64,000 nucleotides of DNA, from NCBI GenBank assembly GCA_051882115.1, contig JBJERF010000056.1:5093-69092 (forward strand), read 5' to 3'. The notes beneath the pieces are model-generated. The model searched no databases. It was not told the origin of the DNA and saw nothing but the letters and a program-made list of their open reading frames with translations. Shown piece after piece: positions 1 through 64,000 of the stretch. Each line of letters begins with the position of its first letter. Position 1 is the stretch's first letter. The stretch is from Ruminococcus sp. GTDB taxonomy: Bacteria; Bacillota; Clostridia; Oscillospirales; Ruminococcaceae. Both the position numbers and the translations under genes were made by a program.

Positions 1-206
1 TATGTATTTTCTGACAAGATAGTAATGGTGTGGTGTTGACAGCTTTTGATCAGTGCCATATCATTTTTATGCAGTGTATATTCTTCTTTATCCGTCACGA
101 TACGCAAACTGCCTTCTGTAAGATAAATCAATTCACATGAAGTATGAGAATGGCTGACATTGTATATTTCATTGCTGTAATATTTTGCGTGTTCTATGAT
201 TGCCAT
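1..206 (-). CDS. AraC-family regulator, N-terminal cupin part (runs off window start; not in ORF track)
   Basis: Manual translation MAIIEHAKYYSNEIYNVSHSHTSCELIYLTEGSLRIVTDKEEYTLHKNDMALIKSCQHHTITIL shows the HxHxxxE...H cupin pattern; AAGGAG RBS; divergent from the GH59 gene. Confidence 0.75.
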   Translation of the reverse strand, partial: MAIIEHAKYYSNEIYNVSHSHTSCELIYLTEGSLRIVTDKEEYTLHKNDMALIKSCQHHTITILSENT

Positions 207-364
207 ATATTCCGCTCCTTTCTGCTCATATTATAGCATACCTGTCTTGATTCAGCAACAGGTTTACAGCAGATTTTCTATTATTATGAGCAGGTTTTTT
301 ATTGTAATTTGTTTTGTATTTCAGTAGAATGAGTGTAGTATTTTATTGGAAAGGAATGAAGCCT

Positions 365-2923
365 ATGAAGTTTATAAAGATTGCAGCTGCGGCAATCGGC
401 ACAGTGATGCTTTCTTTCATGGCAGCAGGATGTGCAGAAAATAAAGAAGATTCTCGGAAGACAGAAGAGAATATTCCATCTGCATCCGTCAATCCTGATT
501 ATCAGGCAATTACAATTGACGGAAACACTGTCAATATGGATGATGGGACAGTATATCGGGGGTTGGGGGCAGTCAGTGCCAATAATTCCTCTCGGCTTCT
601 GCTGGATTATAAAGCAGAAAATCCCGATGCCTACTGGGAGCTCATGAAGCTGTTGTTTCAGCCGGATTATGGTGCCGGATTAACGCATGTTAAAATTGAG
701 TTCGGTACAGATGTCAACTCTTCTTCCGGAACAGAGCCGTCGATTATGCGTGCAGAAGATGAGCCAGCAGATGTTACGAGGGGAGCAGGTTTTCAGTTTG
801 CTGCGGATGCACTGTCCATCAATCCGGATATCACGGTGGATTTGCTTCGCTGGGGTGAGCCGAAATGGGTGACAGATGCCTTTGCAAATGGTCAGGAATC
901 AGGCTTTGAAGCACGGTATAAATGGTATAAGGCAGCTATCGATGGTGCTTATGATACGTATGGAATCAAATTTACCCATATCAGTGCCGATGGCAATGAA
1001 CCTGCCAAGGTGGATGCTGATTGGATCATTTATTTTGCAGACAGGTTGGAACATGAAGAAGAGGCACGATATGACTATGGAAAGATTCAGATCGTTGCTT
1101 CGGATGAAGTGGGCTCATGGAATATTGCCGATGCCATGATGGAAAATGAATTACTGAGAGATGCTGTTGACATTCTTGGGGAGCATTATAATACCCATGC
1201 CAGTGATGCAGCAAAAACATTAAACCGTGATTACGGTAAGGAAATCTGGTATACGGAGGGAATTTCGCCGGCTGTTGTTGCAAAGCTGGCGGTAACAAGC
1301 AGCGGCAGCGGTATTAATGGAACCAATGGTGCACTGGATGTTTGCAATCGTATCATCAATGGCTATTACAATGGCAGAATGACCATGTATGAATATCAGC
1401 CGGCAGTTGCTGCGTATTATTCCGGTGCGAAATTTTTCCCGAAATCGCTGATCAGTGCACAGAATCCATGGAGCGGCTATTATGAGGCAGACTGCGGTAT
1501 CTGGACATCTGCTCATTTCACACATTTTATGGAAGATGGCTGGCGTTTTGTAGATAGTGCCTGCTATGGGGATGGTGCAGAGAATCATTCTATTTCCGAT
1601 ACCACCAATAACTATATGACAGTTACAGATCCGGAAACCGGAGATTATTCCATTGTGATTTGCAACGACAGTGATGCTGCAAGAAATTATACCTTTACTC
1701 TGAAAAATATGGAGAAATCAGCCGTGCCAATATCCATCTGGGAAACGAGGGGTCCGGATGAGGGACAGGACTATGACACAAACTATTTTCAGAATATCGG
1801 AACATACCTACCTGTAAAAACTGAAAATGACTATGCCTACTCAATTGAAGTCAAGCCTTATTCCATTGTTACAGTCACAACTCTTGATAAAACAGCTGAT
1901 TCTTCTGTTTCCCAGTGCCATTACGAGAATACACCTTTGGATATAAATTACAGCGATGACTTTGAATATGAGGACAGTTTTCTTTCGTCCAGAGGAAATG
2001 CGCCACGTTATACCACAGATTACGGCGGAGCCTTTGAAGTTGCAGAAGTCAATGGAAATAAAGTGCTGATGCAGATAATCCATGCAGACAATAAGCCCAC
2101 TGACTGGCGTTTACGAGGTACACCCAATCCTATCACATCTCTTGGAGATGACCGTTGGAGTAACTACTCCGCTGAGATTGATTTTCAGTTTGCAGATGCT
2201 TCACAGGAAAATTATGTTTCCTTTGGCGTCCGGTATCTGACGGCGGAGCTGGACGCAGGAACTGCTCAGAATGGCTATTCCATTCAGATTTATCCCAACG
2301 GCACATGGGCACTCTATGAAAATGCGCAAGTGATTGCAAACGGAACCATGAAGGGTTTTGACAGCAGTACATGGCATACGATTCGGGTCACTGCTGCGGG
2401 GCAAACCATATCTGCCTTTGTGGATGGCGCAGAGCTGACTGTTTACGAAGATACAGCAGGATATGCCCATTCGGGAAGAATTTCCATTGGCAGCGGACTT
2501 TATAACAATTTGTTTGACAATCTGAAAGTAACACCAGTGGATGATATGCCAGCTTCTGTCACAAGACTGGACGACCATGACAATGCAATCACATATACAG
2601 GTGATTGGTACAGAACGGTGCCTGAGGGATATATTCATTTTAACCGCACCATTTCCCGTGCAGAAGCATCCGAAAGCAGTACGGAAGAAAAAAGCTTTAT
2701 GTTTCAATTTACCGGAGCACATTTCGCATTAATCGGCGAAACTGCTCCCGCAACATTGGAAGTTTATGCAGATGGAGAATTCCTGGAAACTGTAGAGATT
2801 ACACAAGGAACGAGACCAAGACAATGTAGTTATGCTGGTGATTTACCTGACGGTAAACATTCTGTAACAATAAAAGTGATCGGCGGCACTTTTACATTGG
2901 ATGCCATTGAGCATTCTTCTTAA
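365..2923 (+). CDS. GH59 (galactosylceramidase/beta-galactosidase-like) lipoprotein with C-terminal beta-sandwich domains
   Basis: GLGAVSANNSSRLLLDY, KIEFGTDVNSSSGTEPS, NEP acid/base and WYTE nucleophile motifs; lipobox MAAGC; start moved to the ATG behind AAGGA. Confidence 0.8.
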   Translation: MKFIKIAAAAIGTVMLSFMAAGCAENKEDSRKTEENIPSASVNPDYQAITIDGNTVNMDDGTVYRGLGAVSANNSSRLLLDYKAENPDAYWELMKLLFQPDYGAGLTHVKIEFGTDVNSSSGTEPSIMRAEDEPADVTRGAGFQFAADALSINPDITVDLLRWGEPKWVTDAFANGQESGFEARYKWYKAAIDGAYDTYGIKFTHISADGNEPAKVDADWIIYFADRLEHEEEARYDYGKIQIVASDEVGSWNIADAMMENELLRDAVDILGEHYNTHASDAAKTLNRDYGKEIWYTEGISPAVVAKLAVTSSGSGINGTNGALDVCNRIINGYYNGRMTMYEYQPAVAAYYSGAKFFPKSLISAQNPWSGYYEADCGIWTSAHFTHFMEDGWRFVDSACYGDGAENHSISDTTNNYMTVTDPETGDYSIVICNDSDAARNYTFTLKNMEKSAVPISIWETRGPDEGQDYDTNYFQNIGTYLPVKTENDYAYSIEVKPYSIVTVTTLDKTADSSVSQCHYENTPLDINYSDDFEYEDSFLSSRGNAPRYTTDYGGAFEVAEVNGNKVLMQIIHADNKPTDWRLRGTPNPITSLGDDRWSNYSAEIDFQFADASQENYVSFGVRYLTAELDAGTAQNGYSIQIYPNGTWALYENAQVIANGTMKGFDSSTWHTIRVTAAGQTISAFVDGAELTVYEDTAGYAHSGRISIGSGLYNNLFDNLKVTPVDDMPASVTRLDDHDNAITYTGDWYRTVPEGYIHFNRTISRAEASESSTEEKSFMFQFTGAHFALIGETAPATLEVYADGEFLETVEITQGTRPRQCSYAGDLPDGKHSVTIKVIGGTFTLDAIEHSS

Positions 2924-2963
2924 GACAACACCGCATAATCTCCACCTACAGTACCATGCAAAT

Positions 2964-2995
2964 AAAACCACTCAGTATTTTTGCTGGGTGGTTTT
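2964..2995 (+). terminator. Intrinsic terminator after GH59
   Basis: AAAACCACTCAG-loop-CTGGGTGGTTTT. Confidence 0.7.
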
Positions 2996-2999
2996 GTTT

Positions 3000-3140
3000 A
3001 TAGCCTGTTTCGTATCTTGACGTGCGCAGATTTTCAAGGGAATTTTCGCTGGTTATCTGGCAAAAAGTCCGCAGGCAGGCTGTCGTCTGGCAAGGATTTT
3101 TCACACAGAAAGCAATGCCGTAAAGAAAATTTTCATGACA
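3000..3140. repeat. Degenerate nested-hairpin (MITE-like) element
   Basis: Nested arms ATTTTC..AAAAAGTCC..GGATTTTT..GAAAAT in non-coding DNA; single copy in window. Confidence 0.3.
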
Positions 3141-3252
3141 AGCAGTTCTGCTGCATGCTTGGTTTCTCTTATTTTGATAAAATCTTGTTCTTCTGCTTTC
3201 ATTCATGATTTGTTTGCTCATTGAAATACCGTGAATTTCATGGAATTATCAC

Positions 3253-3281
3253 TTGCAATTTTGTGCAGTATGCTGTATAAT
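3253..3281 (+). promoter_or_regulatory. Sigma-A promoter of proC
   Basis: TTGCAA-17-TATAAT. Confidence 0.65.
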
Positions 3282-3317
3282 GAGAGTATCAATTCTTTTA
3301 GGAAATGAGGGTTCACT

Positions 3318-4127
3318 TTGGAAAATCAAATGAAGATTGGATTCATCGGTGCCGGTAACATGGGTACTGCTATTTTAAAAGGCATTGCAGGAAGCCCCAT
3401 GGCGCAGAAAACGCAGCTGTATGTCTATGATTGTCTTTTGGAAAAGGCGCAGCAGCTGAAGGAATATGGTGTTCAGGTGTGCACCAGTGCGGCAGAAGTT
3501 GCAAAAACTTGCAAGTTTGTATTCTTGGCAATTAAGCCTCAGCAATTTGGCTCGCTTCTGCCGGAGCTGCGTCCGGTAATTACAGAGGATACGGTCATTG
3601 TATCCATTGCAGCCGGAATTACAGCTGAGTACATACGTTCGGAAACCATTCCTAACGCAAAGGTAGTACTGGTTATGCCGAACACACCGCTGCTTCTGGG
3701 GGTAGGAGCAACAGCACTTGCCTGCTGTCCGCCTGCTACAGAAGAGGAATTTTCCGTTGTACGGCAGATTTTTGATGCCTGTGGTGTGACCGCTGTGGTG
3801 AAGCCCAATCAGATGAAGGAAATCATCGCCATTAACGGAAGCAGTCCGGCGTTTATTTACTTGTTTGCAAAGGGCTTTATGGACTATGCAAAACAGGTGG
3901 GCATTTCTGAATCTGTTGCACTGCCTTTGTTTGCCCAGTCTTTGACGGGTGCTGCAAAAATGCTGACGGATTCCGGTATGACCATGGAGGAGTTGATTCG
4001 TATGGTATCCTCTCCGGGCGGAACAACTCTTGCCGGTCTGGATGCACTTTACGAAGGGAAGCTGACAGAGATTGTGGGAGATGCCTGTAACCGCTGCACG
4101 AAGCGTGCTTATGAGCTGTCTAAATAA
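3318..4127 (+). CDS. proC: Pyrroline-5-carboxylate reductase
   Basis: IGFIGAGNMG, LAIKPQ, VMPNTP, SSPGGTT motifs. Confidence 0.95.
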   Translation: MENQMKIGFIGAGNMGTAILKGIAGSPMAQKTQLYVYDCLLEKAQQLKEYGVQVCTSAAEVAKTCKFVFLAIKPQQFGSLLPELRPVITEDTVIVSIAAGITAEYIRSETIPNAKVVLVMPNTPLLLGVGATALACCPPATEEEFSVVRQIFDACGVTAVVKPNQMKEIIAINGSSPAFIYLFAKGFMDYAKQVGISESVALPLFAQSLTGAAKMLTDSGMTMEELIRMVSSPGGTTLAGLDALYEGKLTEIVGDACNRCTKRAYELSK

Positions 4128-4132
4128 CAGCT

Positions 4133-4160
4133 TCTAAACATTCCCTTTTCTGCATATGCT
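4133..4160 (+). promoter_or_regulatory. Sigma-E-type sporulation promoter
   Basis: TCTAAA...CATATGCT resembles the B. subtilis sigma-E consensus; precedes a SpoIIM-like gene. Confidence 0.5.
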
Positions 4161-4196
4161 GTACAGAAAGCCATGTAGAAAGAAAGGGGAATTTTC

Positions 4197-4793
4197 ATGA
4201 ACAGGATGAACATCAGAATCTGGCTGACTGCCTCCCAGCGCAGAGCCTTGGGTATTTTTTGTTATATGGTGCTGCTGATTGCAGGTTGTGCAGCCGGTAC
4301 CATTTGTCGGATGACGGATGCTTTTGCGCCGCTTTGCCGGTTTTGTATCCGGTATGGGATTCCTTGTCTCAGCAATATGGACGGCAGCCTGTTTCTGGCA
4401 TCTATGCGCTGGAACGGATGCATTCTGCTGATGAGCTTTTGTCTGGGATTTTGTGCCATCGGACAGCCTTTTCTCTGCACATTGCTTGTGCTGCATGGAT
4501 TCGGGCTGGGCTGTCTGCTGACGGGTCTGATGGATGCAGCTTCAGTCCGGACGCTTTTGTTTCCATATATTCTTGCGGCTATATACGGGATGGCTGTGTC
4601 ATTTCTTTTGCTGTTGGGCGTGCGGGAATCTATGCGCCTTTCTTGTGTGTATCTGAAAATCTGCACACAAAGTGCAGATGCACAGGAAATGTGCCGGCGG
4701 CTTCGGATGTATGCTGTGCGCTTTGTTGTGTTGCTGCTGTTGATTCTTTCCGTAAGCGGTCTTTATGCACTTTTCTATGGTGTTTTATTCTGA
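4197..4793 (+). CDS. SpoIIM-like membrane protein
   Basis: About 200 aa, several TM segments, GFCAIGQP...GFGLG pattern, upstream sigma-E-like promoter. Confidence 0.6.
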   Translation: MNRMNIRIWLTASQRRALGIFCYMVLLIAGCAAGTICRMTDAFAPLCRFCIRYGIPCLSNMDGSLFLASMRWNGCILLMSFCLGFCAIGQPFLCTLLVLHGFGLGCLLTGLMDAASVRTLLFPYILAAIYGMAVSFLLLLGVRESMRLSCVYLKICTQSADAQEMCRRLRMYAVRFVVLLLLILSVSGLYALFYGVLF

Positions 4794-4872
4794 ATGATTG
4801 GATATGTATAGAATATAGTACAGTTTCCTGTTGATACCGGCGCAAACTGTTACAGAAAGGAATTTATAAAAA

Positions 4873-5868
4873 ATGGGTCTGTTCGGACAGAATTATGAAA
4901 ATGCGGGTGCGGGCATTGCCAAAAACGCACCCAAAAAGAAGGGCTTTTTCCGTTTTATGGAGATATTCGGCAGAAAGTTCTGGAAAATGTTTGGTTTAAA
5001 TCTGCTGTATTTTCTGTTTTACATCCCTCTTGCAGCGGCAATTGTCATTCTTTTTCTTTCTTTGGGGGGGACATTGTACGGCGGAACGCCTACCAAAATC
5101 ATCATTGCAGCATTGCTGATTCTCTTTGCAGTGCTCATCGGGCCGGCAACAGCAGGACATACGAAGATCCTGCGGAACTATGTTTTGGAAAAGCCGGCAT
5201 TTATGGTGCATGATTTTTTCAAGACCTTTCGCTCTGAGTTCCGATCTTCCTGTATTGTGGGACTGTTTGACTGTGCCGTGATCTGCTGCGTAGCAGCGGC
5301 ACTGTATGTTTATCCCCAGTTGATTGAACAGACAGGAAATTATGTTTTTTACTTTTTCTTTGCCATTACCCTGAGTGTGGGACTGGTTGTGCTCATGATG
5401 AATTTCTATATGTTCCTGCTCATTATTTCCACAACCCTTTCTTTGAAAAATGTTTTCAAGAATTCGCTTTCTCTTGCCATTGTTGCCTTGAAGAAAAATG
5501 TAATTACGCTGCTGATTCTGACAGCGTTTGCGGCTGTATTTGTTTTGCTGATTCTGTATACAGATCTGCAAATTTCCTTTGTTGCCATTTCTCTGCTTCC
5601 GTTTTTACCGGCATCCTGGATCGGTCTGGTTATCTGTTTTAACAGTTATCCGGTGATTCAGAAGTATATTATCAATCCCTATTATGAGCAGCGAGGCGAA
5701 ATCAATCCGGAACTGATGGGTGAGATGGAAGTGGAACCGGATCCGGAAGAGACATTATTTGAGGATATGGGCGGTAAGGAGACACCCATTGTCAAGAAAA
5801 AGGGTGACAAAGCCAAAAATGGCAGCAGCAAAAAGACTGCCCATCACAAGGGAAAGATTATTTCCTGA
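4873..5868 (+). CDS. DUF624/YesL-like membrane protein
   Basis: IGPATAG...DFFKTFRSEF pattern, multiple TM helices. Confidence 0.7.
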   Translation: MGLFGQNYENAGAGIAKNAPKKKGFFRFMEIFGRKFWKMFGLNLLYFLFYIPLAAAIVILFLSLGGTLYGGTPTKIIIAALLILFAVLIGPATAGHTKILRNYVLEKPAFMVHDFFKTFRSEFRSSCIVGLFDCAVICCVAAALYVYPQLIEQTGNYVFYFFFAITLSVGLVVLMMNFYMFLLIISTTLSLKNVFKNSLSLAIVALKKNVITLLILTAFAAVFVLLILYTDLQISFVAISLLPFLPASWIGLVICFNSYPVIQKYIINPYYEQRGEINPELMGEMEVEPDPEETLFEDMGGKETPIVKKKGDKAKNGSSKKTAHHKGKIIS

Positions 5869-5897
5869 CCGTTTTGTAAAGTTCACAAAATTGTAAC

Positions 5898-5926
5898 TTT
5901 ACAAATGGAGAAATCTGTGGTATAAT
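5898..5926 (+). promoter_or_regulatory. Sigma-A promoter of rpsO
   Basis: TTTACA-17-TATAAT with extended TG. Confidence 0.7.
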
Positions 5927-5933
5927 AAACAGG

Positions 5934-5999
5934 TCATGTACTTGGATTCGGGATTTAGCCGGAAACCGGAGCATCACCTGCCCGATTCTATGTTCATGA
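5934..5999 (+). ncRNA. Putative S15 ribosomal-protein leader
   Basis: TCATG..GGATTCGGG pairs with CCCGATTC..CATGA around a CCGG-AAA-CCGG hairpin, between promoter and rpsO. Confidence 0.65.
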
Positions 6000-6026
6000 T
6001 GAAATTTTCAATGAGGTGAATTTATT

Positions 6027-6293
6027 ATGATGCTGAAAGAAGAAAAGACAAGTGTAATTGAGCAGAATCGTCTGCATGAAACCGACACAGGTTCTCCTGA
6101 GGTACAGGTTGCCATCCTGACCAAGAGAATCAATGACCTGACGGAACACCTGAAGACCCACAAGAAGGATCATCACTCCAGAAGAGGTCTGCTGAAGATG
6201 GTTGGTCACAGAAGAAATCTGCTGGCTTACATGAAGAAGAAGGATGTTAACCGCTATCGTGCATGCATCGAAAAGCTGGGCATCCGTAAGTAA
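6027..6293 (+). CDS. rpsO: 30S ribosomal protein S15
   Basis: [13 protein letters not shown]...[16 protein letters not shown]. Confidence 0.98.
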
Positions 6294-6312
6294 TTTACGA
6301 ACAAATACGATA

Positions 6313-6340
6313 AAAGGCAGATGGGAATCCCTCTGCCTTT
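6313..6340 (+). terminator. rpsO terminator hairpin
   Basis: AAAGGCAGA-loop-TCTGCCTTT. Confidence 0.65.
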
Positions 6341-6357
6341 CCGTGTTTGCATCCGTG

Positions 6358-6434
6358 TGCAGCGGCGGAGCATTAGCATAGAACCGTACATCTCAGAGAG
6401 GGGATGCAGGGTTTTCTGCTAATCTGTCGCTGTA
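6358..6434 (+). promoter_or_regulatory. Long hairpin in pnp 5' leader (candidate RNase III site)
   Basis: TGCAGCGGCGGA/TCTGTCGCTGTA, TTAGCA/TGCTAA and CATCTC/GGGATG form one interrupted stem. Confidence 0.6.
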
Positions 6435-6471
6435 TCGAACCTTGTATAAAAAGAAGAAAGGAATATGATTC

Positions 6472-8589
6472 ATGTTTGAGAATTACAGAAAGTTTGAAAC
6501 GACCTTTGCCGGACGTCCGGTGGTTGTAGAAACAGGCAAAACCTGTGAGCTGTCCAATGGCTCCTGTTGGGTGCGTTACGGCGAAACCGTTGTTATGGCA
6601 AATGTAACGGCAAGTCCAAAGCCGAGAGAAGGCGTAGACTTTTTCCCGCTGTCTGTAGATTATGAAGAGCGTATGTATGCGGTGGGCCGTATTCCCGGTT
6701 CCTTTACGAAAAGAGAAGGAAAGCCCTCTGAGAAGGCCATTCTGACTTCCCGTATGGTAGACCGTCCCATTCGTCCGCTTTTTCCGAAGGATATGCGCAA
6801 TGATGTATCTGTTGTTATGACCGTTCTGGCAGTGGATCCGGACTGCTCACCGGAGATTACCGGTATGCTGGCAACTTCCATCGCCATTTCCATTTCTGAT
6901 ATTCCGTGGAACGGCCCCATTGCCGGTATCAGTGTAGGTCTGGTTGATGGTCAGATTGTACTGAATCCTACCTTGGAACAGCGTGCAAACAATGATTTGC
7001 AGCTGACGGTTGCCGGTTCTATGGAAAAGATTGTTATGATTGAAGCCGGTGCAAATGAAGTTCCCGATGATCTGATGCTGGAAGCAATTCTGACAGGTCA
7101 TGAGGAAATCAAGAAGATGGTTGCCTTCATCAATGAAATCCGTGCAGAAATCGGCAAGCCGAAGTTTGAATTCCAGTCTATGGATGTTGACCATGATCTG
7201 TTTGATGCCATCGAAGCAGAGTATGCAGAGCAGGTAAAGTATGCACTGGATACCAATGACAAAAATGAAAGAGATGCCCGTTTGCAGCCGATTATCGATG
7301 CAGTGCATGTCAGATTTGATGAAGCTTATCCGGAACAGATTCCGATGATTGATGAGTGCCTGTATAAGCTCCAGAAGAAGATTGTCCGCAATTGGCTGTA
7401 TGAGGGCAAGCGTGTGGACGGCCGTGGCATTGATGAAATTCGTCCGCTGGCGGCTGAGGTGGGTCTTCTGCCGAGAGTACATGGTTCCGGTCTGTTTACA
7501 AGAGGTCAGACACAGGTACTGACCATTGCAACATTGGGACCCATCAGCGAAAGCCAGAAGCTGGATGGTCTGGATGAAGAAACTACCAAGCGTTATATGC
7601 ACCAGTACAACTTCCCGTCTTATTCTGTTGGAGAAACCAAGCCCAGCAGAGGTCCGGGACGCCGTGAAATCGGTCATGGTGCACTGGCAGAACGTGCATT
7701 GGTTCCTGTATTGCCGTCTGTTGAAGAATTCCCTTATGCGATGCGTCTGGTTTCTGAGGTGCTTTCCTCCAACGGTTCTACCTCTCAGGGTTCTATCTGT
7801 GGCTCTACACTGGCTCTGATGGATGCAGGCGTTCCCTTAAAGGCACCGGTTGCAGGTATTTCCTGCGGTCTGATTACTATGCCGGACAGCGATGAGTTCA
7901 TGACCATGGTGGACATTCAGGGACTTGAGGACTTTTTCGGTGATATGGACTTTAAGGTAGGCGGTACACATAAGGGTATCACTGCCATTCAGGTTGATAT
8001 TAAGGTAGACGGTCTGACCCCTGCAATCATCAAGGAAGCATTTGAAAAGACCAGAAAGGCACGTCTGTATATTCTGGATGAGATTATACTCAAGGCAATT
8101 CCGGAGCCTCGTGAAACAGTAAACCAGTATGCACCGAAGATGTTCCAGACGAAAATTCCGGTGGACAAGATTCGTGAAGTTATCGGTCAGGGCGGCAAGG
8201 TCATTCAGAAGATTTCTGCGGAGTGTGATGTAAAGATTGACATCAATGAGGATGGCAGTGTATTCATCAGCGGTATGAATCTGGAAGGCTGTCAGAATGC
8301 GCTTCAGATTATTCACACCATTGCCCATGATCCGGAGGTAGGTGCACTGTACCGTGGTAAGGTCGTTTCTATTAAGCAGTTCGGTGCATTTGTGGAAATT
8401 GCACCGGGTAAGGATGGTCTGGTGCATGTATCCAAGCTGGACAAGCAGCGTGTGGAGAATGTAGAGGATGTTGTATCTGTCGGCGATGAGATCATCGTAA
8501 AGGTGATGGAAATTAAAGATGGCAAGATCAGCCTGTCCCGCAAGGACGCACTGCTGGAGCTGGAGCAGCGTAAGGCTGAAAATCAGTAA
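6472..8589 (+). CDS. pnp: Polyribonucleotide nucleotidyltransferase (PNPase)
   Basis: FFPLSVDYEE, RREIGHG, SNGSTS, GDMDFKV motifs; KH and S1 domains. Confidence 0.98.
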   Translation: MFENYRKFETTFAGRPVVVETGKTCELSNGSCWVRYGETVVMANVTASPKPREGVDFFPLSVDYEERMYAVGRIPGSFTKREGKPSEKAILTSRMVDRPIRPLFPKDMRNDVSVVMTVLAVDPDCSPEITGMLATSIAISISDIPWNGPIAGISVGLVDGQIVLNPTLEQRANNDLQLTVAGSMEKIVMIEAGANEVPDDLMLEAILTGHEEIKKMVAFINEIRAEIGKPKFEFQSMDVDHDLFDAIEAEYAEQVKYALDTNDKNERDARLQPIIDAVHVRFDEAYPEQIPMIDECLYKLQKKIVRNWLYEGKRVDGRGIDEIRPLAAEVGLLPRVHGSGLFTRGQTQVLTIATLGPISESQKLDGLDEETTKRYMHQYNFPSYSVGETKPSRGPGRREIGHGALAERALVPVLPSVEEFPYAMRLVSEVLSSNGSTSQGSICGSTLALMDAGVPLKAPVAGISCGLITMPDSDEFMTMVDIQGLEDFFGDMDFKVGGTHKGITAIQVDIKVDGLTPAIIKEAFEKTRKARLYILDEIILKAIPEPRETVNQYAPKMFQTKIPVDKIREVIGQGGKVIQKISAECDVKIDINEDGSVFISGMNLEGCQNALQIIHTIAHDPEVGALYRGKVVSIKQFGAFVEIAPGKDGLVHVSKLDKQRVENVEDVVSVGDEIIVKVMEIKDGKISLSRKDALLELEQRKAENQ

Positions 8590-8606
8590 ACTTATATAAA
8601 TCAAAG

Positions 8607-8641
8607 AGGCTGTTGCACCGATGTGGTTGCAGCAGCCTTTT
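8607..8641 (+). terminator. pnp terminator
   Basis: AGGCTGTTGCA-loop-TGCAGCAGCCT followed by T run. Confidence 0.75.
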
Positions 8642-8651
8642 ATTATAAAAG

Positions 8652-8728
8652 TTTTCGGTCAAGCCTTTCTCAAAAGGCTTGCAGGGTCCAGGGACAGCGT
8701 CCCTGGTCGCCGTCCGCAGACGGTGAAA
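8652..8728 (+). repeat. Three-hairpin intergenic repeat, copy 1
   Basis: Core CAGGGTCCAGGGACAGCGTCCCTGGTCGCCGTCCGCAGACGG identical in the copies near 26.2 kb and 56.85 kb. Confidence 0.9.
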
Positions 8729-8842
8729 CACCCCATGCTAAACAAATGCACGAACTGAAAAAGGTGAGAAACAGCCGATTTCACGATAGAGCAAGAGCAG
8801 AACGAAAAAATGTGCAATATATCTATTCTTTTACAGAATATA

Positions 8843-8871
8843 TTGACAAATACTATAGATTATGATATAAT
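8843..8871 (+). promoter_or_regulatory. Consensus sigma-A promoter
   Basis: TTGACA-17-TATAAT. Confidence 0.8.
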
Positions 8872-8941
8872 TTTTATAGAAAATAGCAGCTTCAGTATAG
8901 AATCAGAAAACAAAGTAATTTTATTCAAAGGAGGAATCGCA

Positions 8942-9973
8942 ATGAAAAAGCCAACAAAGCTTTGTGCAGCCATTCTTGCCGGTACATTGCTTCTGAATAG
9001 CTCTGCTGTTGTACATGCCGATGCATCTTTTTCAGTCGATATCACGCAATTCATATTGAACAATCTGGAAGCTGTTGATGATCCATATGGTATGTGTGAA
9101 CATACACTGTCTTCCAATAAGAGTGCTTATAAGATTTTTCGATATACAGATGTGGATTTTGTAAATTTTGCCGTTGTATATGATCCGAAATACAACTTTA
9201 CAGAAATACAGCTGTCTGATCCGGAAAAGTTCGATGCAGTTTATGAAAAATACAAGGATGAATTGGACTTTGACCAATGTGAAATAGAGGAGCAGGACGG
9301 CATAACCTATGTGCAGCTGTATGATTGGTATGATGAAAGCGGAAACAGGACTTTTGATGCATCTGATTTTTCCGTAAAGCTGGATGCTGTGCAGGTGATG
9401 TGTGACGAGCTGAAAGCAGAAACAGAAATTGCAGATGCAACGTATACCTATTGTATAGCGGACGGTTGTGGCGGTTTTTGGGATGGTGAGATTGACCTTG
9501 GAAAAACATTGACACTGGAAGCAGAGGGACTCAAGGAAATTGCAGAAAAATACAATGCTGAATGCTCCGATGATGATCCCTGTACGCTGTTGATGGATCG
9601 TACAGCCTTTGATGCTGCACTTTCTTTGACAGATGAAATCCGGACTTTATATCCGGACAGCGGCGTGATGCCGATATGCCTGATCAATGAAGGCGGTTAT
9701 GTTCAGGTAAAAACCCCCACCATTGACTTGATAACGGGTACGATTGTGGATGTGTTGGAATATCCTGTGGGGGATACAGACAGAAACGGTATGGTAGATC
9801 TTACCGATGCCGCTTTGATTCTGCGTGTTTATGCAATGAATGCCAGCTTCCCCGACTCTGCTTACTACAAGGAATATTTTGATGTCAATCAGGATGGTGT
9901 CATTGATCTTTCCGATGCAGCGGAAGTGCTGAATATTTATTCCGCTTCAGCTGCCGGTATAGAAACATCATGA
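8942..9973 (+). CDS. Secreted protein of unknown function with C-terminal dockerin
   Basis: Signal peptide MKKPTKLCAAILAG...VHA; GDTDRNGMVDLTDA...DVNQDGVIDLSDA; AAGGAGG RBS fixes the start. Confidence 0.8.
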   Translation: MKKPTKLCAAILAGTLLLNSSAVVHADASFSVDITQFILNNLEAVDDPYGMCEHTLSSNKSAYKIFRYTDVDFVNFAVVYDPKYNFTEIQLSDPEKFDAVYEKYKDELDFDQCEIEEQDGITYVQLYDWYDESGNRTFDASDFSVKLDAVQVMCDELKAETEIADATYTYCIADGCGGFWDGEIDLGKTLTLEAEGLKEIAEKYNAECSDDDPCTLLMDRTAFDAALSLTDEIRTLYPDSGVMPICLINEGGYVQVKTPTIDLITGTIVDVLEYPVGDTDRNGMVDLTDAALILRVYAMNASFPDSAYYKEYFDVNQDGVIDLSDAAEVLNIYSASAAGIETS

Positions 9974-9981
9974 TGAAAATG

Positions 9982-10016
9982 AAAGGACTGAATCCCTGCC
10001 GGGAATCAGTCCTTTT
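9982..10016. terminator. Terminator between convergent genes
   Basis: AAAGGACTGA-loop-TCAGTCCTTTT. Confidence 0.75.
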
Positions 10017-10038
10017 TCGTATCTGATTATGAGCGTTT

Positions 10039-10893
10039 TTATGCTCTTGAACGTCCGGTCATTTGACCGAGTATCCAGAACAGGAGAAATGCGGCAATAT
10101 CAGCCGCCACAATGGTAGAGCCTACTGGCGTAGAGAATAGAATAGAAATCAGAATGCCTGCCACTGCGCATACAACGGATAGAATTGCAGAGCTGAGAAT
10201 GACGGCACGAAAGCTCCGGAACATCCGCATCGCTGACAAAGCCGGACAGATAATTAACGCTGAAATCAGAAGGGAGCCTACCAGATTCATGGCAAGTACA
10301 ATAATCATGGCTGTAATCACTGCAATCATCAGGTTATAAAGGGATGCCCGTACACCCGTTGCCGATGCGAATGTTTCATCAAATGTCACGGAAAAAATTT
10401 TGTGATAAAACAGCAAGAATACGCCAATCACAAGAACGGATAGAATCACACACAGCCACACATCCGCCGCTGATAATGTCAGTATGGATGTGGAGCCGAA
10501 CAGTGTGCTGCAAACATCCCCTGATACATTGGATGAGGTGGAAAACAAATTCATCAGCAGATAGCCCAATGCCAGTGAACCTACAGAAATCAGCGCAACA
10601 GCAGCATCTCCCTTGATTTTCGTATTCTGTCCTGTCATCAGAAGCAGAATGGCACTGACTACCGTCACCGGCAGAACAATCAGCATTTCATTGGTCAGGT
10701 TCAAGACACTGGCAATAGCAATTGCACCGAATGCCACATGAGAGAGACCGTCTCCAATAAAGGAAAAACGTTTCAGTACCAACGTTACCCCCAGCAAAGA
10801 GGAGCAGAGTGCAATCAGGACACCCACCAGAAGAGCATATCGTACAAAAGGATAGGAAAAATAAAAGCTTAAAGTTTCCAGAAGATTACTCAT
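10039..10893 (-). CDS. Zn/Mn ABC transporter permease (ZnuB-like)
   Basis: GDGLSHVAFG, LFGS, TFDETFA motifs. Confidence 0.9.
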   Translation of the reverse strand: MSNLLETLSFYFSYPFVRYALLVGVLIALCSSLLGVTLVLKRFSFIGDGLSHVAFGAIAIASVLNLTNEMLIVLPVTVVSAILLLMTGQNTKIKGDAAVALISVGSLALGYLLMNLFSTSSNVSGDVCSTLFGSTSILTLSAADVWLCVILSVLVIGVFLLFYHKIFSVTFDETFASATGVRASLYNLMIAVITAMIIVLAMNLVGSLLISALIICPALSAMRMFRSFRAVILSSAILSVVCAVAGILISILFSTPVGSTIVAADIAAFLLFWILGQMTGRSRA

Positions 10894-11608
10894 GGATGCC
10901 GCCTCCCGATGCAGATGTAAATGCTTTGCCGATATCGCTTTTCAGATATTCTTCTTTTGTTCCGAAAAAGAGTGGTTCCTGTCCCAGATGCAGAATATGG
11001 GTTGCATATTGCAGAGCTGCATGGATGTCGTGGGAAACCATAATCACAGTGATTCCATCCATACGGTTGATTTGAGCGACCAGTTCATACATTTCCAATG
11101 CAGCTTTCGGGTCAAGACCCGTAACGGGTTCATCCAACAGAAGCATTTTCTGAGTTGCGCAAAGTGCACGTGCCAGAAGCACACGCTGCTGCTGACCGCC
11201 GGACAGAAAGCGATAGCATGACCGTTTCAGGGACGTAATCCCCAATTTTTCCATATTTTTTTCTGCCAGCTGCTTTTCTTTTCGGCTGTAAAAGGGACGC
11301 AGACCGCACTGGTTCAGGCATCCGGACAAGACAATTTCCTGAACAGAAGCCGGAAAATCCTTCTGTACGATGGTTTGCTGCGGCAGATAGCCGATTTCTT
11401 TTTGGGTGAGTCCATCGCCCAGCGTAATTTTACCGCTGATAGGTGCTTTCAGATGAAGCAAAGCCTTAATCAGCGTACTTTTTCCGCTTCCGTTTTCTCC
11501 GACAATACAAAGATAATCGCCGCTGCTGACAGAAAAGTTCAGATTTTTTGTAACGACAGTACCTTCGTAGCCGAGACTTACATTTTCACAAGTTAGTTGC
11601 ATACACAT
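10886..11608 (-). CDS. Zn/Mn ABC transporter ATPase (ZnuC-like)
   Basis: GENGSGKST, LSGGQQQR, LLLDEP, SHD. Confidence 0.9.
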   Translation of the reverse strand: MCMQLTCENVSLGYEGTVVTKNLNFSVSSGDYLCIVGENGSGKSTLIKALLHLKAPISGKITLGDGLTQKEIGYLPQQTIVQKDFPASVQEIVLSGCLNQCGLRPFYSRKEKQLAEKNMEKLGITSLKRSCYRFLSGGQQQRVLLARALCATQKMLLLDEPVTGLDPKAALEMYELVAQINRMDGITVIMVSHDIHAALQYATHILHLGQEPLFFGTKEEYLKSDIGKAFTSASGGGIHE

Positions 11609-11609
11609 A

Positions 11610-12581
11610 TCAGTTTAATGCCTCGCTGATTTTTGCGAGATTTTCCTCCATGATGGATAAATAGGTTACACCGTTATCGATATCTGTGCGGCTGACAGAC
11701 TGCATCGAATTCAGCTGTAAAATCTTCTGATTCTTTTCAGATGTATTGGAAATGATTGCCTCTGCAATGCTGCTGTCAGAGCCGTCAATGGTACAAACAG
11801 CAGGGAGCTTGCGTTCATCCACCTGATTGGCGAGAAAGACAATGGTTTCAAAGCTTGCTTCAGATTCTGCTGAGCATCCGGGGAAAGCGGCATAGTAAGT
11901 AAGACCATAATCATCCATCAGATAGCGGAATGGGAAACGGTCGCCAAACAGCAGCGTTTTTCGCTTTGCCTGCTGAACGGTTGTCTGGAAATCAGCGTCT
12001 GCATTTTGGAGCAGAGAAAGATAGCATTCTGCGTTTTCCCGATAACCGTCTGCATGTTCTTCATCGGCAGTGCACAAAGCATCTGAGATGGCGTGACAGA
12101 AGATTATGGCATTTTTCAAGGACAGCCAGACATGTTCATCATATTCAGCCGTCTCCTCATGGTGGTCATGTTCCTCCATGCCTTCTATATGTTCTTCTTC
12201 TTTCAGGGAACCGCCCATGATACTGGTCAGATTGATTCGAATCATGTCGGGATTGGCAGCATGGGTCAGAGCATCTTCAATCCAGCTGTCGGATTCTCCG
12301 CCTACATAAATCAGTATATCACAGGTAGAAATATTGACCATATCATCTGTTCCGGGCTGATAGCTGTGCAGGTCGGCACCGTTGTCCGCAAGCAGTGTCA
12401 GTTCCACATTTTCCGTATAGCCGATGATTTGTCTTGCCCAGTCGTACTGAGGAAAAAGTGTGCAGACGATGCGCAGGGAATCCGAGTCTTTGGCAGGTGC
12501 AGAAGAATCAGCGCAGCCTACTGTAAAAGATGCGGTCAGAGACAGACACAGCAGGATGGAAGCAATTTTTCGGTTCAGCAT
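11610..12581 (-). CDS. Zn ABC transporter substrate-binding lipoprotein (ZnuA/AdcA-like)
   Basis: Lipobox TVGC, DLHSYQP, His/Glu-rich loop EEHDHHEE, DEHVWLS; start behind GGAGG. Confidence 0.9.
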   Translation of the reverse strand: MLNRKIASILLCLSLTASFTVGCADSSAPAKDSDSLRIVCTLFPQYDWARQIIGYTENVELTLLADNGADLHSYQPGTDDMVNISTCDILIYVGGESDSWIEDALTHAANPDMIRINLTSIMGGSLKEEEHIEGMEEHDHHEETAEYDEHVWLSLKNAIIFCHAISDALCTADEEHADGYRENAECYLSLLQNADADFQTTVQQAKRKTLLFGDRFPFRYLMDDYGLTYYAAFPGCSAESEASFETIVFLANQVDERKLPAVCTIDGSDSSIAEAIISNTSEKNQKILQLNSMQSVSRTDIDNGVTYLSIMEENLAKISEALN

Positions 12582-12600
12582 AAAGTACCTCCCTTGAATT

Positions 12601-12615
12601 TGAAAATCATTCTCA
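12601..12615. promoter_or_regulatory. Fur-family (Zur/Fur) operator
   Basis: 7-1-7 inverted repeat TGAAAAT-C-ATTCTCA just downstream of the -10 box. Confidence 0.7.
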
Positions 12616-12624
12616 TATTTATCT

Positions 12625-12653
12625 ATTATACACTGTAAACCGCAGCTTGTCAA
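12625..12653 (-). promoter_or_regulatory. Consensus sigma-A promoter of the metal ABC operon
   Basis: TTGACA-17-TATAAT on minus strand. Confidence 0.85.
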
Positions 12654-12763
12654 CCCTCAGTGTCCAATGTTTGTCGCGGAAAACGGAAAAGCATCAACCC
12701 CCTCCCACAAGGGAGGGGGATTAAGAGAGCAAGAAGCCCCCTTGCCGCCATACGCAGACGGAA

Positions 12764-13972
12764 TCATTCGTCAGCGATTGTAATGGAACTGCCGCTATAT
12801 GCTCTGTACATATAATCATTGTTTTCCGGGTTTCTTATATTGTTATACACAGTACATGAGGTTCCGCTCCAGGATCTTACAACATATTCGGTTTCACCAG
12901 AAAAGTAAATGGTATTGCCGTAAATCCAATTTTCAATTCCCCAGCCTTCTACTTGACAGTGCAGCTGAAATCCATCCACAATATTAGTATTTTCCTGAGC
13001 GTAGCATACATTGTTTCGGACGATGGTTTCGTTGCCCTTAATATCAATAAAGCTGTCTGTTGCGGTCATGCCTTCTCCGTACATAGTGCAGTCTTCAATG
13101 ATATTTCCTGTTGTATACTCTTTGATATCAACAGATTCCGCTACTGTATTCGGTCCCAGTGTGCAATTCTTCACAAGGTTATGATCACAGTCATAGGCAT
13201 AACCGCTGGTTGATTTTGCGCTTCCGATATAAATTGCTTCTCCGTATTCTGATATCAAACCGTTGTCATGAACATTGGTGCCGATGATTTGGCAATAGGA
13301 GCTTCCGTCTCTGAGATGAATACCTTCCTGACCCGTATCGTACACCTCAACAGACTCTATCACAGAATAATTGGAATGATCAAGTACAATTCCTTTCTGG
13401 GCATTGCAGCAGATCATGTCTTGTATATTCCAGTAATCTCCTGTGATATATAAGACAATTCCTTTTGATAAGTCAGTACCTTTTAAAATGGCAGGATTTT
13501 CTGGATCGGCACTTTTTATTGTAATTGGTGCAGATTCCGTTCCTTCAGAAGGAGAATAGAAAATCGAGCTTTTTGTACCGTAATCACTACTTTCGTAGAT
13601 GCCTGATTGCAGCACAATTGTATCGCCTGGGGCAGCATTCAAAAGTGCATTTTTCAGTTCTTCATCATTTGAAACAGAAATACAATTTTTCTGGGACTGA
13701 CCCACAAATTGTCTTTTCATGAAGCACAGATCAAACACATTCCATACGCCATCCTGATTGAAATCATAATTCACATCGACAGGCAGTTCCACATTTCTTG
13801 CAAGCAAAAAATCCTGTAGATTTCTGATATCCTGTATTGAATAGGAAGCTGTATTCTCAAAATTATCCGCTGTGACTCCACTTACCTTCCATAGGGAAGC
13901 GGACGGATGAAATGCAATTGCAGTACTCAGAAGCACAGAAGCAGCCGCAGCAATAGATAGATTTCGTTTCAT
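12764..13972 (-). CDS. Secreted right-handed beta-helix polysaccharide lyase (PL31-like) with degenerate N-terminal dockerin
   Basis: Signal peptide; DFNQDGVWNVFDL loop; AAPGDTIVL, GQEGIHLRDGSS, YGEAIYIGS, AESVDIKE motifs. Confidence 0.65.
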   Translation of the reverse strand: MKRNLSIAAAASVLLSTAIAFHPSASLWKVSGVTADNFENTASYSIQDIRNLQDFLLARNVELPVDVNYDFNQDGVWNVFDLCFMKRQFVGQSQKNCISVSNDEELKNALLNAAPGDTIVLQSGIYESSDYGTKSSIFYSPSEGTESAPITIKSADPENPAILKGTDLSKGIVLYITGDYWNIQDMICCNAQKGIVLDHSNYSVIESVEVYDTGQEGIHLRDGSSYCQIIGTNVHDNGLISEYGEAIYIGSAKSTSGYAYDCDHNLVKNCTLGPNTVAESVDIKEYTTGNIIEDCTMYGEGMTATDSFIDIKGNETIVRNNVCYAQENTNIVDGFQLHCQVEGWGIENWIYGNTIYFSGETEYVVRSWSGTSCTVYNNIRNPENNDYMYRAYSGSSITIADE

Positions 13973-14078
13973 GGGTATCCTTCCCCCCTTAAATTTGAGC
14001 CTCATTGAAAACTACCGTCCATTCCATTTGGTGGGATGGTACGGATTGAACAAAACAGAAGCTGGATTGTATATGTTT

Positions 14079-14107
14079 ATTATAATATTTCACGCCCTGG
14101 ATGTCAA
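14079..14107 (-). promoter_or_regulatory. Consensus sigma-A promoter of the lyase gene
   Basis: TTGACA-17-TATAAT on minus strand. Confidence 0.8.
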
Positions 14108-14196
14108 TCGGGATTCCTGTTTTTTACAGGAATCCATTTATAAAGTATAGTCTGTTTGTAGAAGCAATTCATGCCTGTCCTTTCAGTATCCGCTTC

Positions 14197-15738
14197 TTAC
14201 AAAAGCGGTGAAAACAATCTGAGAATCTGATTCCACAAGCGCAGCAGTCCGGATGGTGCTTTTTTGTATTTTTCCGTAACTTCACAGCAGCGGGGCATTG
14301 TTTGCAGAAAATCCTCCTTCACATCCTGTACAGCATCGCACTGTGCAAAGAACACAGCATTTTCAAAATGGAAGTATAAGCTGCGGTAATCCAGATTGAT
14401 CGTACCGACTACTGCGGTGCGGTCGTCACATACGCATTGTTTTGCATGTAAAAAGCCGGGGGTGAATTCATAAACCCTTACACCGCTTTCCACCAGTTGA
14501 TGATAGTAGGAGCGAGTGAGCTGATATACAATTTTCTTATCCGGAATACCAGGTGTAAGAATTCGTACATCCACGCCTCTGCGTGCGGCAAGCGTTAATT
14601 CCCGACTCATTTCATCGTCAATAATCAGATAGGGTGTCATGAACCAGATATACCGTTCTGCGCTCTTGATCATATTCATATATACATTTTCGCCGAGATA
14701 GATATCATCCAAAGGAGAATCTCCATAGGGCTGAACATAGCCTGCACCGGAACAGGAAGAGCATATGGGTGGAAAATACGGTGTAAAATCTGAATCTGTC
14801 TCCTGAATGGTATTCCACATTTCCAGAAACTGTACGGTCAGATTCTGTACAGCATCACCGGTCAGGCGCAGTCCGGTATCCTTCCATTCTCCATAGGGAT
14901 GGGTTATATTGAAATATTCATCGGCAAGATTGTATCCGCCGGTAAAACCGACTTGGCCGTCAATGACCGTGATCTTCCTATGATCCCGATTGTTCATGAA
15001 TACATTGATCACTGGAAGCAGAGGATTAAAAACACGGCACTGAATACCGTCTTTTTTCATACGCCGTATAAATTCCGGGCTGATGAAGCCCACACTTCCG
15101 ATATCATCATAAATGATGCGAACTTCAACACCATGAGCGGCACGTTCAGACAGAACATGCCGGATGCGTCCGAATGCAGCTGCATCCTCAATGGCATGGT
15201 ATTCCATAAAAATGAATGATTCAGCCTTTGACAGCGCATCAATCAGTGCATCCAGTGCGTGACAGGTGTTTCCATAAAAGCGCACTTCTGTATGGTTGTA
15301 AGGAGGATATTGGCTGTCATTCCATATGTAGCGCATTTGATTGGTAAGGCTGGAGCCCTGCTGTTCTGCCTCCTGTAGAATTGTTTCTGAGTGGCTGAGG
15401 CGGCTGCGCAGCAGAGAACCGATGCGTTCAAATTGCTTCTGTTTCCGTTTGGTCACACTGGAACGTCCCGTCAGCAGATATAAGATCAGACCAACCAGCG
15501 GTGAAATCAGAATCAGAATGACCCAAGGCAGCTTGAAAGCCGCATTGTTATGTTTATTGATGACCTCCAGTACGATTAAAATTGCAATGATATTTGTAAT
15601 TGTAGAAATCCAGATGCTGGATTGGTTGAATTTCAGAAACAGCAGCAGCACCCATCCGATTTCAATGAGAATTGCAATGATGACAAAGATCAGACGGCTG
15701 ATGCTGTTTTTTACAGAATCATCATATTTTTTGCCCAT
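14197..15738 (-). CDS. cls: Cardiolipin synthase
   Basis: Two HKD motifs (HRKITVID, HAKQCVCD), N-terminal TM helices; start behind GGAGG. Confidence 0.92.
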   Translation of the reverse strand: MGKKYDDSVKNSISRLIFVIIAILIEIGWVLLLFLKFNQSSIWISTITNIIAILIVLEVINKHNNAAFKLPWVILILISPLVGLILYLLTGRSSVTKRKQKQFERIGSLLRSRLSHSETILQEAEQQGSSLTNQMRYIWNDSQYPPYNHTEVRFYGNTCHALDALIDALSKAESFIFMEYHAIEDAAAFGRIRHVLSERAAHGVEVRIIYDDIGSVGFISPEFIRRMKKDGIQCRVFNPLLPVINVFMNNRDHRKITVIDGQVGFTGGYNLADEYFNITHPYGEWKDTGLRLTGDAVQNLTVQFLEMWNTIQETDSDFTPYFPPICSSCSGAGYVQPYGDSPLDDIYLGENVYMNMIKSAERYIWFMTPYLIIDDEMSRELTLAARRGVDVRILTPGIPDKKIVYQLTRSYYHQLVESGVRVYEFTPGFLHAKQCVCDDRTAVVGTINLDYRSLYFHFENAVFFAQCDAVQDVKEDFLQTMPRCCEVTEKYKKAPSGLLRLWNQILRLFSPLL

Positions 15739-15953
15739 GTCAAAGCCTCCCGTGCATAGAAAAGATGATTGAATTATTATAGCATATTTTTCCGTTTTTT
15801 TCAACCGTTTTTTTATTTTTAAAGGATTGGAAATATAATTGCAAAATTTGACGCAATGTGTGCAGAAAAAACGACAGGTTATGCAATTTTTCCCAAATCC
15901 GGCATGTATTATGCTATAATAAAAAGTCCAAAAAAGGAGAGGACGGGGATATT

Positions 15954-16304
15954 ATGAAACCGTGGATTTTGATTTTATTGCATCGAAAGAAGGTACAGGA
16001 GATCTATCATGATTTAACAGGCGCACTGGAAAAAGGACGAACAAAGGAGGAGATTGAAGAAAATCTCTATAAGATGTGCCGTTCCTATGTCCATCAGCGG
16101 AAAGACAATATCTGGTTCTGGCTGGGCGTTCTTGCCTTTCAGTCTGAATATGACTGCATCAGCGAAAGGGTATGCAAAAATGTGCTGTACTGGATCCGAC
16201 AGGAACTGCTGGATGTTTCCGGAAAAAGCTATGACGATCAGCAGATGCTGTATATACGTGCCATGTGTAAGATCAAACAGGAGCTGGAGCAGATGCAGTT
16301 TTAA
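15954..16304 (+). CDS. Small helical hypothetical protein
   Basis: Own TGnTATAAT promoter and RBS; FWLGVLAFQ helix recalls immunity-like helical proteins. Confidence 0.6.
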   Translation: MKPWILILLHRKKVQEIYHDLTGALEKGRTKEEIEENLYKMCRSYVHQRKDNIWFWLGVLAFQSEYDCISERVCKNVLYWIRQELLDVSGKSYDDQQMLYIRAMCKIKQELEQMQF

Positions 16305-16498
16305 ACAGGCTCTTAGAGGGAATCAAGCTGAAAAAGAATGAATCCTGCATAAGCTGCCATAGGTTGTCTGTGCACTTTCAGAAAAATGGTTTTTCGTGAT
16401 TTTTTTAAAAAAATGCTTGATTCCGGAATAAAAATGTAGTATAATAAATCTGTGTGCTGAAACTGCACAGTATGTCCTATTATGAAAGGAGTATAAAA

Positions 16499-17191
16499 AT
16501 GATTTATTCAAACGAAGTAAATGAAATGTGCTGCGTAAAACAAGGCGTAAACCATGGTGCCGCTCCGATTCCGGAGGAAGCAAAGTGGGTAAAGGCTAAG
16601 GAAATCAGCGATATTTCCGGCTTCACACATGGTGTGGGCTGGTGTGCACCGCAGCAGGGTACATGTAAGCTGTCTCTGAATGTAAAAGAAGGCGTGATTC
16701 AGGAGTGTCTGGTTGAGACCATCGGATGTTCCGGTATGACCCATTCCGCTGCAATGGCTTCCGAGATTCTGCCGGGCAGAACCATTCTGGAAGCACTGAA
16801 TACAGACTTGGTTTGTGATGCAATCAATACTGCAATGAGAGAACTGTTCCTGCAAATCGTATACGGTCGTTCTCAGAGTGCATTTTCTGAGGATGGTCTG
16901 GCAATTGGTGCAGGTCTGGAGGATCTGGGTAAGGGCAACCGTTCTCAGGTAGGTACTATGTATGGTACACTGGCAAAGGGACCTCGTTATCTGGAAATGA
17001 CAGATGGCTATGTAACGGCTCTGGCATTGAATGAGGATGATGAAATCATTGGTTATAAGTTTGTAAACTTTGGCAAGATGATGGACTTCATCAAGGCTGG
17101 CGACGATGCAAACACTGCATTTGAAAAGGCACAGGGACAGTATGGCCGTGTTGCTGATGCTGTGAAGTTTATTGACCCGAGAAAAGAATAA
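16499..17191 (+). CDS. IscU/NifU-N-like putative Fe-S scaffold-fold protein (GGGtGRT partner)
   Basis: WCAPQQGTC, ETIGCSGMTHSA, LVCDAI cysteines; AAAGGAG RBS. Confidence 0.8.
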   Translation: MIYSNEVNEMCCVKQGVNHGAAPIPEEAKWVKAKEISDISGFTHGVGWCAPQQGTCKLSLNVKEGVIQECLVETIGCSGMTHSAAMASEILPGRTILEALNTDLVCDAINTAMRELFLQIVYGRSQSAFSEDGLAIGAGLEDLGKGNRSQVGTMYGTLAKGPRYLEMTDGYVTALALNEDDEIIGYKFVNFGKMMDFIKAGDDANTAFEKAQGQYGRVADAVKFIDPRKE

Positions 17192-17214
17192 GGAAATCGA
17201 GGAGGTAGAATCTA

Positions 17215-18225
17215 ATGGCATTGTTTGAATCTTATGAGAGAAGAGAAAAGCAGATTCTGGCTGTTCTGAAGGAATACGGCATGAACTCTATTGAAGAGGC
17301 TGCTGAAGTTACAAAGGCAGCTGGTCTGGATGTATATTCCATGGTAGAAGGCATTCAGCCGATTTGCTTTGAGAATGCGAAGTGGGCTTACACAGTAGGT
17401 GCAGCTATTGCAATCAAGAAGGGCTGTCGCAGAGCTGCGGATGCTGCTGCTGCAATCGGCGAAGGTTTGCAGGCATTCTGTATTCCGGGTTCTGTAGCAG
17501 ATCAGCGTAAGGTTGGTCTGGGTCATGGCAATCTGGGCAAGATGCTGCTGGAAGAGGAGACAAAGTGCTTCGCATTTCTGGCAGGTCACGAATCCTTTGC
17601 AGCTGCAGAAGGAGCAATCGGTATTGCTGAAAAGGCAAACAAGGTTCGTAAGGAACCGCTGAGAGTTATCCTGAACGGTCTGGGCAAGGACGCTGCACAG
17701 ATTATTGCAAGAATCAACGGCTTTACATACGTTGAAACTGAAATGGATTACTACACAGGCGAGGTTAAGGAAGTATTCCGTAAGTCATATTCTGATGGTC
17801 TGCGTGCAAAGGTAAACTGCTACGGTGCAAATGATGTTACCGAGGGCGTTGCAATTATGTGGAAGGAAGGCGTAGATGTTTCCATTACTGGTAACTCCAC
17901 GAATCCGACACGTTTCCAGCATCCGGTAGCTGGTACATACAAGAAGGAATGTCTGGATAAGGGCAAGAAGTACTTCTCTGTCGCATCCGGCGGCGGTACA
18001 GGACGTACACTGCATCCGGATAACATGGCTGCTGGTCCGGCTTCCTATGGTATGACAGATACACTGGGTCGTATGCACTCTGATGCACAGTTTGCAGGTT
18101 CTTCTTCTGTTCCGGCTCACGTTGAAATGATGGGTCTGATCGGTATGGGTAACAACCCCATGGTTGGTGCGACTGTTGCTGTTGCCGTTTCTGTTGAAGA
18201 GGCAGCTAAGGCTGGCAAGTTCTAA
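17215..18225 (+). CDS. GGGtGRT family protein
   Basis: Signature SVASGGGTGRTLHPDN. Confidence 0.92.
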   Translation: MALFESYERREKQILAVLKEYGMNSIEEAAEVTKAAGLDVYSMVEGIQPICFENAKWAYTVGAAIAIKKGCRRAADAAAAIGEGLQAFCIPGSVADQRKVGLGHGNLGKMLLEEETKCFAFLAGHESFAAAEGAIGIAEKANKVRKEPLRVILNGLGKDAAQIIARINGFTYVETEMDYYTGEVKEVFRKSYSDGLRAKVNCYGANDVTEGVAIMWKEGVDVSITGNSTNPTRFQHPVAGTYKKECLDKGKKYFSVASGGGTGRTLHPDNMAAGPASYGMTDTLGRMHSDAQFAGSSSVPAHVEMMGLIGMGNNPMVGATVAVAVSVEEAAKAGKF

Positions 18226-18247
18226 GATTTTTTCTATAAATCAACGA

Positions 18248-18278
18248 AATCCCCGAAAGTCCGATGCTTTCGGGGATT
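18248..18278 (+). terminator. Terminator of the GGGtGRT operon
   Basis: AATCCCCGAAAG-loop-CTTTCGGGGATT. Confidence 0.75.
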
Positions 18279-18449
18279 ATTTGTTGCAGTAATTTCTTGC
18301 TGTGGCATTTTGTCGTTAAAATTATGGCTTAGGTAATTGATTTTTGTATCCTTTCGAGCATATACCACATGCCCAATATACGCCACAGTAATTTTCAAGT
18401 TCATTCTCAGGAAAGAAAAAATAAAATAATATAACTGAGTTGCAATTGA

Positions 18450-18466
18450 TTCGACAAAATACGACA
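18450..18466 (-). promoter_or_regulatory. Tandem Spo0A-box-like sites
   Basis: TTCGACA (perfect TGTCGAA on minus strand) and TACGACA 10 bp apart. Confidence 0.45.
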
Positions 18467-18567
18467 AAATGAAAAATAGGCCGGGTTTGCTGATTCAGCA
18501 CACTTATGATTTCAGGGACAATAAAACTGCTTTGACAGCGTTTTACAATGCAAAAGCACATCCGGCA

Positions 18568-18732
18568 CAATTTTTTTATGGGGTATCTCACTTTGCTTTG
18601 CTGTCTGGTATCCTCTATACACGCCAGCATCCCCATGAATCCTTCCATATGTGGTACGCTCCTCGTCTTTTTTCTTCTATTATACCACTTTCTTTATTTT
18701 GTTTACACTTTGTTATTCATGCGTATGGTCTG
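18568..18732 (-). mobile_element. ISAs1-family (H-repeat) IS left-end remnant
   Basis: Terminal CAGACCATACGCATGAA resembles ISAs1 IRs; ORF begins MEGFMGMLACIEDTRQQSKVRYPI (DxRQ..KV.Y/H motif), then similarity stops. Confidence 0.6.
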
Positions 18733-18846
18733 GGCTTTTCACATAAAAATGAACTATCAAAAAAAGTATAAATATATTCAGAAAAAACGTTATCGGATTT
18801 GGATTATCCATCCAAATGAATTCCCACAGAATTTTTTGTCAAATAA

Positions 18847-18875
18847 TTGACTTCCTGATTAAAATATGATATAAT
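18847..18875 (+). promoter_or_regulatory. Sigma-A promoter of the polysaccharide locus
   Basis: TTGACT-17-TATAAT with extended TG. Confidence 0.75.
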
Positions 18876-19047
18876 GAGTTAAAATCATACTTATAGTAGC
18901 TAAACTTGAAAAAACAGTATGAATCATTGAGAAGAATGCTCTTGCAGGCGGCTGGGTTCCGGATAAGCGATATTTGGGTCTGTGACGCATATTTTTTTCA
19001 GGTTTATTCGCTATGCAATCATATTTCTGAAGTGAGAGGATAAATAA

Positions 19048-20523
19048 ATGGAACAGAATTATTCGTTGAAATCTCTGCTTGAGTTATTTCTCAGTAAGAT
19101 CTGGCTGATTGTGGTACTTACCTTATGCGGCGGAATTGCTGCATTTTGTGTTTCAAAATTTGCTATGCCGCTGCAATATTCTTCCCATATTTCTATGTAT
19201 GTTCAGAGTTATACATCATCCTCTTCGGAGGATGAAAGTCAGGGTTATAACAATATCAGCAACTCCAAGCAGCTGATCAATACATATATTGAAGTTCTCA
19301 AAGATGACGCAGTTATGAACGCCGTTGCCGATGGCCTTACGGAGAAATTTGATGAAAGCATATTAAAACAGAACTTTTCTATGAGCGAGGGAGCAATTGC
19401 CCCCTCATCCCTGCGTGCTTGTATTTCCATCACTTCTGTAAGTGATACCAGCGCATTGACAGTAACTGCTACAACTCATCATGCAGAGCTTTCCGCTGCA
19501 ATCTGTAATCATCTTGCAAGAGTTTCACCGCTGTATCTGCGTCAGGCTGTGGGTGTCGGTTCTATCAATGTGATTGATACTGCAAAAGTCTATCATACAC
19601 CGGTTGCTCCGAATATCCGGAAAAATACGATGATGGGTCTTGCTGCTGGTCTTGTACTGAGTCTTCTGATTATCGTAATGATAGATTTCTTTGATAATAC
19701 TGTTAAAAAAACCGATGCACTTACGAAACTGTATAATAAAGGTGTTATTGGGGAAATCCAGCATATTGATACGGATAAAAAGAAAAAGCCATCGGATAGC
19801 GATGTGTATATCAAAGTGACCGATGAGAAACTGCCGTTTTCTATTGTTGAAAGCTATAAATCGATTCGTACCAACATTACTTTTTCGCTTTCTACTTTTG
19901 ATAAAAAGATTTTTTCAGTTTCCTCTCCGAACCCGGGCGAAGGTAAGTCTACCATATCTGCCAATCTTGCACAGACTCTGGCACAGGGGGAGAGTAAAAT
20001 TCTTCTGATAGATGCCGACATGCGCAAGCCGCAGCAGCATAAAATTTTTGGATTGCAGAATAAAAAGGGACTTTCTTCTGCCGTTAGCAAAATGAATTCT
20101 GTAGAAGAATGCATTCAAAAAAATGTAGTGGATCATCTGGATGTTATGACAGCGGGTCCGATTCCTCCCAACCCATCTGAATTGCTTGCATCCGAGCAAA
20201 TGGGCAAGATTCTGAGTCAACTTGTGGAACAGTATGACATCATTCTGATTGATACGCCGCCTGTTAATCCGGTTACAGATGCCATGGAGCTTACAAAGCA
20301 TATTGCAGGGATGATTATGGTACTTCGCTATGGAAAAACCAAATTGGAAGAAGTAGAATTTGCCATGAAGAAAATTGAGCTTTCACAGATGAATCTGCTT
20401 GGATTTGTTTTGAATGATGTAAAATCAAAGCATCTGAGCAATTATTACTCTAAGTATCAATGTGATAAAAATTACAAATATAATGGCATTCCTGCTTCGA
20501 AAACATCTGAGGATGATGGATAA
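19048..20523 (+). CDS. Fused chain-length regulator/BY-kinase (CpsC-CpsD, Wzc-like)
   Basis: Wzz-like N-terminal half with two TMs; ESYKSIRTN, PGEGKST, IDADMRKP, DTPP, C-terminal Tyr cluster. Confidence 0.9.
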   Translation: MEQNYSLKSLLELFLSKIWLIVVLTLCGGIAAFCVSKFAMPLQYSSHISMYVQSYTSSSSEDESQGYNNISNSKQLINTYIEVLKDDAVMNAVADGLTEKFDESILKQNFSMSEGAIAPSSLRACISITSVSDTSALTVTATTHHAELSAAICNHLARVSPLYLRQAVGVGSINVIDTAKVYHTPVAPNIRKNTMMGLAAGLVLSLLIIVMIDFFDNTVKKTDALTKLYNKGVIGEIQHIDTDKKKKPSDSDVYIKVTDEKLPFSIVESYKSIRTNITFSLSTFDKKIFSVSSPNPGEGKSTISANLAQTLAQGESKILLIDADMRKPQQHKIFGLQNKKGLSSAVSKMNSVEECIQKNVVDHLDVMTAGPIPPNPSELLASEQMGKILSQLVEQYDIILIDTPPVNPVTDAMELTKHIAGMIMVLRYGKTKLEEVEFAMKKIELSQMNLLGFVLNDVKSKHLSNYYSKYQCDKNYKYNGIPASKTSEDDG

Positions 20524-21209
20524 TGCGTACAGATTATCATTGCCATATTTTGCCTGCCTTGGATGATGGTGCGAAGGATGTGCAGATGTCACTTGCTATG
20601 ATTGAAATGATGCGGCATCAGGGCGTTGAGCGTATCATTGCAACGCCGCATTTTTACGCACATCGGGAAAAATCGGTGGAGGATTTTCTGGTAAAACGGC
20701 AGGCAGCCTTTGAAAGGATCCGTGAGCAGGCAGCCATTTCCAATATCATTCTGGGTGCAGAGGTCTTGCTTGAGCATGGTATTTCTGAATGGAAAGATGT
20801 TGAAAAGCTTGCCGTACAGGGCACAGACTGGATGCTTCTTGAATTGCCGTATGGCAGGTATGAACAATGGATGGAAGAGGAAATCTATCACATTTCAACT
20901 GCCTATCATCTGAAGGTGGTGCTTGCGCATATTCACCGGTATCTGCATGATTACAGCAAGGCAGAAATGTGCCGGATTCTGAAAACAGGCGCAGTGCTTC
21001 AGATCAACAACGAAGCTTTTGAAAGCTTTTCCCAAAGAAATTTTGTAAAGAAACTTATAAAAGATAGATATACACTGCTCTTTGGCAGTGATGCACATAA
21101 TCTTACAAAGCGAAAGCCCAATTGGGATGTAATTGTAAAAAAATGCAAAAAAGAAATCATTGAACAGTCCGATTCGTTTCTGAAATCACCAGAAAGGGGA
21201 AATATATGA
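20523..21209 (+). CDS. PHP-family tyrosine phosphatase (CpsB/CapC)
   Basis: DYHCHILPALDDG, ATPHF, AHIHRY, GSDAH. Confidence 0.9.
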   Translation: MRTDYHCHILPALDDGAKDVQMSLAMIEMMRHQGVERIIATPHFYAHREKSVEDFLVKRQAAFERIREQAAISNIILGAEVLLEHGISEWKDVEKLAVQGTDWMLLELPYGRYEQWMEEEIYHISTAYHLKVVLAHIHRYLHDYSKAEMCRILKTGAVLQINNEAFESFSQRNFVKKLIKDRYTLLFGSDAHNLTKRKPNWDVIVKKCKKEIIEQSDSFLKSPERGNI

Positions 21210-22234
21210 AAAAAATTTTACTTGCAGGCGGAGCTGGCTACATCGGTTCTCATACAGCTGTTGAACTGTTGGAGAGCGGCTATGAAGTTATCATCGCCGA
21301 TAATTACTCCAACAGCTGTCCGGAGGCAGTAAAGCGTGTGGAAGAGATAACCGGCAAATCTGTAAAAGTCTATGAAGTGGATATCAAAGACAGCGAAAAA
21401 CTGGAAACCGTGTTCCGGGAAAACAGGATCGATGCTGTGATTCATTTTGCCGGACTGAAAGCTGTAGGCGAATCCGTGGAAAAGCCGGTGCTTTACTACA
21501 GAAATAATATAGATACTACGCTTTCTCTGCTTGAGTGTATGAAAAAGTATGATGTGAACAACATCATCTTTTCATCCAGTGCAACCGTCTATGGTGAGGA
21601 GAATTCTGTGCCTTACACAGAAGAAATGAAGCGGGGTACTTGTACCAATCCTTACGGCTGGACAAAGGTGATGATGGAACAGATTCTGGAGGATGCAGCC
21701 AAGGCTGACAAAAAGCTGTCTGTGGTTCTGCTTCGATATTTCAATCCCATCGGCGCACATGAATCCGGCAGAATCGGAGAAGATCCTCAGGGAATTCCCA
21801 ATAATCTTATGCCTTATGTAGCACAGGTTGCAGTGGGCAGACGTGAGCAGCTGACCATCTTCGGCAATGATTACGATACACCGGACGGAACCTGCCGCCG
21901 TGATTATATCCATGTGGTTGACCTTGCCAAAGGACATGTAAAAGCCATTGAATATGTCTTTGAAAATGACGGTGTTGAAATCTTCAATCTTGGTACAGGT
22001 ACTCCATACAGTGTAACGGAGATTGTTACAACATTTGAAGAAGTCAATCATATCCGGATTCGTCATGTATACGGCAACAGAAGAGCGGGTGATCTTCCCG
22101 AAAGCTATGCAAATGCGGATAAGGCATACCGTATGCTTGGCTGGAAGACAGAAAAAACACTTGCTGATATGTGCAGAGATACATGGAACTGGCAGAAAAA
22201 CAACCCCAACGGTTATCAGGCAAAGGAGAGATAG
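21206..22234 (+). CDS. galE: UDP-glucose 4-epimerase
   Basis: GGAGYIGSH, HFAGLKAVGES, YGWTK, LRYFNP. Confidence 0.95.
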   Translation: MKKILLAGGAGYIGSHTAVELLESGYEVIIADNYSNSCPEAVKRVEEITGKSVKVYEVDIKDSEKLETVFRENRIDAVIHFAGLKAVGESVEKPVLYYRNNIDTTLSLLECMKKYDVNNIIFSSSATVYGEENSVPYTEEMKRGTCTNPYGWTKVMMEQILEDAAKADKKLSVVLLRYFNPIGAHESGRIGEDPQGIPNNLMPYVAQVAVGRREQLTIFGNDYDTPDGTCRRDYIHVVDLAKGHVKAIEYVFENDGVEIFNLGTGTPYSVTEIVTTFEEVNHIRIRHVYGNRRAGDLPESYANADKAYRMLGWKTEKTLADMCRDTWNWQKNNPNGYQAKER

Positions 22235-22235
22235 T

Positions 22236-24074
22236 ATGTGCGGAATCGTAGGTTTCACAGGGGAACATCAGGCAGCTCCCATACTGCTTGACGGTCTTTC
22301 AAAGCTTGAATACAGAGGCTATGACTCAGCAGGCATTGCTGTGCGTGACGGAGAAAATGTCACCGAAATCATTAAGGAAAAGGGCAAGCTGAAAGTTCTT
22401 CAGGAAATGACGGACCATGGCAAAGCAGTAAAAGGATGCTGCGGTATTGGCCACACACGCTGGGCAACCCATGGCGAACCGTCTGCACTGAATGCACATC
22501 CCCATGCGAGTGATGACGAAAATGTAATTGCAGTACATAACGGCATTATTGAAAATTATCAGGAGCTGAGAGAAAAGCTCATAAAAGCAGGTTATGTTTT
22601 TCATTCACAGACAGATACAGAAGTTGCAGTAAAGCTGATTGACTACTACTGGAACAAGTATAAGGAAGGGCCGGTAGATTCCATCTGTCGTGCTATGATT
22701 CGTATCCGTGGTTCTTATGCTCTGTGCGTGATGTTCAAAGAGCTGCCGGGTGAAATTTATACCGCAAGAAAAGATTCTCCTATGATTATCGGTATTTCAA
22801 ACGGCGAAACCTATGTGGCATCTGATGTTCCTGCCATTCTCAAATATACACGAAGTGTGTACTACATCGGCAATATGGAAATTGCAAGACTCCGCAAAGG
22901 CAATGTAACCTTTTACAATATTGAAAGAGAAGAAATTGAAAAGCCTGTCACCGAAATCGAATGGGATGCAGAAGCAGCGGAAAAGGGCGGCTATGAGCAT
23001 TTTATGCTGAAAGAAATTCATGAACAGCCAAAGGTCATTTCTGATACCATTCGTTCTGTTGTAAAGGATGGAAAGATTGACCTTGCCGCAATTGGTCTGG
23101 ATGATGAAACCATGCGATCCATTAGCCAGATTTATATTGTAGCCTGCGGTTCTGCTTATCATGTGGGTATGGCAGCACAATATGTCATCGAAGCACTTAC
23201 CAGTTTGTCCGTTCGTGTGGAGCTTGCATCTGAGTTCCGCTATAGAAAAATGCATATGGCGAAAGAGAGCCTTGTTATGATTATCAGTCAGTCCGGCGAA
23301 ACGGCAGACAGCCTGGCAGCTCTCCGTATGGCAAAGGAACAGGGCATGAAAACACTGGGTATTGTAAATGTTGTAGGGTCATCCATTGCAAGAGAAGCGG
23401 ATAATGTTTTTTACACGCTTGCAGGGCCTGAAATTTCTGTTGCTACCACAAAGGCATACAGTGCACAGCTTGTAGCAGCCTATCTTCTGGCTATAGGCTT
23501 TGCAGAGGCAAGAGGGGAGATAGAGGAGCAGAGATATACGGAGCTGATGGAAGAAATTTATACAATTCCCGGAAAAATTGAGAGAATTCTGGAGGATAAG
23601 GAGCGTATCCAGTGGTTTGCAAGCAAGCTTGCAGGGGTAAAGGACGCTTTCTTTATTGGCAGAGGCATCGACTATGCCATCAGTCTGGAGGGCAGCCTCA
23701 AGATGAAGGAAATCAGCTACATTCACTCGGAGGCCTATGCAGCAGGTGAGTTGAAGCATGGCCCCATCAGCCTGATTGAAGACGGAACCATTGTATTCAG
23801 CGTGGTCACACAGCAGAATCTCTACGAAAAGACCGTCAGCAATATGGTAGAGGTCAAAAGCCGTGGTGCACATCTTATGGGATTGACAACCTATGGCAAC
23901 TATGCGATGGAGGATATTGCGGATTTTACCGTATATATTCCGAAGATTGATCAGCTGTTTGCCGGCAGTCTGGCAGTGGTGCCGCTTCAGCTTTTGGGGT
24001 ATTATGTATCGGTTGCAAAGGGCTATGATGTGGACAAGCCGAGAAATCTTGCAAAAAGTGTAACGGTGGAATAA
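22236..24074 (+). CDS. glmS: Glutamine-fructose-6-phosphate aminotransferase
   Basis: True start MCGIVG (catalytic Cys); LEYRGYDSAG, GHTRWATHG, SQSGETAD, PRNLAKSVTVE. Confidence 0.97.
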   Translation: MCGIVGFTGEHQAAPILLDGLSKLEYRGYDSAGIAVRDGENVTEIIKEKGKLKVLQEMTDHGKAVKGCCGIGHTRWATHGEPSALNAHPHASDDENVIAVHNGIIENYQELREKLIKAGYVFHSQTDTEVAVKLIDYYWNKYKEGPVDSICRAMIRIRGSYALCVMFKELPGEIYTARKDSPMIIGISNGETYVASDVPAILKYTRSVYYIGNMEIARLRKGNVTFYNIEREEIEKPVTEIEWDAEAAEKGGYEHFMLKEIHEQPKVISDTIRSVVKDGKIDLAAIGLDDETMRSISQIYIVACGSAYHVGMAAQYVIEALTSLSVRVELASEFRYRKMHMAKESLVMIISQSGETADSLAALRMAKEQGMKTLGIVNVVGSSIAREADNVFYTLAGPEISVATTKAYSAQLVAAYLLAIGFAEARGEIEEQRYTELMEEIYTIPGKIERILEDKERIQWFASKLAGVKDAFFIGRGIDYAISLEGSLKMKEISYIHSEAYAAGELKHGPISLIEDGTIVFSVVTQQNLYEKTVSNMVEVKSRGAHLMGLTTYGNYAMEDIADFTVYIPKIDQLFAGSLAVVPLQLLGYYVSVAKGYDVDKPRNLAKSVTVE

Positions 24075-24149
24075 ATCTGAAAATGCTCTGATAGCAGGCA
24101 GAAATGACAGATATAAGGAGAAAACAAAAAATCATTGGGGGATGTTTAC

Positions 24150-26057
24150 ATGAAGAGAATTCTGCAAAAATTCAGATATAGAAAATGTATTCTTGCATTG
24201 GCAGATGCTTTTATCATTGGTGTAGCAGCACTGATGTCTAATTTTGTAATGGCTGTATTTCATTGTGACATCCCACAGCGTTATCTGATGGTATCCATAG
24301 TTATGAGCGTTATTTCCTGTGGAATCTGTCTTTTTTCATTCGGAGCATACAACAAGCTGTGGCGGTATTTTAATTACAAGGACTATTTGTCCTGTATTTA
24401 CGGGGTTGTGCTGGGCATAACGATTGCCTGCCTGTTTTTTGGCCTTATGAAAGGAAACGTTCCATTTGCCTATGCTGTACTTCATTGTGTAATTTCTCTG
24501 ATTGGCATATGTCTGTTTCGTTTTATTTTCAAGCAGACATTTATTGATCTGATAGATGCCGGAAAGCATGATGTAAAAATGAAACGCACGATGATTATCG
24601 GCGGCGGGCAAGCCTGTAACACCCTGCTGAAAGAATTGTTCAGTATCAATGAAAATCCCACAAAAGATGATGTTCCTTTTAAGCCGGTCTGTATTATTGA
24701 TGATGATCGCAATAAAATTGGCAAAGAGGTTTGCGGCATTCAGATTGTGGGCAGTACAAACGAAATTCCCAAATATGTCCAGAGTATGAATATTGAGCAG
24801 ATTATTCTTGCCATTCCGTCAGCCATTGAGGAAGAACGTAAGCGAATTGTCGATATTTGTACAGAAACCAAGCTTCCGCTGAAAATCATTCCTTTTCTCA
24901 GCGAATTGATTTTTAACGAAAAAAACAGTTCTTTGCTGCATCAGGTCAGAAATATCAAAACGGAAGAGCTGCTGGGAAGAGAACCCATTCAGTTTCAGAA
25001 TGAGGATATCCAGAATTTCATTAGCGGAAAGATCTGTATGGTAACAGGCGGAGGCGGTTCTATCGGCTCTGAGCTGGTGCGTCAGATTGCCAAATACAAT
25101 CCGAAGCAGATTATTATTGTAGACATTTATGAAAATAATGCCTATGATATTCAGCAGGAGCTTATGATGCAATACAAAGGGGCATTGGATCTGGTGACGC
25201 TGATCGCATCTGTTCGTGATTATGAACGTATGAATCAGATTTTCAAGAAGTATAAACCGCAGATTGTATTTCATGCGGCAGCACATAAGCATGTGCCGCT
25301 GATGGAAGTTTCCCCTATGGAAGCCATAAAGAACAATATTATGGGCACATTCAATGTGGCAACACTGGCACAGTTTCATGATGTACAGAAATTTGTCATG
25401 ATTTCTACGGATAAGGCAGTGAATCCTACGAATGTTATGGGAGCATCCAAACGATGCTGTGAGATGATTATTCAATATCTTTCACAGCAGCATGAAGGCG
25501 TGACAGAATTTGTTACTACCCGATTTGGAAATGTTCTGGGCAGCAATGGTTCGGTGATTCCGCTGTTCAAAAAGCAGATTGAAAATGGTCTGCCTGTGAC
25601 AGTGACACATCCGGATATCATTCGTTATTTTATGACCATTCCGGAAGCAGTCAATCTTGTAATGGAAGCAGCAGCTATTGCCCAAGGCGGTGAAATCTTT
25701 GTTCTGGACATGGGACAGCCTGTAAAAATTGTTACACTTGCTGAAAATCTGATTCGAATGTATGGAAAAGAGCCTTACAAAGATGTGAAAATTGAATTTG
25801 TGGGACTCCGGCCGGGTGAAAAAATCAAAGAAGAGCTTCTGATGAATGAAGAAGGTCTGCAAAAGACTTCCAACAAGCTGATATTTATCGGAAAGCAGAT
25901 TGAAATTGAAGAAAAAACCTTTGCAAAGCGTCTTCGGATTCTCCGTGACGCTGCACAGGTGAATAACGAGGCACTTGCCATTTCTGCGCTGCATGAGATG
26001 GTTCCGACCTTTATCACGCCAGAGGAGTTCAACCAAAAGGCAATGATTGCGGTCTGA
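24150..26057 (+). CDS. Membrane-bound NDP-sugar 4,6-dehydratase (CapD/PglF-like)
   Basis: N-terminal TMs, TGGGGSIGSE, HAAAHKHVP, STDKAVNP, RFGNVLGS. Confidence 0.92.
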   Translation: MKRILQKFRYRKCILALADAFIIGVAALMSNFVMAVFHCDIPQRYLMVSIVMSVISCGICLFSFGAYNKLWRYFNYKDYLSCIYGVVLGITIACLFFGLMKGNVPFAYAVLHCVISLIGICLFRFIFKQTFIDLIDAGKHDVKMKRTMIIGGGQACNTLLKELFSINENPTKDDVPFKPVCIIDDDRNKIGKEVCGIQIVGSTNEIPKYVQSMNIEQIILAIPSAIEEERKRIVDICTETKLPLKIIPFLSELIFNEKNSSLLHQVRNIKTEELLGREPIQFQNEDIQNFISGKICMVTGGGGSIGSELVRQIAKYNPKQIIIVDIYENNAYDIQQELMMQYKGALDLVTLIASVRDYERMNQIFKKYKPQIVFHAAAHKHVPLMEVSPMEAIKNNIMGTFNVATLAQFHDVQKFVMISTDKAVNPTNVMGASKRCCEMIIQYLSQQHEGVTEFVTTRFGNVLGSNGSVIPLFKKQIENGLPVTVTHPDIIRYFMTIPEAVNLVMEAAAIAQGGEIFVLDMGQPVKIVTLAENLIRMYGKEPYKDVKIEFVGLRPGEKIKEELLMNEEGLQKTSNKLIFIGKQIEIEEKTFAKRLRILRDAAQVNNEALAISALHEMVPTFITPEEFNQKAMIAV

Positions 26058-26070
26058 GCAGCCTTTTTAT

Positions 26071-26118
26071 ATGAATCCCCATAGCTTTGATGGATCCATC
26101 GCAGTTATGGGGATTTGT
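26071..26118. repeat. Long palindrome/terminator after the capsule genes
   Basis: AATCCCCATAGCT / AGTTATGGGGATT arms around inner palindrome GATGGATCCATC. Confidence 0.6.
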
Positions 26119-26157
26119 CAGGTATCATGAACGGGCAGAAGCGCATATACTTTTTTT

Positions 26158-26254
26158 ATAGATAAGAATTTTTTTCGGTCCAGCAGTTTTTTGCAAAAAA
26201 ATGCTGACAGGGTCCAGGGACAGCGTCCCTGGTCGCCGTCCGCAGACGGCGAAA
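26158..26254 (+). repeat. Three-hairpin intergenic repeat, copy 2
   Basis: 97 bp nearly identical to 56803-56899. Confidence 0.9.
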
Positions 26255-26365
26255 TACCCTGGTTTTCTTTTTTATCCTACTGGACAAATCACCGGGAATG
26301 TGCTATAATGAAAAAGCACTGTAAGCATAGCGTATAAATGCGCTTGATGATAGAGGAGGAAAAAG

Positions 26366-27580
26366 ATGAAATATCTTGTTGTTTTATGTGATGGTATGGC
26401 AGATTATCCTGTAGATGCACTGGGCGGAAAAACACCGCTGGAGGCTGCCGATACGCCCAATATGGATGCATTGGCGAAAACGGCAACCGTGGGGTTGGTA
26501 AAAACGGTTCAGGATGGCATGAAACCGGGCAGTGATGTTGCCAATCTGTCTGTGCTGGGTTATGATCCCATGGTATACTATACGGGGCGTTCTCCGCTGG
26601 AAGCAGGCAGTATCGGCATTGATATGAAAAAAACAGATGTGTCACTGCGCTGTAATCTCGTGACCGTCAGTGATGAGCCGAATTATGAGGATAAGACCAT
26701 TCTGGACTATTGTGCAGATGACATTTCCACGGAAGAGGCTCGTGTTCTGATTGAATATATTCAGGAAAAGCTGGGCTGCAAGGAATTCCAGTTCTATACA
26801 GGTGTTGCTTATCGGCACTGCCTGATCTGGGATAACGGCACGACGGATTTGGGAGGGCTGACACCGCCCCATGATATTACCGGCAAGCCGGTTCGGGCAT
26901 ATCTTCCCACAAAAATGAGTCCCAACGCAGCAAAGCTTCAGCGGCTGATGGAGCAGTCCTATGAGCTGCTCAAAGACCATCCCATCAATATTGCACGTAT
27001 GGAAAAGGGGCTTCGTCCTGCCAACAGCATCTGGCTGTGGGGCGAGGGTGTTCGTGCGGAGCTGGATGATTTCAAGGAGAAGTACGGTCTGCGTGCATCT
27101 ATGATTTCCGCAGTGGATCTGCTCAAAGGCATCGGCAAATTTTCCGGTATGCATGTGGTGCATGTGCAGGGTGCAACGGGCTATATTGATACAGATTTCG
27201 ACGGAAAAGCAGCGGCTGCCATTCATGAATTTGAAAATGGTCAGGATTTTGTCTATATTCATGTGGAAGCACCGGACGAGTGCGGCCATCGGGGCGAGAT
27301 TGAAAATAAGGTGCGTGCCATTTCCCTGATTGATGAGAAGATTCTGGGGCCGGTGACGGATGCACTGCGCCAGATGGGTGATTTTAAAGTGCTTGTTATG
27401 CCGGATCATGCAACGCCCCTGTCTTTGAAAACGCATACAAATGATCCGATTCCGTTTTTGTTGTTTGACAGCACAAAACCGGTAAATGGTGTGGAAGCTT
27501 TTCATGAGCGTGCAGCCAAGGAAACTGGTCTTTATATAGACGAGGGATTCCGTATGATGAAAGGTTTTGCAGATGCTTGA
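26366..27580 (+). CDS. apgM: Cofactor-independent phosphoglycerate mutase, ApgM-type
   Basis: DGMADYP, PGSDVANL, EAPDECGH, PDHATP. Confidence 0.9.
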   Translation: MKYLVVLCDGMADYPVDALGGKTPLEAADTPNMDALAKTATVGLVKTVQDGMKPGSDVANLSVLGYDPMVYYTGRSPLEAGSIGIDMKKTDVSLRCNLVTVSDEPNYEDKTILDYCADDISTEEARVLIEYIQEKLGCKEFQFYTGVAYRHCLIWDNGTTDLGGLTPPHDITGKPVRAYLPTKMSPNAAKLQRLMEQSYELLKDHPINIARMEKGLRPANSIWLWGEGVRAELDDFKEKYGLRASMISAVDLLKGIGKFSGMHVVHVQGATGYIDTDFDGKAAAAIHEFENGQDFVYIHVEAPDECGHRGEIENKVRAISLIDEKILGPVTDALRQMGDFKVLVMPDHATPLSLKTHTNDPIPFLLFDSTKPVNGVEAFHERAAKETGLYIDEGFRMMKGFADA

Positions 27581-28613
27581 GAAAACTCCGGATGCAAGCC
27601 ATGAGCGGGCATTGCTGCACTATGCATATCGGTTTATTTTCTTCACCATGGTGATTGCTTATGTGATGATCTGTATTCTGGCAGTTTATGCAGTCAGCGT
27701 GCTGGATCGCAACGATGTGGTACGCCAGATTGATACCAATGTCAATGCAATTACAGCTTATCTGGATCAAGGCTCTGAAACCAGTGAACGGATTCAGGAA
27801 GAGTTTCTGGATGAGTATCGTACAAAAACACGGGTCATTTCCATGATGCTTCAGGATACGGATGCTCTGGAGGAAAATGAAACCATTCTGGAGGAAATCC
27901 GTGTCACGGTGGGTGCGGATGAAGTCAGTGTATTTTCGGATAAAGGAAATATTGTGGCAAGCACTGCGACCTATGATGGCAGTGTTTCTATTGATCCGCA
28001 GTTTCAGAAGCATATGCATGAAAAAAATTATAACGATGCAATCCTGTATGAGCAGGAAGAGCATCCATATGTGGCAGCAGCAGCACAGCTGGCAGATCGT
28101 GGATATTTTTTACAAATTACTTTTGATGCGCAATCGTTGGTTTCATTGATTGAGAATGCATCGATTTCTTCAGTGGCAAAGAATTTTCCGCTGTACTCTG
28201 ACGGAAAAACAGCCATTCTGGATTCAGAAACACTGACTTATCTGAGCCATACGGATCAGAGCAAAATCGGCATGGCGTGTTCCATTGATGCAGAGCAGTT
28301 TCATAAGAACAAGGGAAAGTTTGATACAGTCCTTTCTGGCGATACGATTATGGTGCGTTACCATAAGTACGATGGCTATATCATCGCTGCTTTTGTATCT
28401 TATGATGATATCTTTCATGCAAGCTATACGGTGCTGGGTTGGATGATCAGCGGCGGTGTTGTCATTCTTACAGTAACTGCACTGGCCATGCGTATGGCAA
28501 CCATTCGTGCATTGCGGAAGTACGATCTGGAAGCGCAGAACATACAGTCGGAATGTGCAAATACAGATACCTGTAAGGCAGAAGAAGCCGAAAAGGAAAC
28601 CGTGTCCTCATAA
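27573..28613 (+). CDS. Two-TM membrane protein with extracellular Cache-like domain and no cytoplasmic output domain
   Basis: TM, about 250 aa PAS/Cache-like loop (VSVFSDKGNIVAST, YLSHTD..IG), TM, short tail; overlaps apgM stop. Confidence 0.6.
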   Translation: MLEKTPDASHERALLHYAYRFIFFTMVIAYVMICILAVYAVSVLDRNDVVRQIDTNVNAITAYLDQGSETSERIQEEFLDEYRTKTRVISMMLQDTDALEENETILEEIRVTVGADEVSVFSDKGNIVASTATYDGSVSIDPQFQKHMHEKNYNDAILYEQEEHPYVAAAAQLADRGYFLQITFDAQSLVSLIENASISSVAKNFPLYSDGKTAILDSETLTYLSHTDQSKIGMACSIDAEQFHKNKGKFDTVLSGDTIMVRYHKYDGYIIAAFVSYDDIFHASYTVLGWMISGGVVILTVTALAMRMATIRALRKYDLEAQNIQSECANTDTCKAEEAEKETVSS

Positions 28614-28618
28614 ATGAC

Positions 28619-28649
28619 AAAAACCGCAGGGGTGTATCCTGCGGTTTTT
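28619..28649. terminator. Bidirectional terminator
   Basis: AAAAACCGCAGG-loop-CCTGCGGTTTTT between convergent genes. Confidence 0.85.
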
Positions 28650-28667
28650 CTGTATGTCATGTATTTT

Positions 28668-29780
28668 TTAAAAAGAAATTGCATTTCCAAGCAGTTTGAA
28701 TTCCTTACAGCTTTTGCAAAGCTCTGTGAGAAACAGTGCGATGCTGCGGTCACGCAGATTTCCCTTAAAATCAATGTAAAAAACAACATCAAAGCTGCCG
28801 TCACGGATGGGACGGTTCTCAATTTTCACCAGATCGATATTCTGAAGAAAGAATTTCATCAAAAGCTTACTCAGACTTCCGGGAACATTGGGCAGGGTCA
28901 GCATCACAGAAATTACATCTGCATCCGGAGAAACTTCCATATCTTTTGTGATACAGATAAAACGTGTATAGTTGGGCAATACGTTGGAAATACGGGATTC
29001 CAGAATTTCCAGACCATTCAATATTGCACAGCGTTCAGAACAGATGGCAGCAATGGGCTGCTCGCTTTCCGCTACCATTTTGGCAGCTGTTGCTGTATTG
29101 TCATAATCTTTCATCCGAAGATGATGCTTTTTGATGAAATCGGAGCACTGGGAAAGAGCCTGGGGATGGGAATACACACGGGTGATGTCGCTGAGCTTTG
29201 TGCCTTTGCGTACAGCCAGACAGTTTGCGACTTCTACCTGATTCATTGCTGTAATGAAGAAATTATATTTTCCCATCAGGTCATAGGTCTGGGTTACAGA
29301 GCCTGCGGTACTATTGTAAATCGGCAAAACGCCATATGTAATTTCACCGGCTTCTACTGCTTCAAATACCTCATGGAAAGATGGGTAATAATACGGTTCA
29401 CGGTCAGGGAAAAAGGTACGGACAGCCGTTTCAGAATTTGCACCGGGGCAGCCCTGACAGCCCACTTTTTTGGCGGCATCGAAGTCCGGCTGAATAAAAA
29501 CGGGGGCGGTTTCATCGGCAGAAATGATTTGCTGCTGAAGCTGTTTGCTGATATCCATGATCACAGTAAAAAAGCCCCGTGCACTGGCCTTCATATCGTC
29601 CTGTGCAAGGTTTTCCATTTTTTGCAGGATTTCCTGTTCACGGGATTCCTGAAAAATGGGCATATGATGTTCCTTTTTATATGCAGCAACCTGGCGGCAC
29701 AGGTTCATGCGTTTCTGGAATAAATCTAATAACGCCTTATCCATCTGGTCAATTTCGGTACGGATTTCATTCAAATTCAT
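28668..29780 (-). CDS. pheA: Chorismate mutase/prephenate dehydratase
   Basis: LNEIRTEID...RE CM domain, SHPQALSQC, NYTRF, ACT domain KIENRP. Confidence 0.93.
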   Translation of the reverse strand: MNLNEIRTEIDQMDKALLDLFQKRMNLCRQVAAYKKEHHMPIFQESREQEILQKMENLAQDDMKASARGFFTVIMDISKQLQQQIISADETAPVFIQPDFDAAKKVGCQGCPGANSETAVRTFFPDREPYYYPSFHEVFEAVEAGEITYGVLPIYNSTAGSVTQTYDLMGKYNFFITAMNQVEVANCLAVRKGTKLSDITRVYSHPQALSQCSDFIKKHHLRMKDYDNTATAAKMVAESEQPIAAICSERCAILNGLEILESRISNVLPNYTRFICITKDMEVSPDADVISVMLTLPNVPGSLSKLLMKFFLQNIDLVKIENRPIRDGSFDVVFYIDFKGNLRDRSIALFLTELCKSCKEFKLLGNAISF

Positions 29781-29936
29781 GTGGGATTCCTCTCATAATA
29801 CTTATTTTTTCTTATTATACACACTTTTTTTTCAAAAATCAAGATAAAAATTTGAATAGCTATTGAAAATCTGCCGTGTTTTATGATATAATAAAGTATA
29901 CGTGCAAAATTCTGGAACGGAGCAGGAGGAATTCAA

Positions 29937-30452
29937 TTGCGGATATTAGGAATCGATCCCGGCTATGCAATTGTTGGATTCGGCATAGTCGATTACAGCG
30001 GTATGCATTTTACTCCGTTGGAGTATGGTGCGATTACGACGGAGGCAGGAACTGTTTTTGCCGATCGTCTGACGGCAATTTATGAGGATCTTGCATTTTT
30101 AATCGACCGCTGGAAGCCGGATTGTATCGCTTTGGAACGATTGTATTTTACATCCAATCAAAAAACGGTCATTGACGTAGCACAGGCACGGGGTGTGATC
30201 ATCCTCTGTGCTGCACAGCGAAAAATACCGCTGTATGAATATACGCCGCTTCAGGTGAAGATGGCAGTTGTGGGTTATGGCAGAGCAGAAAAAAAGCAGG
30301 TTATGGATCTGACACGGCGCATTTTGCATCTGGAGCAGATTCCAAAGCCGGATGATGCAGCAGATGCGCTGGCAATTGCGATTTGTCACGGCCATTCCGC
30401 AACGGGTCAGCGTTTGCAGGAAGCAGAAGGGAGGGCAACAAGAACGGTATGA
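29937..30452 (+). CDS. ruvC: Holliday junction resolvase
   Basis: ILGIDPG, DDAADALAIAICH; TTG start. Confidence 0.96.
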   Translation: MRILGIDPGYAIVGFGIVDYSGMHFTPLEYGAITTEAGTVFADRLTAIYEDLAFLIDRWKPDCIALERLYFTSNQKTVIDVAQARGVIILCAAQRKIPLYEYTPLQVKMAVVGYGRAEKKQVMDLTRRILHLEQIPKPDDAADALAIAICHGHSATGQRLQEAEGRATRTV

Positions 30453-31054
30453 TTTATAGTGTACATGGAAAACTGATTGCCAAGGATGGCACAGTGGCTG
30501 TTGTAGAATGCGGAGGCGTAGGCTATGCCTGCCGCACCACGCAGGTTACACTGTCGGAAATCGGCAGCGTAGGGGATGAGGTCATGCTGTATACCCATTT
30601 GTCCGTGCGTGAGGATGCAGTGGATTTGTTCGGCTTTTCAAGCCGTCAGGAGCTGCACTGTTTTCAGATGCTGACATCCGTTTCCGGTGTGGGACCGAAA
30701 GCGGCTCTTGCCATTTTGTCGGATTTGTCATCCGATCGATTTGCATTGGTGGTGGCATCCGGTGACAGCAAAACACTTACCAAAAGCAAAGGAATCGGTG
30801 CGAAGACAGCTCAGCGTATTGTGTTGGAGCTGAAAGATAAAATTGCAAAGGAAAATTCCGGTTCCGATTGGAGTGCATTGGCATCCAGCGCAGTTTATCA
30901 GGATGATTCTGCCTTGAGTGATGCGATTTCTGCTTTGATGGTGCTGGGCTATGCACAGGAGGAAATTATGCCGCTGCTGTCGCAGCTGGATAAAAATCTG
31001 TCCTCCGAGGAACTGATTAAGGAAACACTGCGGCGCATTGGCAGCCGCAGATGA
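30449..31054 (+). CDS. ruvA: Holliday junction branch-migration protein
   Basis: GGVGY, VSGVGPK, GIGAKTAQRIVLELK; ATG overlaps ruvC stop. Confidence 0.96.
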   Translation: MIYSVHGKLIAKDGTVAVVECGGVGYACRTTQVTLSEIGSVGDEVMLYTHLSVREDAVDLFGFSSRQELHCFQMLTSVSGVGPKAALAILSDLSSDRFALVVASGDSKTLTKSKGIGAKTAQRIVLELKDKIAKENSGSDWSALASSAVYQDDSALSDAISALMVLGYAQEEIMPLLSQLDKNLSSEELIKETLRRIGSRR

Positions 31055-31095
31055 TGGATTGTAAGGATTTTATGCTTTGATAGGGAGGTGACAGC

Positions 31096-32166
31096 ATGAT
31101 TGAAACCAGTGATATGTCTTTTGAGCAGCGCATGGTAACGCCGGAGTCCATGCCGGAGGATCGGGAAGCAGAAAGCTCCCTTCGTCCTCAGACGCTGCAT
31201 GAATATATTGGTCAGGACAAGGTCAAGGAAAATCTGGCGGTATACATTGAAGCCGCAAAACGCCGGGGCGATGTGCTGGATCATGTGCTGCTGTACGGCC
31301 CGCCCGGATTGGGCAAGACAACGCTTTCAGCAATTATTGCAAGAGAAATGGGTGTAAATTTCCGGGTAACAACCGGTCCGGCCATTGAAAAGCCCGGGGA
31401 TCTGGCGGCACTGCTGACCAATTTGCAAACAGGAGATGTGCTGTTTATTGATGAGATTCACCGGCTTTCCCGTGCAGTGGAAGAAATCCTGTATCCTGCA
31501 CTGGAGGATCACGCCATTGATATTATTATGGGAAAGGGACCGTCTGCCCGGTCGCTGCGTATTGACCTGAATCCCTTTACATTGGTGGGTGCAACGACCC
31601 GTGCCGGACAGCTTTCCAGCCCTTTGCGTGACCGATTTGGTGTGATTCAGCGTCTGGAGCTGTATACACCGGAGCAGCTGACAGATATTGTACGGCGCAG
31701 CAGTATGATTCTGGAAATTCCCTGCTCACTGGATGGTGCAATGGAAATTGCACGGCGTGCACGAGGAACGCCCCGTATTGCCAACCGGCTGCTGAAGCGT
31801 GTACGAGATTTTGCAGATGTTATGGGCAACGGTGAAATCACAAAAGATATTGCCATGATTGCGCTGGATCGTCTGGAAATCGATCAGCTGGGCTTGGACA
31901 GCAACGACCGGAGAATGCTGGATATGATTATTAAAGGCTATGGCGGCGGACCGGTGGGACTGGAAACCCTTGCCTCCGCTTTGGGGGAGGAGACCGTTAC
32001 GCTGGAGGATGTCTGTGAGCCCTATCTGATGCAGCTGGGATTTTTGTCCCGTACACCGAGAGGACGCTGTGCAACGGATCTGGCCTATGCGCATCTGGGC
32101 TATGCGGCACCCAATCGGAACGGGGGGGCACCGTCTGCTCCATCGGGACAGATGTCTTTACTGTAA
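31096..32166 (+). CDS. ruvB: Holliday junction helicase
   Basis: [27 protein letters not shown]. Confidence 0.97.
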
Positions 32167-32234
32167 GTCTGAAAATTTTAATACTACAGCTATAAATGTG
32201 CAATTTTAAAAAATGTACAAATCCATGATATTTT

Positions 32235-32306
32235 GTAGGGGCGACCATTGGTCGCCCGATGTAAAAAATCATCCAATCCTTGCGGGCGAGCGATGCTCGC
32301 CCCTAC
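32235..32306. repeat. GTAG-type REP doublet (REPIN)
   Basis: GTAG-GGGCGACCATTGGTCGCCC-G and inverted GTAG-GGGCGAGCATCGCTCGCCC-G with a 24-bp spacer. Confidence 0.85.
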
Positions 32307-32407
32307 AGAATTTTCTTTTTCTTTGTATAGAATCATGAAATTCATGTTTATTCGCACATTTATAGTACTATAGAATACAAAAGAATACAAAGGAGTTTCA
32401 TAATACC

Positions 32408-33760
32408 ATGGGAAGATTGTTTGGAACAGACGGCGCAAGAGGCGTCGCCATTACAGAACTGACTTGCGAAAGAGCTATGCAGATCGGCCGTGCTGCGGCA
32501 CTGGTACTTACCAGGGAAACCGATAAGAAGCCATGTATTTTTATTGGCAAGGACACACGTATTTCATCCGATGTGCTGGAAGCTGCCCTGTGTGCCGGCA
32601 TCTGCTCAGTAGGTGCAGATGCTGTGCGGCTGGGGGTAGTGCCTACACCGGCAGTGGCTTATCTGGTACGGGCAAAAGGTGCTGATGCAGGCGTTATGAT
32701 TTCTGCTTCTCATAATAGTGTGGAGTTCAACGGCATTAAGCTGTTTGCTTCTACCGGCTATAAGCTGCCGGATGCAGTAGAAGAGGAAATTGAAGCACTG
32801 ATTCTGGATTGTCCGGAAAAAATGCAGCTGAAATCTCATACAGAAATCGGACGGATTACAGATTATACAGAGGCGAAGGATGATTATATCGACTATATTG
32901 CAAGCTGTATCCATACCAATCTGAATGGTACATATCTGGCACTGGATTGTGCAAACGGCAGCGCATCCGGAACAGCCCGGAAGCTGTTTGAAAAGCTGGG
33001 TGCACGGGTGGATCTGCTCAGTGCAGAACCGGACGGCACCAATATCAACGATCACTGCGGTTCTACCCACATGGAAAACCTCATGGCTTATGTGGCAGAA
33101 CACGGCTGTGATGCAGGTCTTGCCTTTGATGGGGATGCAGACCGTTGTCTTGCCGTAGATGAAAACGGCATACTGGTAGATGGTGATAAGCTGATTGCCA
33201 TTGCAGCAAGCTCCATGAAAGAAAATGGTACATTGAAGAAGAATACGGCGGTTGTTACCGTTATGACCAATCTGGGCTTTTTCCATTTTGCAAAAGAAGC
33301 AGGAATTGAAACGGCTGCAACCAAGGTGGGAGACCGTTATGTATTGGAGGAGATGCTGGATAAGGGCTATAATATCGGCGGTGAGCAGAGCGGTCATATT
33401 ATTTTTCTGGACCATGCAACAACAGGCGATGGTCAGCTGTCTGGTGCAAAGACGATTGAAACGCTGGTGAAATCCGGCAAGAAGATGAGTATGCTTGCTG
33501 GTATGATGGAAACATTTCCGCAGATGATGCTGAATGTACGGATTCATCCCCGGCACCGTGGGGTCTGGAGAGAGGATGCAGCGGTAAAGGCTGTCATGGA
33601 TTCCTATACGGAAAAGCTCGGTGAAAACGGCCGGATTCTGGTACGTGAAAGCGGAACAGAGCCGCTGATTCGTGTAATGGTTGAGGGCAAGGATGCTGCT
33701 CTGATGGAGGAGGCATGCAGAGCCATTACAGAGGAAATAGAAGCTTTTGTTCAGCGATAA
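32408..33760 (+). CDS. glmM: Phosphoglucosamine mutase
   Basis: LFGTDG, ISASHN, DGDADR, GGEQSGH, SGTEP. Confidence 0.95.
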   Translation: MGRLFGTDGARGVAITELTCERAMQIGRAAALVLTRETDKKPCIFIGKDTRISSDVLEAALCAGICSVGADAVRLGVVPTPAVAYLVRAKGADAGVMISASHNSVEFNGIKLFASTGYKLPDAVEEEIEALILDCPEKMQLKSHTEIGRITDYTEAKDDYIDYIASCIHTNLNGTYLALDCANGSASGTARKLFEKLGARVDLLSAEPDGTNINDHCGSTHMENLMAYVAEHGCDAGLAFDGDADRCLAVDENGILVDGDKLIAIAASSMKENGTLKKNTAVVTVMTNLGFFHFAKEAGIETAATKVGDRYVLEEMLDKGYNIGGEQSGHIIFLDHATTGDGQLSGAKTIETLVKSGKKMSMLAGMMETFPQMMLNVRIHPRHRGVWREDAAVKAVMDSYTEKLGENGRILVRESGTEPLIRVMVEGKDAALMEEACRAITEEIEAFVQR

Positions 33761-33783
33761 GAGATCATAAAGGAGCGAGTGTT

Positions 33784-34656
33784 TTGAGAGCAGCAGACCA
33801 GTGGAAAGCGTATCGGATAATCGATACATCTGAACAGGAAAAACTGGAAATATGGAACGGCGTTATTTTAATCCGACCGGATCCTCAGATTATATGGCAT
33901 ACCCCGAAAAATGCTCCTCAGTGGAATCATGCAGACGGGCATTACAGCCGTTCTTCCACGGGCGGCGGCAGCTGGCGTTTTACGAAGAAGCTGCCGGAAT
34001 CATGGCCGCTTCATTATGAGCCGCTGGATTTGACCTTCCGCATTCAGCCGACGGGTTTTAAGCATACGGGGCTTTTTCCGGAGCAGGCAGTAAACTGGGA
34101 TTTTGCCGCCGAAAAAATCCGAAATGCAGGCAGACCGATTTCCGTGCTAAATCTGTTTGCCTACACAGGGGGAGCCACGCTTGCCTGTGCACAGGCAGGA
34201 GCAACGGTCTGCCATGTGGATGCATCCAAGGGTATGGTACAGTGGGCAAGGGAAAATGCTGCACTGTCGGGTATGACAGAAAAGCCCATTCGCTGGATTG
34301 TGGATGACTGTGAAAAGTTTGTTGCCCGTGAAATTCGCCGCGGCAGAAAATATGATGCGATTATTATGGATCCGCCCAGCTATGGCAGAGGGCCGGGGGG
34401 CGAGGTCTGGAAGCTGGAAGACTGCATTTATGATCTGGTGAAGCTGTGTGCCGGGGTACTCAGTGATGAGCCGCTGTTTTTCCTGATTAACAGCTATACC
34501 ACAGGTCTTTCGCCTTCTGTAATGGGTTACATTCTGGGCAGCGTTGTACAGAAGCAGTTCGGCGGCCATGTATCCTTTGATGAAATCGGACTTCCGGTGG
34601 AGCAAAGCGGTATGATTCTGCCCTGCGGCAATACGGCAATCTGGCAAAGTGCATAA
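33784..34656 (+). CDS. Class I SAM-dependent methyltransferase (RlmI/K-related)
   Basis: KHTGLFPEQ, LNLFAYTGG, DPPSY; TTG start behind AAGGAG. Confidence 0.85.
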   Translation: MRAADQWKAYRIIDTSEQEKLEIWNGVILIRPDPQIIWHTPKNAPQWNHADGHYSRSSTGGGSWRFTKKLPESWPLHYEPLDLTFRIQPTGFKHTGLFPEQAVNWDFAAEKIRNAGRPISVLNLFAYTGGATLACAQAGATVCHVDASKGMVQWARENAALSGMTEKPIRWIVDDCEKFVAREIRRGRKYDAIIMDPPSYGRGPGGEVWKLEDCIYDLVKLCAGVLSDEPLFFLINSYTTGLSPSVMGYILGSVVQKQFGGHVSFDEIGLPVEQSGMILPCGNTAIWQSA

Positions 34657-34679
34657 CGAAAGGAATTAGAATCAATTCT

Positions 34680-35528
34680 ATGAATATTCAGATTCAGGCA
34701 GACCATGTCTGGTTTCATTATACGGATGAAGAGGGAAACAGAACCTCTGATGATGTTCTGAAGGATGTTTCTCTTGGCATTGAAAAAGGCTCTTTTACAG
34801 CCATTCTGGGGCATAACGGTTCAGGGAAATCCACGCTGGCACGTCTGATGAATGCCATCTTAGTACCGGTTTCCGGCAGCGTGCAGGTAGAGGGGATCGA
34901 CACAAAGGACGAGCAGCAGATTTATGAAATCCGCCGTCATGTGGGTATGGTATTTCAGAATCCGGATAACCAGATTGTTGCCACCATCGTTGAGGAGGAT
35001 GTGGCATTTGGCCCCGAAAATCTGGGAATTGACCCGAAAGAAATCCGCCGTCGTGTGGACGATGCCCTGCATGCAGTGGATATGTATGAATACCGGCTTC
35101 ATGCACCGTCTCAGCTGTCCGGCGGTCAGAAGCAGCGGGTTGCCATTGCAGGCATTATTGCCATGCGTCCGGACTGTATTATTCTGGATGAGCCAACGGC
35201 GATGCTGGATCCGAAGGGCAGAAAAGAAGTAATGAAGACCATTCGTATGCTCAATCAGGAATACGGCATAACCGTGGTTCTGATTACACATTATATGGAT
35301 GAAGCGGTACAGGCTGAACGTGTCATCGTGATGGATGATGGAAAAATTATCATGGATGACACGCCCCAGGCGGTCTTTACCAAGCCCAAGCAGCTTCAGG
35401 CAGTGGGTCTGGATGTTCCGCAGGCAGTAGAACTGCTGCAAAATCTTGCAGATTCCGGACTGCCGGTTGCTGTAGATGCGATGGATGAGGCATCCTGTGT
35501 GGATGCAATTATGAATTTGTTTGCGTAA
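34680..35528 (+). CDS. ecfA1: ECF transporter ATPase A1
   Basis: GHNGSGKST, FQNPDNQ, LSGGQKQR. Confidence 0.92.
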   Translation: MNIQIQADHVWFHYTDEEGNRTSDDVLKDVSLGIEKGSFTAILGHNGSGKSTLARLMNAILVPVSGSVQVEGIDTKDEQQIYEIRRHVGMVFQNPDNQIVATIVEEDVAFGPENLGIDPKEIRRRVDDALHAVDMYEYRLHAPSQLSGGQKQRVAIAGIIAMRPDCIILDEPTAMLDPKGRKEVMKTIRMLNQEYGITVVLITHYMDEAVQAERVIVMDDGKIIMDDTPQAVFTKPKQLQAVGLDVPQAVELLQNLADSGLPVAVDAMDEASCVDAIMNLFA

Positions 35529-35543
35529 ATGAGGGAGAGTGCT

Positions 35544-36419
35544 GTGGCAATATTACGTACAGAGGAACTGACTTATCAATATAGTGCGGGGACACCGTTT
35601 GAAAAAACGGCTGTGGATCATGTGAATCTGGAGATTGAAGCAGGTGCATTTGTGGGGGTGATTGGTTCCACCGGATCGGGAAAATCAACGCTCATGCAGC
35701 ATTTTAACGGATTGCTGCGGCCCACATCCGGAACGGTTTATCTGGATGGAACGGATATCTGGGCGGATAAGACAAAAATCCGTGAGGTTCGCTTTCAGGT
35801 GGGACTTGTATTTCAGTATCCGGAATATCAGCTGTTTGAAGAAACGGTTTATCGGGATATTGCATACGGTCCCAAAAATATGGGGTTGACAGAAAGTGAA
35901 ATCAAGACTCGTGTTCTGGAAACGGCGGAGCTTGTAGGGCTTACGGAGGAGCTTCTGGCACAGTCCCCCTTTGCCTTGTCCGGCGGACAAAAGCGCAGAG
36001 TTGCCATTGCAGGTGTCATGGCATTGCGACCCCGTGTTCTGATTCTGGACGAACCCACAGCCGGACTGGATCCCATGGGACGGGAGGACATTCTGGGAGA
36101 AATTCGTGCTTATCACAAGGCAACCGGCAGCACTGTGCTGCTGGTTTCTCACAGCATGGAGGATGTGGCAAAATGTGCGGAGAAAATTCTTGTAATGAAT
36201 CATGGAACGGTATTTTGCTATGAAGAAACAGCCGCTGTGTTCCGGCGGGCAGAGCAGCTGGAGGCGTTGGGCTTGTCTGTGCCGCAGGTGACACGGATCT
36301 GCACAGAACTGCGCAAAAGAGGTATTCCTCTGTCGGATGATATTTATACCGTGCAGCAGGCTGTTGGTCAGATTGCTGCCTGCTATCAGGCGAAAAAGGG
36401 AGGTGCTGTCATATGCTGA
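35544..36419 (+). CDS. ecfA2: ECF transporter ATPase A2
   Basis: AGTPFEK, FQYPEYQLFEE, LSGGQKRR. Confidence 0.92.
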   Translation: MAILRTEELTYQYSAGTPFEKTAVDHVNLEIEAGAFVGVIGSTGSGKSTLMQHFNGLLRPTSGTVYLDGTDIWADKTKIREVRFQVGLVFQYPEYQLFEETVYRDIAYGPKNMGLTESEIKTRVLETAELVGLTEELLAQSPFALSGGQKRRVAIAGVMALRPRVLILDEPTAGLDPMGREDILGEIRAYHKATGSTVLLVSHSMEDVAKCAEKILVMNHGTVFCYEETAAVFRRAEQLEALGLSVPQVTRICTELRKRGIPLSDDIYTVQQAVGQIAACYQAKKGGAVIC

Positions 36420-37216
36420 AGGATATTACCATTGGCCAGTATTTTCCGGGTGACAGTCTGCTGCATCGTCTGGATGCACGGTTCAAAATTGTCATGACGC
36501 TTTTGTACATCATTATGCTGTTTATGGGTAATGCACTATACTCCCTTTCTTTTGGGATGGTATACTGCATAACAGCACTGATTCTTTCGGGATTGCCGCT
36601 GAAGCTGTTCTGGAAAAGTCTGAAGCCATTGATTCCGATTCTGATGATTACGGCTGTTCTGGATCTTCTGTTTATGACAGATGGTACGGTTTATTTTCAG
36701 GTGGGCTTCTTAAAAATAACGGAGGATGGTGTTTTTACCGCCGTGCGTATGGTGGTGCGGATTATTTTCCTGATTATTGGTTCATCGCTTCTGACCTATA
36801 CGACCTCACCGATTCAGCTGACCGATGCCATTGAACGGCTGCTGTCCCCCTTGAAGAAGCTGCATTTTCCGGTGCATGCTTTTGCCATGATGATGACCAT
36901 TGCTCTGCGGTTTATTCCCACATTGATGGAGGAAACAGATAAGATTCTTGCCGCACAGAAGGCAAGAGGCGCAAGTTTTGATACAGGGAAGCTGAAGGAT
37001 AAGGCAAAAGCCTTGGTTCCGGTGCTGATTCCGCTTTTTGTATCTGCATTTCGCCGTGCGGAGGAGCTTGCAACAGCTATGGAATGCCGATGCTACCGGG
37101 GAGATGTGGGACGCACCAAAATGAAGCAGATGCATGCCGCTGTACGGGATTGGCTGGCATTGAGCGTGACCCTTGTGATGCTGGGCGGTGCAATTGCCGT
37201 GTGCATTTTATTTTGA
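36413..37216 (+). CDS. ecfT: ECF transporter T component
   Basis: IGQYFPGDS, ALRFIPTL, ARG and CRCY coupling motifs. Confidence 0.93.
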   Translation: MLKDITIGQYFPGDSLLHRLDARFKIVMTLLYIIMLFMGNALYSLSFGMVYCITALILSGLPLKLFWKSLKPLIPILMITAVLDLLFMTDGTVYFQVGFLKITEDGVFTAVRMVVRIIFLIIGSSLLTYTTSPIQLTDAIERLLSPLKKLHFPVHAFAMMMTIALRFIPTLMEETDKILAAQKARGASFDTGKLKDKAKALVPVLIPLFVSAFRRAEELATAMECRCYRGDVGRTKMKQMHAAVRDWLALSVTLVMLGGAIAVCILF

Positions 37217-37230
37217 CAGGAGAGGTGCAA

Positions 37231-39942
37231 ATGAATTCTGAAATCATGACAGGTTCTGCTGCTGTACCGGATCCTGAATCGGCTGCCATGAAAACTCAAT
37301 TGTGTAAAAAAAAGGCAGATACAAAAATTTATCTGCTTTTGTCTTTTTTTGTACCGTGTATACTGGTAGGCATCGGCTGGATGCTTCTGGGTGTGCATCC
37401 CTTCGGAGAGGGTCAGATTCTTGTAACGGACTTCTGGCATCAGTATTATCCCTTTGCCAATATTCTTCATGAAAAGCTGCAAAGCTTTTCCTCGCTGTTC
37501 TATACATGGGATTCGGGCATGGGTTCCAACTTTCTTGCCATGATGGCATACTACGCAGCCAGTCCGCTGAATCTGCTGACAATCTTTGTACCGGATGCCT
37601 TTTTGCGGGAAGCCATTACATGTATTCTGCTGATAAAAATCGGCTGTGCCGGATTTTTTATGGCGTTATTTTTAAAGGGCACTTTCCGGCGGAATGATGT
37701 ATCTCTTTGCTGCTTTTCGCTTTTGTATGCCCTTTGCAGCTATATTATGGGCTATTACTGGAATACCATCTGGATAGATACGGTGGCACTTCTGCCGCTG
37801 GTTATGCTGGGTGCAGTACAGCTGGTGCGTCATCGGAAATGTGCGCTGTATGCAATAGCACTGGCAGCAGCACTGATTTCCAATTACTATATTGGTTTGT
37901 TTATCTGTATTTTTACGGTTCCTGCGTTTTTTTGTATCTGTCTGTTTGAGGGGACAAGACCGGTTTATTTTCTGAAAAGCGGTCTTATGATGCTGGGCAG
38001 TACGGCAGTGGGCTTAGGACTGAGCGCATGTATGCTGCTGCCTGCTTATTTTGCTCTCCAGCTGACCAACAGTGCAGAGAATACCTTTCCGACTGTGGTG
38101 AGCTTCTATGAAAAATGGATTGATTTATTTGCCAATATGACGGCTTTCCGGACACCGACTGTCAAAGAAGGTCTGCCGAATCTGTACTGCGGCATTCTTT
38201 GTATTGTTTTGTCTGGTGTGTTTCTGCGTTCCCGTTCTGTACGGATTCGTGAGAAGGTAACAGCTGTGCTGATACTGGGCTTTCTGCTGTTGAGCTGTAA
38301 TATGAATATGCTGAATTTCATCTGGCATGGTTTTCATTTTACCAATATGCTGCCGTACAGATTTTCCTTTTTATTTTCATTTGTGCTGATTTTGTTGGCG
38401 TATCGTGCATTTATTCTTGTGCTGGAACGGAAAATCAGGCTTCTGGACTGTATTGCCATGGCTGTTATGGCAGCAGGTTTTTTTGTGATCACATGGTTTT
38501 CAGAGAAAAATTCTGATGAAGTCATTGCTATGTGGATGAGTCTGGCAATGTCTGTATTTTATGTGGCGGTTTTGTTTTTGTATGAACGCCGGATCCTTCG
38601 TGCATCGGTCATGTGTTTTCTGATATCCATGGGTTTGCTGTTTGAAATGTTTCAGCATGTGCGCATCAGTACCCGTGCGGTGGGCACATCCGATTATAGC
38701 AGCTATCCTTCAAAAAATGCAGAAATACAGCAGCTTCTGGAGGAAATTCGTGCCGAGGATGATGCACTTTTTTATCGGACAGAAATTGCATCGTGGTATA
38801 CGCTCAATGACCCGGCACTGTATTCCTATCATGGCGTTTCTCAGTTTTCATCCATGGCGAACAAAAATGTAACGACCTTTCTGCGGACATTGGGATTGCC
38901 CGGCTCGGAGGCGGGCAACCGGTATTATTATGCCCTCACATCGCCGCTGACCCATATGTTCACCGGTATCAAGTATATCCTTTCACGCAGCGGTGATGTG
39001 ATGGATACAGCAACGCTTACAGAAGCAGGCTCAGCCGGCACTGTAAAAATTTATGAAAATCAGTATGACCTGCCCATTGGGTTTATGGTTGACGAGGAAA
39101 TCCTTTTCTATGATGGTCAGCAGTATGCCAATCCCTTTGAAGCACAGAATGCCCTGTTTTCCAAGGCAACAGGCGTGGATGAACCGCTGTTTACACCGAT
39201 TGATGTCACGCATACCAGACATTCCGGAATGGCAGAGGAAAACGGTGTTTATCGCAGCGGCTATGGCACCTATACATTCCGCACGGATGAAACAGCGGAT
39301 GCTCATACGTTTCAGTTTAATTTTATTCCGGAGGAAGACTCGGTGCTGTATGCCTATTTCTGGGCAGATGGTGTCAGCTGTGTGAATATCCTACAGGATC
39401 AGAAGACATTTGGTTCGTACAATGTAACACGTCAGCAAGGCTTTATTGCACCCATTGGTACCTGTAAAGCCGGTGTGAAAGCTTCTGTGCGTGCGGATAT
39501 CACGGATGAAACCATCACACACGGTTCATTGCGTTTATATGTCTATGTACTGAATACAGAGCTTCTGGATCAGGCATATGAGCAGCTTCAGGCGGGCAGC
39601 ATTCAGCTGGAAACATTTTCTGACACATCTTTATCCGGTACAGTCCATGCACAGCAGGACGGACTTTGTTATTTTTCCATTCCGCAGGAAAAGGGCTGGC
39701 ATGCCTTTGTGGATGGAAAAGAAGTGCAGACAGAAACAGTGGGCGGTGCGATGCTGGCTGTTCCTGTTTCTGAAGGCACGCATACAGTGGAGCTGCACTA
39801 CCAGCCTGAGGGCTTTGCAGTGGGAATGATACTGACCGGCATTTCATCTGCTGTATGGATTGGAATGTTTGTTTTAGAAAAGCGAAGAACAAAAGCGGAT
39901 GCTTCCGCAAAGGAAATTCATGCAAAGAAGGTGAAGGAATGA
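37231..39942 (+). CDS. YfhO-family GT-C membrane glycosyltransferase
   Basis: DFWHQYYPF, GMGSNF, YRFSFLFSF, SIPQEKGWHAFVDGK; many TMs. Confidence 0.88.
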   Translation: MNSEIMTGSAAVPDPESAAMKTQLCKKKADTKIYLLLSFFVPCILVGIGWMLLGVHPFGEGQILVTDFWHQYYPFANILHEKLQSFSSLFYTWDSGMGSNFLAMMAYYAASPLNLLTIFVPDAFLREAITCILLIKIGCAGFFMALFLKGTFRRNDVSLCCFSLLYALCSYIMGYYWNTIWIDTVALLPLVMLGAVQLVRHRKCALYAIALAAALISNYYIGLFICIFTVPAFFCICLFEGTRPVYFLKSGLMMLGSTAVGLGLSACMLLPAYFALQLTNSAENTFPTVVSFYEKWIDLFANMTAFRTPTVKEGLPNLYCGILCIVLSGVFLRSRSVRIREKVTAVLILGFLLLSCNMNMLNFIWHGFHFTNMLPYRFSFLFSFVLILLAYRAFILVLERKIRLLDCIAMAVMAAGFFVITWFSEKNSDEVIAMWMSLAMSVFYVAVLFLYERRILRASVMCFLISMGLLFEMFQHVRISTRAVGTSDYSSYPSKNAEIQQLLEEIRAEDDALFYRTEIASWYTLNDPALYSYHGVSQFSSMANKNVTTFLRTLGLPGSEAGNRYYYALTSPLTHMFTGIKYILSRSGDVMDTATLTEAGSAGTVKIYENQYDLPIGFMVDEEILFYDGQQYANPFEAQNALFSKATGVDEPLFTPIDVTHTRHSGMAEENGVYRSGYGTYTFRTDETADAHTFQFNFIPEEDSVLYAYFWADGVSCVNILQDQKTFGSYNVTRQQGFIAPIGTCKAGVKASVRADITDETITHGSLRLYVYVLNTELLDQAYEQLQAGSIQLETFSDTSLSGTVHAQQDGLCYFSIPQEKGWHAFVDGKEVQTETVGGAMLAVPVSEGTHTVELHYQPEGFAVGMILTGISSAVWIGMFVLEKRRTKADASAKEIHAKKVKE

Positions 39943-40688
39943 GAAATTTAAAAGCAATCATGGCATTTCGAGGAACGAATTATCACGGATACCAACGGCA
40001 AAAGAATGCCCTTACTGTGCAGGAGGTTGTAGAAGGTGCAGTCTCTAAGATTCTGAATACGCCCACAACGATTTACGGCTGTTCACGGACGGATACCGGC
40101 GTTCATGCAGAAAAGTTCTGCTTTACGTTTCAGACAGAAAATGCCATTCCTCTGCGGAATTTTGTACGCGGCATCAATGGCTATCTGCCGGATGATATTT
40201 CCGTTTTGAGCTGTGAGGAGGTACCGGAGGATTTTCATGCAAGATTCAGCTGTAAAGGAAAAACGTATCTGTACCGCATTCATAACAGTGAGTCGAAAAA
40301 TCCGTTTTTGACCGATCAGGCCCTTCATTATCGCCGCCCACTGAACCTTTCCTTGATTCAGGAGGCTGCATCCTTCTTTGTAGGCACCCACGACTTTGGA
40401 AGCTTTTGTGCAGATTGCTCAAAAAAGAAAGATACAATACGAACAATTTATCAGTTTCAAATAGAAATGCAAGGAAATGATGTGCGCATACTTGTAAAAG
40501 GCGACGGTTTCCTGTATAATATGGTTAGGATTTTAGTGGGGACACTGCTGGATGTAAATGAAGGGCGTATTGCCGTGTCGGATTTGCAGCGAATTATGGA
40601 TGCCAGAGACCGGACGCTTGCAGGAAGAACCGCTTTACCCCATGGTTTGTATCTCCATGAGGTGTACTATGATGATATACAAATCTGA
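39939..40688 (+). CDS. truA: tRNA pseudouridine(38-40) synthase
   Basis: SRTDTGVHA, FHARF, GFLYNMVR. Confidence 0.95.
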   Translation: MRNLKAIMAFRGTNYHGYQRQKNALTVQEVVEGAVSKILNTPTTIYGCSRTDTGVHAEKFCFTFQTENAIPLRNFVRGINGYLPDDISVLSCEEVPEDFHARFSCKGKTYLYRIHNSESKNPFLTDQALHYRRPLNLSLIQEAASFFVGTHDFGSFCADCSKKKDTIRTIYQFQIEMQGNDVRILVKGDGFLYNMVRILVGTLLDVNEGRIAVSDLQRIMDARDRTLAGRTALPHGLYLHEVYYDDIQI

Positions 40689-40732
40689 TACCGGAAAGGA
40701 GCGAGCATTCTTTAAGCGGAGTGCGGGGCAGA

Positions 40733-41893
40733 ATGGATAAGAATAAAGTAGATGTAATTGAAAAAAGAAAGAAAAGACGCTTCCATCGGGGTATGCTGCG
40801 TTTCCTTGTGCTGATGCTGATTGCATGTTTTTGTATTTTTCTCTATATGGAACGGGGCAACTGGATTACCGGTGTGGAAAATAAAATCGAATCCATTCGA
40901 CAGAATGACGGTGTATTGGCAGAAGGAAACTTTCCGCTGACCATTTCCGGAAACGGTGATTATCAGGCACAGATTCTGGATGATCGTCTGGCGATCCTGA
41001 ATAATTCTTATTTGTATTTATATTCCGTTCATGGGGACAATACAGATACACGTCAGGTTGCTTACACAAAATCCATTCTGAAAACCTCTGGTGATTACGC
41101 ACTGTGCTTTGAAAATGGCGGAAGCAGCTTCCGTGTGGATAAGGCGGGGGGCGTTGTGTATGAAAAGGAAGCGGAAGATCTGATTATTACCGGAACCATC
41201 AGCAGCAGCGGATATGTTGCACTGATTACAGAATCCAGTACATATAGCTGCTCGCTTTATGTATATGACATAAACGGTAAAAAGATCTATACCCGGAATT
41301 GCGTAGAGCGTGTGAATGATGTCTGCTTCCGGTCGGATAATCAGGGATGTGTTTTTGTACAAATGGATGCCAAGGATGGAGAAGTAATCTCTCGTCTTCG
41401 CAGTATTGTGTTTGAAAAGAAAAACGCATTGTGGGAAACACCGGCAATTTCAACCATGTGTCTGGCAACCTCTTTTACAGAGGACGGCAGAATCTGCGTC
41501 ATTGGTGATAGTATGTGTGCATACTATAATGATAAAGGTCAGATGGAATCTATGTATACCTATACCGGTTCTTTGGTGAGCTATCACGTGGAAAATGGAC
41601 GAGCTGCCATTCTGGTGCATAGTGATGAAACAAGAGAGTCCAATCTGATTTTATTTGACGGTTCGGCTGAATCGCCTGTAGAGATTGGGGTCAATCATTC
41701 TGCCTCCTATGTTCAGGTCGATGATGGAACAGCATATCTCATGAGCGGTGACAATATCGTTTCCTATTCTTTTTCAGGAAAGGCAATTGCGACCGTTGCG
41801 CTGGATCGTGCCTATGAACGTTTTTTGAAGCAGGAGAATTACCTGTTTCTGCTGAGCTATGATCAGATTGATCGTGTGAATTTTAATCAGTAA
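40733..41893 (+). CDS. Single-TM beta-propeller-like protein (DUF5711-like)
   Basis: Basic N-tail, one TM, beta-rich repeats; next to a CvpA-like gene. Confidence 0.7.
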   Translation: MDKNKVDVIEKRKKRRFHRGMLRFLVLMLIACFCIFLYMERGNWITGVENKIESIRQNDGVLAEGNFPLTISGNGDYQAQILDDRLAILNNSYLYLYSVHGDNTDTRQVAYTKSILKTSGDYALCFENGGSSFRVDKAGGVVYEKEAEDLIITGTISSSGYVALITESSTYSCSLYVYDINGKKIYTRNCVERVNDVCFRSDNQGCVFVQMDAKDGEVISRLRSIVFEKKNALWETPAISTMCLATSFTEDGRICVIGDSMCAYYNDKGQMESMYTYTGSLVSYHVENGRAAILVHSDETRESNLILFDGSAESPVEIGVNHSASYVQVDDGTAYLMSGDNIVSYSFSGKAIATVALDRAYERFLKQENYLFLLSYDQIDRVNFNQ

Positions 41894-41902
41894 AGGTGTA
41901 TT

Positions 41903-42778
41903 ATGAGTGAATCACAATGGTGGCTATACGACCTGGTCGTTTTGGCAATTGCAGTTTTATGTATCTGGAACGGCATATCCGGCGGCATCGTTCGTGCAGT
42001 GGGAGGCGTGGTGATGAGCATCATATCCTGTTTGCTTGCATCACTGATTGCATCGCCTGTAGCAGAAATGGCATATGATGCTTTTCTTCAGGAGCGATGT
42101 CAGAATATGATCTGCGAGAAGCTGGCACAGATAGATGTAACAGAAAATATACGGGACTATCTGGGGCAAAGGGGGATATATCTTCCGTACAGTGATGCGG
42201 AACTTGCACAAATGTTTGATGAAATCCGTGTGGATGATGCGCAGGCCGATCAGGCAGCAGCCTTGCTGGGCATGGATGCAGATCAGCTTCGGGAGCAATT
42301 GATGTCTGCGGTGACAGATGCTGTAAATGCTCAGGAGGGTTTGATTCCGGACTGGGCGGAGAAAACCATAACAGAAGCAGATCTGAATGTAAGCGGCGTG
42401 CTGAATACAGCGACAGATGCCGCAGCAGCCTTGTTTTCCAATGATTACAGAGCAGCAGCAGTAAATCTGGAAAAAACGTATATCAGACCGGCTGCGATTT
42501 CGCTTTTGTCGGTTCTGGTATTTGCAGTATCGGCATTTTTCATCTCCCTGCTGCTTCGGATGTTCTTAATTGTACTTCCTGAACGCAGTCCCAGTCTGGG
42601 CAATCAGCTTATGGGCGGTTTGCTGGGACTGGTCAAAACAGGGATTTACCTGTATTTGATTGTATTGTTGGTCAGCTGTATTGTATCCATGCAGGACGGA
42701 GCGTACTCGTTCTTTTATGAGGAGACAATCAATCGTACCTATATATTCCGCCTGTTGTATGATGCATTTGTGCGGTAA
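41903..42778 (+). CDS. CvpA-family membrane protein
   Basis: DLVVLAI...GISGG N-terminus and NQLMGGLLGLVK C-terminal motif. Confidence 0.75.
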   Translation: MSESQWWLYDLVVLAIAVLCIWNGISGGIVRAVGGVVMSIISCLLASLIASPVAEMAYDAFLQERCQNMICEKLAQIDVTENIRDYLGQRGIYLPYSDAELAQMFDEIRVDDAQADQAAALLGMDADQLREQLMSAVTDAVNAQEGLIPDWAEKTITEADLNVSGVLNTATDAAAALFSNDYRAAAVNLEKTYIRPAAISLLSVLVFAVSAFFISLLLRMFLIVLPERSPSLGNQLMGGLLGLVKTGIYLYLIVLLVSCIVSMQDGAYSFFYEETINRTYIFRLLYDAFVR

Positions 42779-42799
42779 CAGATAGAAAGGTGATAGAAT

Positions 42800-45139
42800 A
42801 TGATTCCATGTAGCAGATGTAAGAAAAGACCCGCAGTTGTGTTTATCACATCCATGCAGGGAAACCAGAAGAAAAATGAAGGCCTGTGTATGGTCTGTGC
42901 AAAGCAGCTGAATATTCCGCAGATTTCAGAATATATGGAAAAAATGGGAATTACAGATGCAGAGCTGGAACAAATTTCCGATCAGATGATGGACATTATG
43001 GATGGAGACAGCTTTGAAATGGGCGGCAGCGGAATTATGCCGAATTTTTTACAGGATATGATGCGTTCCGTACAGAATATGCAGCAGGGTGAAAACCATG
43101 AGGGAACAGAGCTGCCGACAGAGAGTGCAGAGGGCGAGATTTTGGATCCGGAATCGGTGGAGCCTGTATCCGGGCGCAAAAGAGCCGAACGCGGCAAGGA
43201 AACCGATAAGCGTCAGAAACGCAGAAAAGAACTGAAATTTCTCAGTAACTACTGTACCAATCTGAGTCAGCGTGCCGCAGAAGGTGCATTGGATGATGTA
43301 ATTGGCAGAGAAAAGGAAATTGCACGTGTGATACAGATTTTGACCCGCCGTACAAAGAACAATCCCTGTCTGATTGGTGAACCGGGTGTTGGTAAGACGG
43401 CGATTGCAGAGGGCATTGCACAGAAAATTCATGCAGGGGATGTGCCTTTTCATCTGAAGAATAAACAGATCTATCTTCTGGATCTGACTGCACTTGTGGC
43501 AGGCACGCAGTTCAGAGGACAGTTTGAAAGCCGTGTAAAAGGGCTGGTGACAGAAGTCAAGCAGGAGGGAAATATCATCCTGTTTATTGACGAGCTGCAC
43601 AATCTGGTAGGAACAGGAAGCTCTGAGGGCACCATGAATGCAGCCAATATTCTGAAACCGGCACTGTCCCGTGGTGAAGTGCAGGTAATTGGTGCCACGA
43701 CCTTTGAAGAATACCGGAAATATATTGAAAAGGACTCTGCTCTGGAACGCCGTTTTCAGCCGGTGACTATTAATGAGCCGACGGTGGAGGAAACCGTAGA
43801 GGTTCTGGAGGGCATTAAAAAGTATTACGAAGCCTTTCATCGTGTGCACGTATCCAAATATATGATACGCTTGTGTGCAAAGCTTTCTGAGCGATATATT
43901 ACCGATCGTTTTCTGCCGGATAAGGCAATCGATTTGCTGGATGAAAGCTGTGCCTGCGCCTGCCTGCGCTCACCGGAGATTGCGGAATATGATGCAGCGA
44001 TTGCCCAGCAGACAGCACTTCTGGAGCAGGAAAAGAATATACAGGATGAAATTGAAATTGATTATGAAAAGCTTGCAAAGGTCAAGGGCGATCTGATCCG
44101 GCTCAAGGACAGAATTGCTGAGCTGGCTGCTAAACTGGAAAATGTGCAGGTAACGGAAGCTGATATAGCCAAAGTGATTGAATTGTGGACAGGAATTCCG
44201 GCGAATAAAATTGAGGAAACAGAATTTGCAAAGATTTCGAATCTGGAGCAGCGTCTGCGTAAGCGTGTAATTGGTCAGGATGAAGCGGTGCATGTTCTTT
44301 CGAATGCCATCAAGAGAACCCGTGTGCAGTTATCTGCACGCCGCAGACCGGCATCTTTTATTTTCGTTGGGCCTACCGGTGTGGGAAAAACAGAGCTGGT
44401 GAAGGTTTTATCTGAAACCATGTTTGATTCCACAGAACCTTTGATTCGTCTGGATATGACAGAGTACATGGAGAAACATTCTGTTGCCCGTATGATCGGT
44501 TCTCCTCCCGGATATGTGGGCTATGATGAAGCTGGTCAGCTGACTGAGAAGGTGCGGAGAAAGCCGTATTCGGTCATTCTGTTTGATGAAATTGAGAAAG
44601 CACATCCGGATGTCATGAATATCCTCATGCAGATTCTGGATGAAGGAAAAATCGATGATGCACAGGGACGAACGGTAAGCTTTGAGAATACCATTATCTG
44701 TATGACATCCAATGCCGGCTCTACAGATAAAAGCACCGGTGTGGGCTTTAACCGGACAGCGGATGAGGTATCGAAGGAACGTGCCATGAAGGCATTGCGT
44801 GAATTTCTGCGGCCAGAGTTTATCAGCCGTATTGATGAAGTGATCGTATTCCAGAATTTAAGTATGGAAAGCTTTGAAAAAATTGCCGCACTGATGCTGG
44901 ATGAAATGAAGGAGCCTCTTGGTGAAAAGAACATCACACTTTCTTATGATTCATCTGCATTGACTGTTATTGCGAAAAAAGCATATGGCAAGCCATATGG
45001 TGCACGTGATATTCGCCGTGTGATTCGTCAGGAGATTGAAGATCAGATTGCAGGCATTATCATCGAGCAAAGCGGTTCCGTATCGTCTTTGCATATCGGT
45101 ACAGATGATGGTGAACAGCTTGTCGTTCAGTATAGTTAA
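42800..45139 (+). CDS. Clp protease ATPase with N-terminal zinc finger (ClpE-like)
   Basis: CSRC...CMVC; two AAA+ modules ([16 protein letters not shown]); VGF ClpP-docking loop. Confidence 0.9.
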
Positions 45140-45212
45140 TTTTTTTAGGCAAACGGATATCGGACTGCATATGTCAGTCCGATATTTCTTTTGAAATTTA
45201 TGAAAAAAACGC

Positions 45213-45241
45213 TTGACAAATATTTGAAAGTGTGTTATAAT
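45213..45241 (+). promoter_or_regulatory. Consensus promoter of the tRNA operon
   Basis: TTGACA-17-TATAAT with upstream A-tract. Confidence 0.85.
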
Positions 45242-45281
45242 ATATAACGTTGTGAGGGCTGCTGAAAAGCAGCTGAAAAAT

Positions 45282-45355
<74 letters not shown>

Positions 45356-45359
45356 ATAT

Positions 45360-45436
45360 GCGCCTTTAACTCAGCTGGATAGAGTAACTGCCTTCTAAGC
45401 AGTAAGCCACTGGTTCGAATCCAGTAAGGCGCGCCA
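45360..45436 (+). tRNA. tRNA-Arg(TCT)
   Basis: Cloverleaf, ACTGC-CTTCTAA-GCAGT arm, CCA end. Confidence 0.97.
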
Positions 45437-45469
45437 ATATTTACAAATCGCCTTTCGAGGCGTATAGAT

Positions 45470-45547
45470 GGTGGGTGTAGCTTAGCTGGTTAAAGCGTCG
45501 GATTGTGGTCCCGAAGACCGTGGGTTCGAATCCCATCTCCCACCCCA
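45470..45547 (+). tRNA. tRNA-His(GTG)
   Basis: G-1:C73 pair, anticodon loop TTGTGGT, CCA end. Confidence 0.95.
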
Positions 45548-45551
45548 TTAT

Positions 45552-45579
45552 AAAAAAGCCCGATTTATCGGGCTTTTTT
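45552..45579 (+). terminator. tRNA operon terminator
   Basis: AAAAAAGCCCGA-TTTA-TCGGGCTTTTTT. Confidence 0.9.
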
Positions 45580-45817
45580 GCTGTTTAGATGCAAATGAAA
45601 TGTTATAGCAACAGGAAAAATCGATTTTACATAAAAATTTGAAAAAAGAGAAAATGCCTGTTGCAATTTCGGATAAAGTATTGTATAATAATTCATGTAT
45701 ATGCCGAATTTGAAAAAATGCTGCCTGAATCAGATGGTTTTATGGTTTTGACAGCGATTCAGGGATAGATTTGTTATACGGATAATATAACCAGTGTAAA
45801 GGAAGGTACAATAAAGT

Positions 45818-47221
45818 ATGGCTTTTTCGGATTTGTTTTTCTTGTATTTATTTTTGCCGCTATGTGTGGCGTTCTATTTTCTTGCGAAAACGCAATATCG
45901 TAATGCAATATTGATTCTGTTTTCGTTGATTTTTTATGCATGGGGAGAGCCTGTGTATTTGTGGCTGCTGCTGTTCGCTACATGTATGAATTATGTGTTC
46001 GGACGAGCCATTACATATGGAAACGGGGGTTCTGGTTCAAAACTGGGCTTTGCCTTTGCCATGGTGATGAATCTGGGGCTGCTTGTAGGGGTGAAATATA
46101 CCGGATTTTTCATTGAAAATATCAATGCAGTCAGCGGAGCAAATCTTCCCGTTCCGGACTTGCCTTTGCCTATGGGTCTGAGCTTTTATACATTCCGTGC
46201 GATTTCTTATATTGTAGACTGTTATTGGGGAAAGATTCGTGCAGAATCAAAATTCAGCTGTTTTCTTCTTTACATGACTTTATTTCCCATTACAACGCAG
46301 GGGCCTATTGTCCGTTATGAAACCATACAGACCCAGCTTCATGCACGCACCACCACTGTGCTGGATTTCAGTGAGGGATTGGGACGTGTTGTCATAGGTC
46401 TTGCCAAGAAGGTGCTCCTTGCGGATCAGCTTGCCAATATTGTGGATCAGTTTCTGGGCGGTTCGGCCATTGAGGCTCAGACTGCACTGGGAACATGGTA
46501 TGGCGTGATTCTGTATGCGCTTCAGATTTATTTTGACTTTTCCGGCTACTCAGACATGGCACTTGGTATCGGGCGGTTGTTTGGTTTTCGGTTTGAAGAA
46601 AACTTCCGCCATCCGTTCCTGTGCAAGGATGTGACAGAATTCTGGCAGAGATGGCATATTTCCTTGGGCACATTTTTTAAGGATTATGTTTTGTATATGC
46701 CGATTTTCGGCAAACGCCGGAAATACGGCGGATTGTTTCTGGTCTGGTTCTGTACGGGTCTGTGGCATGGCGCAAGCTGGAATTTTATAATCTGGGGTCT
46801 TTACTACGGTTTGTTTATTCTGATTGAAATGCTTATCGGCAAAAAGACTATGAAAAAAATTCCTTTGAGTATACGTCATTTGTATAATAAGCTTGTCATT
46901 ATAGTGGGTTTTGGCATTTTCTATTTTACAGATTTGGGAAAGCTGCTGACTTGTTTGAAGAATCTGTTCTTTATGGGCGGAAACGGTGTAACAGATGTGG
47001 TACTGACGACTTCCATCCGGAACAATCTGTTTTTGATACTTGCTGCTGTACTCTGCTGTTTCCCGCTGCTGGAAATTCCCAAGAAGCGTATGCAGAATGA
47101 TGCAAAGCTGTATCTGACCATGCAGACCGTCGGTACAGTGCTGGCAGCTGCATTGCTGCTTGTCAGCAGTATTTTCCTTGTCAATGCAACCAACCGTCCG
47201 TTTTTGTATCTGCAATTTTAA
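45818..47221 (+). CDS. MBOAT O-acyltransferase (AlgI/PatA/DltB-like)
   Basis: PMGLSFYTF, QIYFDFSGYSDMA, EFWQRWHISL, GLWHGA; C-terminal FLYLQF. Confidence 0.92.
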   Translation: MAFSDLFFLYLFLPLCVAFYFLAKTQYRNAILILFSLIFYAWGEPVYLWLLLFATCMNYVFGRAITYGNGGSGSKLGFAFAMVMNLGLLVGVKYTGFFIENINAVSGANLPVPDLPLPMGLSFYTFRAISYIVDCYWGKIRAESKFSCFLLYMTLFPITTQGPIVRYETIQTQLHARTTTVLDFSEGLGRVVIGLAKKVLLADQLANIVDQFLGGSAIEAQTALGTWYGVILYALQIYFDFSGYSDMALGIGRLFGFRFEENFRHPFLCKDVTEFWQRWHISLGTFFKDYVLYMPIFGKRRKYGGLFLVWFCTGLWHGASWNFIIWGLYYGLFILIEMLIGKKTMKKIPLSIRHLYNKLVIIVGFGIFYFTDLGKLLTCLKNLFFMGGNGVTDVVLTTSIRNNLFLILAAVLCCFPLLEIPKKRMQNDAKLYLTMQTVGTVLAAALLLVSSIFLVNATNRPFLYLQF

Positions 47222-47241
47222 AGGAAGGAGACACGTAGGCT

Positions 47242-49497
47242 ATGTTTGAAAAGAAAAAGAATTATGCACAAGGCGAAATGCGTCCCCTTTCTGCATTTTC
47301 CAAAAAGAGCAGTGAAAAGCCGGTTTCCAGAAAGAATGCACCCATGCAGGTACCCGTATCTCCGCAGGTACAGAGTACGGTATCCTCTCTGTCTGAGCAG
47401 AATAAAATCACCGATGCAGCCACCGTGCAGCAGACACCACTCCGTGCAGCAGCTGCTGTTCAACAGATGCACAAACAGGAGCCGATTGCGCCATCCAAGC
47501 CGGAGCCTAAGGCAGAGGAGGCAGCTTATGAAATGCCGGAAGTGTATATTCCGAAGCCGATACCGGAAACGGTACATACTGTGCGTAAGCCTCAGCCAAA
47601 GCCTGAAACAAAGCCGGAGCCGAAGCCGACGGTAAAGCCGGAGGAAAATTTGCCCCCAAAACCGGAACCGAAGCCTGATGGAAAGCCGGATATTCAGTCT
47701 CAGCCGGAATCTGTAATAGAAAAAAAGACGGAAATGAAACCAGAGTCTCAGCCGAAAGTACAGCCGAAAAGACGGGTTTCCAAGGCACCGGATTTATCCA
47801 ATAAGGCAGAGCGGGATGCTTATTTCAATCAATTTCTTTCAAAAAATTCCTCAGGACAGCGCAATGAAGCACGCCGTACAGCACAAGCAGCTGCATTATA
47901 TCATCAGACTGCCGCCCAGCGGGATGCAGTTCCTCAGAATACCAATCCTTTCCGGAACCGACCGGCAGATCGTCCGGTTATTTCCCATGCAAAGGAGGAG
48001 CCATCGGAAGTGCCTGTGCAGAAGCCGGTACAGCATGAAGAACCGGCTGTGGAACCGGCACCTGCATCCATGACAGAAACCATCGAGCAGGCAGCTATGG
48101 CAAAGCGTCAGGTCAAGAAGGCTAAGGAAGCACAGACTCTGACGCCAGAGATGAAGCGTGCACAAGTGCTGAGTGCTTCCATGCGAACGGTTGCACTGGT
48201 TGGAGCTGTTTTGGGATGCGGTTTGTTCTTACTGCTGGGGGAGCGTTCTACATTTTCTGCGGAGGAAAACCGTAAGCTTGCAGCATTTCCGGAATTTTCC
48301 ATACAGTCCTATTTAAACGGCGAATACACCGCCGGAATTTCTTCCTTTTACAATGATACGGTTCCCATGCGCAGTACATTTAAAAGAGCCATTGCCTCTA
48401 TGGAAACGCTGCGGGGTCTTGGCACCAACGATGAAGAAAATGTCGTATTCTTTGGAAATGTAACGCAGAAAAATCAGGATACTGCGGTACAGACAAATGA
48501 GGAAAATCAGAATTCCACAGAAGCCCCGGCTGTGAACAGTGCTGCCGCAGTTACAGATTCCTCTGAACGCATAACAGAGATGGCAACTGAAGCGGAGGAG
48601 CCTGCGGAGCCTCCGGTTGAGGTAGGGGACAGCATCGTCATTTATAATAAGCGTGCCATCAGCTTTTACGGCGGCGGTTACGGTGTGGAAGAGGAATATG
48701 CAAATGTGCTGAATGATTTTAAAGCGGCTCTTCCAGATGTGAAGGTGTATTCTATGATTGCCCCTACAGCTGTATCCTTCTATCTTCCGGAAGAATATCA
48801 GGATTATACAGCCAGTGAAAAGGAGAACATCGACCGTGCAAACAGCTGTCTGGACGGTGTGACACCGGTGGATGTATATTCCGTTCTGGAAGCGCATCAA
48901 AACGAGGAAATCTATGCACGTACGGACCATCACTGGCTGCCGCTGGGTGCATATTATGCAGCCCAGACTTTTGCCAAGACAGCCGATGTGCCCTTTACAG
49001 ACATTTCTCAGATGGATTCCAAATCCTATGATGATTATGTAGGCTCTATGTATACCTATACTTCCAGTCCGATTTTGTCGGAAAATCCGGAGACATTTAC
49101 GTATTATATTCCGAAGAATGAGTATACGGTAGAATACTATGACAGCTATTTCAATTTCCAGTATGAAGATGAGCTGCTGATGAATCTGGAGGGCTATGAT
49201 CCGGTGAATTACTATCTGGTATTCATGGGCGGAGATGATAAGATTGTGCATATCAGCACGGATACGGATAATGACCGCACGCTGGTTATTTTCAAGGATA
49301 GCTATGGCAATGCAATGGTGCCGTGTCTGGTGGGTTCATTTTCTGAGATTTATGTATGTGACATGCGTTACTTTTATTTAAATGCAGCATCCTTCTGTGA
49401 GCAGGTGGGTGCAACGGATTTGCTCTTTGCCATGAACACATTCAGTGCAACCGGCGGTAATGAGGATTATCTGGAGCAAATATTGTACTATCAATAA
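47242..49497 (+). CDS. DHHW-family (AlgJ/DltD-like) acyltransferase with long Pro/Glu/Lys-rich N-terminal region
   Basis: FSAEENRKLA after TM, RTDHHW, FKDSYGNA. Confidence 0.85.
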   Translation: MFEKKKNYAQGEMRPLSAFSKKSSEKPVSRKNAPMQVPVSPQVQSTVSSLSEQNKITDAATVQQTPLRAAAAVQQMHKQEPIAPSKPEPKAEEAAYEMPEVYIPKPIPETVHTVRKPQPKPETKPEPKPTVKPEENLPPKPEPKPDGKPDIQSQPESVIEKKTEMKPESQPKVQPKRRVSKAPDLSNKAERDAYFNQFLSKNSSGQRNEARRTAQAAALYHQTAAQRDAVPQNTNPFRNRPADRPVISHAKEEPSEVPVQKPVQHEEPAVEPAPASMTETIEQAAMAKRQVKKAKEAQTLTPEMKRAQVLSASMRTVALVGAVLGCGLFLLLGERSTFSAEENRKLAAFPEFSIQSYLNGEYTAGISSFYNDTVPMRSTFKRAIASMETLRGLGTNDEENVVFFGNVTQKNQDTAVQTNEENQNSTEAPAVNSAAAVTDSSERITEMATEAEEPAEPPVEVGDSIVIYNKRAISFYGGGYGVEEEYANVLNDFKAALPDVKVYSMIAPTAVSFYLPEEYQDYTASEKENIDRANSCLDGVTPVDVYSVLEAHQNEEIYARTDHHWLPLGAYYAAQTFAKTADVPFTDISQMDSKSYDDYVGSMYTYTSSPILSENPETFTYYIPKNEYTVEYYDSYFNFQYEDELLMNLEGYDPVNYYLVFMGGDDKIVHISTDTDNDRTLVIFKDSYGNAMVPCLVGSFSEIYVCDMRYFYLNAASFCEQVGATDLLFAMNTFSATGGNEDYLEQILYYQ

Positions 49498-49569
49498 AAA
49501 GAGAGAAAAAATAGGAGCTTGCACACAGATATTGATGCATGCAGGCTCTGCAATAAAAGGAGCAACAAA

Positions 49570-51369
49570 ATGAAAGAATTAGAATATCCCTTTGACGGCG
49601 CATGGATTCTGAAGAATCGCCGTAAAATCAAGAAGGCACTTCTGGCGGAGGATACGTCCCGCATGGAAAAGCGGATTGCCGTTTTAGGCGGCTCTACAAC
49701 CAATGATATTGTGGCAATGATGGAGTTGTTTTTGCTGAATCAGGGCATCCAGCCGGTGTTTTATCAGTCGGAGTATGCAAGGTACTGGCAGGATGCTATG
49801 TTTGAAAATCCGGAGCTGGAGGCGTTCAAGCCGGATCTGATTTTCATCCATACCACTTCACGGAATCTGACCCGATTTCCGGAAAGTGTGACCTGTTCTG
49901 CTGAGGAAATGAATGAGGCACTGGAGCAGCAGTATCAGCATTTTGAGCAGATGTGGGAGCGCATTGCACAGGTTTATCACTGTCCGGTGATTCAGAATAA
50001 TTTTGAAATGCCTTCCTACCGGCTGCTGGGCAACAGCGACGCCTCTGATATACACGGCAAAATTCACTTTATCACACGGCTCAACTGCAAGCTGTATGAT
50101 TATGCCCAGACCCATCCGTCTTTTTACATCAATGACATCAACTATGTGTCTGCCTGCTATGGGTTGGATGCGTGGCTGGAGCCGAATTACTGGTATCTGT
50201 ACAAGTATGCTTTATGTGTGCCGGCAATTCCGGATTTTGCATACAATACGGTTCGTATCATCAAATCCATATACGGCAAAAACAAAAAGGTGCTGGCACT
50301 GGATCTGGACAATACGCTCTGGGGCGGTGTTATTGGGGATGATGGTCAGGAAGGCATTGAAATCGGACATGAAACAACCATGGGGCAGGGCTATGAGGAG
50401 GTGCAGCACTATCTCAAGGCGCACAAGGAACTTGGGGTATTGCTGACGGTCTGCTCGAAAAATGAAGAGGAGAATGCCTTGTTGGGACTGAATCATCCCA
50501 GCTGTATCCTGCATCCGGAGGATTTTGTGGTCATTCAGGCGAACTGGGACAGCAAGGACAGAAACTTGCTCCAGACGGCTGAGGCACTGAATCTCTTGCC
50601 GGAGAGTTTTGTCTTTGTGGATGACAACCCGGCAGAGCGTGCCATTGTATCCGGTCAGATTCCCGGTATGGCAGTACCGTCTTTTGATACAGTGGAAACA
50701 TGCATTCGTATATTGGACAGAAGCGGTTATTTTGAGGTAACATCTCTGTCAGCGGATGATGCCAAGCGCAATGAGATGTACAAGGCGAATGTACAGCGGG
50801 CAAAACGTCAGCAGTCCTTTGCCAATTACACAGAATATCTGCTGAGTCTGGACATGCAGGCTCAGATTGTGGACTTTTCCCCTATATATCTTCAAAGAAT
50901 TGTACAGCTGACCAACAAGAGCAATCAATTTAATCTGACAACGAGACGGTATCAGCTCAGCGAAATGGAGCAAATTGCAGCGGATCCCAAGTACATTCGC
51001 CTGTGTGGGAGCCTGAAAGATCAGTTTGGTGATAATGGCATTGTATCCATTGTAATCGGTGAGATGATGGAACAGACGCTCCATATTGATTTGTGGCTTA
51101 TGAGCTGCCGTGTATTGAAGCGAGATATGGAATTTGCCATGCTGGATGAGCTGGTGCGTCAGTGCCGGAAAAAGGATATCAGAAAGATTGTAGGTTATTA
51201 TTACAAGACACCGAAAAATGCAATGGTTCAGGATTTGTATGGAACATTCGGCTTCACGAAGGTGAAAGCATTTGAAAACGGAGACAGCACATGGGAGCTG
51301 GATGTTGCATCTTATAGAAATAAAAATCATGTAATTACCGTGAACGAGAAGGAGAGTACAGCATTATGA
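49570..51369 (+). CDS. FkbH-family HAD-IIIC glyceryl transferase/phosphatase
   Basis: DLDNTLWGG, SKN, FVFVDDNPAER, NKSNQFNLTT, MSCRV. Confidence 0.9.
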   Translation: MKELEYPFDGAWILKNRRKIKKALLAEDTSRMEKRIAVLGGSTTNDIVAMMELFLLNQGIQPVFYQSEYARYWQDAMFENPELEAFKPDLIFIHTTSRNLTRFPESVTCSAEEMNEALEQQYQHFEQMWERIAQVYHCPVIQNNFEMPSYRLLGNSDASDIHGKIHFITRLNCKLYDYAQTHPSFYINDINYVSACYGLDAWLEPNYWYLYKYALCVPAIPDFAYNTVRIIKSIYGKNKKVLALDLDNTLWGGVIGDDGQEGIEIGHETTMGQGYEEVQHYLKAHKELGVLLTVCSKNEEENALLGLNHPSCILHPEDFVVIQANWDSKDRNLLQTAEALNLLPESFVFVDDNPAERAIVSGQIPGMAVPSFDTVETCIRILDRSGYFEVTSLSADDAKRNEMYKANVQRAKRQQSFANYTEYLLSLDMQAQIVDFSPIYLQRIVQLTNKSNQFNLTTRRYQLSEMEQIAADPKYIRLCGSLKDQFGDNGIVSIVIGEMMEQTLHIDLWLMSCRVLKRDMEFAMLDELVRQCRKKDIRKIVGYYYKTPKNAMVQDLYGTFGFTKVKAFENGDSTWELDVASYRNKNHVITVNEKESTAL

Positions 51370-51641
51370 CACACGAGGAAATTATGAAGCGTCTGACGGA
51401 GGTATTCCGTGATGTATTTGATGATGATTCCATCTGCATCCATGATGAAACCACAGCCAACGATATTGAGGAATGGGATAGTCTGGAGCATATCAATCTG
51501 ATTGGTGCCGTGGAGTCGGAATTCAATATGAGCTTTCAGATGCGTGAAGTATCGAGCATGAAAAATGTGGGAGAGATGGCAGATATTATTGCACAGCGAG
51601 CACAGGCTCCAAAGAAGAAAAAGCGGGGATTCTTCCGCTGA
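51366..51641 (+). CDS. Acyl carrier protein
   Basis: WDSL phosphopantetheine site; overlaps FkbH stop. Confidence 0.9.
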   Translation: MTHEEIMKRLTEVFRDVFDDDSICIHDETTANDIEEWDSLEHINLIGAVESEFNMSFQMREVSSMKNVGEMADIIAQRAQAPKKKKRGFFR

Positions 51642-51656
51642 ACCTTGAAAAACAAC

Positions 51657-51700
51657 GGGGCTGTTCCACCGTTTCAATGGTGGGATGGTCCCTGTATTTT
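51657..51700 (+). terminator. Terminator of the MBOAT operon
   Basis: GGGGCTGTTCCACC-loop-GGTGGGATGGTCCCT then T-rich tail. Confidence 0.7.
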
Positions 51701-51874
51701 TATACGAATCCCTTTAACTCTGGTAGACAAGAGTCTGCCGGAGTTTAGCCGACGAAGTCGGCGTAAGGGATTGTATGAGACAAGGTTTGACCGCAAATCG
51801 GTCAAATCAGCGGATGCCACAGGCAGCCGCCCTCCAAACTGTCATATCTATTACAGTTTGGAGGATTCGTATTA
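51701..51874. mobile_element. MITE-like multi-hairpin element
   Basis: Terminal IR ATACGAATCC/GGATTCGTAT with TA at both ends and five internal hairpins. Confidence 0.6.
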
Positions 51875-51890
51875 GCGGAGGGAGAAAGCC

Positions 51891-52631
51891 ATGCATTTTG
51901 AAACAGAGAAGAAAATTGCGGAGCATCTGTTTTCACAGCGTGAGGACGACTTTGAGCATGCTTCATTTGACCGTGAGATTGCATTTTATGAGAGCATATG
52001 TTCGGGCAATATGGTTCTTGTAAAAATGCTTGCCACTCCGCTTTGCAGCGAAGGGTATGGAACGCTCAGTAAGGATCATCTGAGGAATCTGAAATATCAC
52101 TTTGCGATTTCTGCGGCATTGATTGCGAGATTTTGTGTAAAAAGCGGAATGACGCCTGATACAGCTTATCAATTGAGTGATTATTACATTATGAAAGCCG
52201 ATGAAAGCAGTTCACAGGAAGCTGTACATCATGTACATATGGAAATGATTGAAAGCTATACAATGAAAATGAGAAGTGTAAAAAACGGAAAGATCTATTC
52301 CAAGCAAATTGTGAGAGCAATGGATTATATCAGCGATCATCTGCACAGTAAAATACTGCTTGCGTCCGTTGCGAATGATCTTCAGTTGAGTACATCCTAT
52401 CTTTCAAGGCTGTTCAAGTCTGAAACGGGCACATCGTTCAGTGATTATGTGAATGGTAAAAAGATTGAGGCAGCTGCCAATCTTCTCCGTTTTTCAGGAT
52501 ACTCTGATCTTGAAATAAGCAATTTGTTTTGTTTCAGTTCACAAAGCTATTTTATAAAAGTGTTCAGAAAGTATATGAAAATCACACCGAAAGAGTACAG
52601 GAACCGTTTTCATATGCCGGATGTTCCGTGA
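51891..52631 (+). CDS. AraC-family transcriptional regulator
   Basis: SYLSRLFKSETG...FSSQSYFIKVFRKYMKITPKEYR. Confidence 0.9.
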   Translation: MHFETEKKIAEHLFSQREDDFEHASFDREIAFYESICSGNMVLVKMLATPLCSEGYGTLSKDHLRNLKYHFAISAALIARFCVKSGMTPDTAYQLSDYYIMKADESSSQEAVHHVHMEMIESYTMKMRSVKNGKIYSKQIVRAMDYISDHLHSKILLASVANDLQLSTSYLSRLFKSETGTSFSDYVNGKKIEAAANLLRFSGYSDLEISNLFCFSSQSYFIKVFRKYMKITPKEYRNRFHMPDVP

Positions 52632-52641
52632 AATCTTCAAG

Positions 52642-52666
52642 AACCGCTGGAAAATCAGCGGTTTTT
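52642..52666 (+). terminator. Terminator after AraC gene
   Basis: AACCGCTG-loop-CAGCGGTTTTT. Confidence 0.75.
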
Positions 52667-52795
52667 GTATGTCATCAATTTACCATTTTTGTCAAGATAT
52701 TTGTATATTTTTGTATAGATTGTATGATACAATAAACATATCGAAACGGTTCAGTCACCATATAGGCACATAAAATCTGAAAGGAGTCTTGTTTT

Positions 52796-55700
52796 ATGAA
52801 AAAAAGCACATGCAAACGCTGTACAGCAGCCATTGCAGCCTGTGCAGTTATGATGTCTGCCATGTCTTTCATTCCGGCAGCTACTTTTGCGGCATCTAAC
52901 ATCATCAGCAATTCAACATTTGAATCGGGTACATCCGGATGGGGAACCTACAAGGAAAGCGGCGGAGCCTGCTCGCTCAGTACAGAAAACGGACAACTTG
53001 CCCTTACTGTCAGCAGTGTAGGAAAGGTCAACTATGCTGTTCAGGTGTATTATGATATCATTCCGCTTTATCAGAATGGTGTATATCGCCTGAAGTATGA
53101 TATTTCTTCTACAACAGACCGATATATTGAGGGAATGATTCAGCAGAACGGCGGTACCTATCAGGCTTACACATGGAAAGGACTTTCACTGACTTCTACG
53201 CCTCAGACTGTGGACTATGAGTTTACGATGGAAGCAGAAACCGATATTATGGCAAAGCTTGTTTTCAACTGCGGGATTCAGACAAGTTATGAGGGTGAAC
53301 TGCCGGAACATAAAATTTATATTGACAACGTTTCACTGGAGCTTGTGGATGACAGCAAGGTGGATTATGCTGCATTCAGACCCTATGAACCGCCGATTGT
53401 TGTTAATCAGGTGGGCTACAAGAGCAACTGTAAAAAAACAGCTGTTTTCCGTAATGCAGGGGATGAAAGTGAATTTTCTGTCTGGAATGCAGATACCCAT
53501 CAGGTGGTTTACACAGGCACACTTTCAGATGAGATTCAGAATACCTCAGCCGGAGAGACAAACAGAACAGGGGATTTTTCTTCTGTGACAGAAACAGGAA
53601 GATATTACATCACCTGCGGCAATCTGGACAACTCCTATACCTTTGAAATCAGCAATGATGTATATTCAGATCTTTTGGATGACACCGTAAGAATGTTGTA
53701 TTTGCAGCGATGCGGAACGGCGGTAGAAGACAGCACTTTCGGACATACCGCTTGTCATACCGGACTTGCAACGGTTTATGGAACCAATGAAACCATAGAT
53801 GTTTCGGGCGGTTGGCATGATGCAGGCGATTACGGAAGATATGTAGTACCTGCTGCAAAGGCAGTTGCCGATCTGCTTTATGCGTATGAAGCGAATCCAG
53901 AGCAATATAGTGACCAGAGCGGCATTCCGGAAAGCGGAAACGGAACGCCGGATATTCTGGATGAAGTACGTTATGAGCTGGAATGGATGAAGAAAATGCA
54001 GAGAGCAGACGGAGGCGTATATCATAAGGTTACCTGTGAGAACTTTCCGGGCTATGTTTCTCCTGAGAAGGAAACTGCTCCGTTAATTGTGACACCGGTT
54101 TCTACTACAGCGACTGCTGATTTTTGTGCTTCCATGGCACTTGCTTATGAATTCTATCAGGACATTGACGCTGACTTTGCGCAGGATTGTTTGAGTCGTG
54201 CGGAACGTGCATGGAGCTTCCTTGAAGCCAATCCGAATCTGATTTTCAGCAATCCTGAAGATATTACAACCGGAGAATATGGCGACACATCTGATAAAGA
54301 TGAACGTTACTGGGCTGCAGCACAGCTTTACCGTGCAATAGGCAGCAGTAAATATGAAACTGTCCTGAGCGGTATGTCCGCTTCCAAGGGATTGGACTGG
54401 TCAACTGTGGGCGATTATGGAAATATTGCCATTCTCACAGCTGAAAATATCAGCAGTAGTTCTGAAATTTATACAAAGGCAAAAAATGCTGTGATTTCAC
54501 AGGCAGATAAATTTGTCACAGTTTCCGGCAATTCGCCCTATGGTGCGGCAATTACAAAGTTTGACTGGGGCAGCAATATGACCGTAGCAAATGCTGGAAT
54601 TATACTCAGCACGGCATACGGACTTACAAAGGATGAAAAATATCTGGATGCTGCAAATGCGCAGCTGGATTACCTGCTGGGAACAAATCCTGTGGGAACA
54701 TGTTTTGTTACAGGATACGGAACGGTTTCACCTGAAAATCCTCATCACAGACCATCTATGGCAGCAGGAACTGCTATGAAAGGCATGCTGGTAGGCGGTG
54801 TAAATTCCAATCTGGAGGACAGTGCAGCGAAAGCATACTGTCAGGATGTGCCGGCTGCAAAATGCTATGTGGATCATTCCGAGAGCTATTCTACGAATGA
54901 AATTACCATTTACTGGAATTCTCCCCTGACCTATCTGATGGCTCTGACCGATTATGCCGATCAGCAGGGCAGTGGATTTGTATTGGGCGATATCAACAGC
55001 GATGGTCACATCAATTGCTTTGATATGGTTTTCGCAAAAAGGGGACTGAAGGAAGGCGGATTTTCTGATGCTGCTGCTGCAAAGGCGGCGGATGTAAATC
55101 AGGATGGTACGTATACCATTGCAGACGCTGTTCTGCTTCAGAAATATCTTGTATGTCAAATCAAGAGTTTTCCAAAGGCAGAACCGGTTGAAGGGGAAAT
55201 GATTGATTACGGAACACCCATGAATGAAAATGCTACCGTTATCGCAGATTTCAGAAAGGGTGAAACCCCTGTGTTCTTTGCATCAGATGGCTGGACGAAC
55301 GGAAGCTGCTTTGACTGTGGCTGGTATAAGCGGAACACCTCGTTTGACGGCGGCGTATTGAATCTGACCATTGATAAGGACTCTACAGGCAAGTATAACT
55401 ATTCTGCCGGCGAATATAGAACGGTTGACTTCTATGGATATGGCTACTATGAAACATCCATGCAGGCGATCAAGAACGATGGTGTTGTATCGTCTTTCTT
55501 TACCTATACCGGTCCATCTGATAACAATCCATGGGATGAGATTGATATTGAGGTGCTTGGTAAGGATACAACGAAGGTTCAGTTTAACTATTACACCAAT
55601 GGTGTAGGAAACCATGAATATATGTATGATCTTGGATTTGATGCATCGGAAGGATTCCATACCTATGGATTTGACTGGCAGCCCGATCATATAACATGGT

Positions 55701-55870
55701 ATGTTGACGGGAAAGCCGTTTACACAGCTTCCAGCAATATTCCCTCCACTCCGGGTAAAATCATGATGAATGTATGGCCTGGTACAGGTGTTGATGGCTG
55801 GCTGAATCCATTTGATGGCAATACGCCGCTAACCGCACGTTATCAGTGGGTAACATATCAAGCACAATGA
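52796..55870 (+). CDS. Multimodular cellulase/lichenase: SP-CBM4-Ig-GH9-dockerin-GH16
   Basis: VNQVGY Ig domain; GGWHDAGDY, PHHRPS, YSTNEITIYWN (GH9); GDINSDG...DVNQDG dockerin; WDEIDIE (GH16). Confidence 0.93.
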   Translation: MKKSTCKRCTAAIAACAVMMSAMSFIPAATFAASNIISNSTFESGTSGWGTYKESGGACSLSTENGQLALTVSSVGKVNYAVQVYYDIIPLYQNGVYRLKYDISSTTDRYIEGMIQQNGGTYQAYTWKGLSLTSTPQTVDYEFTMEAETDIMAKLVFNCGIQTSYEGELPEHKIYIDNVSLELVDDSKVDYAAFRPYEPPIVVNQVGYKSNCKKTAVFRNAGDESEFSVWNADTHQVVYTGTLSDEIQNTSAGETNRTGDFSSVTETGRYYITCGNLDNSYTFEISNDVYSDLLDDTVRMLYLQRCGTAVEDSTFGHTACHTGLATVYGTNETIDVSGGWHDAGDYGRYVVPAAKAVADLLYAYEANPEQYSDQSGIPESGNGTPDILDEVRYELEWMKKMQRADGGVYHKVTCENFPGYVSPEKETAPLIVTPVSTTATADFCASMALAYEFYQDIDADFAQDCLSRAERAWSFLEANPNLIFSNPEDITTGEYGDTSDKDERYWAAAQLYRAIGSSKYETVLSGMSASKGLDWSTVGDYGNIAILTAENISSSSEIYTKAKNAVISQADKFVTVSGNSPYGAAITKFDWGSNMTVANAGIILSTAYGLTKDEKYLDAANAQLDYLLGTNPVGTCFVTGYGTVSPENPHHRPSMAAGTAMKGMLVGGVNSNLEDSAAKAYCQDVPAAKCYVDHSESYSTNEITIYWNSPLTYLMALTDYADQQGSGFVLGDINSDGHINCFDMVFAKRGLKEGGFSDAAAAKAADVNQDGTYTIADAVLLQKYLVCQIKSFPKAEPVEGEMIDYGTPMNENATVIADFRKGETPVFFASDGWTNGSCFDCGWYKRNTSFDGGVLNLTIDKDSTGKYNYSAGEYRTVDFYGYGYYETSMQAIKNDGVVSSFFTYTGPSDNNPWDEIDIEVLGKDTTKVQFNYYTNGVGNHEYMYDLGFDASEGFHTYGFDWQPDHITWYVDGKAVYTASSNIPSTPGKIMMNVWPGTGVDGWLNPFDGNTPLTARYQWVTYQAQ

Positions 55871-55915
55871 TGGATTCGTATTAGCAATAGAGGCTGTTGC
55901 AGCTTTCTGAAATAA

Positions 55916-55957
55916 AAAAATGCTCCTGATTCTCTTTCTTGAATCAGGGGCATTTTT
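55916..55957. terminator. Bidirectional terminator
   Basis: AAAAATGCTCCTGATTC-loop-GAATCAGGGGCATTTTT. Confidence 0.85.
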
Positions 55958-56017
55958 GTGCATATATCATAAAAAAGATCCGATTTACTCGGTTCTGATG
56001 GATTTTGAAAATCAGGC

Positions 56018-56692
56018 TTATGCAGATTCAGATACAGTCTTTCGCTGTAAAATTCTTTTTTCTGCTCGCTTTCCGAATGACAGGGGATATCCCAAAGCAC
56101 ATATGCAAAATGCAGCCAAAATATCAATCGAGGAATGCTGCTTGAGAAAGACTGTGGAGATGCAAATAAGAATGGTGCTGATCAAAAAGAAAATCCGCCA
56201 TCCTTTTGTCTGAAGTGTTTTGCAGTGCAGCGATGTGAACCAGACTGCAACGCCGCCTACGACGTGTAAAGAAGGACATACGTTTGTGTTGGTATCTATA
56301 TGGTATATGTACGAAACCAGATGGGTAAAAATATTATCCCGTGGCATGGAATCCGGACGCAGAAGCTGTATAGAAGGATACACAATAAACAGAACCAGAG
56401 AGAGCGTCTGTGTAAATATAATAAAACGCATCAGCTTTCGGAATGCCAGCTCATCCTTAAAAAATGTGTACACATGGATTCCAATCAGTGCTGCAAACCA
56501 ATATAGATATGGGATGATAAAGATCTCAGCAAAAGGAATGTAATCATCCAGACGACAATACATGACATGATAAAATGATGGTTTCGCAAACCATTCCAGC
56601 AATTCAAAAACTGCCCCATATATGGGCCAGTACAGAAGCAGCTTCCAATGGGGGTATCGGTGAAAAAAAGAACGTATAGCTTTTACAATCAT
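56018..56692 (-). CDS. PAP2-superfamily membrane phosphoesterase
   Basis: RP, CPSLHV, STVFLKQHSSID motifs. Confidence 0.85.
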   Translation of the reverse strand: MIVKAIRSFFHRYPHWKLLLYWPIYGAVFELLEWFAKPSFYHVMYCRLDDYIPFAEIFIIPYLYWFAALIGIHVYTFFKDELAFRKLMRFIIFTQTLSLVLFIVYPSIQLLRPDSMPRDNIFTHLVSYIYHIDTNTNVCPSLHVVGGVAVWFTSLHCKTLQTKGWRIFFLISTILICISTVFLKQHSSIDILAAFCICALGYPLSFGKRAEKRILQRKTVSESA

Positions 56693-56802
56693 GATTTATC
56701 ACCTCCTGCGAACTTTTCAAATGGTTCTATTATTATAACAGATTCCAAATATTTTGTCAACTCAATGAAACTGTATTTTCAGGGAAACATCATTTATTTT
56801 TC

Positions 56803-56899
56803 ATAGGTAAGAATTTTTTTCGGTCCAGCAGTTTTTTGCAAAAAAATGCTGGCAGGGTCCAGGGACAGCGTCCCTGGTCGCCGTCCGCAGACGGCGAAA
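56803..56899 (+). repeat. Three-hairpin intergenic repeat, copy 3
   Basis: Nearly identical to 26158-26254. Confidence 0.9.
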
Positions 56900-57081
56900 C
56901 CAGCGTGCCGCTGAACCGTTTACCCCACCCCCCGTTTCAGTTACCGAAAGCGGGGAAGCATCAGCCCCTTCAAGGAAAAAGTAAATGCTATTGCCCTGGT
57001 ACGTTCAGGATTTCCGCTTTACAATCTATGGAAAGTATGTTATAATAACAGAGCATCAATGAAAAAAAGGATGTGTTTTAT

Positions 57082-57564
57082 ATGAATCGAAATATTCTGT
57101 TCAGAATTTTGCCGCTGTTTCTGACCATGGGATGCGCTGCAGCCATTTTTATGTTTTCCAGGCAGAATGGTGTGGATTCCAGTACGGTCAGCAATCATTT
57201 TTTGCAGTATGTACTGGCTTTCTGGCGGCAGGTACCTGTGAGTGAAATTACCGCATCAGACTTGACAAAATATACTTTTCTGGTGCGCAAGCTGGCACAC
57301 TTCTCCATTTATTTTGTGCTGGGTGTTTTTACATACTGGAGTACATATGCACTTTTTCAGAAATACCGTATACTGACCGCAGCGAGCTTCTGTGTTTTGT
57401 ATGCTGTATCCGATGAAATTCATCAGCTATTTTCAAAGGGACGTTCATGCAGCTTGCGTGATGTGGGAATTGACAGTGCAGGTGCATTATTGGGCATTGG
57501 ATTTATGTATTTGTTCATTCGCTGTTTCTGCCGGCATCGAAGAACAGTTTCAAAGGAATCATGA
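57082..57564 (+). CDS. VanZ-family membrane protein
   Basis: IFMFSRQ, RKLAHF, DEIHQLF..GR...DVGID. Confidence 0.88.
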   Translation: MNRNILFRILPLFLTMGCAAAIFMFSRQNGVDSSTVSNHFLQYVLAFWRQVPVSEITASDLTKYTFLVRKLAHFSIYFVLGVFTYWSTYALFQKYRILTAASFCVLYAVSDEIHQLFSKGRSCSLRDVGIDSAGALLGIGFMYLFIRCFCRHRRTVSKES

Positions 57565-57602
57565 GCACAAGGAGGAGCAGTACAAATTGCCCCTCCTTTT
57601 TT

Positions 57603-58274
57603 TTATTGATATCGCTTTCGAAGGGCGTTGAGTGCCCGTTTTTCCAGACGAGATACATAAGAACGTGAAATGCCCATTTTTTTTGCAATTTCACGCTGCG
57701 TCAAAGGCATGGTTCCATAAAGCCCATATCGTGCAATGAGGATTTCCTGTTCTCGTGGTTCCTCAAGTTCGGATACATACTGATATAGCTGACGTGCCTG
57801 CATTCGTTGATCCACCAATTCATCCAGATTGCTTCCATCATCAATGATGTCCATAAGTGTTAATGGATTGCCGTCCTTATCTGTTTCAATCGGATCGCCC
57901 ATGTATACAGCATCGGCTTGTTTTTTATGGGCACGAAAGCTCATGAGAATTTCATTTTCAATACATCTGCTGGCATAGGTGGCAAAGCGAATGCCTTTGT
58001 TGGCATCAAAAGTAGACACAGCTTTAATCAAGCCCACTGTGCCAATGGAAATTAAATCTTCCTGATCGCTGCCGGCAGCATAATACTTCTTGATGATATG
58101 TGCAACAAGACGCATATTATGCAGGATCAGCTTGTTTTTTGCTTCCTTGTTACCAGAAGCCATTTGTTCAAAGCACTGCTGTTCTTCTTCACGAGACAGC
58201 GGCTTCCGGAATGTTCCTGCTTCTTCAACATGAAGAAAGCAAAGGAAAATATGCTGTAAAAAATCCAGAAACAC
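57603..58274 (-). CDS. sigK: Sporulation sigma factor K (pro-sigK), uninterrupted
   Basis: Hydrophobic pro-sequence, F.KPLS.EEE, HNMRLVAHIIKKY, TQREIAKKMGISRSYVSRLEKRAL. Confidence 0.88.
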   Translation of the reverse strand: MFLDFLQHIFLCFLHVEEAGTFRKPLSREEEQQCFEQMASGNKEAKNKLILHNMRLVAHIIKKYYAAGSDQEDLISIGTVGLIKAVSTFDANKGIRFATYASRCIENEILMSFRAHKKQADAVYMGDPIETDKDGNPLTLMDIIDDGSNLDELVDQRMQARQLYQYVSELEEPREQEILIARYGLYGTMPLTQREIAKKMGISRSYVSRLEKRALNALRKRYQ

Positions 58275-58293
58275 GTCGCATCACCTCATATTT

Positions 58294-58323
58294 ACTCTAT
58301 GCGGTGAAAGAGTTGTCTTATGC
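58294..58323 (-). promoter_or_regulatory. Sigma-E promoter with overlapping SpoIIID site
   Basis: gCATA-17-CATAGAGT; TAAGACAACT matches the SpoIIID consensus WWRRACARnY. Confidence 0.7.
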
Positions 58324-58346
58324 GAAGGATTGTTCTGTAACGGCGT

Positions 58347-59135
58347 TTATGAAACGATATCTTTTCGAGTATATTTTAGATAAGCAGCACCGATTCCTGC
58401 CAAAGCAAATACTGAGCCGGTTCCAATCAAACACCAATCCAGATTCGATTCAGAAAGGATGCTGCTGGCTTCGGAATATGCATAGGGCGTGATATACCGC
58501 AAGAACTCTGCCTGTTCGCTGATATTGCAAATAATATTCATAAAATAAAGTGCAAGTGCAAGTCCCAGACCAATTCCAATGCCGCTGTGCCGGATCCATG
58601 CAGATATTCCAAAACAGATGCATGCAATTTCCATCTGCATGATCAGATAGGCTGTGTGGAGAAGCAGCCATTCTCTCAGTTGTAACGATTCACCGATTAT
58701 GGCAGCGGATAGAAAGCTGAAGATGACAATCAGAATATTCATTGCAATAATCTGCGTCAGTACGGACAGCAGCTTCTGCGTAAGTACAGAGAAACGGCTT
58801 ACAGGATGTGTCAGAAGGAACTCGGCTGTGTGTTCCTTTTCTTCGCCGGCAAGAACAGAGATACCGGCAAGTGCTGCAAAAAATCCGCCGCCGATTCCAA
58901 GAACATTTCCGCATTCAACCCCGTAAAAGCCCATCAGTTCACCAAAGTTCAGCTGATCCATTCCAAATGCGGCACTAAATCCGCCCATATTTGCAAAAAC
59001 GCTGCTAATGCTGTCCATTTCACCTTTCATTTCAGGAAACATAAGGATACAAATCGCCATCATCAGTGCAATACAACTGGTCCAGATGCCCCATGATTTT
59101 ATGGCTTGTTTCAGTTCTTTTCTGTAAATTGTCAT
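58347..59135 (-). CDS. ABC-2 type exporter permease
   Basis: EEKEHTAEFLLTHPVSR, six TMs, RKDI C-terminus. Confidence 0.88.
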   Translation of the reverse strand: MTIYRKELKQAIKSWGIWTSCIALMMAICILMFPEMKGEMDSISSVFANMGGFSAAFGMDQLNFGELMGFYGVECGNVLGIGGGFFAALAGISVLAGEEKEHTAEFLLTHPVSRFSVLTQKLLSVLTQIIAMNILIVIFSFLSAAIIGESLQLREWLLLHTAYLIMQMEIACICFGISAWIRHSGIGIGLGLALALYFMNIICNISEQAEFLRYITPYAYSEASSILSESNLDWCLIGTGSVFALAGIGAAYLKYTRKDIVS

Positions 59136-60013
59136 GCGTTTTCACTGCCTTTCTGATAATAATGCAAAAAGATTTCGTCCAGATCTGGTTCTGTAATGGT
59201 CATATCATAAATCGGCAAATCATGTACTGCATCCAGCAGTTTTTTTATATCGCCGTTATAAAGAAATGTAACAGAGTCCTTTGATGCTTCTATGGATTTG
59301 GCAGAAAGTGCTTCAGGTACAGTATGTATACCATAAAGTGTTATGCGTTTTGCATTGGTTTTGGAAAGATGCTCTACGCTGTCCAATGCAACCAGACTGC
59401 CTTCTTTTATAATTGCAGCACATGCGCAATTTTTTTGAATTTCTGAAAGCACATGAGAAGAAAGAAAAATGGTTGTACCATTGGCATGACGTTCTTTCAG
59501 AATATCAAAAAATTCCTTTTGCATCAGGGGGTCCAATCCGCTTGTGGGTTCATCCAGGATACAAAGTCTGGGTTTATGCTGCAAAGCGCATACAATCGAT
59601 ACTTTTTTCCGGTTGCCCAATGATAGTGCCTCCACACGTTTTTCCGTATCAAGTGCCAGCCGTTCACAGAGCTTTCTGGCTTCAACTGAACAGTCTGTTT
59701 TGCGCATTTTTGCGGAAAGTGTGATGATATCACGAACACGCATACCATGATAAAAGGTTGCCTCTGACGGCATATAGCCAATATCTGTAAGAATCTCTGT
59801 TTTCTGGCGCACAATATCCTTTCCGAATATTCTGGCAGTACCTGAAGTGGGATGGATTAAGCCGAGAAGGGTTCGGATTGTGGTTGATTTTCCTGCACCG
59901 TTGGGCCCGATAAATCCGAAAAATGCGCCCTCTTCAACAGTCATGTTCAAGTCAACAATACCACGGCTTTTTCCATAGTATTTGGTCAGATGGTCAATTT
60001 CGATGATTTTCAT
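59132..60013 (-). CDS. ABC exporter ATP-binding protein
   Basis: GPNGAGKSTT, LSLGNRKK, DEPTSGLDP, SSH. Confidence 0.92.
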   Translation of the reverse strand: MKIIEIDHLTKYYGKSRGIVDLNMTVEEGAFFGFIGPNGAGKSTTIRTLLGLIHPTSGTARIFGKDIVRQKTEILTDIGYMPSEATFYHGMRVRDIITLSAKMRKTDCSVEARKLCERLALDTEKRVEALSLGNRKKVSIVCALQHKPRLCILDEPTSGLDPLMQKEFFDILKERHANGTTIFLSSHVLSEIQKNCACAAIIKEGSLVALDSVEHLSKTNAKRITLYGIHTVPEALSAKSIEASKDSVTFLYNGDIKKLLDAVHDLPIYDMTITEPDLDEIFLHYYQKGSENA

Positions 60014-60336
60014 TGTTTATGCTCTTTTCTATAACAGATTTTTTCAGAAGATAAGAATTCTGGCTGAATCCGATTGGTTTCATCAGAATCATGCTTCTCT
60101 TCAAAGTATTTTTATTATAGCACATAAGGGTGATATTGAAAAGACTTTTTTCCAATTTTTTGTAAGATTCAAGAATATTCTGCCTTTCCTGGCGGAGGTT
60201 CATTGAAAAATAACGAGTCTATTTGAAACAAAAAATAGGATATATCTTTTCTCTGAGTTTTTTTCCAAAAGGGCTTTACATTTTTACTTTAATATGCTAA
60301 AATATATGTATCAGTATAGAAAGCGAGCGATTTACC

Positions 60337-60633
60337 ATGAAAAAAGACCAATTCAATAAGGATGTTGACACACTTTTTGAAGCAATTCTTCAGTTGAAAA
60401 ATATCGATGAATGCCGTGCCTTTTTCAAGGATCTGTGTACGTATCAGGAATTAAATGCTATGGCTCAGCGGATGCATGTTGCAAAAATGCTGTATACACA
60501 CCATGTTTTTACTGATATTGTTGCGGAAACGGGAGCCAGTACAGCAACCATCAGCCGTGTGAACCGCACCATTAAGGATGGTGAGGACGGATATCAGATT
60601 GTATTTGAGCGTCTCGGAATTCATATCGAATGA
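60337..60633 (+). CDS. YerC/YecD-family TrpR-like protein
   Basis: FFKDLCT..EL..MAQR, TGASTATISRVNR. Confidence 0.9.
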   Translation: MKKDQFNKDVDTLFEAILQLKNIDECRAFFKDLCTYQELNAMAQRMHVAKMLYTHHVFTDIVAETGASTATISRVNRTIKDGEDGYQIVFERLGIHIE

Positions 60634-60736
60634 ATATACATGAAATGTTAAAAAAATATTGTTAATTTATTTATGGACAAACACTTGGAAATATGATATA
60701 ATAATAAACCAATCAAATCTGAAAGGAGGAAAATGC

Positions 60737-61204
60737 ATGATTACAAAAGGAACAAAGCTCATCAGTGAAAACCGTCAGGCACGGCATGAGTATTTTATTC
60801 TGGAAGATATGGAAGCCGGTATCGAATTGCAAGGCAACGAAGTAAAATCTATCCGGCAGGGGAATGTCAATCTGAAAGACAGCTGGTGTGATATCGAAGA
60901 TGGAGAATTGTTCCTCAAAGGAATGCATATTTCTCCTTATGAAAAAGATGGTTTGTGCCGAACCGATCCACGAAGAGTACGCAGACTTTTGATGCATAAA
61001 CGTGAAATTTTACGTTTATTTGGAAAAGTGAAACAGGATGGATTTACGCTTGTTCCGCTTTCTCTTTATTTTAAAGATTCAAAAGTAAAAGTAAAGATCG
61101 GTTTGTGTAAAGGAAAAAAACTGTATGATAAGCGTCAAACTGCGGCAAAAAAAGATGCACAACGTCAGATTCACCGTGCAGTAAAAGGAAGCCTGTATGA
61201 ATGA
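60737..61204 (+). CDS. smpB: SsrA-binding protein
   Basis: NRQARHEY, EAGIELQGNEVKSIR, GKKLYDKR. Confidence 0.97.
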   Translation: MITKGTKLISENRQARHEYFILEDMEAGIELQGNEVKSIRQGNVNLKDSWCDIEDGELFLKGMHISPYEKDGLCRTDPRRVRRLLMHKREILRLFGKVKQDGFTLVPLSLYFKDSKVKVKIGLCKGKKLYDKRQTAAKKDAQRQIHRAVKGSLYE

Positions 61205-61208
61205 ATAT

Positions 61209-61580
61209 GGGGGCGTAACGGTTTCGACGGGGATTGTGCAGTGTGATAAGCGAGCAGAGTTTGCTGTATCTCTTTAAAATATGGCACGTTTAAAATTAAA
61301 CGCTAAAAATAATATTTCTGTAAGCTTTAACAAGAGCGTACAGGTAGCTGCTTAAGTCAGCTACTGTCGGTTGCAGGATGACCACGACCTGCTCCTCGGC
61401 ATCATGGAGTGGTGAACGTTTCAGCGGTCTGTTCACACCGTAGAAATGTATTTGAACTACCAGCTACTGCGGCCTGTTTATCGGCAGCTTGGGCTGGGAA
61501 TATCAGTAGATAAACTACGCTCGTAGAAAGTTGCATGAATCGTTTCTCGGACAGGAGTTCAATTCTCCTCGCCTCCACCA
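61209..61580 (+). ncRNA. ssrA: tmRNA; tag ORF 61302-61355 encodes AKNNISVSFNKSVQVAA*
   Basis: 5' GGGGGCGTAACGGTTTCGAC, 3' GGAGTTCAATTCTCCTCGCCTCCACCA; directly after smpB. Confidence 0.96.
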
Positions 61581-61919
61581 AATGAAAATGCGTTTTCGCA
61601 AATATTGAAAAGCCCCCGAAACTGCGTAAAATATCGCTTTTTCGGGGATTTTTCTTATGTCAATCTTGCTGTAATTTTTGTGAGTTTGGGACGGTTTTGA
61701 CCGTGATGTAGCTGAAATGAAGCTGATTTTGAGTTACATTCTCTTATAAAAAATAATGAGGGAATGAGGTGAAATGGATTAGCAATACAAAATATTTCTG
61801 ATAACCTATTGCTTTTCCCACCAAGTCATGCTATAATGGAAACAAGAAATTTGTCAAATCTGTACGAAAGGTAGAAAAAATGTATTATCGTTCGTTTTTG
61901 TGTTGCAAGGAATAAAAAG

Positions 61920-62196
61920 AAATATTTCAGTTCTATTGTCTACAATAGCTTCCCCTGGTGCATTCCCACTGATAAACAAAAAAACCTTATCGAACAAACC
62001 GTACAGGGAATCCTTGATGCAAGAGCAAAATATCCTGAATGTTCCCTTTCCGATCTCTACGATGAAACAACTCCGGAAGGCACACCACCAGAAAAATGAC
62101 TTTGCGGTTATGGTGGCTTATGGGTTTGATAAAAAGATTACCGAGAACGAGTGTGTAGCGGGGATGATGAAGATGTATCAGAAATTTTCAAAGTAA
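61920..62196 (+). pseudogene. Frameshifted C-terminal remnant of an MmeI-like (type IIL) restriction-modification enzyme
   Basis: Frame A: IVYNSFPW...ILDARAKYPECSLSDLYDETT; frameshift near 62070; frame B: LRKAHHQKNDFAVMVAYGF...ECVAGMMKMYQ. Confidence 0.8.
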
Positions 62197-62335
62197 TGTT
62201 ATAACAAGCACAAGAGAAAATATATTGAAATCAATCAATAATTATGAATTAAAGCATTTTTGATACAGATGCAAAAAGTGGTTGCAAGTAATATTGTCAG
62301 TAATATGGAATCATTATAAAAATGGAGTGGATAAA

Positions 62336-63370
62336 ATGCCGTATACTGTAAAATCCAGCGAAAAATTAAGAAAGTCTGCTGCTGATAGTGAAACTAAGGC
62401 ATTGCTATATCTAATGAATTTTAGAAATGACAGCAGGGAAATTTACTATTTTGTAGTCGATTTTTTTAATGACTTGACAGGCATGGATCGTTACTCTTCA
62501 AAGTTATGGGATATTCAATCAAAAGCAGAAAAGAATAATTCCCCTAATGCAATAGGTAGGGAGTTAGTAACTTTATATAAAAATTATATTAGCGAATTGG
62601 ACTTTGCATATTATATCTTATTTTTTGGTGGAATGAGTATTAAACACCTTGTAAATTCAACACTGACTTCATTTGGAATTGAGAATTTAGCAGATGATGC
62701 AAAAAGAAAAGTAACTGAAGGGTTAAAAAAAGAAGCAAAGAAGAAAACTTACATTGATAATACAACTATTACAGACGATAGAATAGATGATTTCTTAACT
62801 AAAGTTTTATTTGTTATTGACGATAAAGAGCCTATAGAGTACGTTCGAGCTATAATAAAAGATCACCCTGCTATAATTCCTGAAGAACATGTTTTAACAG
62901 CAATATTTAATGAAATAAGGAATAAACAATCTGAGAAGAAAAATACTTGTGTAGAAGGTATAACGATTTCAACTACAGATGAAGTGTTAAATTATTGCCG
63001 CCATTTAACAAGTAGTGAGATAAGGTTACTAACCTTGCAGAGGATGATTAATCAAAACCCAGTTGAAAAAGGAGTGCCATCTTGTTTTATCCCGATTTAT
63101 AACAGTTGGGTGGCTGAAAAACAAAACGAAATGCTTGATGAATGTAAACAATCCTTATGCCGTGCATTATTTAATAAAAATGCTGCCGACTCATTTTGGA
63201 CATTGTTTGAATGTATTTATAACACGATAATAAAAAATCCAGATTGGAATGTTGAAGAAATTTATCGGTCATTAGATTTTAAAATCAAATCTGCATCACC
63301 TGATTTTGATACGCTATCACTTAAGTATTTTATTGCTGTTGTGAAAGGAGGCTTACAAGGTGATAATTAA
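62336..63370 (+). CDS. Putative Lamassu LmuA-like effector (Cap4/PD-(D/E)xK-like N-terminus plus helical C-terminal domain)
   Basis: E..ALLYL...DFFND...WDIQSK acidic/QxK pattern; overlaps the downstream SMC-like ATPase gene. Confidence 0.6.
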   Translation: MPYTVKSSEKLRKSAADSETKALLYLMNFRNDSREIYYFVVDFFNDLTGMDRYSSKLWDIQSKAEKNNSPNAIGRELVTLYKNYISELDFAYYILFFGGMSIKHLVNSTLTSFGIENLADDAKRKVTEGLKKEAKKKTYIDNTTITDDRIDDFLTKVLFVIDDKEPIEYVRAIIKDHPAIIPEEHVLTAIFNEIRNKQSEKKNTCVEGITISTTDEVLNYCRHLTSSEIRLLTLQRMINQNPVEKGVPSCFIPIYNSWVAEKQNEMLDECKQSLCRALFNKNAADSFWTLFECIYNTIIKNPDWNVEEIYRSLDFKIKSASPDFDTLSLKYFIAVVKGGLQGDN

Positions 63371-64000
63371 AAAATTAGCAATTGGCAATAGTGAAGAAGC
63401 TTTTGTTGAAAAATCATTTACAGATAGATTGAATATTATTTCCAGTGATGATAATAATAAAGGAAAGACAATAGTAATTCAATCTTTGATGTATGCTTTA
63501 GGAAATGAACCTACTTTTCCAACTTCTTTTGATTACCAAAAATATTATCACTATGTAGAATTTGAAGTAGAAAGTACAATATATAAAATATGTAGGCATG
63601 CTCATGGCATTGTATTAAAGCATGGTACAACATTAATGATATTTGATAATGTTTCAGAATTAAAACGGTATTGGACAAAACATATTTTTCGGTTGCCAAT
63701 AATAACAAAGAATCAAATTCAGAAGATTGTGGATCCGGTCTTGTTCTTTCAATTATTCTTCGTTGGACAAGATAAAAAAGATACATCAAATATATCACAT
63801 CCTGGATTATATAATAAGCAGGATTTCTATTCAATGTTATATGATTTTTGCAATATCGGTGGCGTTGAATTTGATGATAAAGAGGTTCAACAGATTAAAG
63901 AAAAAATTAAAAAATTAAATCAGGATAAGTCACTTCTGCTAAGAGAATTTGAAGTGTTGAAGTCTTCTAATTCGCCAATAAGTTATCTAAGTTCTATAAA
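63360..64000 (+). CDS. SMC/Rad50-like ABC ATPase (LmuB-like), 5' part only; not in ORF track
   Basis: GTG start behind AAGGAGG; MIIKKLAIGNSEEAF...LNIISSDDNNKGKTIVIQSLMYALG Walker A, FFVGQD Q-loop, coiled coil begins; frame open to window end. Confidence 0.8.
   Translation, partial: MIIKKLAIGNSEEAFVEKSFTDRLNIISSDDNNKGKTIVIQSLMYALGNEPTFPTSFDYQKYYHYVEFEVESTIYKICRHAHGIVLKHGTTLMIFDNVSELKRYWTKHIFRLPIITKNQIQKIVDPVLFFQLFFVGQDKKDTSNISHPGLYNKQDFYSMLYDFCNIGGVEFDDKEVQQIKEKIKKLNQDKSLLLREFEVLKSSNSPISYLSSI

Follow-up and report, generated by a model that had tools for sequence, protein, structure and literature searches.

Four adjacent genes in the window (the whole 64,000-nucleotide stretch of Ruminococcus sp. 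DNA analyzed here) encode an MBOAT protein, a DHHW-family SGNH-like transferase, an FkbH-like loader and an acyl carrier protein (ACP), and this module probably links a small hydroxy acid, most likely D-glycerate, as an ester to an extracytoplasmic envelope polymer. Judging from the sequences, it appears to be a real and uncharacterized variant of MBOAT-SGNH envelope acylation that would operate like the Dlt system. The initial annotation had proposed such an FkbH-ACP-MBOAT-DHHW relay and knew of no characterized pathway of this design; every computational test that we ran favored the design, and no description of it, widespread as it is, was found in the searchable papers. Our reading draws on gene content and order, conservation of catalytic residues, co-location across genomes, predicted folds and RNA-library contigs that fall on the genes. 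The glyceryl nature of the acyl group and the type of acceptor would follow by analogy with OzmB and FkbH.

Layout of the operon

The four open reading frames are co-directional and closely packed on the + strand, in agreement with the initial annotation, and their family assignments were confirmed. The features of the region are as follows.

45213-45241: perfect sigma-70 promoter of the tRNA genes, between clpB and the operon
45282-45547: tRNA genes Gly, Arg and His, between clpB and the operon
45661..45689, + strand: candidate sigma-70 promoter TTGCAA-17-TATAAT (10/12 matches), 128 nt upstream of the MBOAT start
45818..47221, + strand: MBOAT, 467 aa (PF03062, 85.9 bits)
47242..49497, + strand: DHHW-family SGNH-like transferase, 751 aa (PF14286, 178.5 bits, residues 342-705)
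49570..51369, + strand: FkbH-like loader, 599 aa from ATG (TIGR01686 and FkbH_N PF21211)
51366..51641, + strand: dedicated ACP, 91 aa
51657..51702, + strand: intrinsic terminator (hairpin at 51657-51692 with a 16-bp stem, 8 G-C pairs and 4-nt loop; T-rich tail)

The MBOAT and DHHW genes are separated by 20 nt and the DHHW and FkbH genes by 72 nt, and the ACP start overlaps the FkbH stop by 4 nt (ATGA). The loader had been assigned a start at TTG 49519; ATG 49570 is the likelier one, as it is preceded by AAAGGAG and alignments with orthologues begin only at residue 10-18 in the TTG frame. The terminator that had been proposed for the operon is indeed a strong hairpin, located 16 nt past the ACP stop and ranked first among the terminator-like sites of the region. 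The proposed promoter sequence is present as well, but such matches barely exceed the shuffled expectation (23 found vs 16.6 expected), so that it stands as a candidate only. No terminator-like site was found between the tRNA genes and the MBOAT gene, and read-through from the tRNA promoter into the operon is therefore possible. Contigs from pig-gut metatranscriptomes (libraries of two studies) fall on all four genes at ~96-100% identity, although they cannot prove transcription, and two of them bridge the MBOAT/DHHW junction, such contigs being no proof of a single transcript. As had been claimed, PKS or NRPS genes are absent within ~13 kb upstream and 4 kb downstream of the operon; no glycan- or polymer-synthesis genes flank the cassette in the window.

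The four proteins and the proposed relay

The catalytic residues expected of all four proteins are invariant in ~30-50 orthologues. The loader scores 268.5 bits with TIGR01686 (cut-off 146.65) over model positions 3-320 of 323, which places it within the FkbH domain family. It consists of an SGNH-fold N domain (~30-238; Z 13-15 to GDSL esterases in model comparison), a HAD-IIIC phosphatase domain and a C domain that matches GNAT folds and carries Cys513 within MSCRV (predicted model, pLDDT 82.8). In the HAD motifs D245-L-D247-N-T249, S296-K297, K329 and D351-D352, residues D245, D247, T249, S296, K329, D351 and D352 do not vary among 32 sequences, nor does Cys513, the putative acyl-carrying residue; an ACP-FkbH fusion protein of another genus, 30% identical, likewise retains HAD motifs I-IV and the cysteine of SCRV. 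That the phosphatase site has been kept intact points to an acyl donor that is phosphorylated, such as 1,3-bisphosphoglycerate (1,3-BPG). The SGNH-fold domain, an addition absent from the 366-aa OzmB, means that the chemistry may differ from that of classical FkbH; the loader matches the uncharacterized protein BF1531 (3SLR; E 1.2e-48). Following the mechanism reported for OzmB, the cytoplasmic loader would take the glycolytic acyl phosphate 1,3-BPG and form a 3-phosphoglyceryl thioester on Cys513 of the GNAT-fold domain, the HAD domain would strip the 3-phosphate with Asp245 as nucleophile, and the glyceryl group would move onto the phosphopantetheine thiol at Ser39 of the ACP.

The carrier is divergent, as its scores with the PP-binding model (18.7 bits) and with ACP models (35 bits) are both under the cut-offs. 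Ser39, the predicted phosphopantetheine-attachment site, lies within an invariant W-D-S (W37, D38, S39 and H42 invariant in 34 sequences), and the genome encodes a 4'-phosphopantetheinyl transferase. The predicted complex of ACP and MBOAT scored 0.51 against 0.00 for the best control, a result that the tool classes as weak support: the same mark is passed by 58 of 80 solved complexes and by 2 of 110 mismatched pairs, and the passes at scores up to 0.60 comprise just 7 solved complexes plus both mismatches. The runs agreed in at least 75% of contacts, with a partner pLDDT of at least 76. The structure of a DltB-DltC complex has been solved, so this pass may merely reflect likeness to it.

Glyceryl-ACP would dock on the MBOAT from the cytoplasmic side, its arm entering the tunnel used by acyl-CoA in PatA, and His317 would catalyze the acyl shift to Tyr464 of the FxYxxF shuttle at the outer face. 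Both His280 and His317 are invariant in 32 sequences, and so are F462, Y464 and F467 of the motif F462-L-Y464-L-Q-F467, which forms the extreme C-terminus of the protein and is borne on additional C-terminal transmembrane helices (hydrophobic segments). An acyl shuttle of this type has been demonstrated experimentally for PatA and DltX (PMC12148441). The pathway had been described as Dlt-like, but the MBOAT itself is not of the DltB type: with the DltB equivalog model TIGR04091 it reaches 146.4 bits vs a cut-off of 375, and its invariant terminal FxYxxF resembles that of the acetyl-CoA-using PatA. This model gives 141-148 bits for each of the four MBOATs of the genome, all of which end in FxYxxF; in likeness to DltB, that of the window does not exceed the three carrier-less ones, presumably acetyl-CoA users, which are its nearest paralogues, and compared with them it bears no sequence sign of carrier-protein use. 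A separate DltX microprotein is absent, the 20-nt and 72-nt gaps being too small for a gene, and it would not be needed since the shuttle is fused to the MBOAT. By its sequence, the protein is thus of the PatA/AlgI type with a fused shuttle and not half of a DltB/DltX pair.

The DHHW protein begins with a Pro/Lys/Glu/Ala-rich region of ~310 aa, followed by a single transmembrane segment (312-335) with K/R on its N-terminal side, ahead of the DHHW domain, which is therefore predicted to be extracytoplasmic. Its score passes the PF14286 gathering threshold, the Block V DHHW (D562-H-H-W565) and Block II DxRY (D707-x-R709-Y710) motifs are both present, together with K685/S687, and the DHHW, KxS and DxRY motifs occur in 53/53 sequences. 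Structure-database matches include 4NZK (E 1.4e-73) and Bacillus cereus PatB1 (5V8E, E 4.4e-8), with whose catalytic residues (PMC9487903) the KDS and DxR motifs align, so that Ser, His and Asp/Arg correspond in the two proteins. The membrane-anchored domain would receive the acyl group on Ser687, with His563/564 acting as base and Asp707 and Arg709 as oxyanion hole, and would pass it to a wall-glycopolymer hydroxyl (secondary cell-wall polysaccharide, lipoteichoic acid, peptidoglycan or exopolysaccharide).

This scheme resembles the Dlt pathway (DltA, DltC, DltB, DltX and DltD), which D-alanylates teichoic acids in Firmicutes, in its order of cytoplasmic loading of a small phosphopantetheinylated carrier, MBOAT, outer FxYxxF tyrosine, SGNH-type enzyme and wall polymer (PMC12148441). 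In contrast to Dlt, the cassette loader is of the FkbH/HAD type and not an adenylating ligase, so ATP-dependent activation of a free acid would be dispensed with; the tyrosine shuttle forms part of the MBOAT and is not carried by DltX, the MBOAT lies far below the DltB cut-off (146 vs 375 bits), the ACP is no DltC equivalog, and the outer transferase belongs to the DHHW and not to the DltD family. The idea that FkbH replaces DltA is favored by the lack of any DltA-type ligase (TIGR01734) over cut-off in the operon or in the genome, which is 76% complete. The genome carries two LtaS-like genes.

An MBOAT with catalytic His and terminal FxYxxF, adjacent to an SGNH-type transferase with a full catalytic set, is also the hallmark of PatA/PatB, PatA1/PatB1, AlgI/AlgJ/AlgX and CcsH/CcsI. 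PatA1/PatB1, which O-acetylate the secondary cell-wall polysaccharide of B. cereus/anthracis, combine a fused C-terminal FxYxxF with a separate membrane-anchored DHHW/SGNH transferase, and CcsH/CcsI of Clostridioides difficile and PatA/PatB of Neisseria and Campylobacter show the same pairing; however, these systems use acetyl-CoA and have neither carrier nor loader, whereas the cassette has a conserved ACP and an FkbH-like loader. With FkbH/OzmB of polyketide/tetronate pathways and the FkbH-like loading domains of NRPS/PKS, the cassette shares a HAD-IIIC phosphatase and a C-terminal cysteine domain beside a dedicated ACP, and the expected product, glyceryl-S-ACP from 1,3-BPG. It differs from them in the additional 240-aa SGNH-fold domain, found also in BF1531, and in the lack of nearby PKS/NRPS genes, oxidizing enzymes and methyltransferase; moreover, glyceryl would be an exported ester end product in the cassette but is a building block in polyketides.

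Conservation across genomes and competing explanations

Co-conservation of the four genes, which the initial annotation had made a condition of its proposal, was borne out by a survey of 80 species-level loci, in most of which they are co-located. FkbH and ACP genes are adjacent in 78 of the 80, and of the 75 loci whose flanks could be used, 66 have an MBOAT and/or DHHW gene next to the pair. The complete MBOAT-DHHW-FkbH-ACP order was found in 36 loci, and in 10 more up to the contig end. The link is frequent but not obligatory, because FkbH-ACP occurs without MBOAT or DHHW nearby in 9 of the 75 and as DHHW-DHHW-FkbH-ACP without MBOAT in three loci. A second cassette (type B), FkbH-ACP-MBOAT, is present in 13 loci, in 10 of them with a 371-aa membrane-anchored SGNH-like protein. 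Its MBOAT is of another lineage than the MBOAT of the window (155-203 bits, vs 274-285 bits to the carrier-less paralogues of the window genome), so that FkbH-ACP is tied to MBOAT/SGNH pairs as a class. Type-B cassettes are surrounded by envelope-glycan genes (DegT, GT2, Wzy_C-like), and four of them also encode a MaoC dehydratase and an SDR, in keeping with a conversion of glyceryl to lactyl: such a pair is expected to make lactyl-ACP from glyceryl-ACP, as in the FkbH-DH-KR loading modules of polyketide synthases. No further genes conserved around the cassette were found across the loci. Within the bacterial family the loader is patchy (37/120 genera) and DHHW genes are common (107/120 genera); cultured carriers include Ruminococcus flavefaciens 007c and ATCC 19208 and Hominimerdicola aceti.

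The MaoC and SDR variants show that the ACP-bound group is processed further in some lineages, and they bear on the question of whether the same relay could carry an acyl group other than glycerate, be it 3-phosphoglycerate (with the HAD step occurring later or never), lactate or pyruvate supplied by enzymes from other loci, or a group derived from another acyl phosphate such as acetyl phosphate, which is abundant in fermenters. The substrate is assigned by domain-family homology, and the loader has an SGNH-fold domain missing in OzmB. Nevertheless, we consider this unlikely: complete, invariant HAD motifs are hard to square with a non-phosphorylated donor like acetyl phosphate, the operon holds no dehydratase or reductase, and every characterized FkbH-type enzyme or domain that we found described uses 1,3-BPG to make glyceryl carriers.

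It is improbable, in our view, that the operon joins two unrelated modules, an acetyl-CoA-dependent pair of the PatA1/PatB1 type and an FkbH-ACP pair making glyceryl-ACP for a lipid, a glycolipid anchor or a small metabolite. The PatA-type architecture of the MBOAT and its closeness to carrier-less paralogues would agree with such a division, as would the far wider occurrence of DHHW genes than of the loader, the nine loci with FkbH-ACP alone, and the statement that non-Dlt MBOAT/SGNH pathways use acyl-CoA and have no carrier protein (PMC12148441). Against it, the same gene order recurs in at least 36 species, the association is repeated in 13 more in which both the MBOAT lineage and the SGNH partner are different, the spacing is operon-like with one terminator at the end, no conserved neighboring ketosynthase, condensation, acyltransferase or glycosyltransferase gene was found that could use glyceryl-ACP, and the predicted ACP-MBOAT complex passed weakly while its controls were clean. 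Even with a genuine relay, the acyl group might end up on a membrane lipid, on a protein of the surface or of the S-layer/cellulosome, or on a small molecule that is secreted, given that no polymer-synthesis gene is linked in the window and that the DHHW protein has a long cytoplasmic N-terminus, variable and of low complexity (orthologues of 382-1103 aa in total), which hints at other partners. This seems very improbable to us, as the characterized MBOAT partners of the DHHW, AlgX and DltD types all acylate glycopolymers and type-B cassettes sit within envelope-glycan loci.

Significance for the envelope of gut and rumen Clostridia

Known MBOAT-SGNH pathways add acetyl, from acetyl-CoA, or D-alanine, from DltC, to wall polymers, and these decorations control resistance to lysozyme and antimicrobial peptides, autolysis, S-layer anchoring and host recognition. 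Tentatively, we propose that the cassette might add a previously unknown ester to Gram-positive surface polymers, O-glyceryl (or O-lactyl in the MaoC and SDR variants), fed from 1,3-BPG via a carrier protein into a PatA-type MBOAT. If this is true, carrier-protein donors would no longer be unique to Dlt, and the cassette would be a counter-example to the statement, made in a mechanistic paper of 2025, that MBOAT-SGNH pathways other than Dlt have no carrier protein (PMC12148441). Since the loader family is very large (at least 8000 clusters at 90% identity), its members being named merely “HAD-IIIC family phosphatase” or “FkbH-like protein”, biochemistry on one loader would annotate thousands of genes. 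Abundant fiber degraders of the gut and rumen would carry a new, more hydrophilic surface ester, and a coupling between glycolytic flux and envelope chemistry would exist in many Clostridia of the gut and rumen.

Layout and genomic setting of the operon

The window's contig belongs to a metagenome-assembled genome of 2.1 Mb (contig C56; 76% complete); going by the loader protein, it is closest to genomes of uncultured Ruminococcus and Oscillospiraceae that come from the guts of animals and humans. The features discussed here are as follows.

37084-39942: YfhO-family membrane protein, 952 aa (573 bits), 6 kb upstream of the operon
45213-45547: three tRNA genes (Gly-TCC, Arg-TCT, His-GTG) and their promoter, between clpB and the operon
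45818-47221, + strand: MBOAT gene
47242-49497, + strand: DHHW gene
49570-51369, + strand: loader gene (FkbH-like protein, 599 aa)
51366-51641, + strand: acyl carrier protein (ACP) gene
51891-52631: AraC-family regulator gene, downstream of the operon
52796-55870: cellulosomal enzyme, 1024 aa (CBM4/9, Ig-like CelD_N, GH9, dockerin, GH16 lichenase-type), behind the AraC-family gene

The initial annotation described four co-directional genes closed by a single terminator, with no PKS or NRPS nearby, and the layout agrees with it: 45818-51641 holds four consecutive + strand ORFs, no terminator-like hairpin of the region is stronger than the one 16 nt past the ACP stop codon, and neither PKS or NRPS genes nor any glycan-synthesis gene adjoin the operon. 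The first two intergenic gaps measure 20 and 72 nt; the loader and ACP genes share an ATGA overlap. The most likely loader start is the ATG at 49570, with AAAGGAG ahead of it, the TTG chosen by the ORF finder being disfavored. On the upstream side lie cvpA-like and clpB-like genes, followed by the tRNA genes, whose promoter is a perfect TTGACA-17-TATAAT with an extended TG; since no terminator-like site was found in the interval between the tRNA genes and the MBOAT gene, read-through from this promoter into the operon is possible. When the operon and its leader were scanned with Rfam, the three tRNAs were the only matches, and no riboswitch reached gathering score. In pig-gut metatranscriptome libraries of two studies, assembled contigs fall on each of the four genes with partial coverage, and two contigs span the MBOAT/DHHW junction; as Logan contigs they carry no information on strand, on where transcripts end or on the level of expression, and they are compatible with expression of the operon. 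Their near-empty cover of the AraC gene carries no evidential weight either way.

The GH9-dockerin-GH16 enzyme downstream marks the host as a cellulosome-bearing fiber degrader. Among the members of the YfhO family are GT-C glycosyltransferases that add sugars to teichoic acids in Bacillus and Listeria; the YfhO-family gene of the window, together with two LtaS-like genes encoded by this genome, hints that lipoteichoic acid is both made and decorated in this host. The genome also encodes a PPTase, and no DltA equivalog was found in its 76%-complete sequence.

The four proteins and their conserved residues

Orthologues from 80 species-representative genomes were used for the alignments. The first gene encodes an MBOAT protein (PF03062, 85.9 bits); His280 and His317 are kept throughout the 32 aligned sequences, all of which end exactly in F-x-Y-x-x-F. 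This hexapeptide was demonstrated to be an acyl shuttle by Anderson, Schultz and colleagues: PatA auto-acetylates its tyrosine and PatB then accepts the acetyl group, whereas in the Dlt pathway the same motif is carried by a separate microprotein, DltX (PMC12148441). As the motif is here fused to the C-terminus, the architecture of the window's MBOAT is that of PatA/AlgI and not of DltB/DltX. The same genome contains three further MBOAT genes, all ending in FxYxxF, partnered by an AlgX-like protein, a GDSL-like protein (both SGNH-type) and a protein without family match, and neither a loader nor a carrier protein was found beside them. DltB-likeness was ruled out as a sign of carrier use, the four MBOATs of the genome scoring equally. 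Elsewhere in the genome there are two pairs of an adenylating enzyme and a carrier protein, neither adjoining an MBOAT gene. The coordinates of these MBOAT genes and adenylating-enzyme/carrier pairs, given jointly, are C41:60607-62900, C98:2368-4200, C131:1-2269 and C41:77129-78893 of the window's own genome (G000).

The second protein (751 aa) matches the DHHW family over residues 342-705 (178.5 bits), as well as 4NZK, a structurally solved, uncharacterised protein of Eubacterium siraeum (E 1.4e-73), and Bacillus cereus PatB1 (E 4.4e-8). DHHW, K685-x-S687 and D707-x-R709-Y710 are kept in 53 out of 53 sequences; in the alignment these motifs coincide with residues reported for PatB1, namely Ser337, the nucleophile, as well as Asp357 and Arg359 (PMC9487903). 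There is a single hydrophobic segment (312-335) with a K/R-rich stretch ahead of it, which places the DHHW domain outside the cell. The N-terminal 310 residues (47242-48170), apparently cytoplasmic, are of low complexity and rich in Pro, Lys, Glu and Ala; this region is highly variable in length among orthologues, whose totals range from 382 to 1103 aa.

The loader combines an FkbH_N domain with a complete FkbH domain (TIGR01686, 268.5 bits against a cut-off of 146.65) and keeps the four HAD motifs (D245, D247, T249; S296; K329; D351, D352) as well as Cys513 within MSCRV. Its AlphaFold2 model (pLDDT 82.8) has three parts, of which the first two can be overlaid on BF1531, a protein from structural genomics (3SLR; Foldseek E 7e-24), and the third (residues about 395-590) has a GNAT fold with many matches at about E 1e-6; Cys513 lies in the latter, between a modelled β-strand (503-511) and a helix (517-534). 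Modelled alone, the N domain (Pfam FkbH_N; 49570-50290) adopts an SGNH/GDSL-hydrolase fold (pLDDT 84.6; matches with Z 13-15 over 165-188 aligned residues). Its invariant residues include the GGST serine and an NN pair, and an Asp-x-x-His block was not found among them. This cytoplasmic SGNH-like domain might proofread or aid acyl transfer. The characterised glyceryl transferase/phosphatase OzmB has only 366 residues and is thus without it.

The fourth protein (91 aa) matches ACP models only below their cut-offs and keeps the attachment serine (W37-D38-S39); it is a divergent, dedicated ACP. For the MBOAT with the ACP, complex prediction on alignments made for this analysis reached a median score of 0.51 over three runs, the highest-scoring of three controls standing at 0.00, with at least 75% of contacts in agreement among runs and a partner pLDDT of at least 76. 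The pair passes a mark that also let through 58 of the 80 solved complexes and 2 of the 110 mismatches; scores of 0.60 or below comprise only 7 of the passing solved complexes, plus both mismatches, and the tool's rating of the predicted complex is weak support. Since DltB-DltC complexes are solved, the pass may reflect a likeness to them.

Distribution of the gene set

The initial annotation had made its reading dependent on co-conservation of the genes in other genomes, and this was observed: FkbH adjoins the ACP gene in 78 of 80 species-level loci, and the full order MBOAT-DHHW-FkbH-ACP is present in 36. No fifth conserved gene was found in the flanks of these loci.

Gene arrangements among the 80 loci
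MBOAT-DHHW (1-3 copies)-FkbH-ACP: 36
Same order, contig end before MBOAT: 10
DHHW-DHHW-FkbH-ACP, housekeeping genes upstream: 3
FkbH-ACP-MBOAT: 13
MBOAT upstream, without DHHW: 4
FkbH-ACP alone, beside pfk, dnaX, recR: 9
Too short for classification: 5

In ten of the 13 FkbH-ACP-MBOAT loci the MBOAT gene is followed by one for a 371-aa membrane-anchored protein which has no Pfam match and carries SGNH-like GSS and GGGH motifs, and four of these ten go on with a MaoC dehydratase and an SDR. The latter arrangement is seen in Lachnospiraceae at L055 (7992-13828) and also at L032, L043 and L053. The surroundings of these loci contain envelope-glycan genes, for a DegT aminotransferase, a GT2 and a Wzy_C-like protein; in the Lachnospiraceae variant a gene for a 583-aa membrane protein is among them. 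In polyketide synthases, FkbH-DH-KR loading modules turn glyceryl-ACP into lactyl-ACP, and by analogy the MaoC and SDR genes of the sister cassettes would fit the same conversion; for this variant, the gene content hints at an acyl group of lactyl type and at a glycan as acceptor.

FkbH-ACP pairs occur in other settings as well. In L079, L085, L072 and L063 (Lachnospiraceae, about 8000-14900 in each), a pair without MBOAT or SGNH genes is followed immediately by genes for phosphofructokinase, dnaX, recR and aldose 1-epimerase. At L095 (5725-6963 of G104:C21), a 412-aa protein consists of an N-terminal PP-binding domain fused to an FkbH domain; it has 30% identity to the window's loader and keeps DxD and SCRV. 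Its neighbors, namely radical-SAM, PqqD/peptidase and nucleotidyltransferase genes, point to a RiPP-like cluster as another possible setting for FkbH chemistry.

A proposed relay in the manner of Dlt

The operon is best read as a relay resembling Dlt, in which the loader differs and the membrane step is of the PatA type. The loader would transfer the acyl group of 1,3-bisphosphoglycerate to Cys513 as a thioester and, after dephosphorylation by the HAD site, yield glyceryl-S-ACP on the phosphopantetheine arm; the MBOAT would shift the acyl group to Tyr464 at the outer membrane face, and the DHHW domain would pass it via Ser687 onto a wall polymer. We regard this mechanism, stated in full, as somewhat favored, and the relay irrespective of the acyl group as distinctly probable. 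The intact HAD phosphatase site argues for a phosphorylated acyl donor. We infer that the switch from an acyl-CoA to an acyl-ACP donor is chemically small, because both carry the acyl group on a phosphopantetheine arm.

Alternatively, MBOAT-DHHW and FkbH-ACP could be unrelated pairs that happen to be neighbors. The MBOATs of the FkbH-ACP-MBOAT loci score 155-203 bits against the window's MBOAT, compared with 274-285 bits between the latter and the carrier-less MBOATs of its own genome; being more distant than these paralogues, they show FkbH-ACP to be associated with MBOAT/SGNH machines of two lineages. Such a recurrence is hard to explain by chance adjacency, and we consider unrelated pairs improbable.

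The proposed relay resembles Dlt in its working, yet the operon lacks DltA, DltX and DltD and its MBOAT falls below the DltB cut-off, so that it would work like Dlt without being a Dlt system. The parts in and outside the membrane fall into the PatA1/PatB1-type MBOAT-DHHW class, and the cytoplasmic part into the FkbH domain family; in databases the loader goes only by the names "HAD-IIIC family phosphatase" or "FkbH-like protein". According to the mechanistic literature, non-Dlt MBOAT/SGNH pathways lack carrier proteins (PMC12148441). FkbH and MBOAT meet in the literature in cyanobacterial aeruginosin/suomilide NRPS clusters, in which each of the two serves a different step; our literature search found no paper in which an FkbH loader is tied to an envelope system of the MBOAT/SGNH type, and the doubt of the initial annotation that a pathway of this design had been characterised is in line with the lack of any description in that search.

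Within the family, 37 of the 120 sampled genera carry the loader (30 of the 93 high-quality genomes) and 107 of the 120 carry DHHW genes, the latter a near-universal occurrence that makes a presence/absence comparison of the two uninformative. The novelty lies in the combination of FkbH-ACP with MBOAT-DHHW parts, and the cassette is an accessory addition to common machinery.
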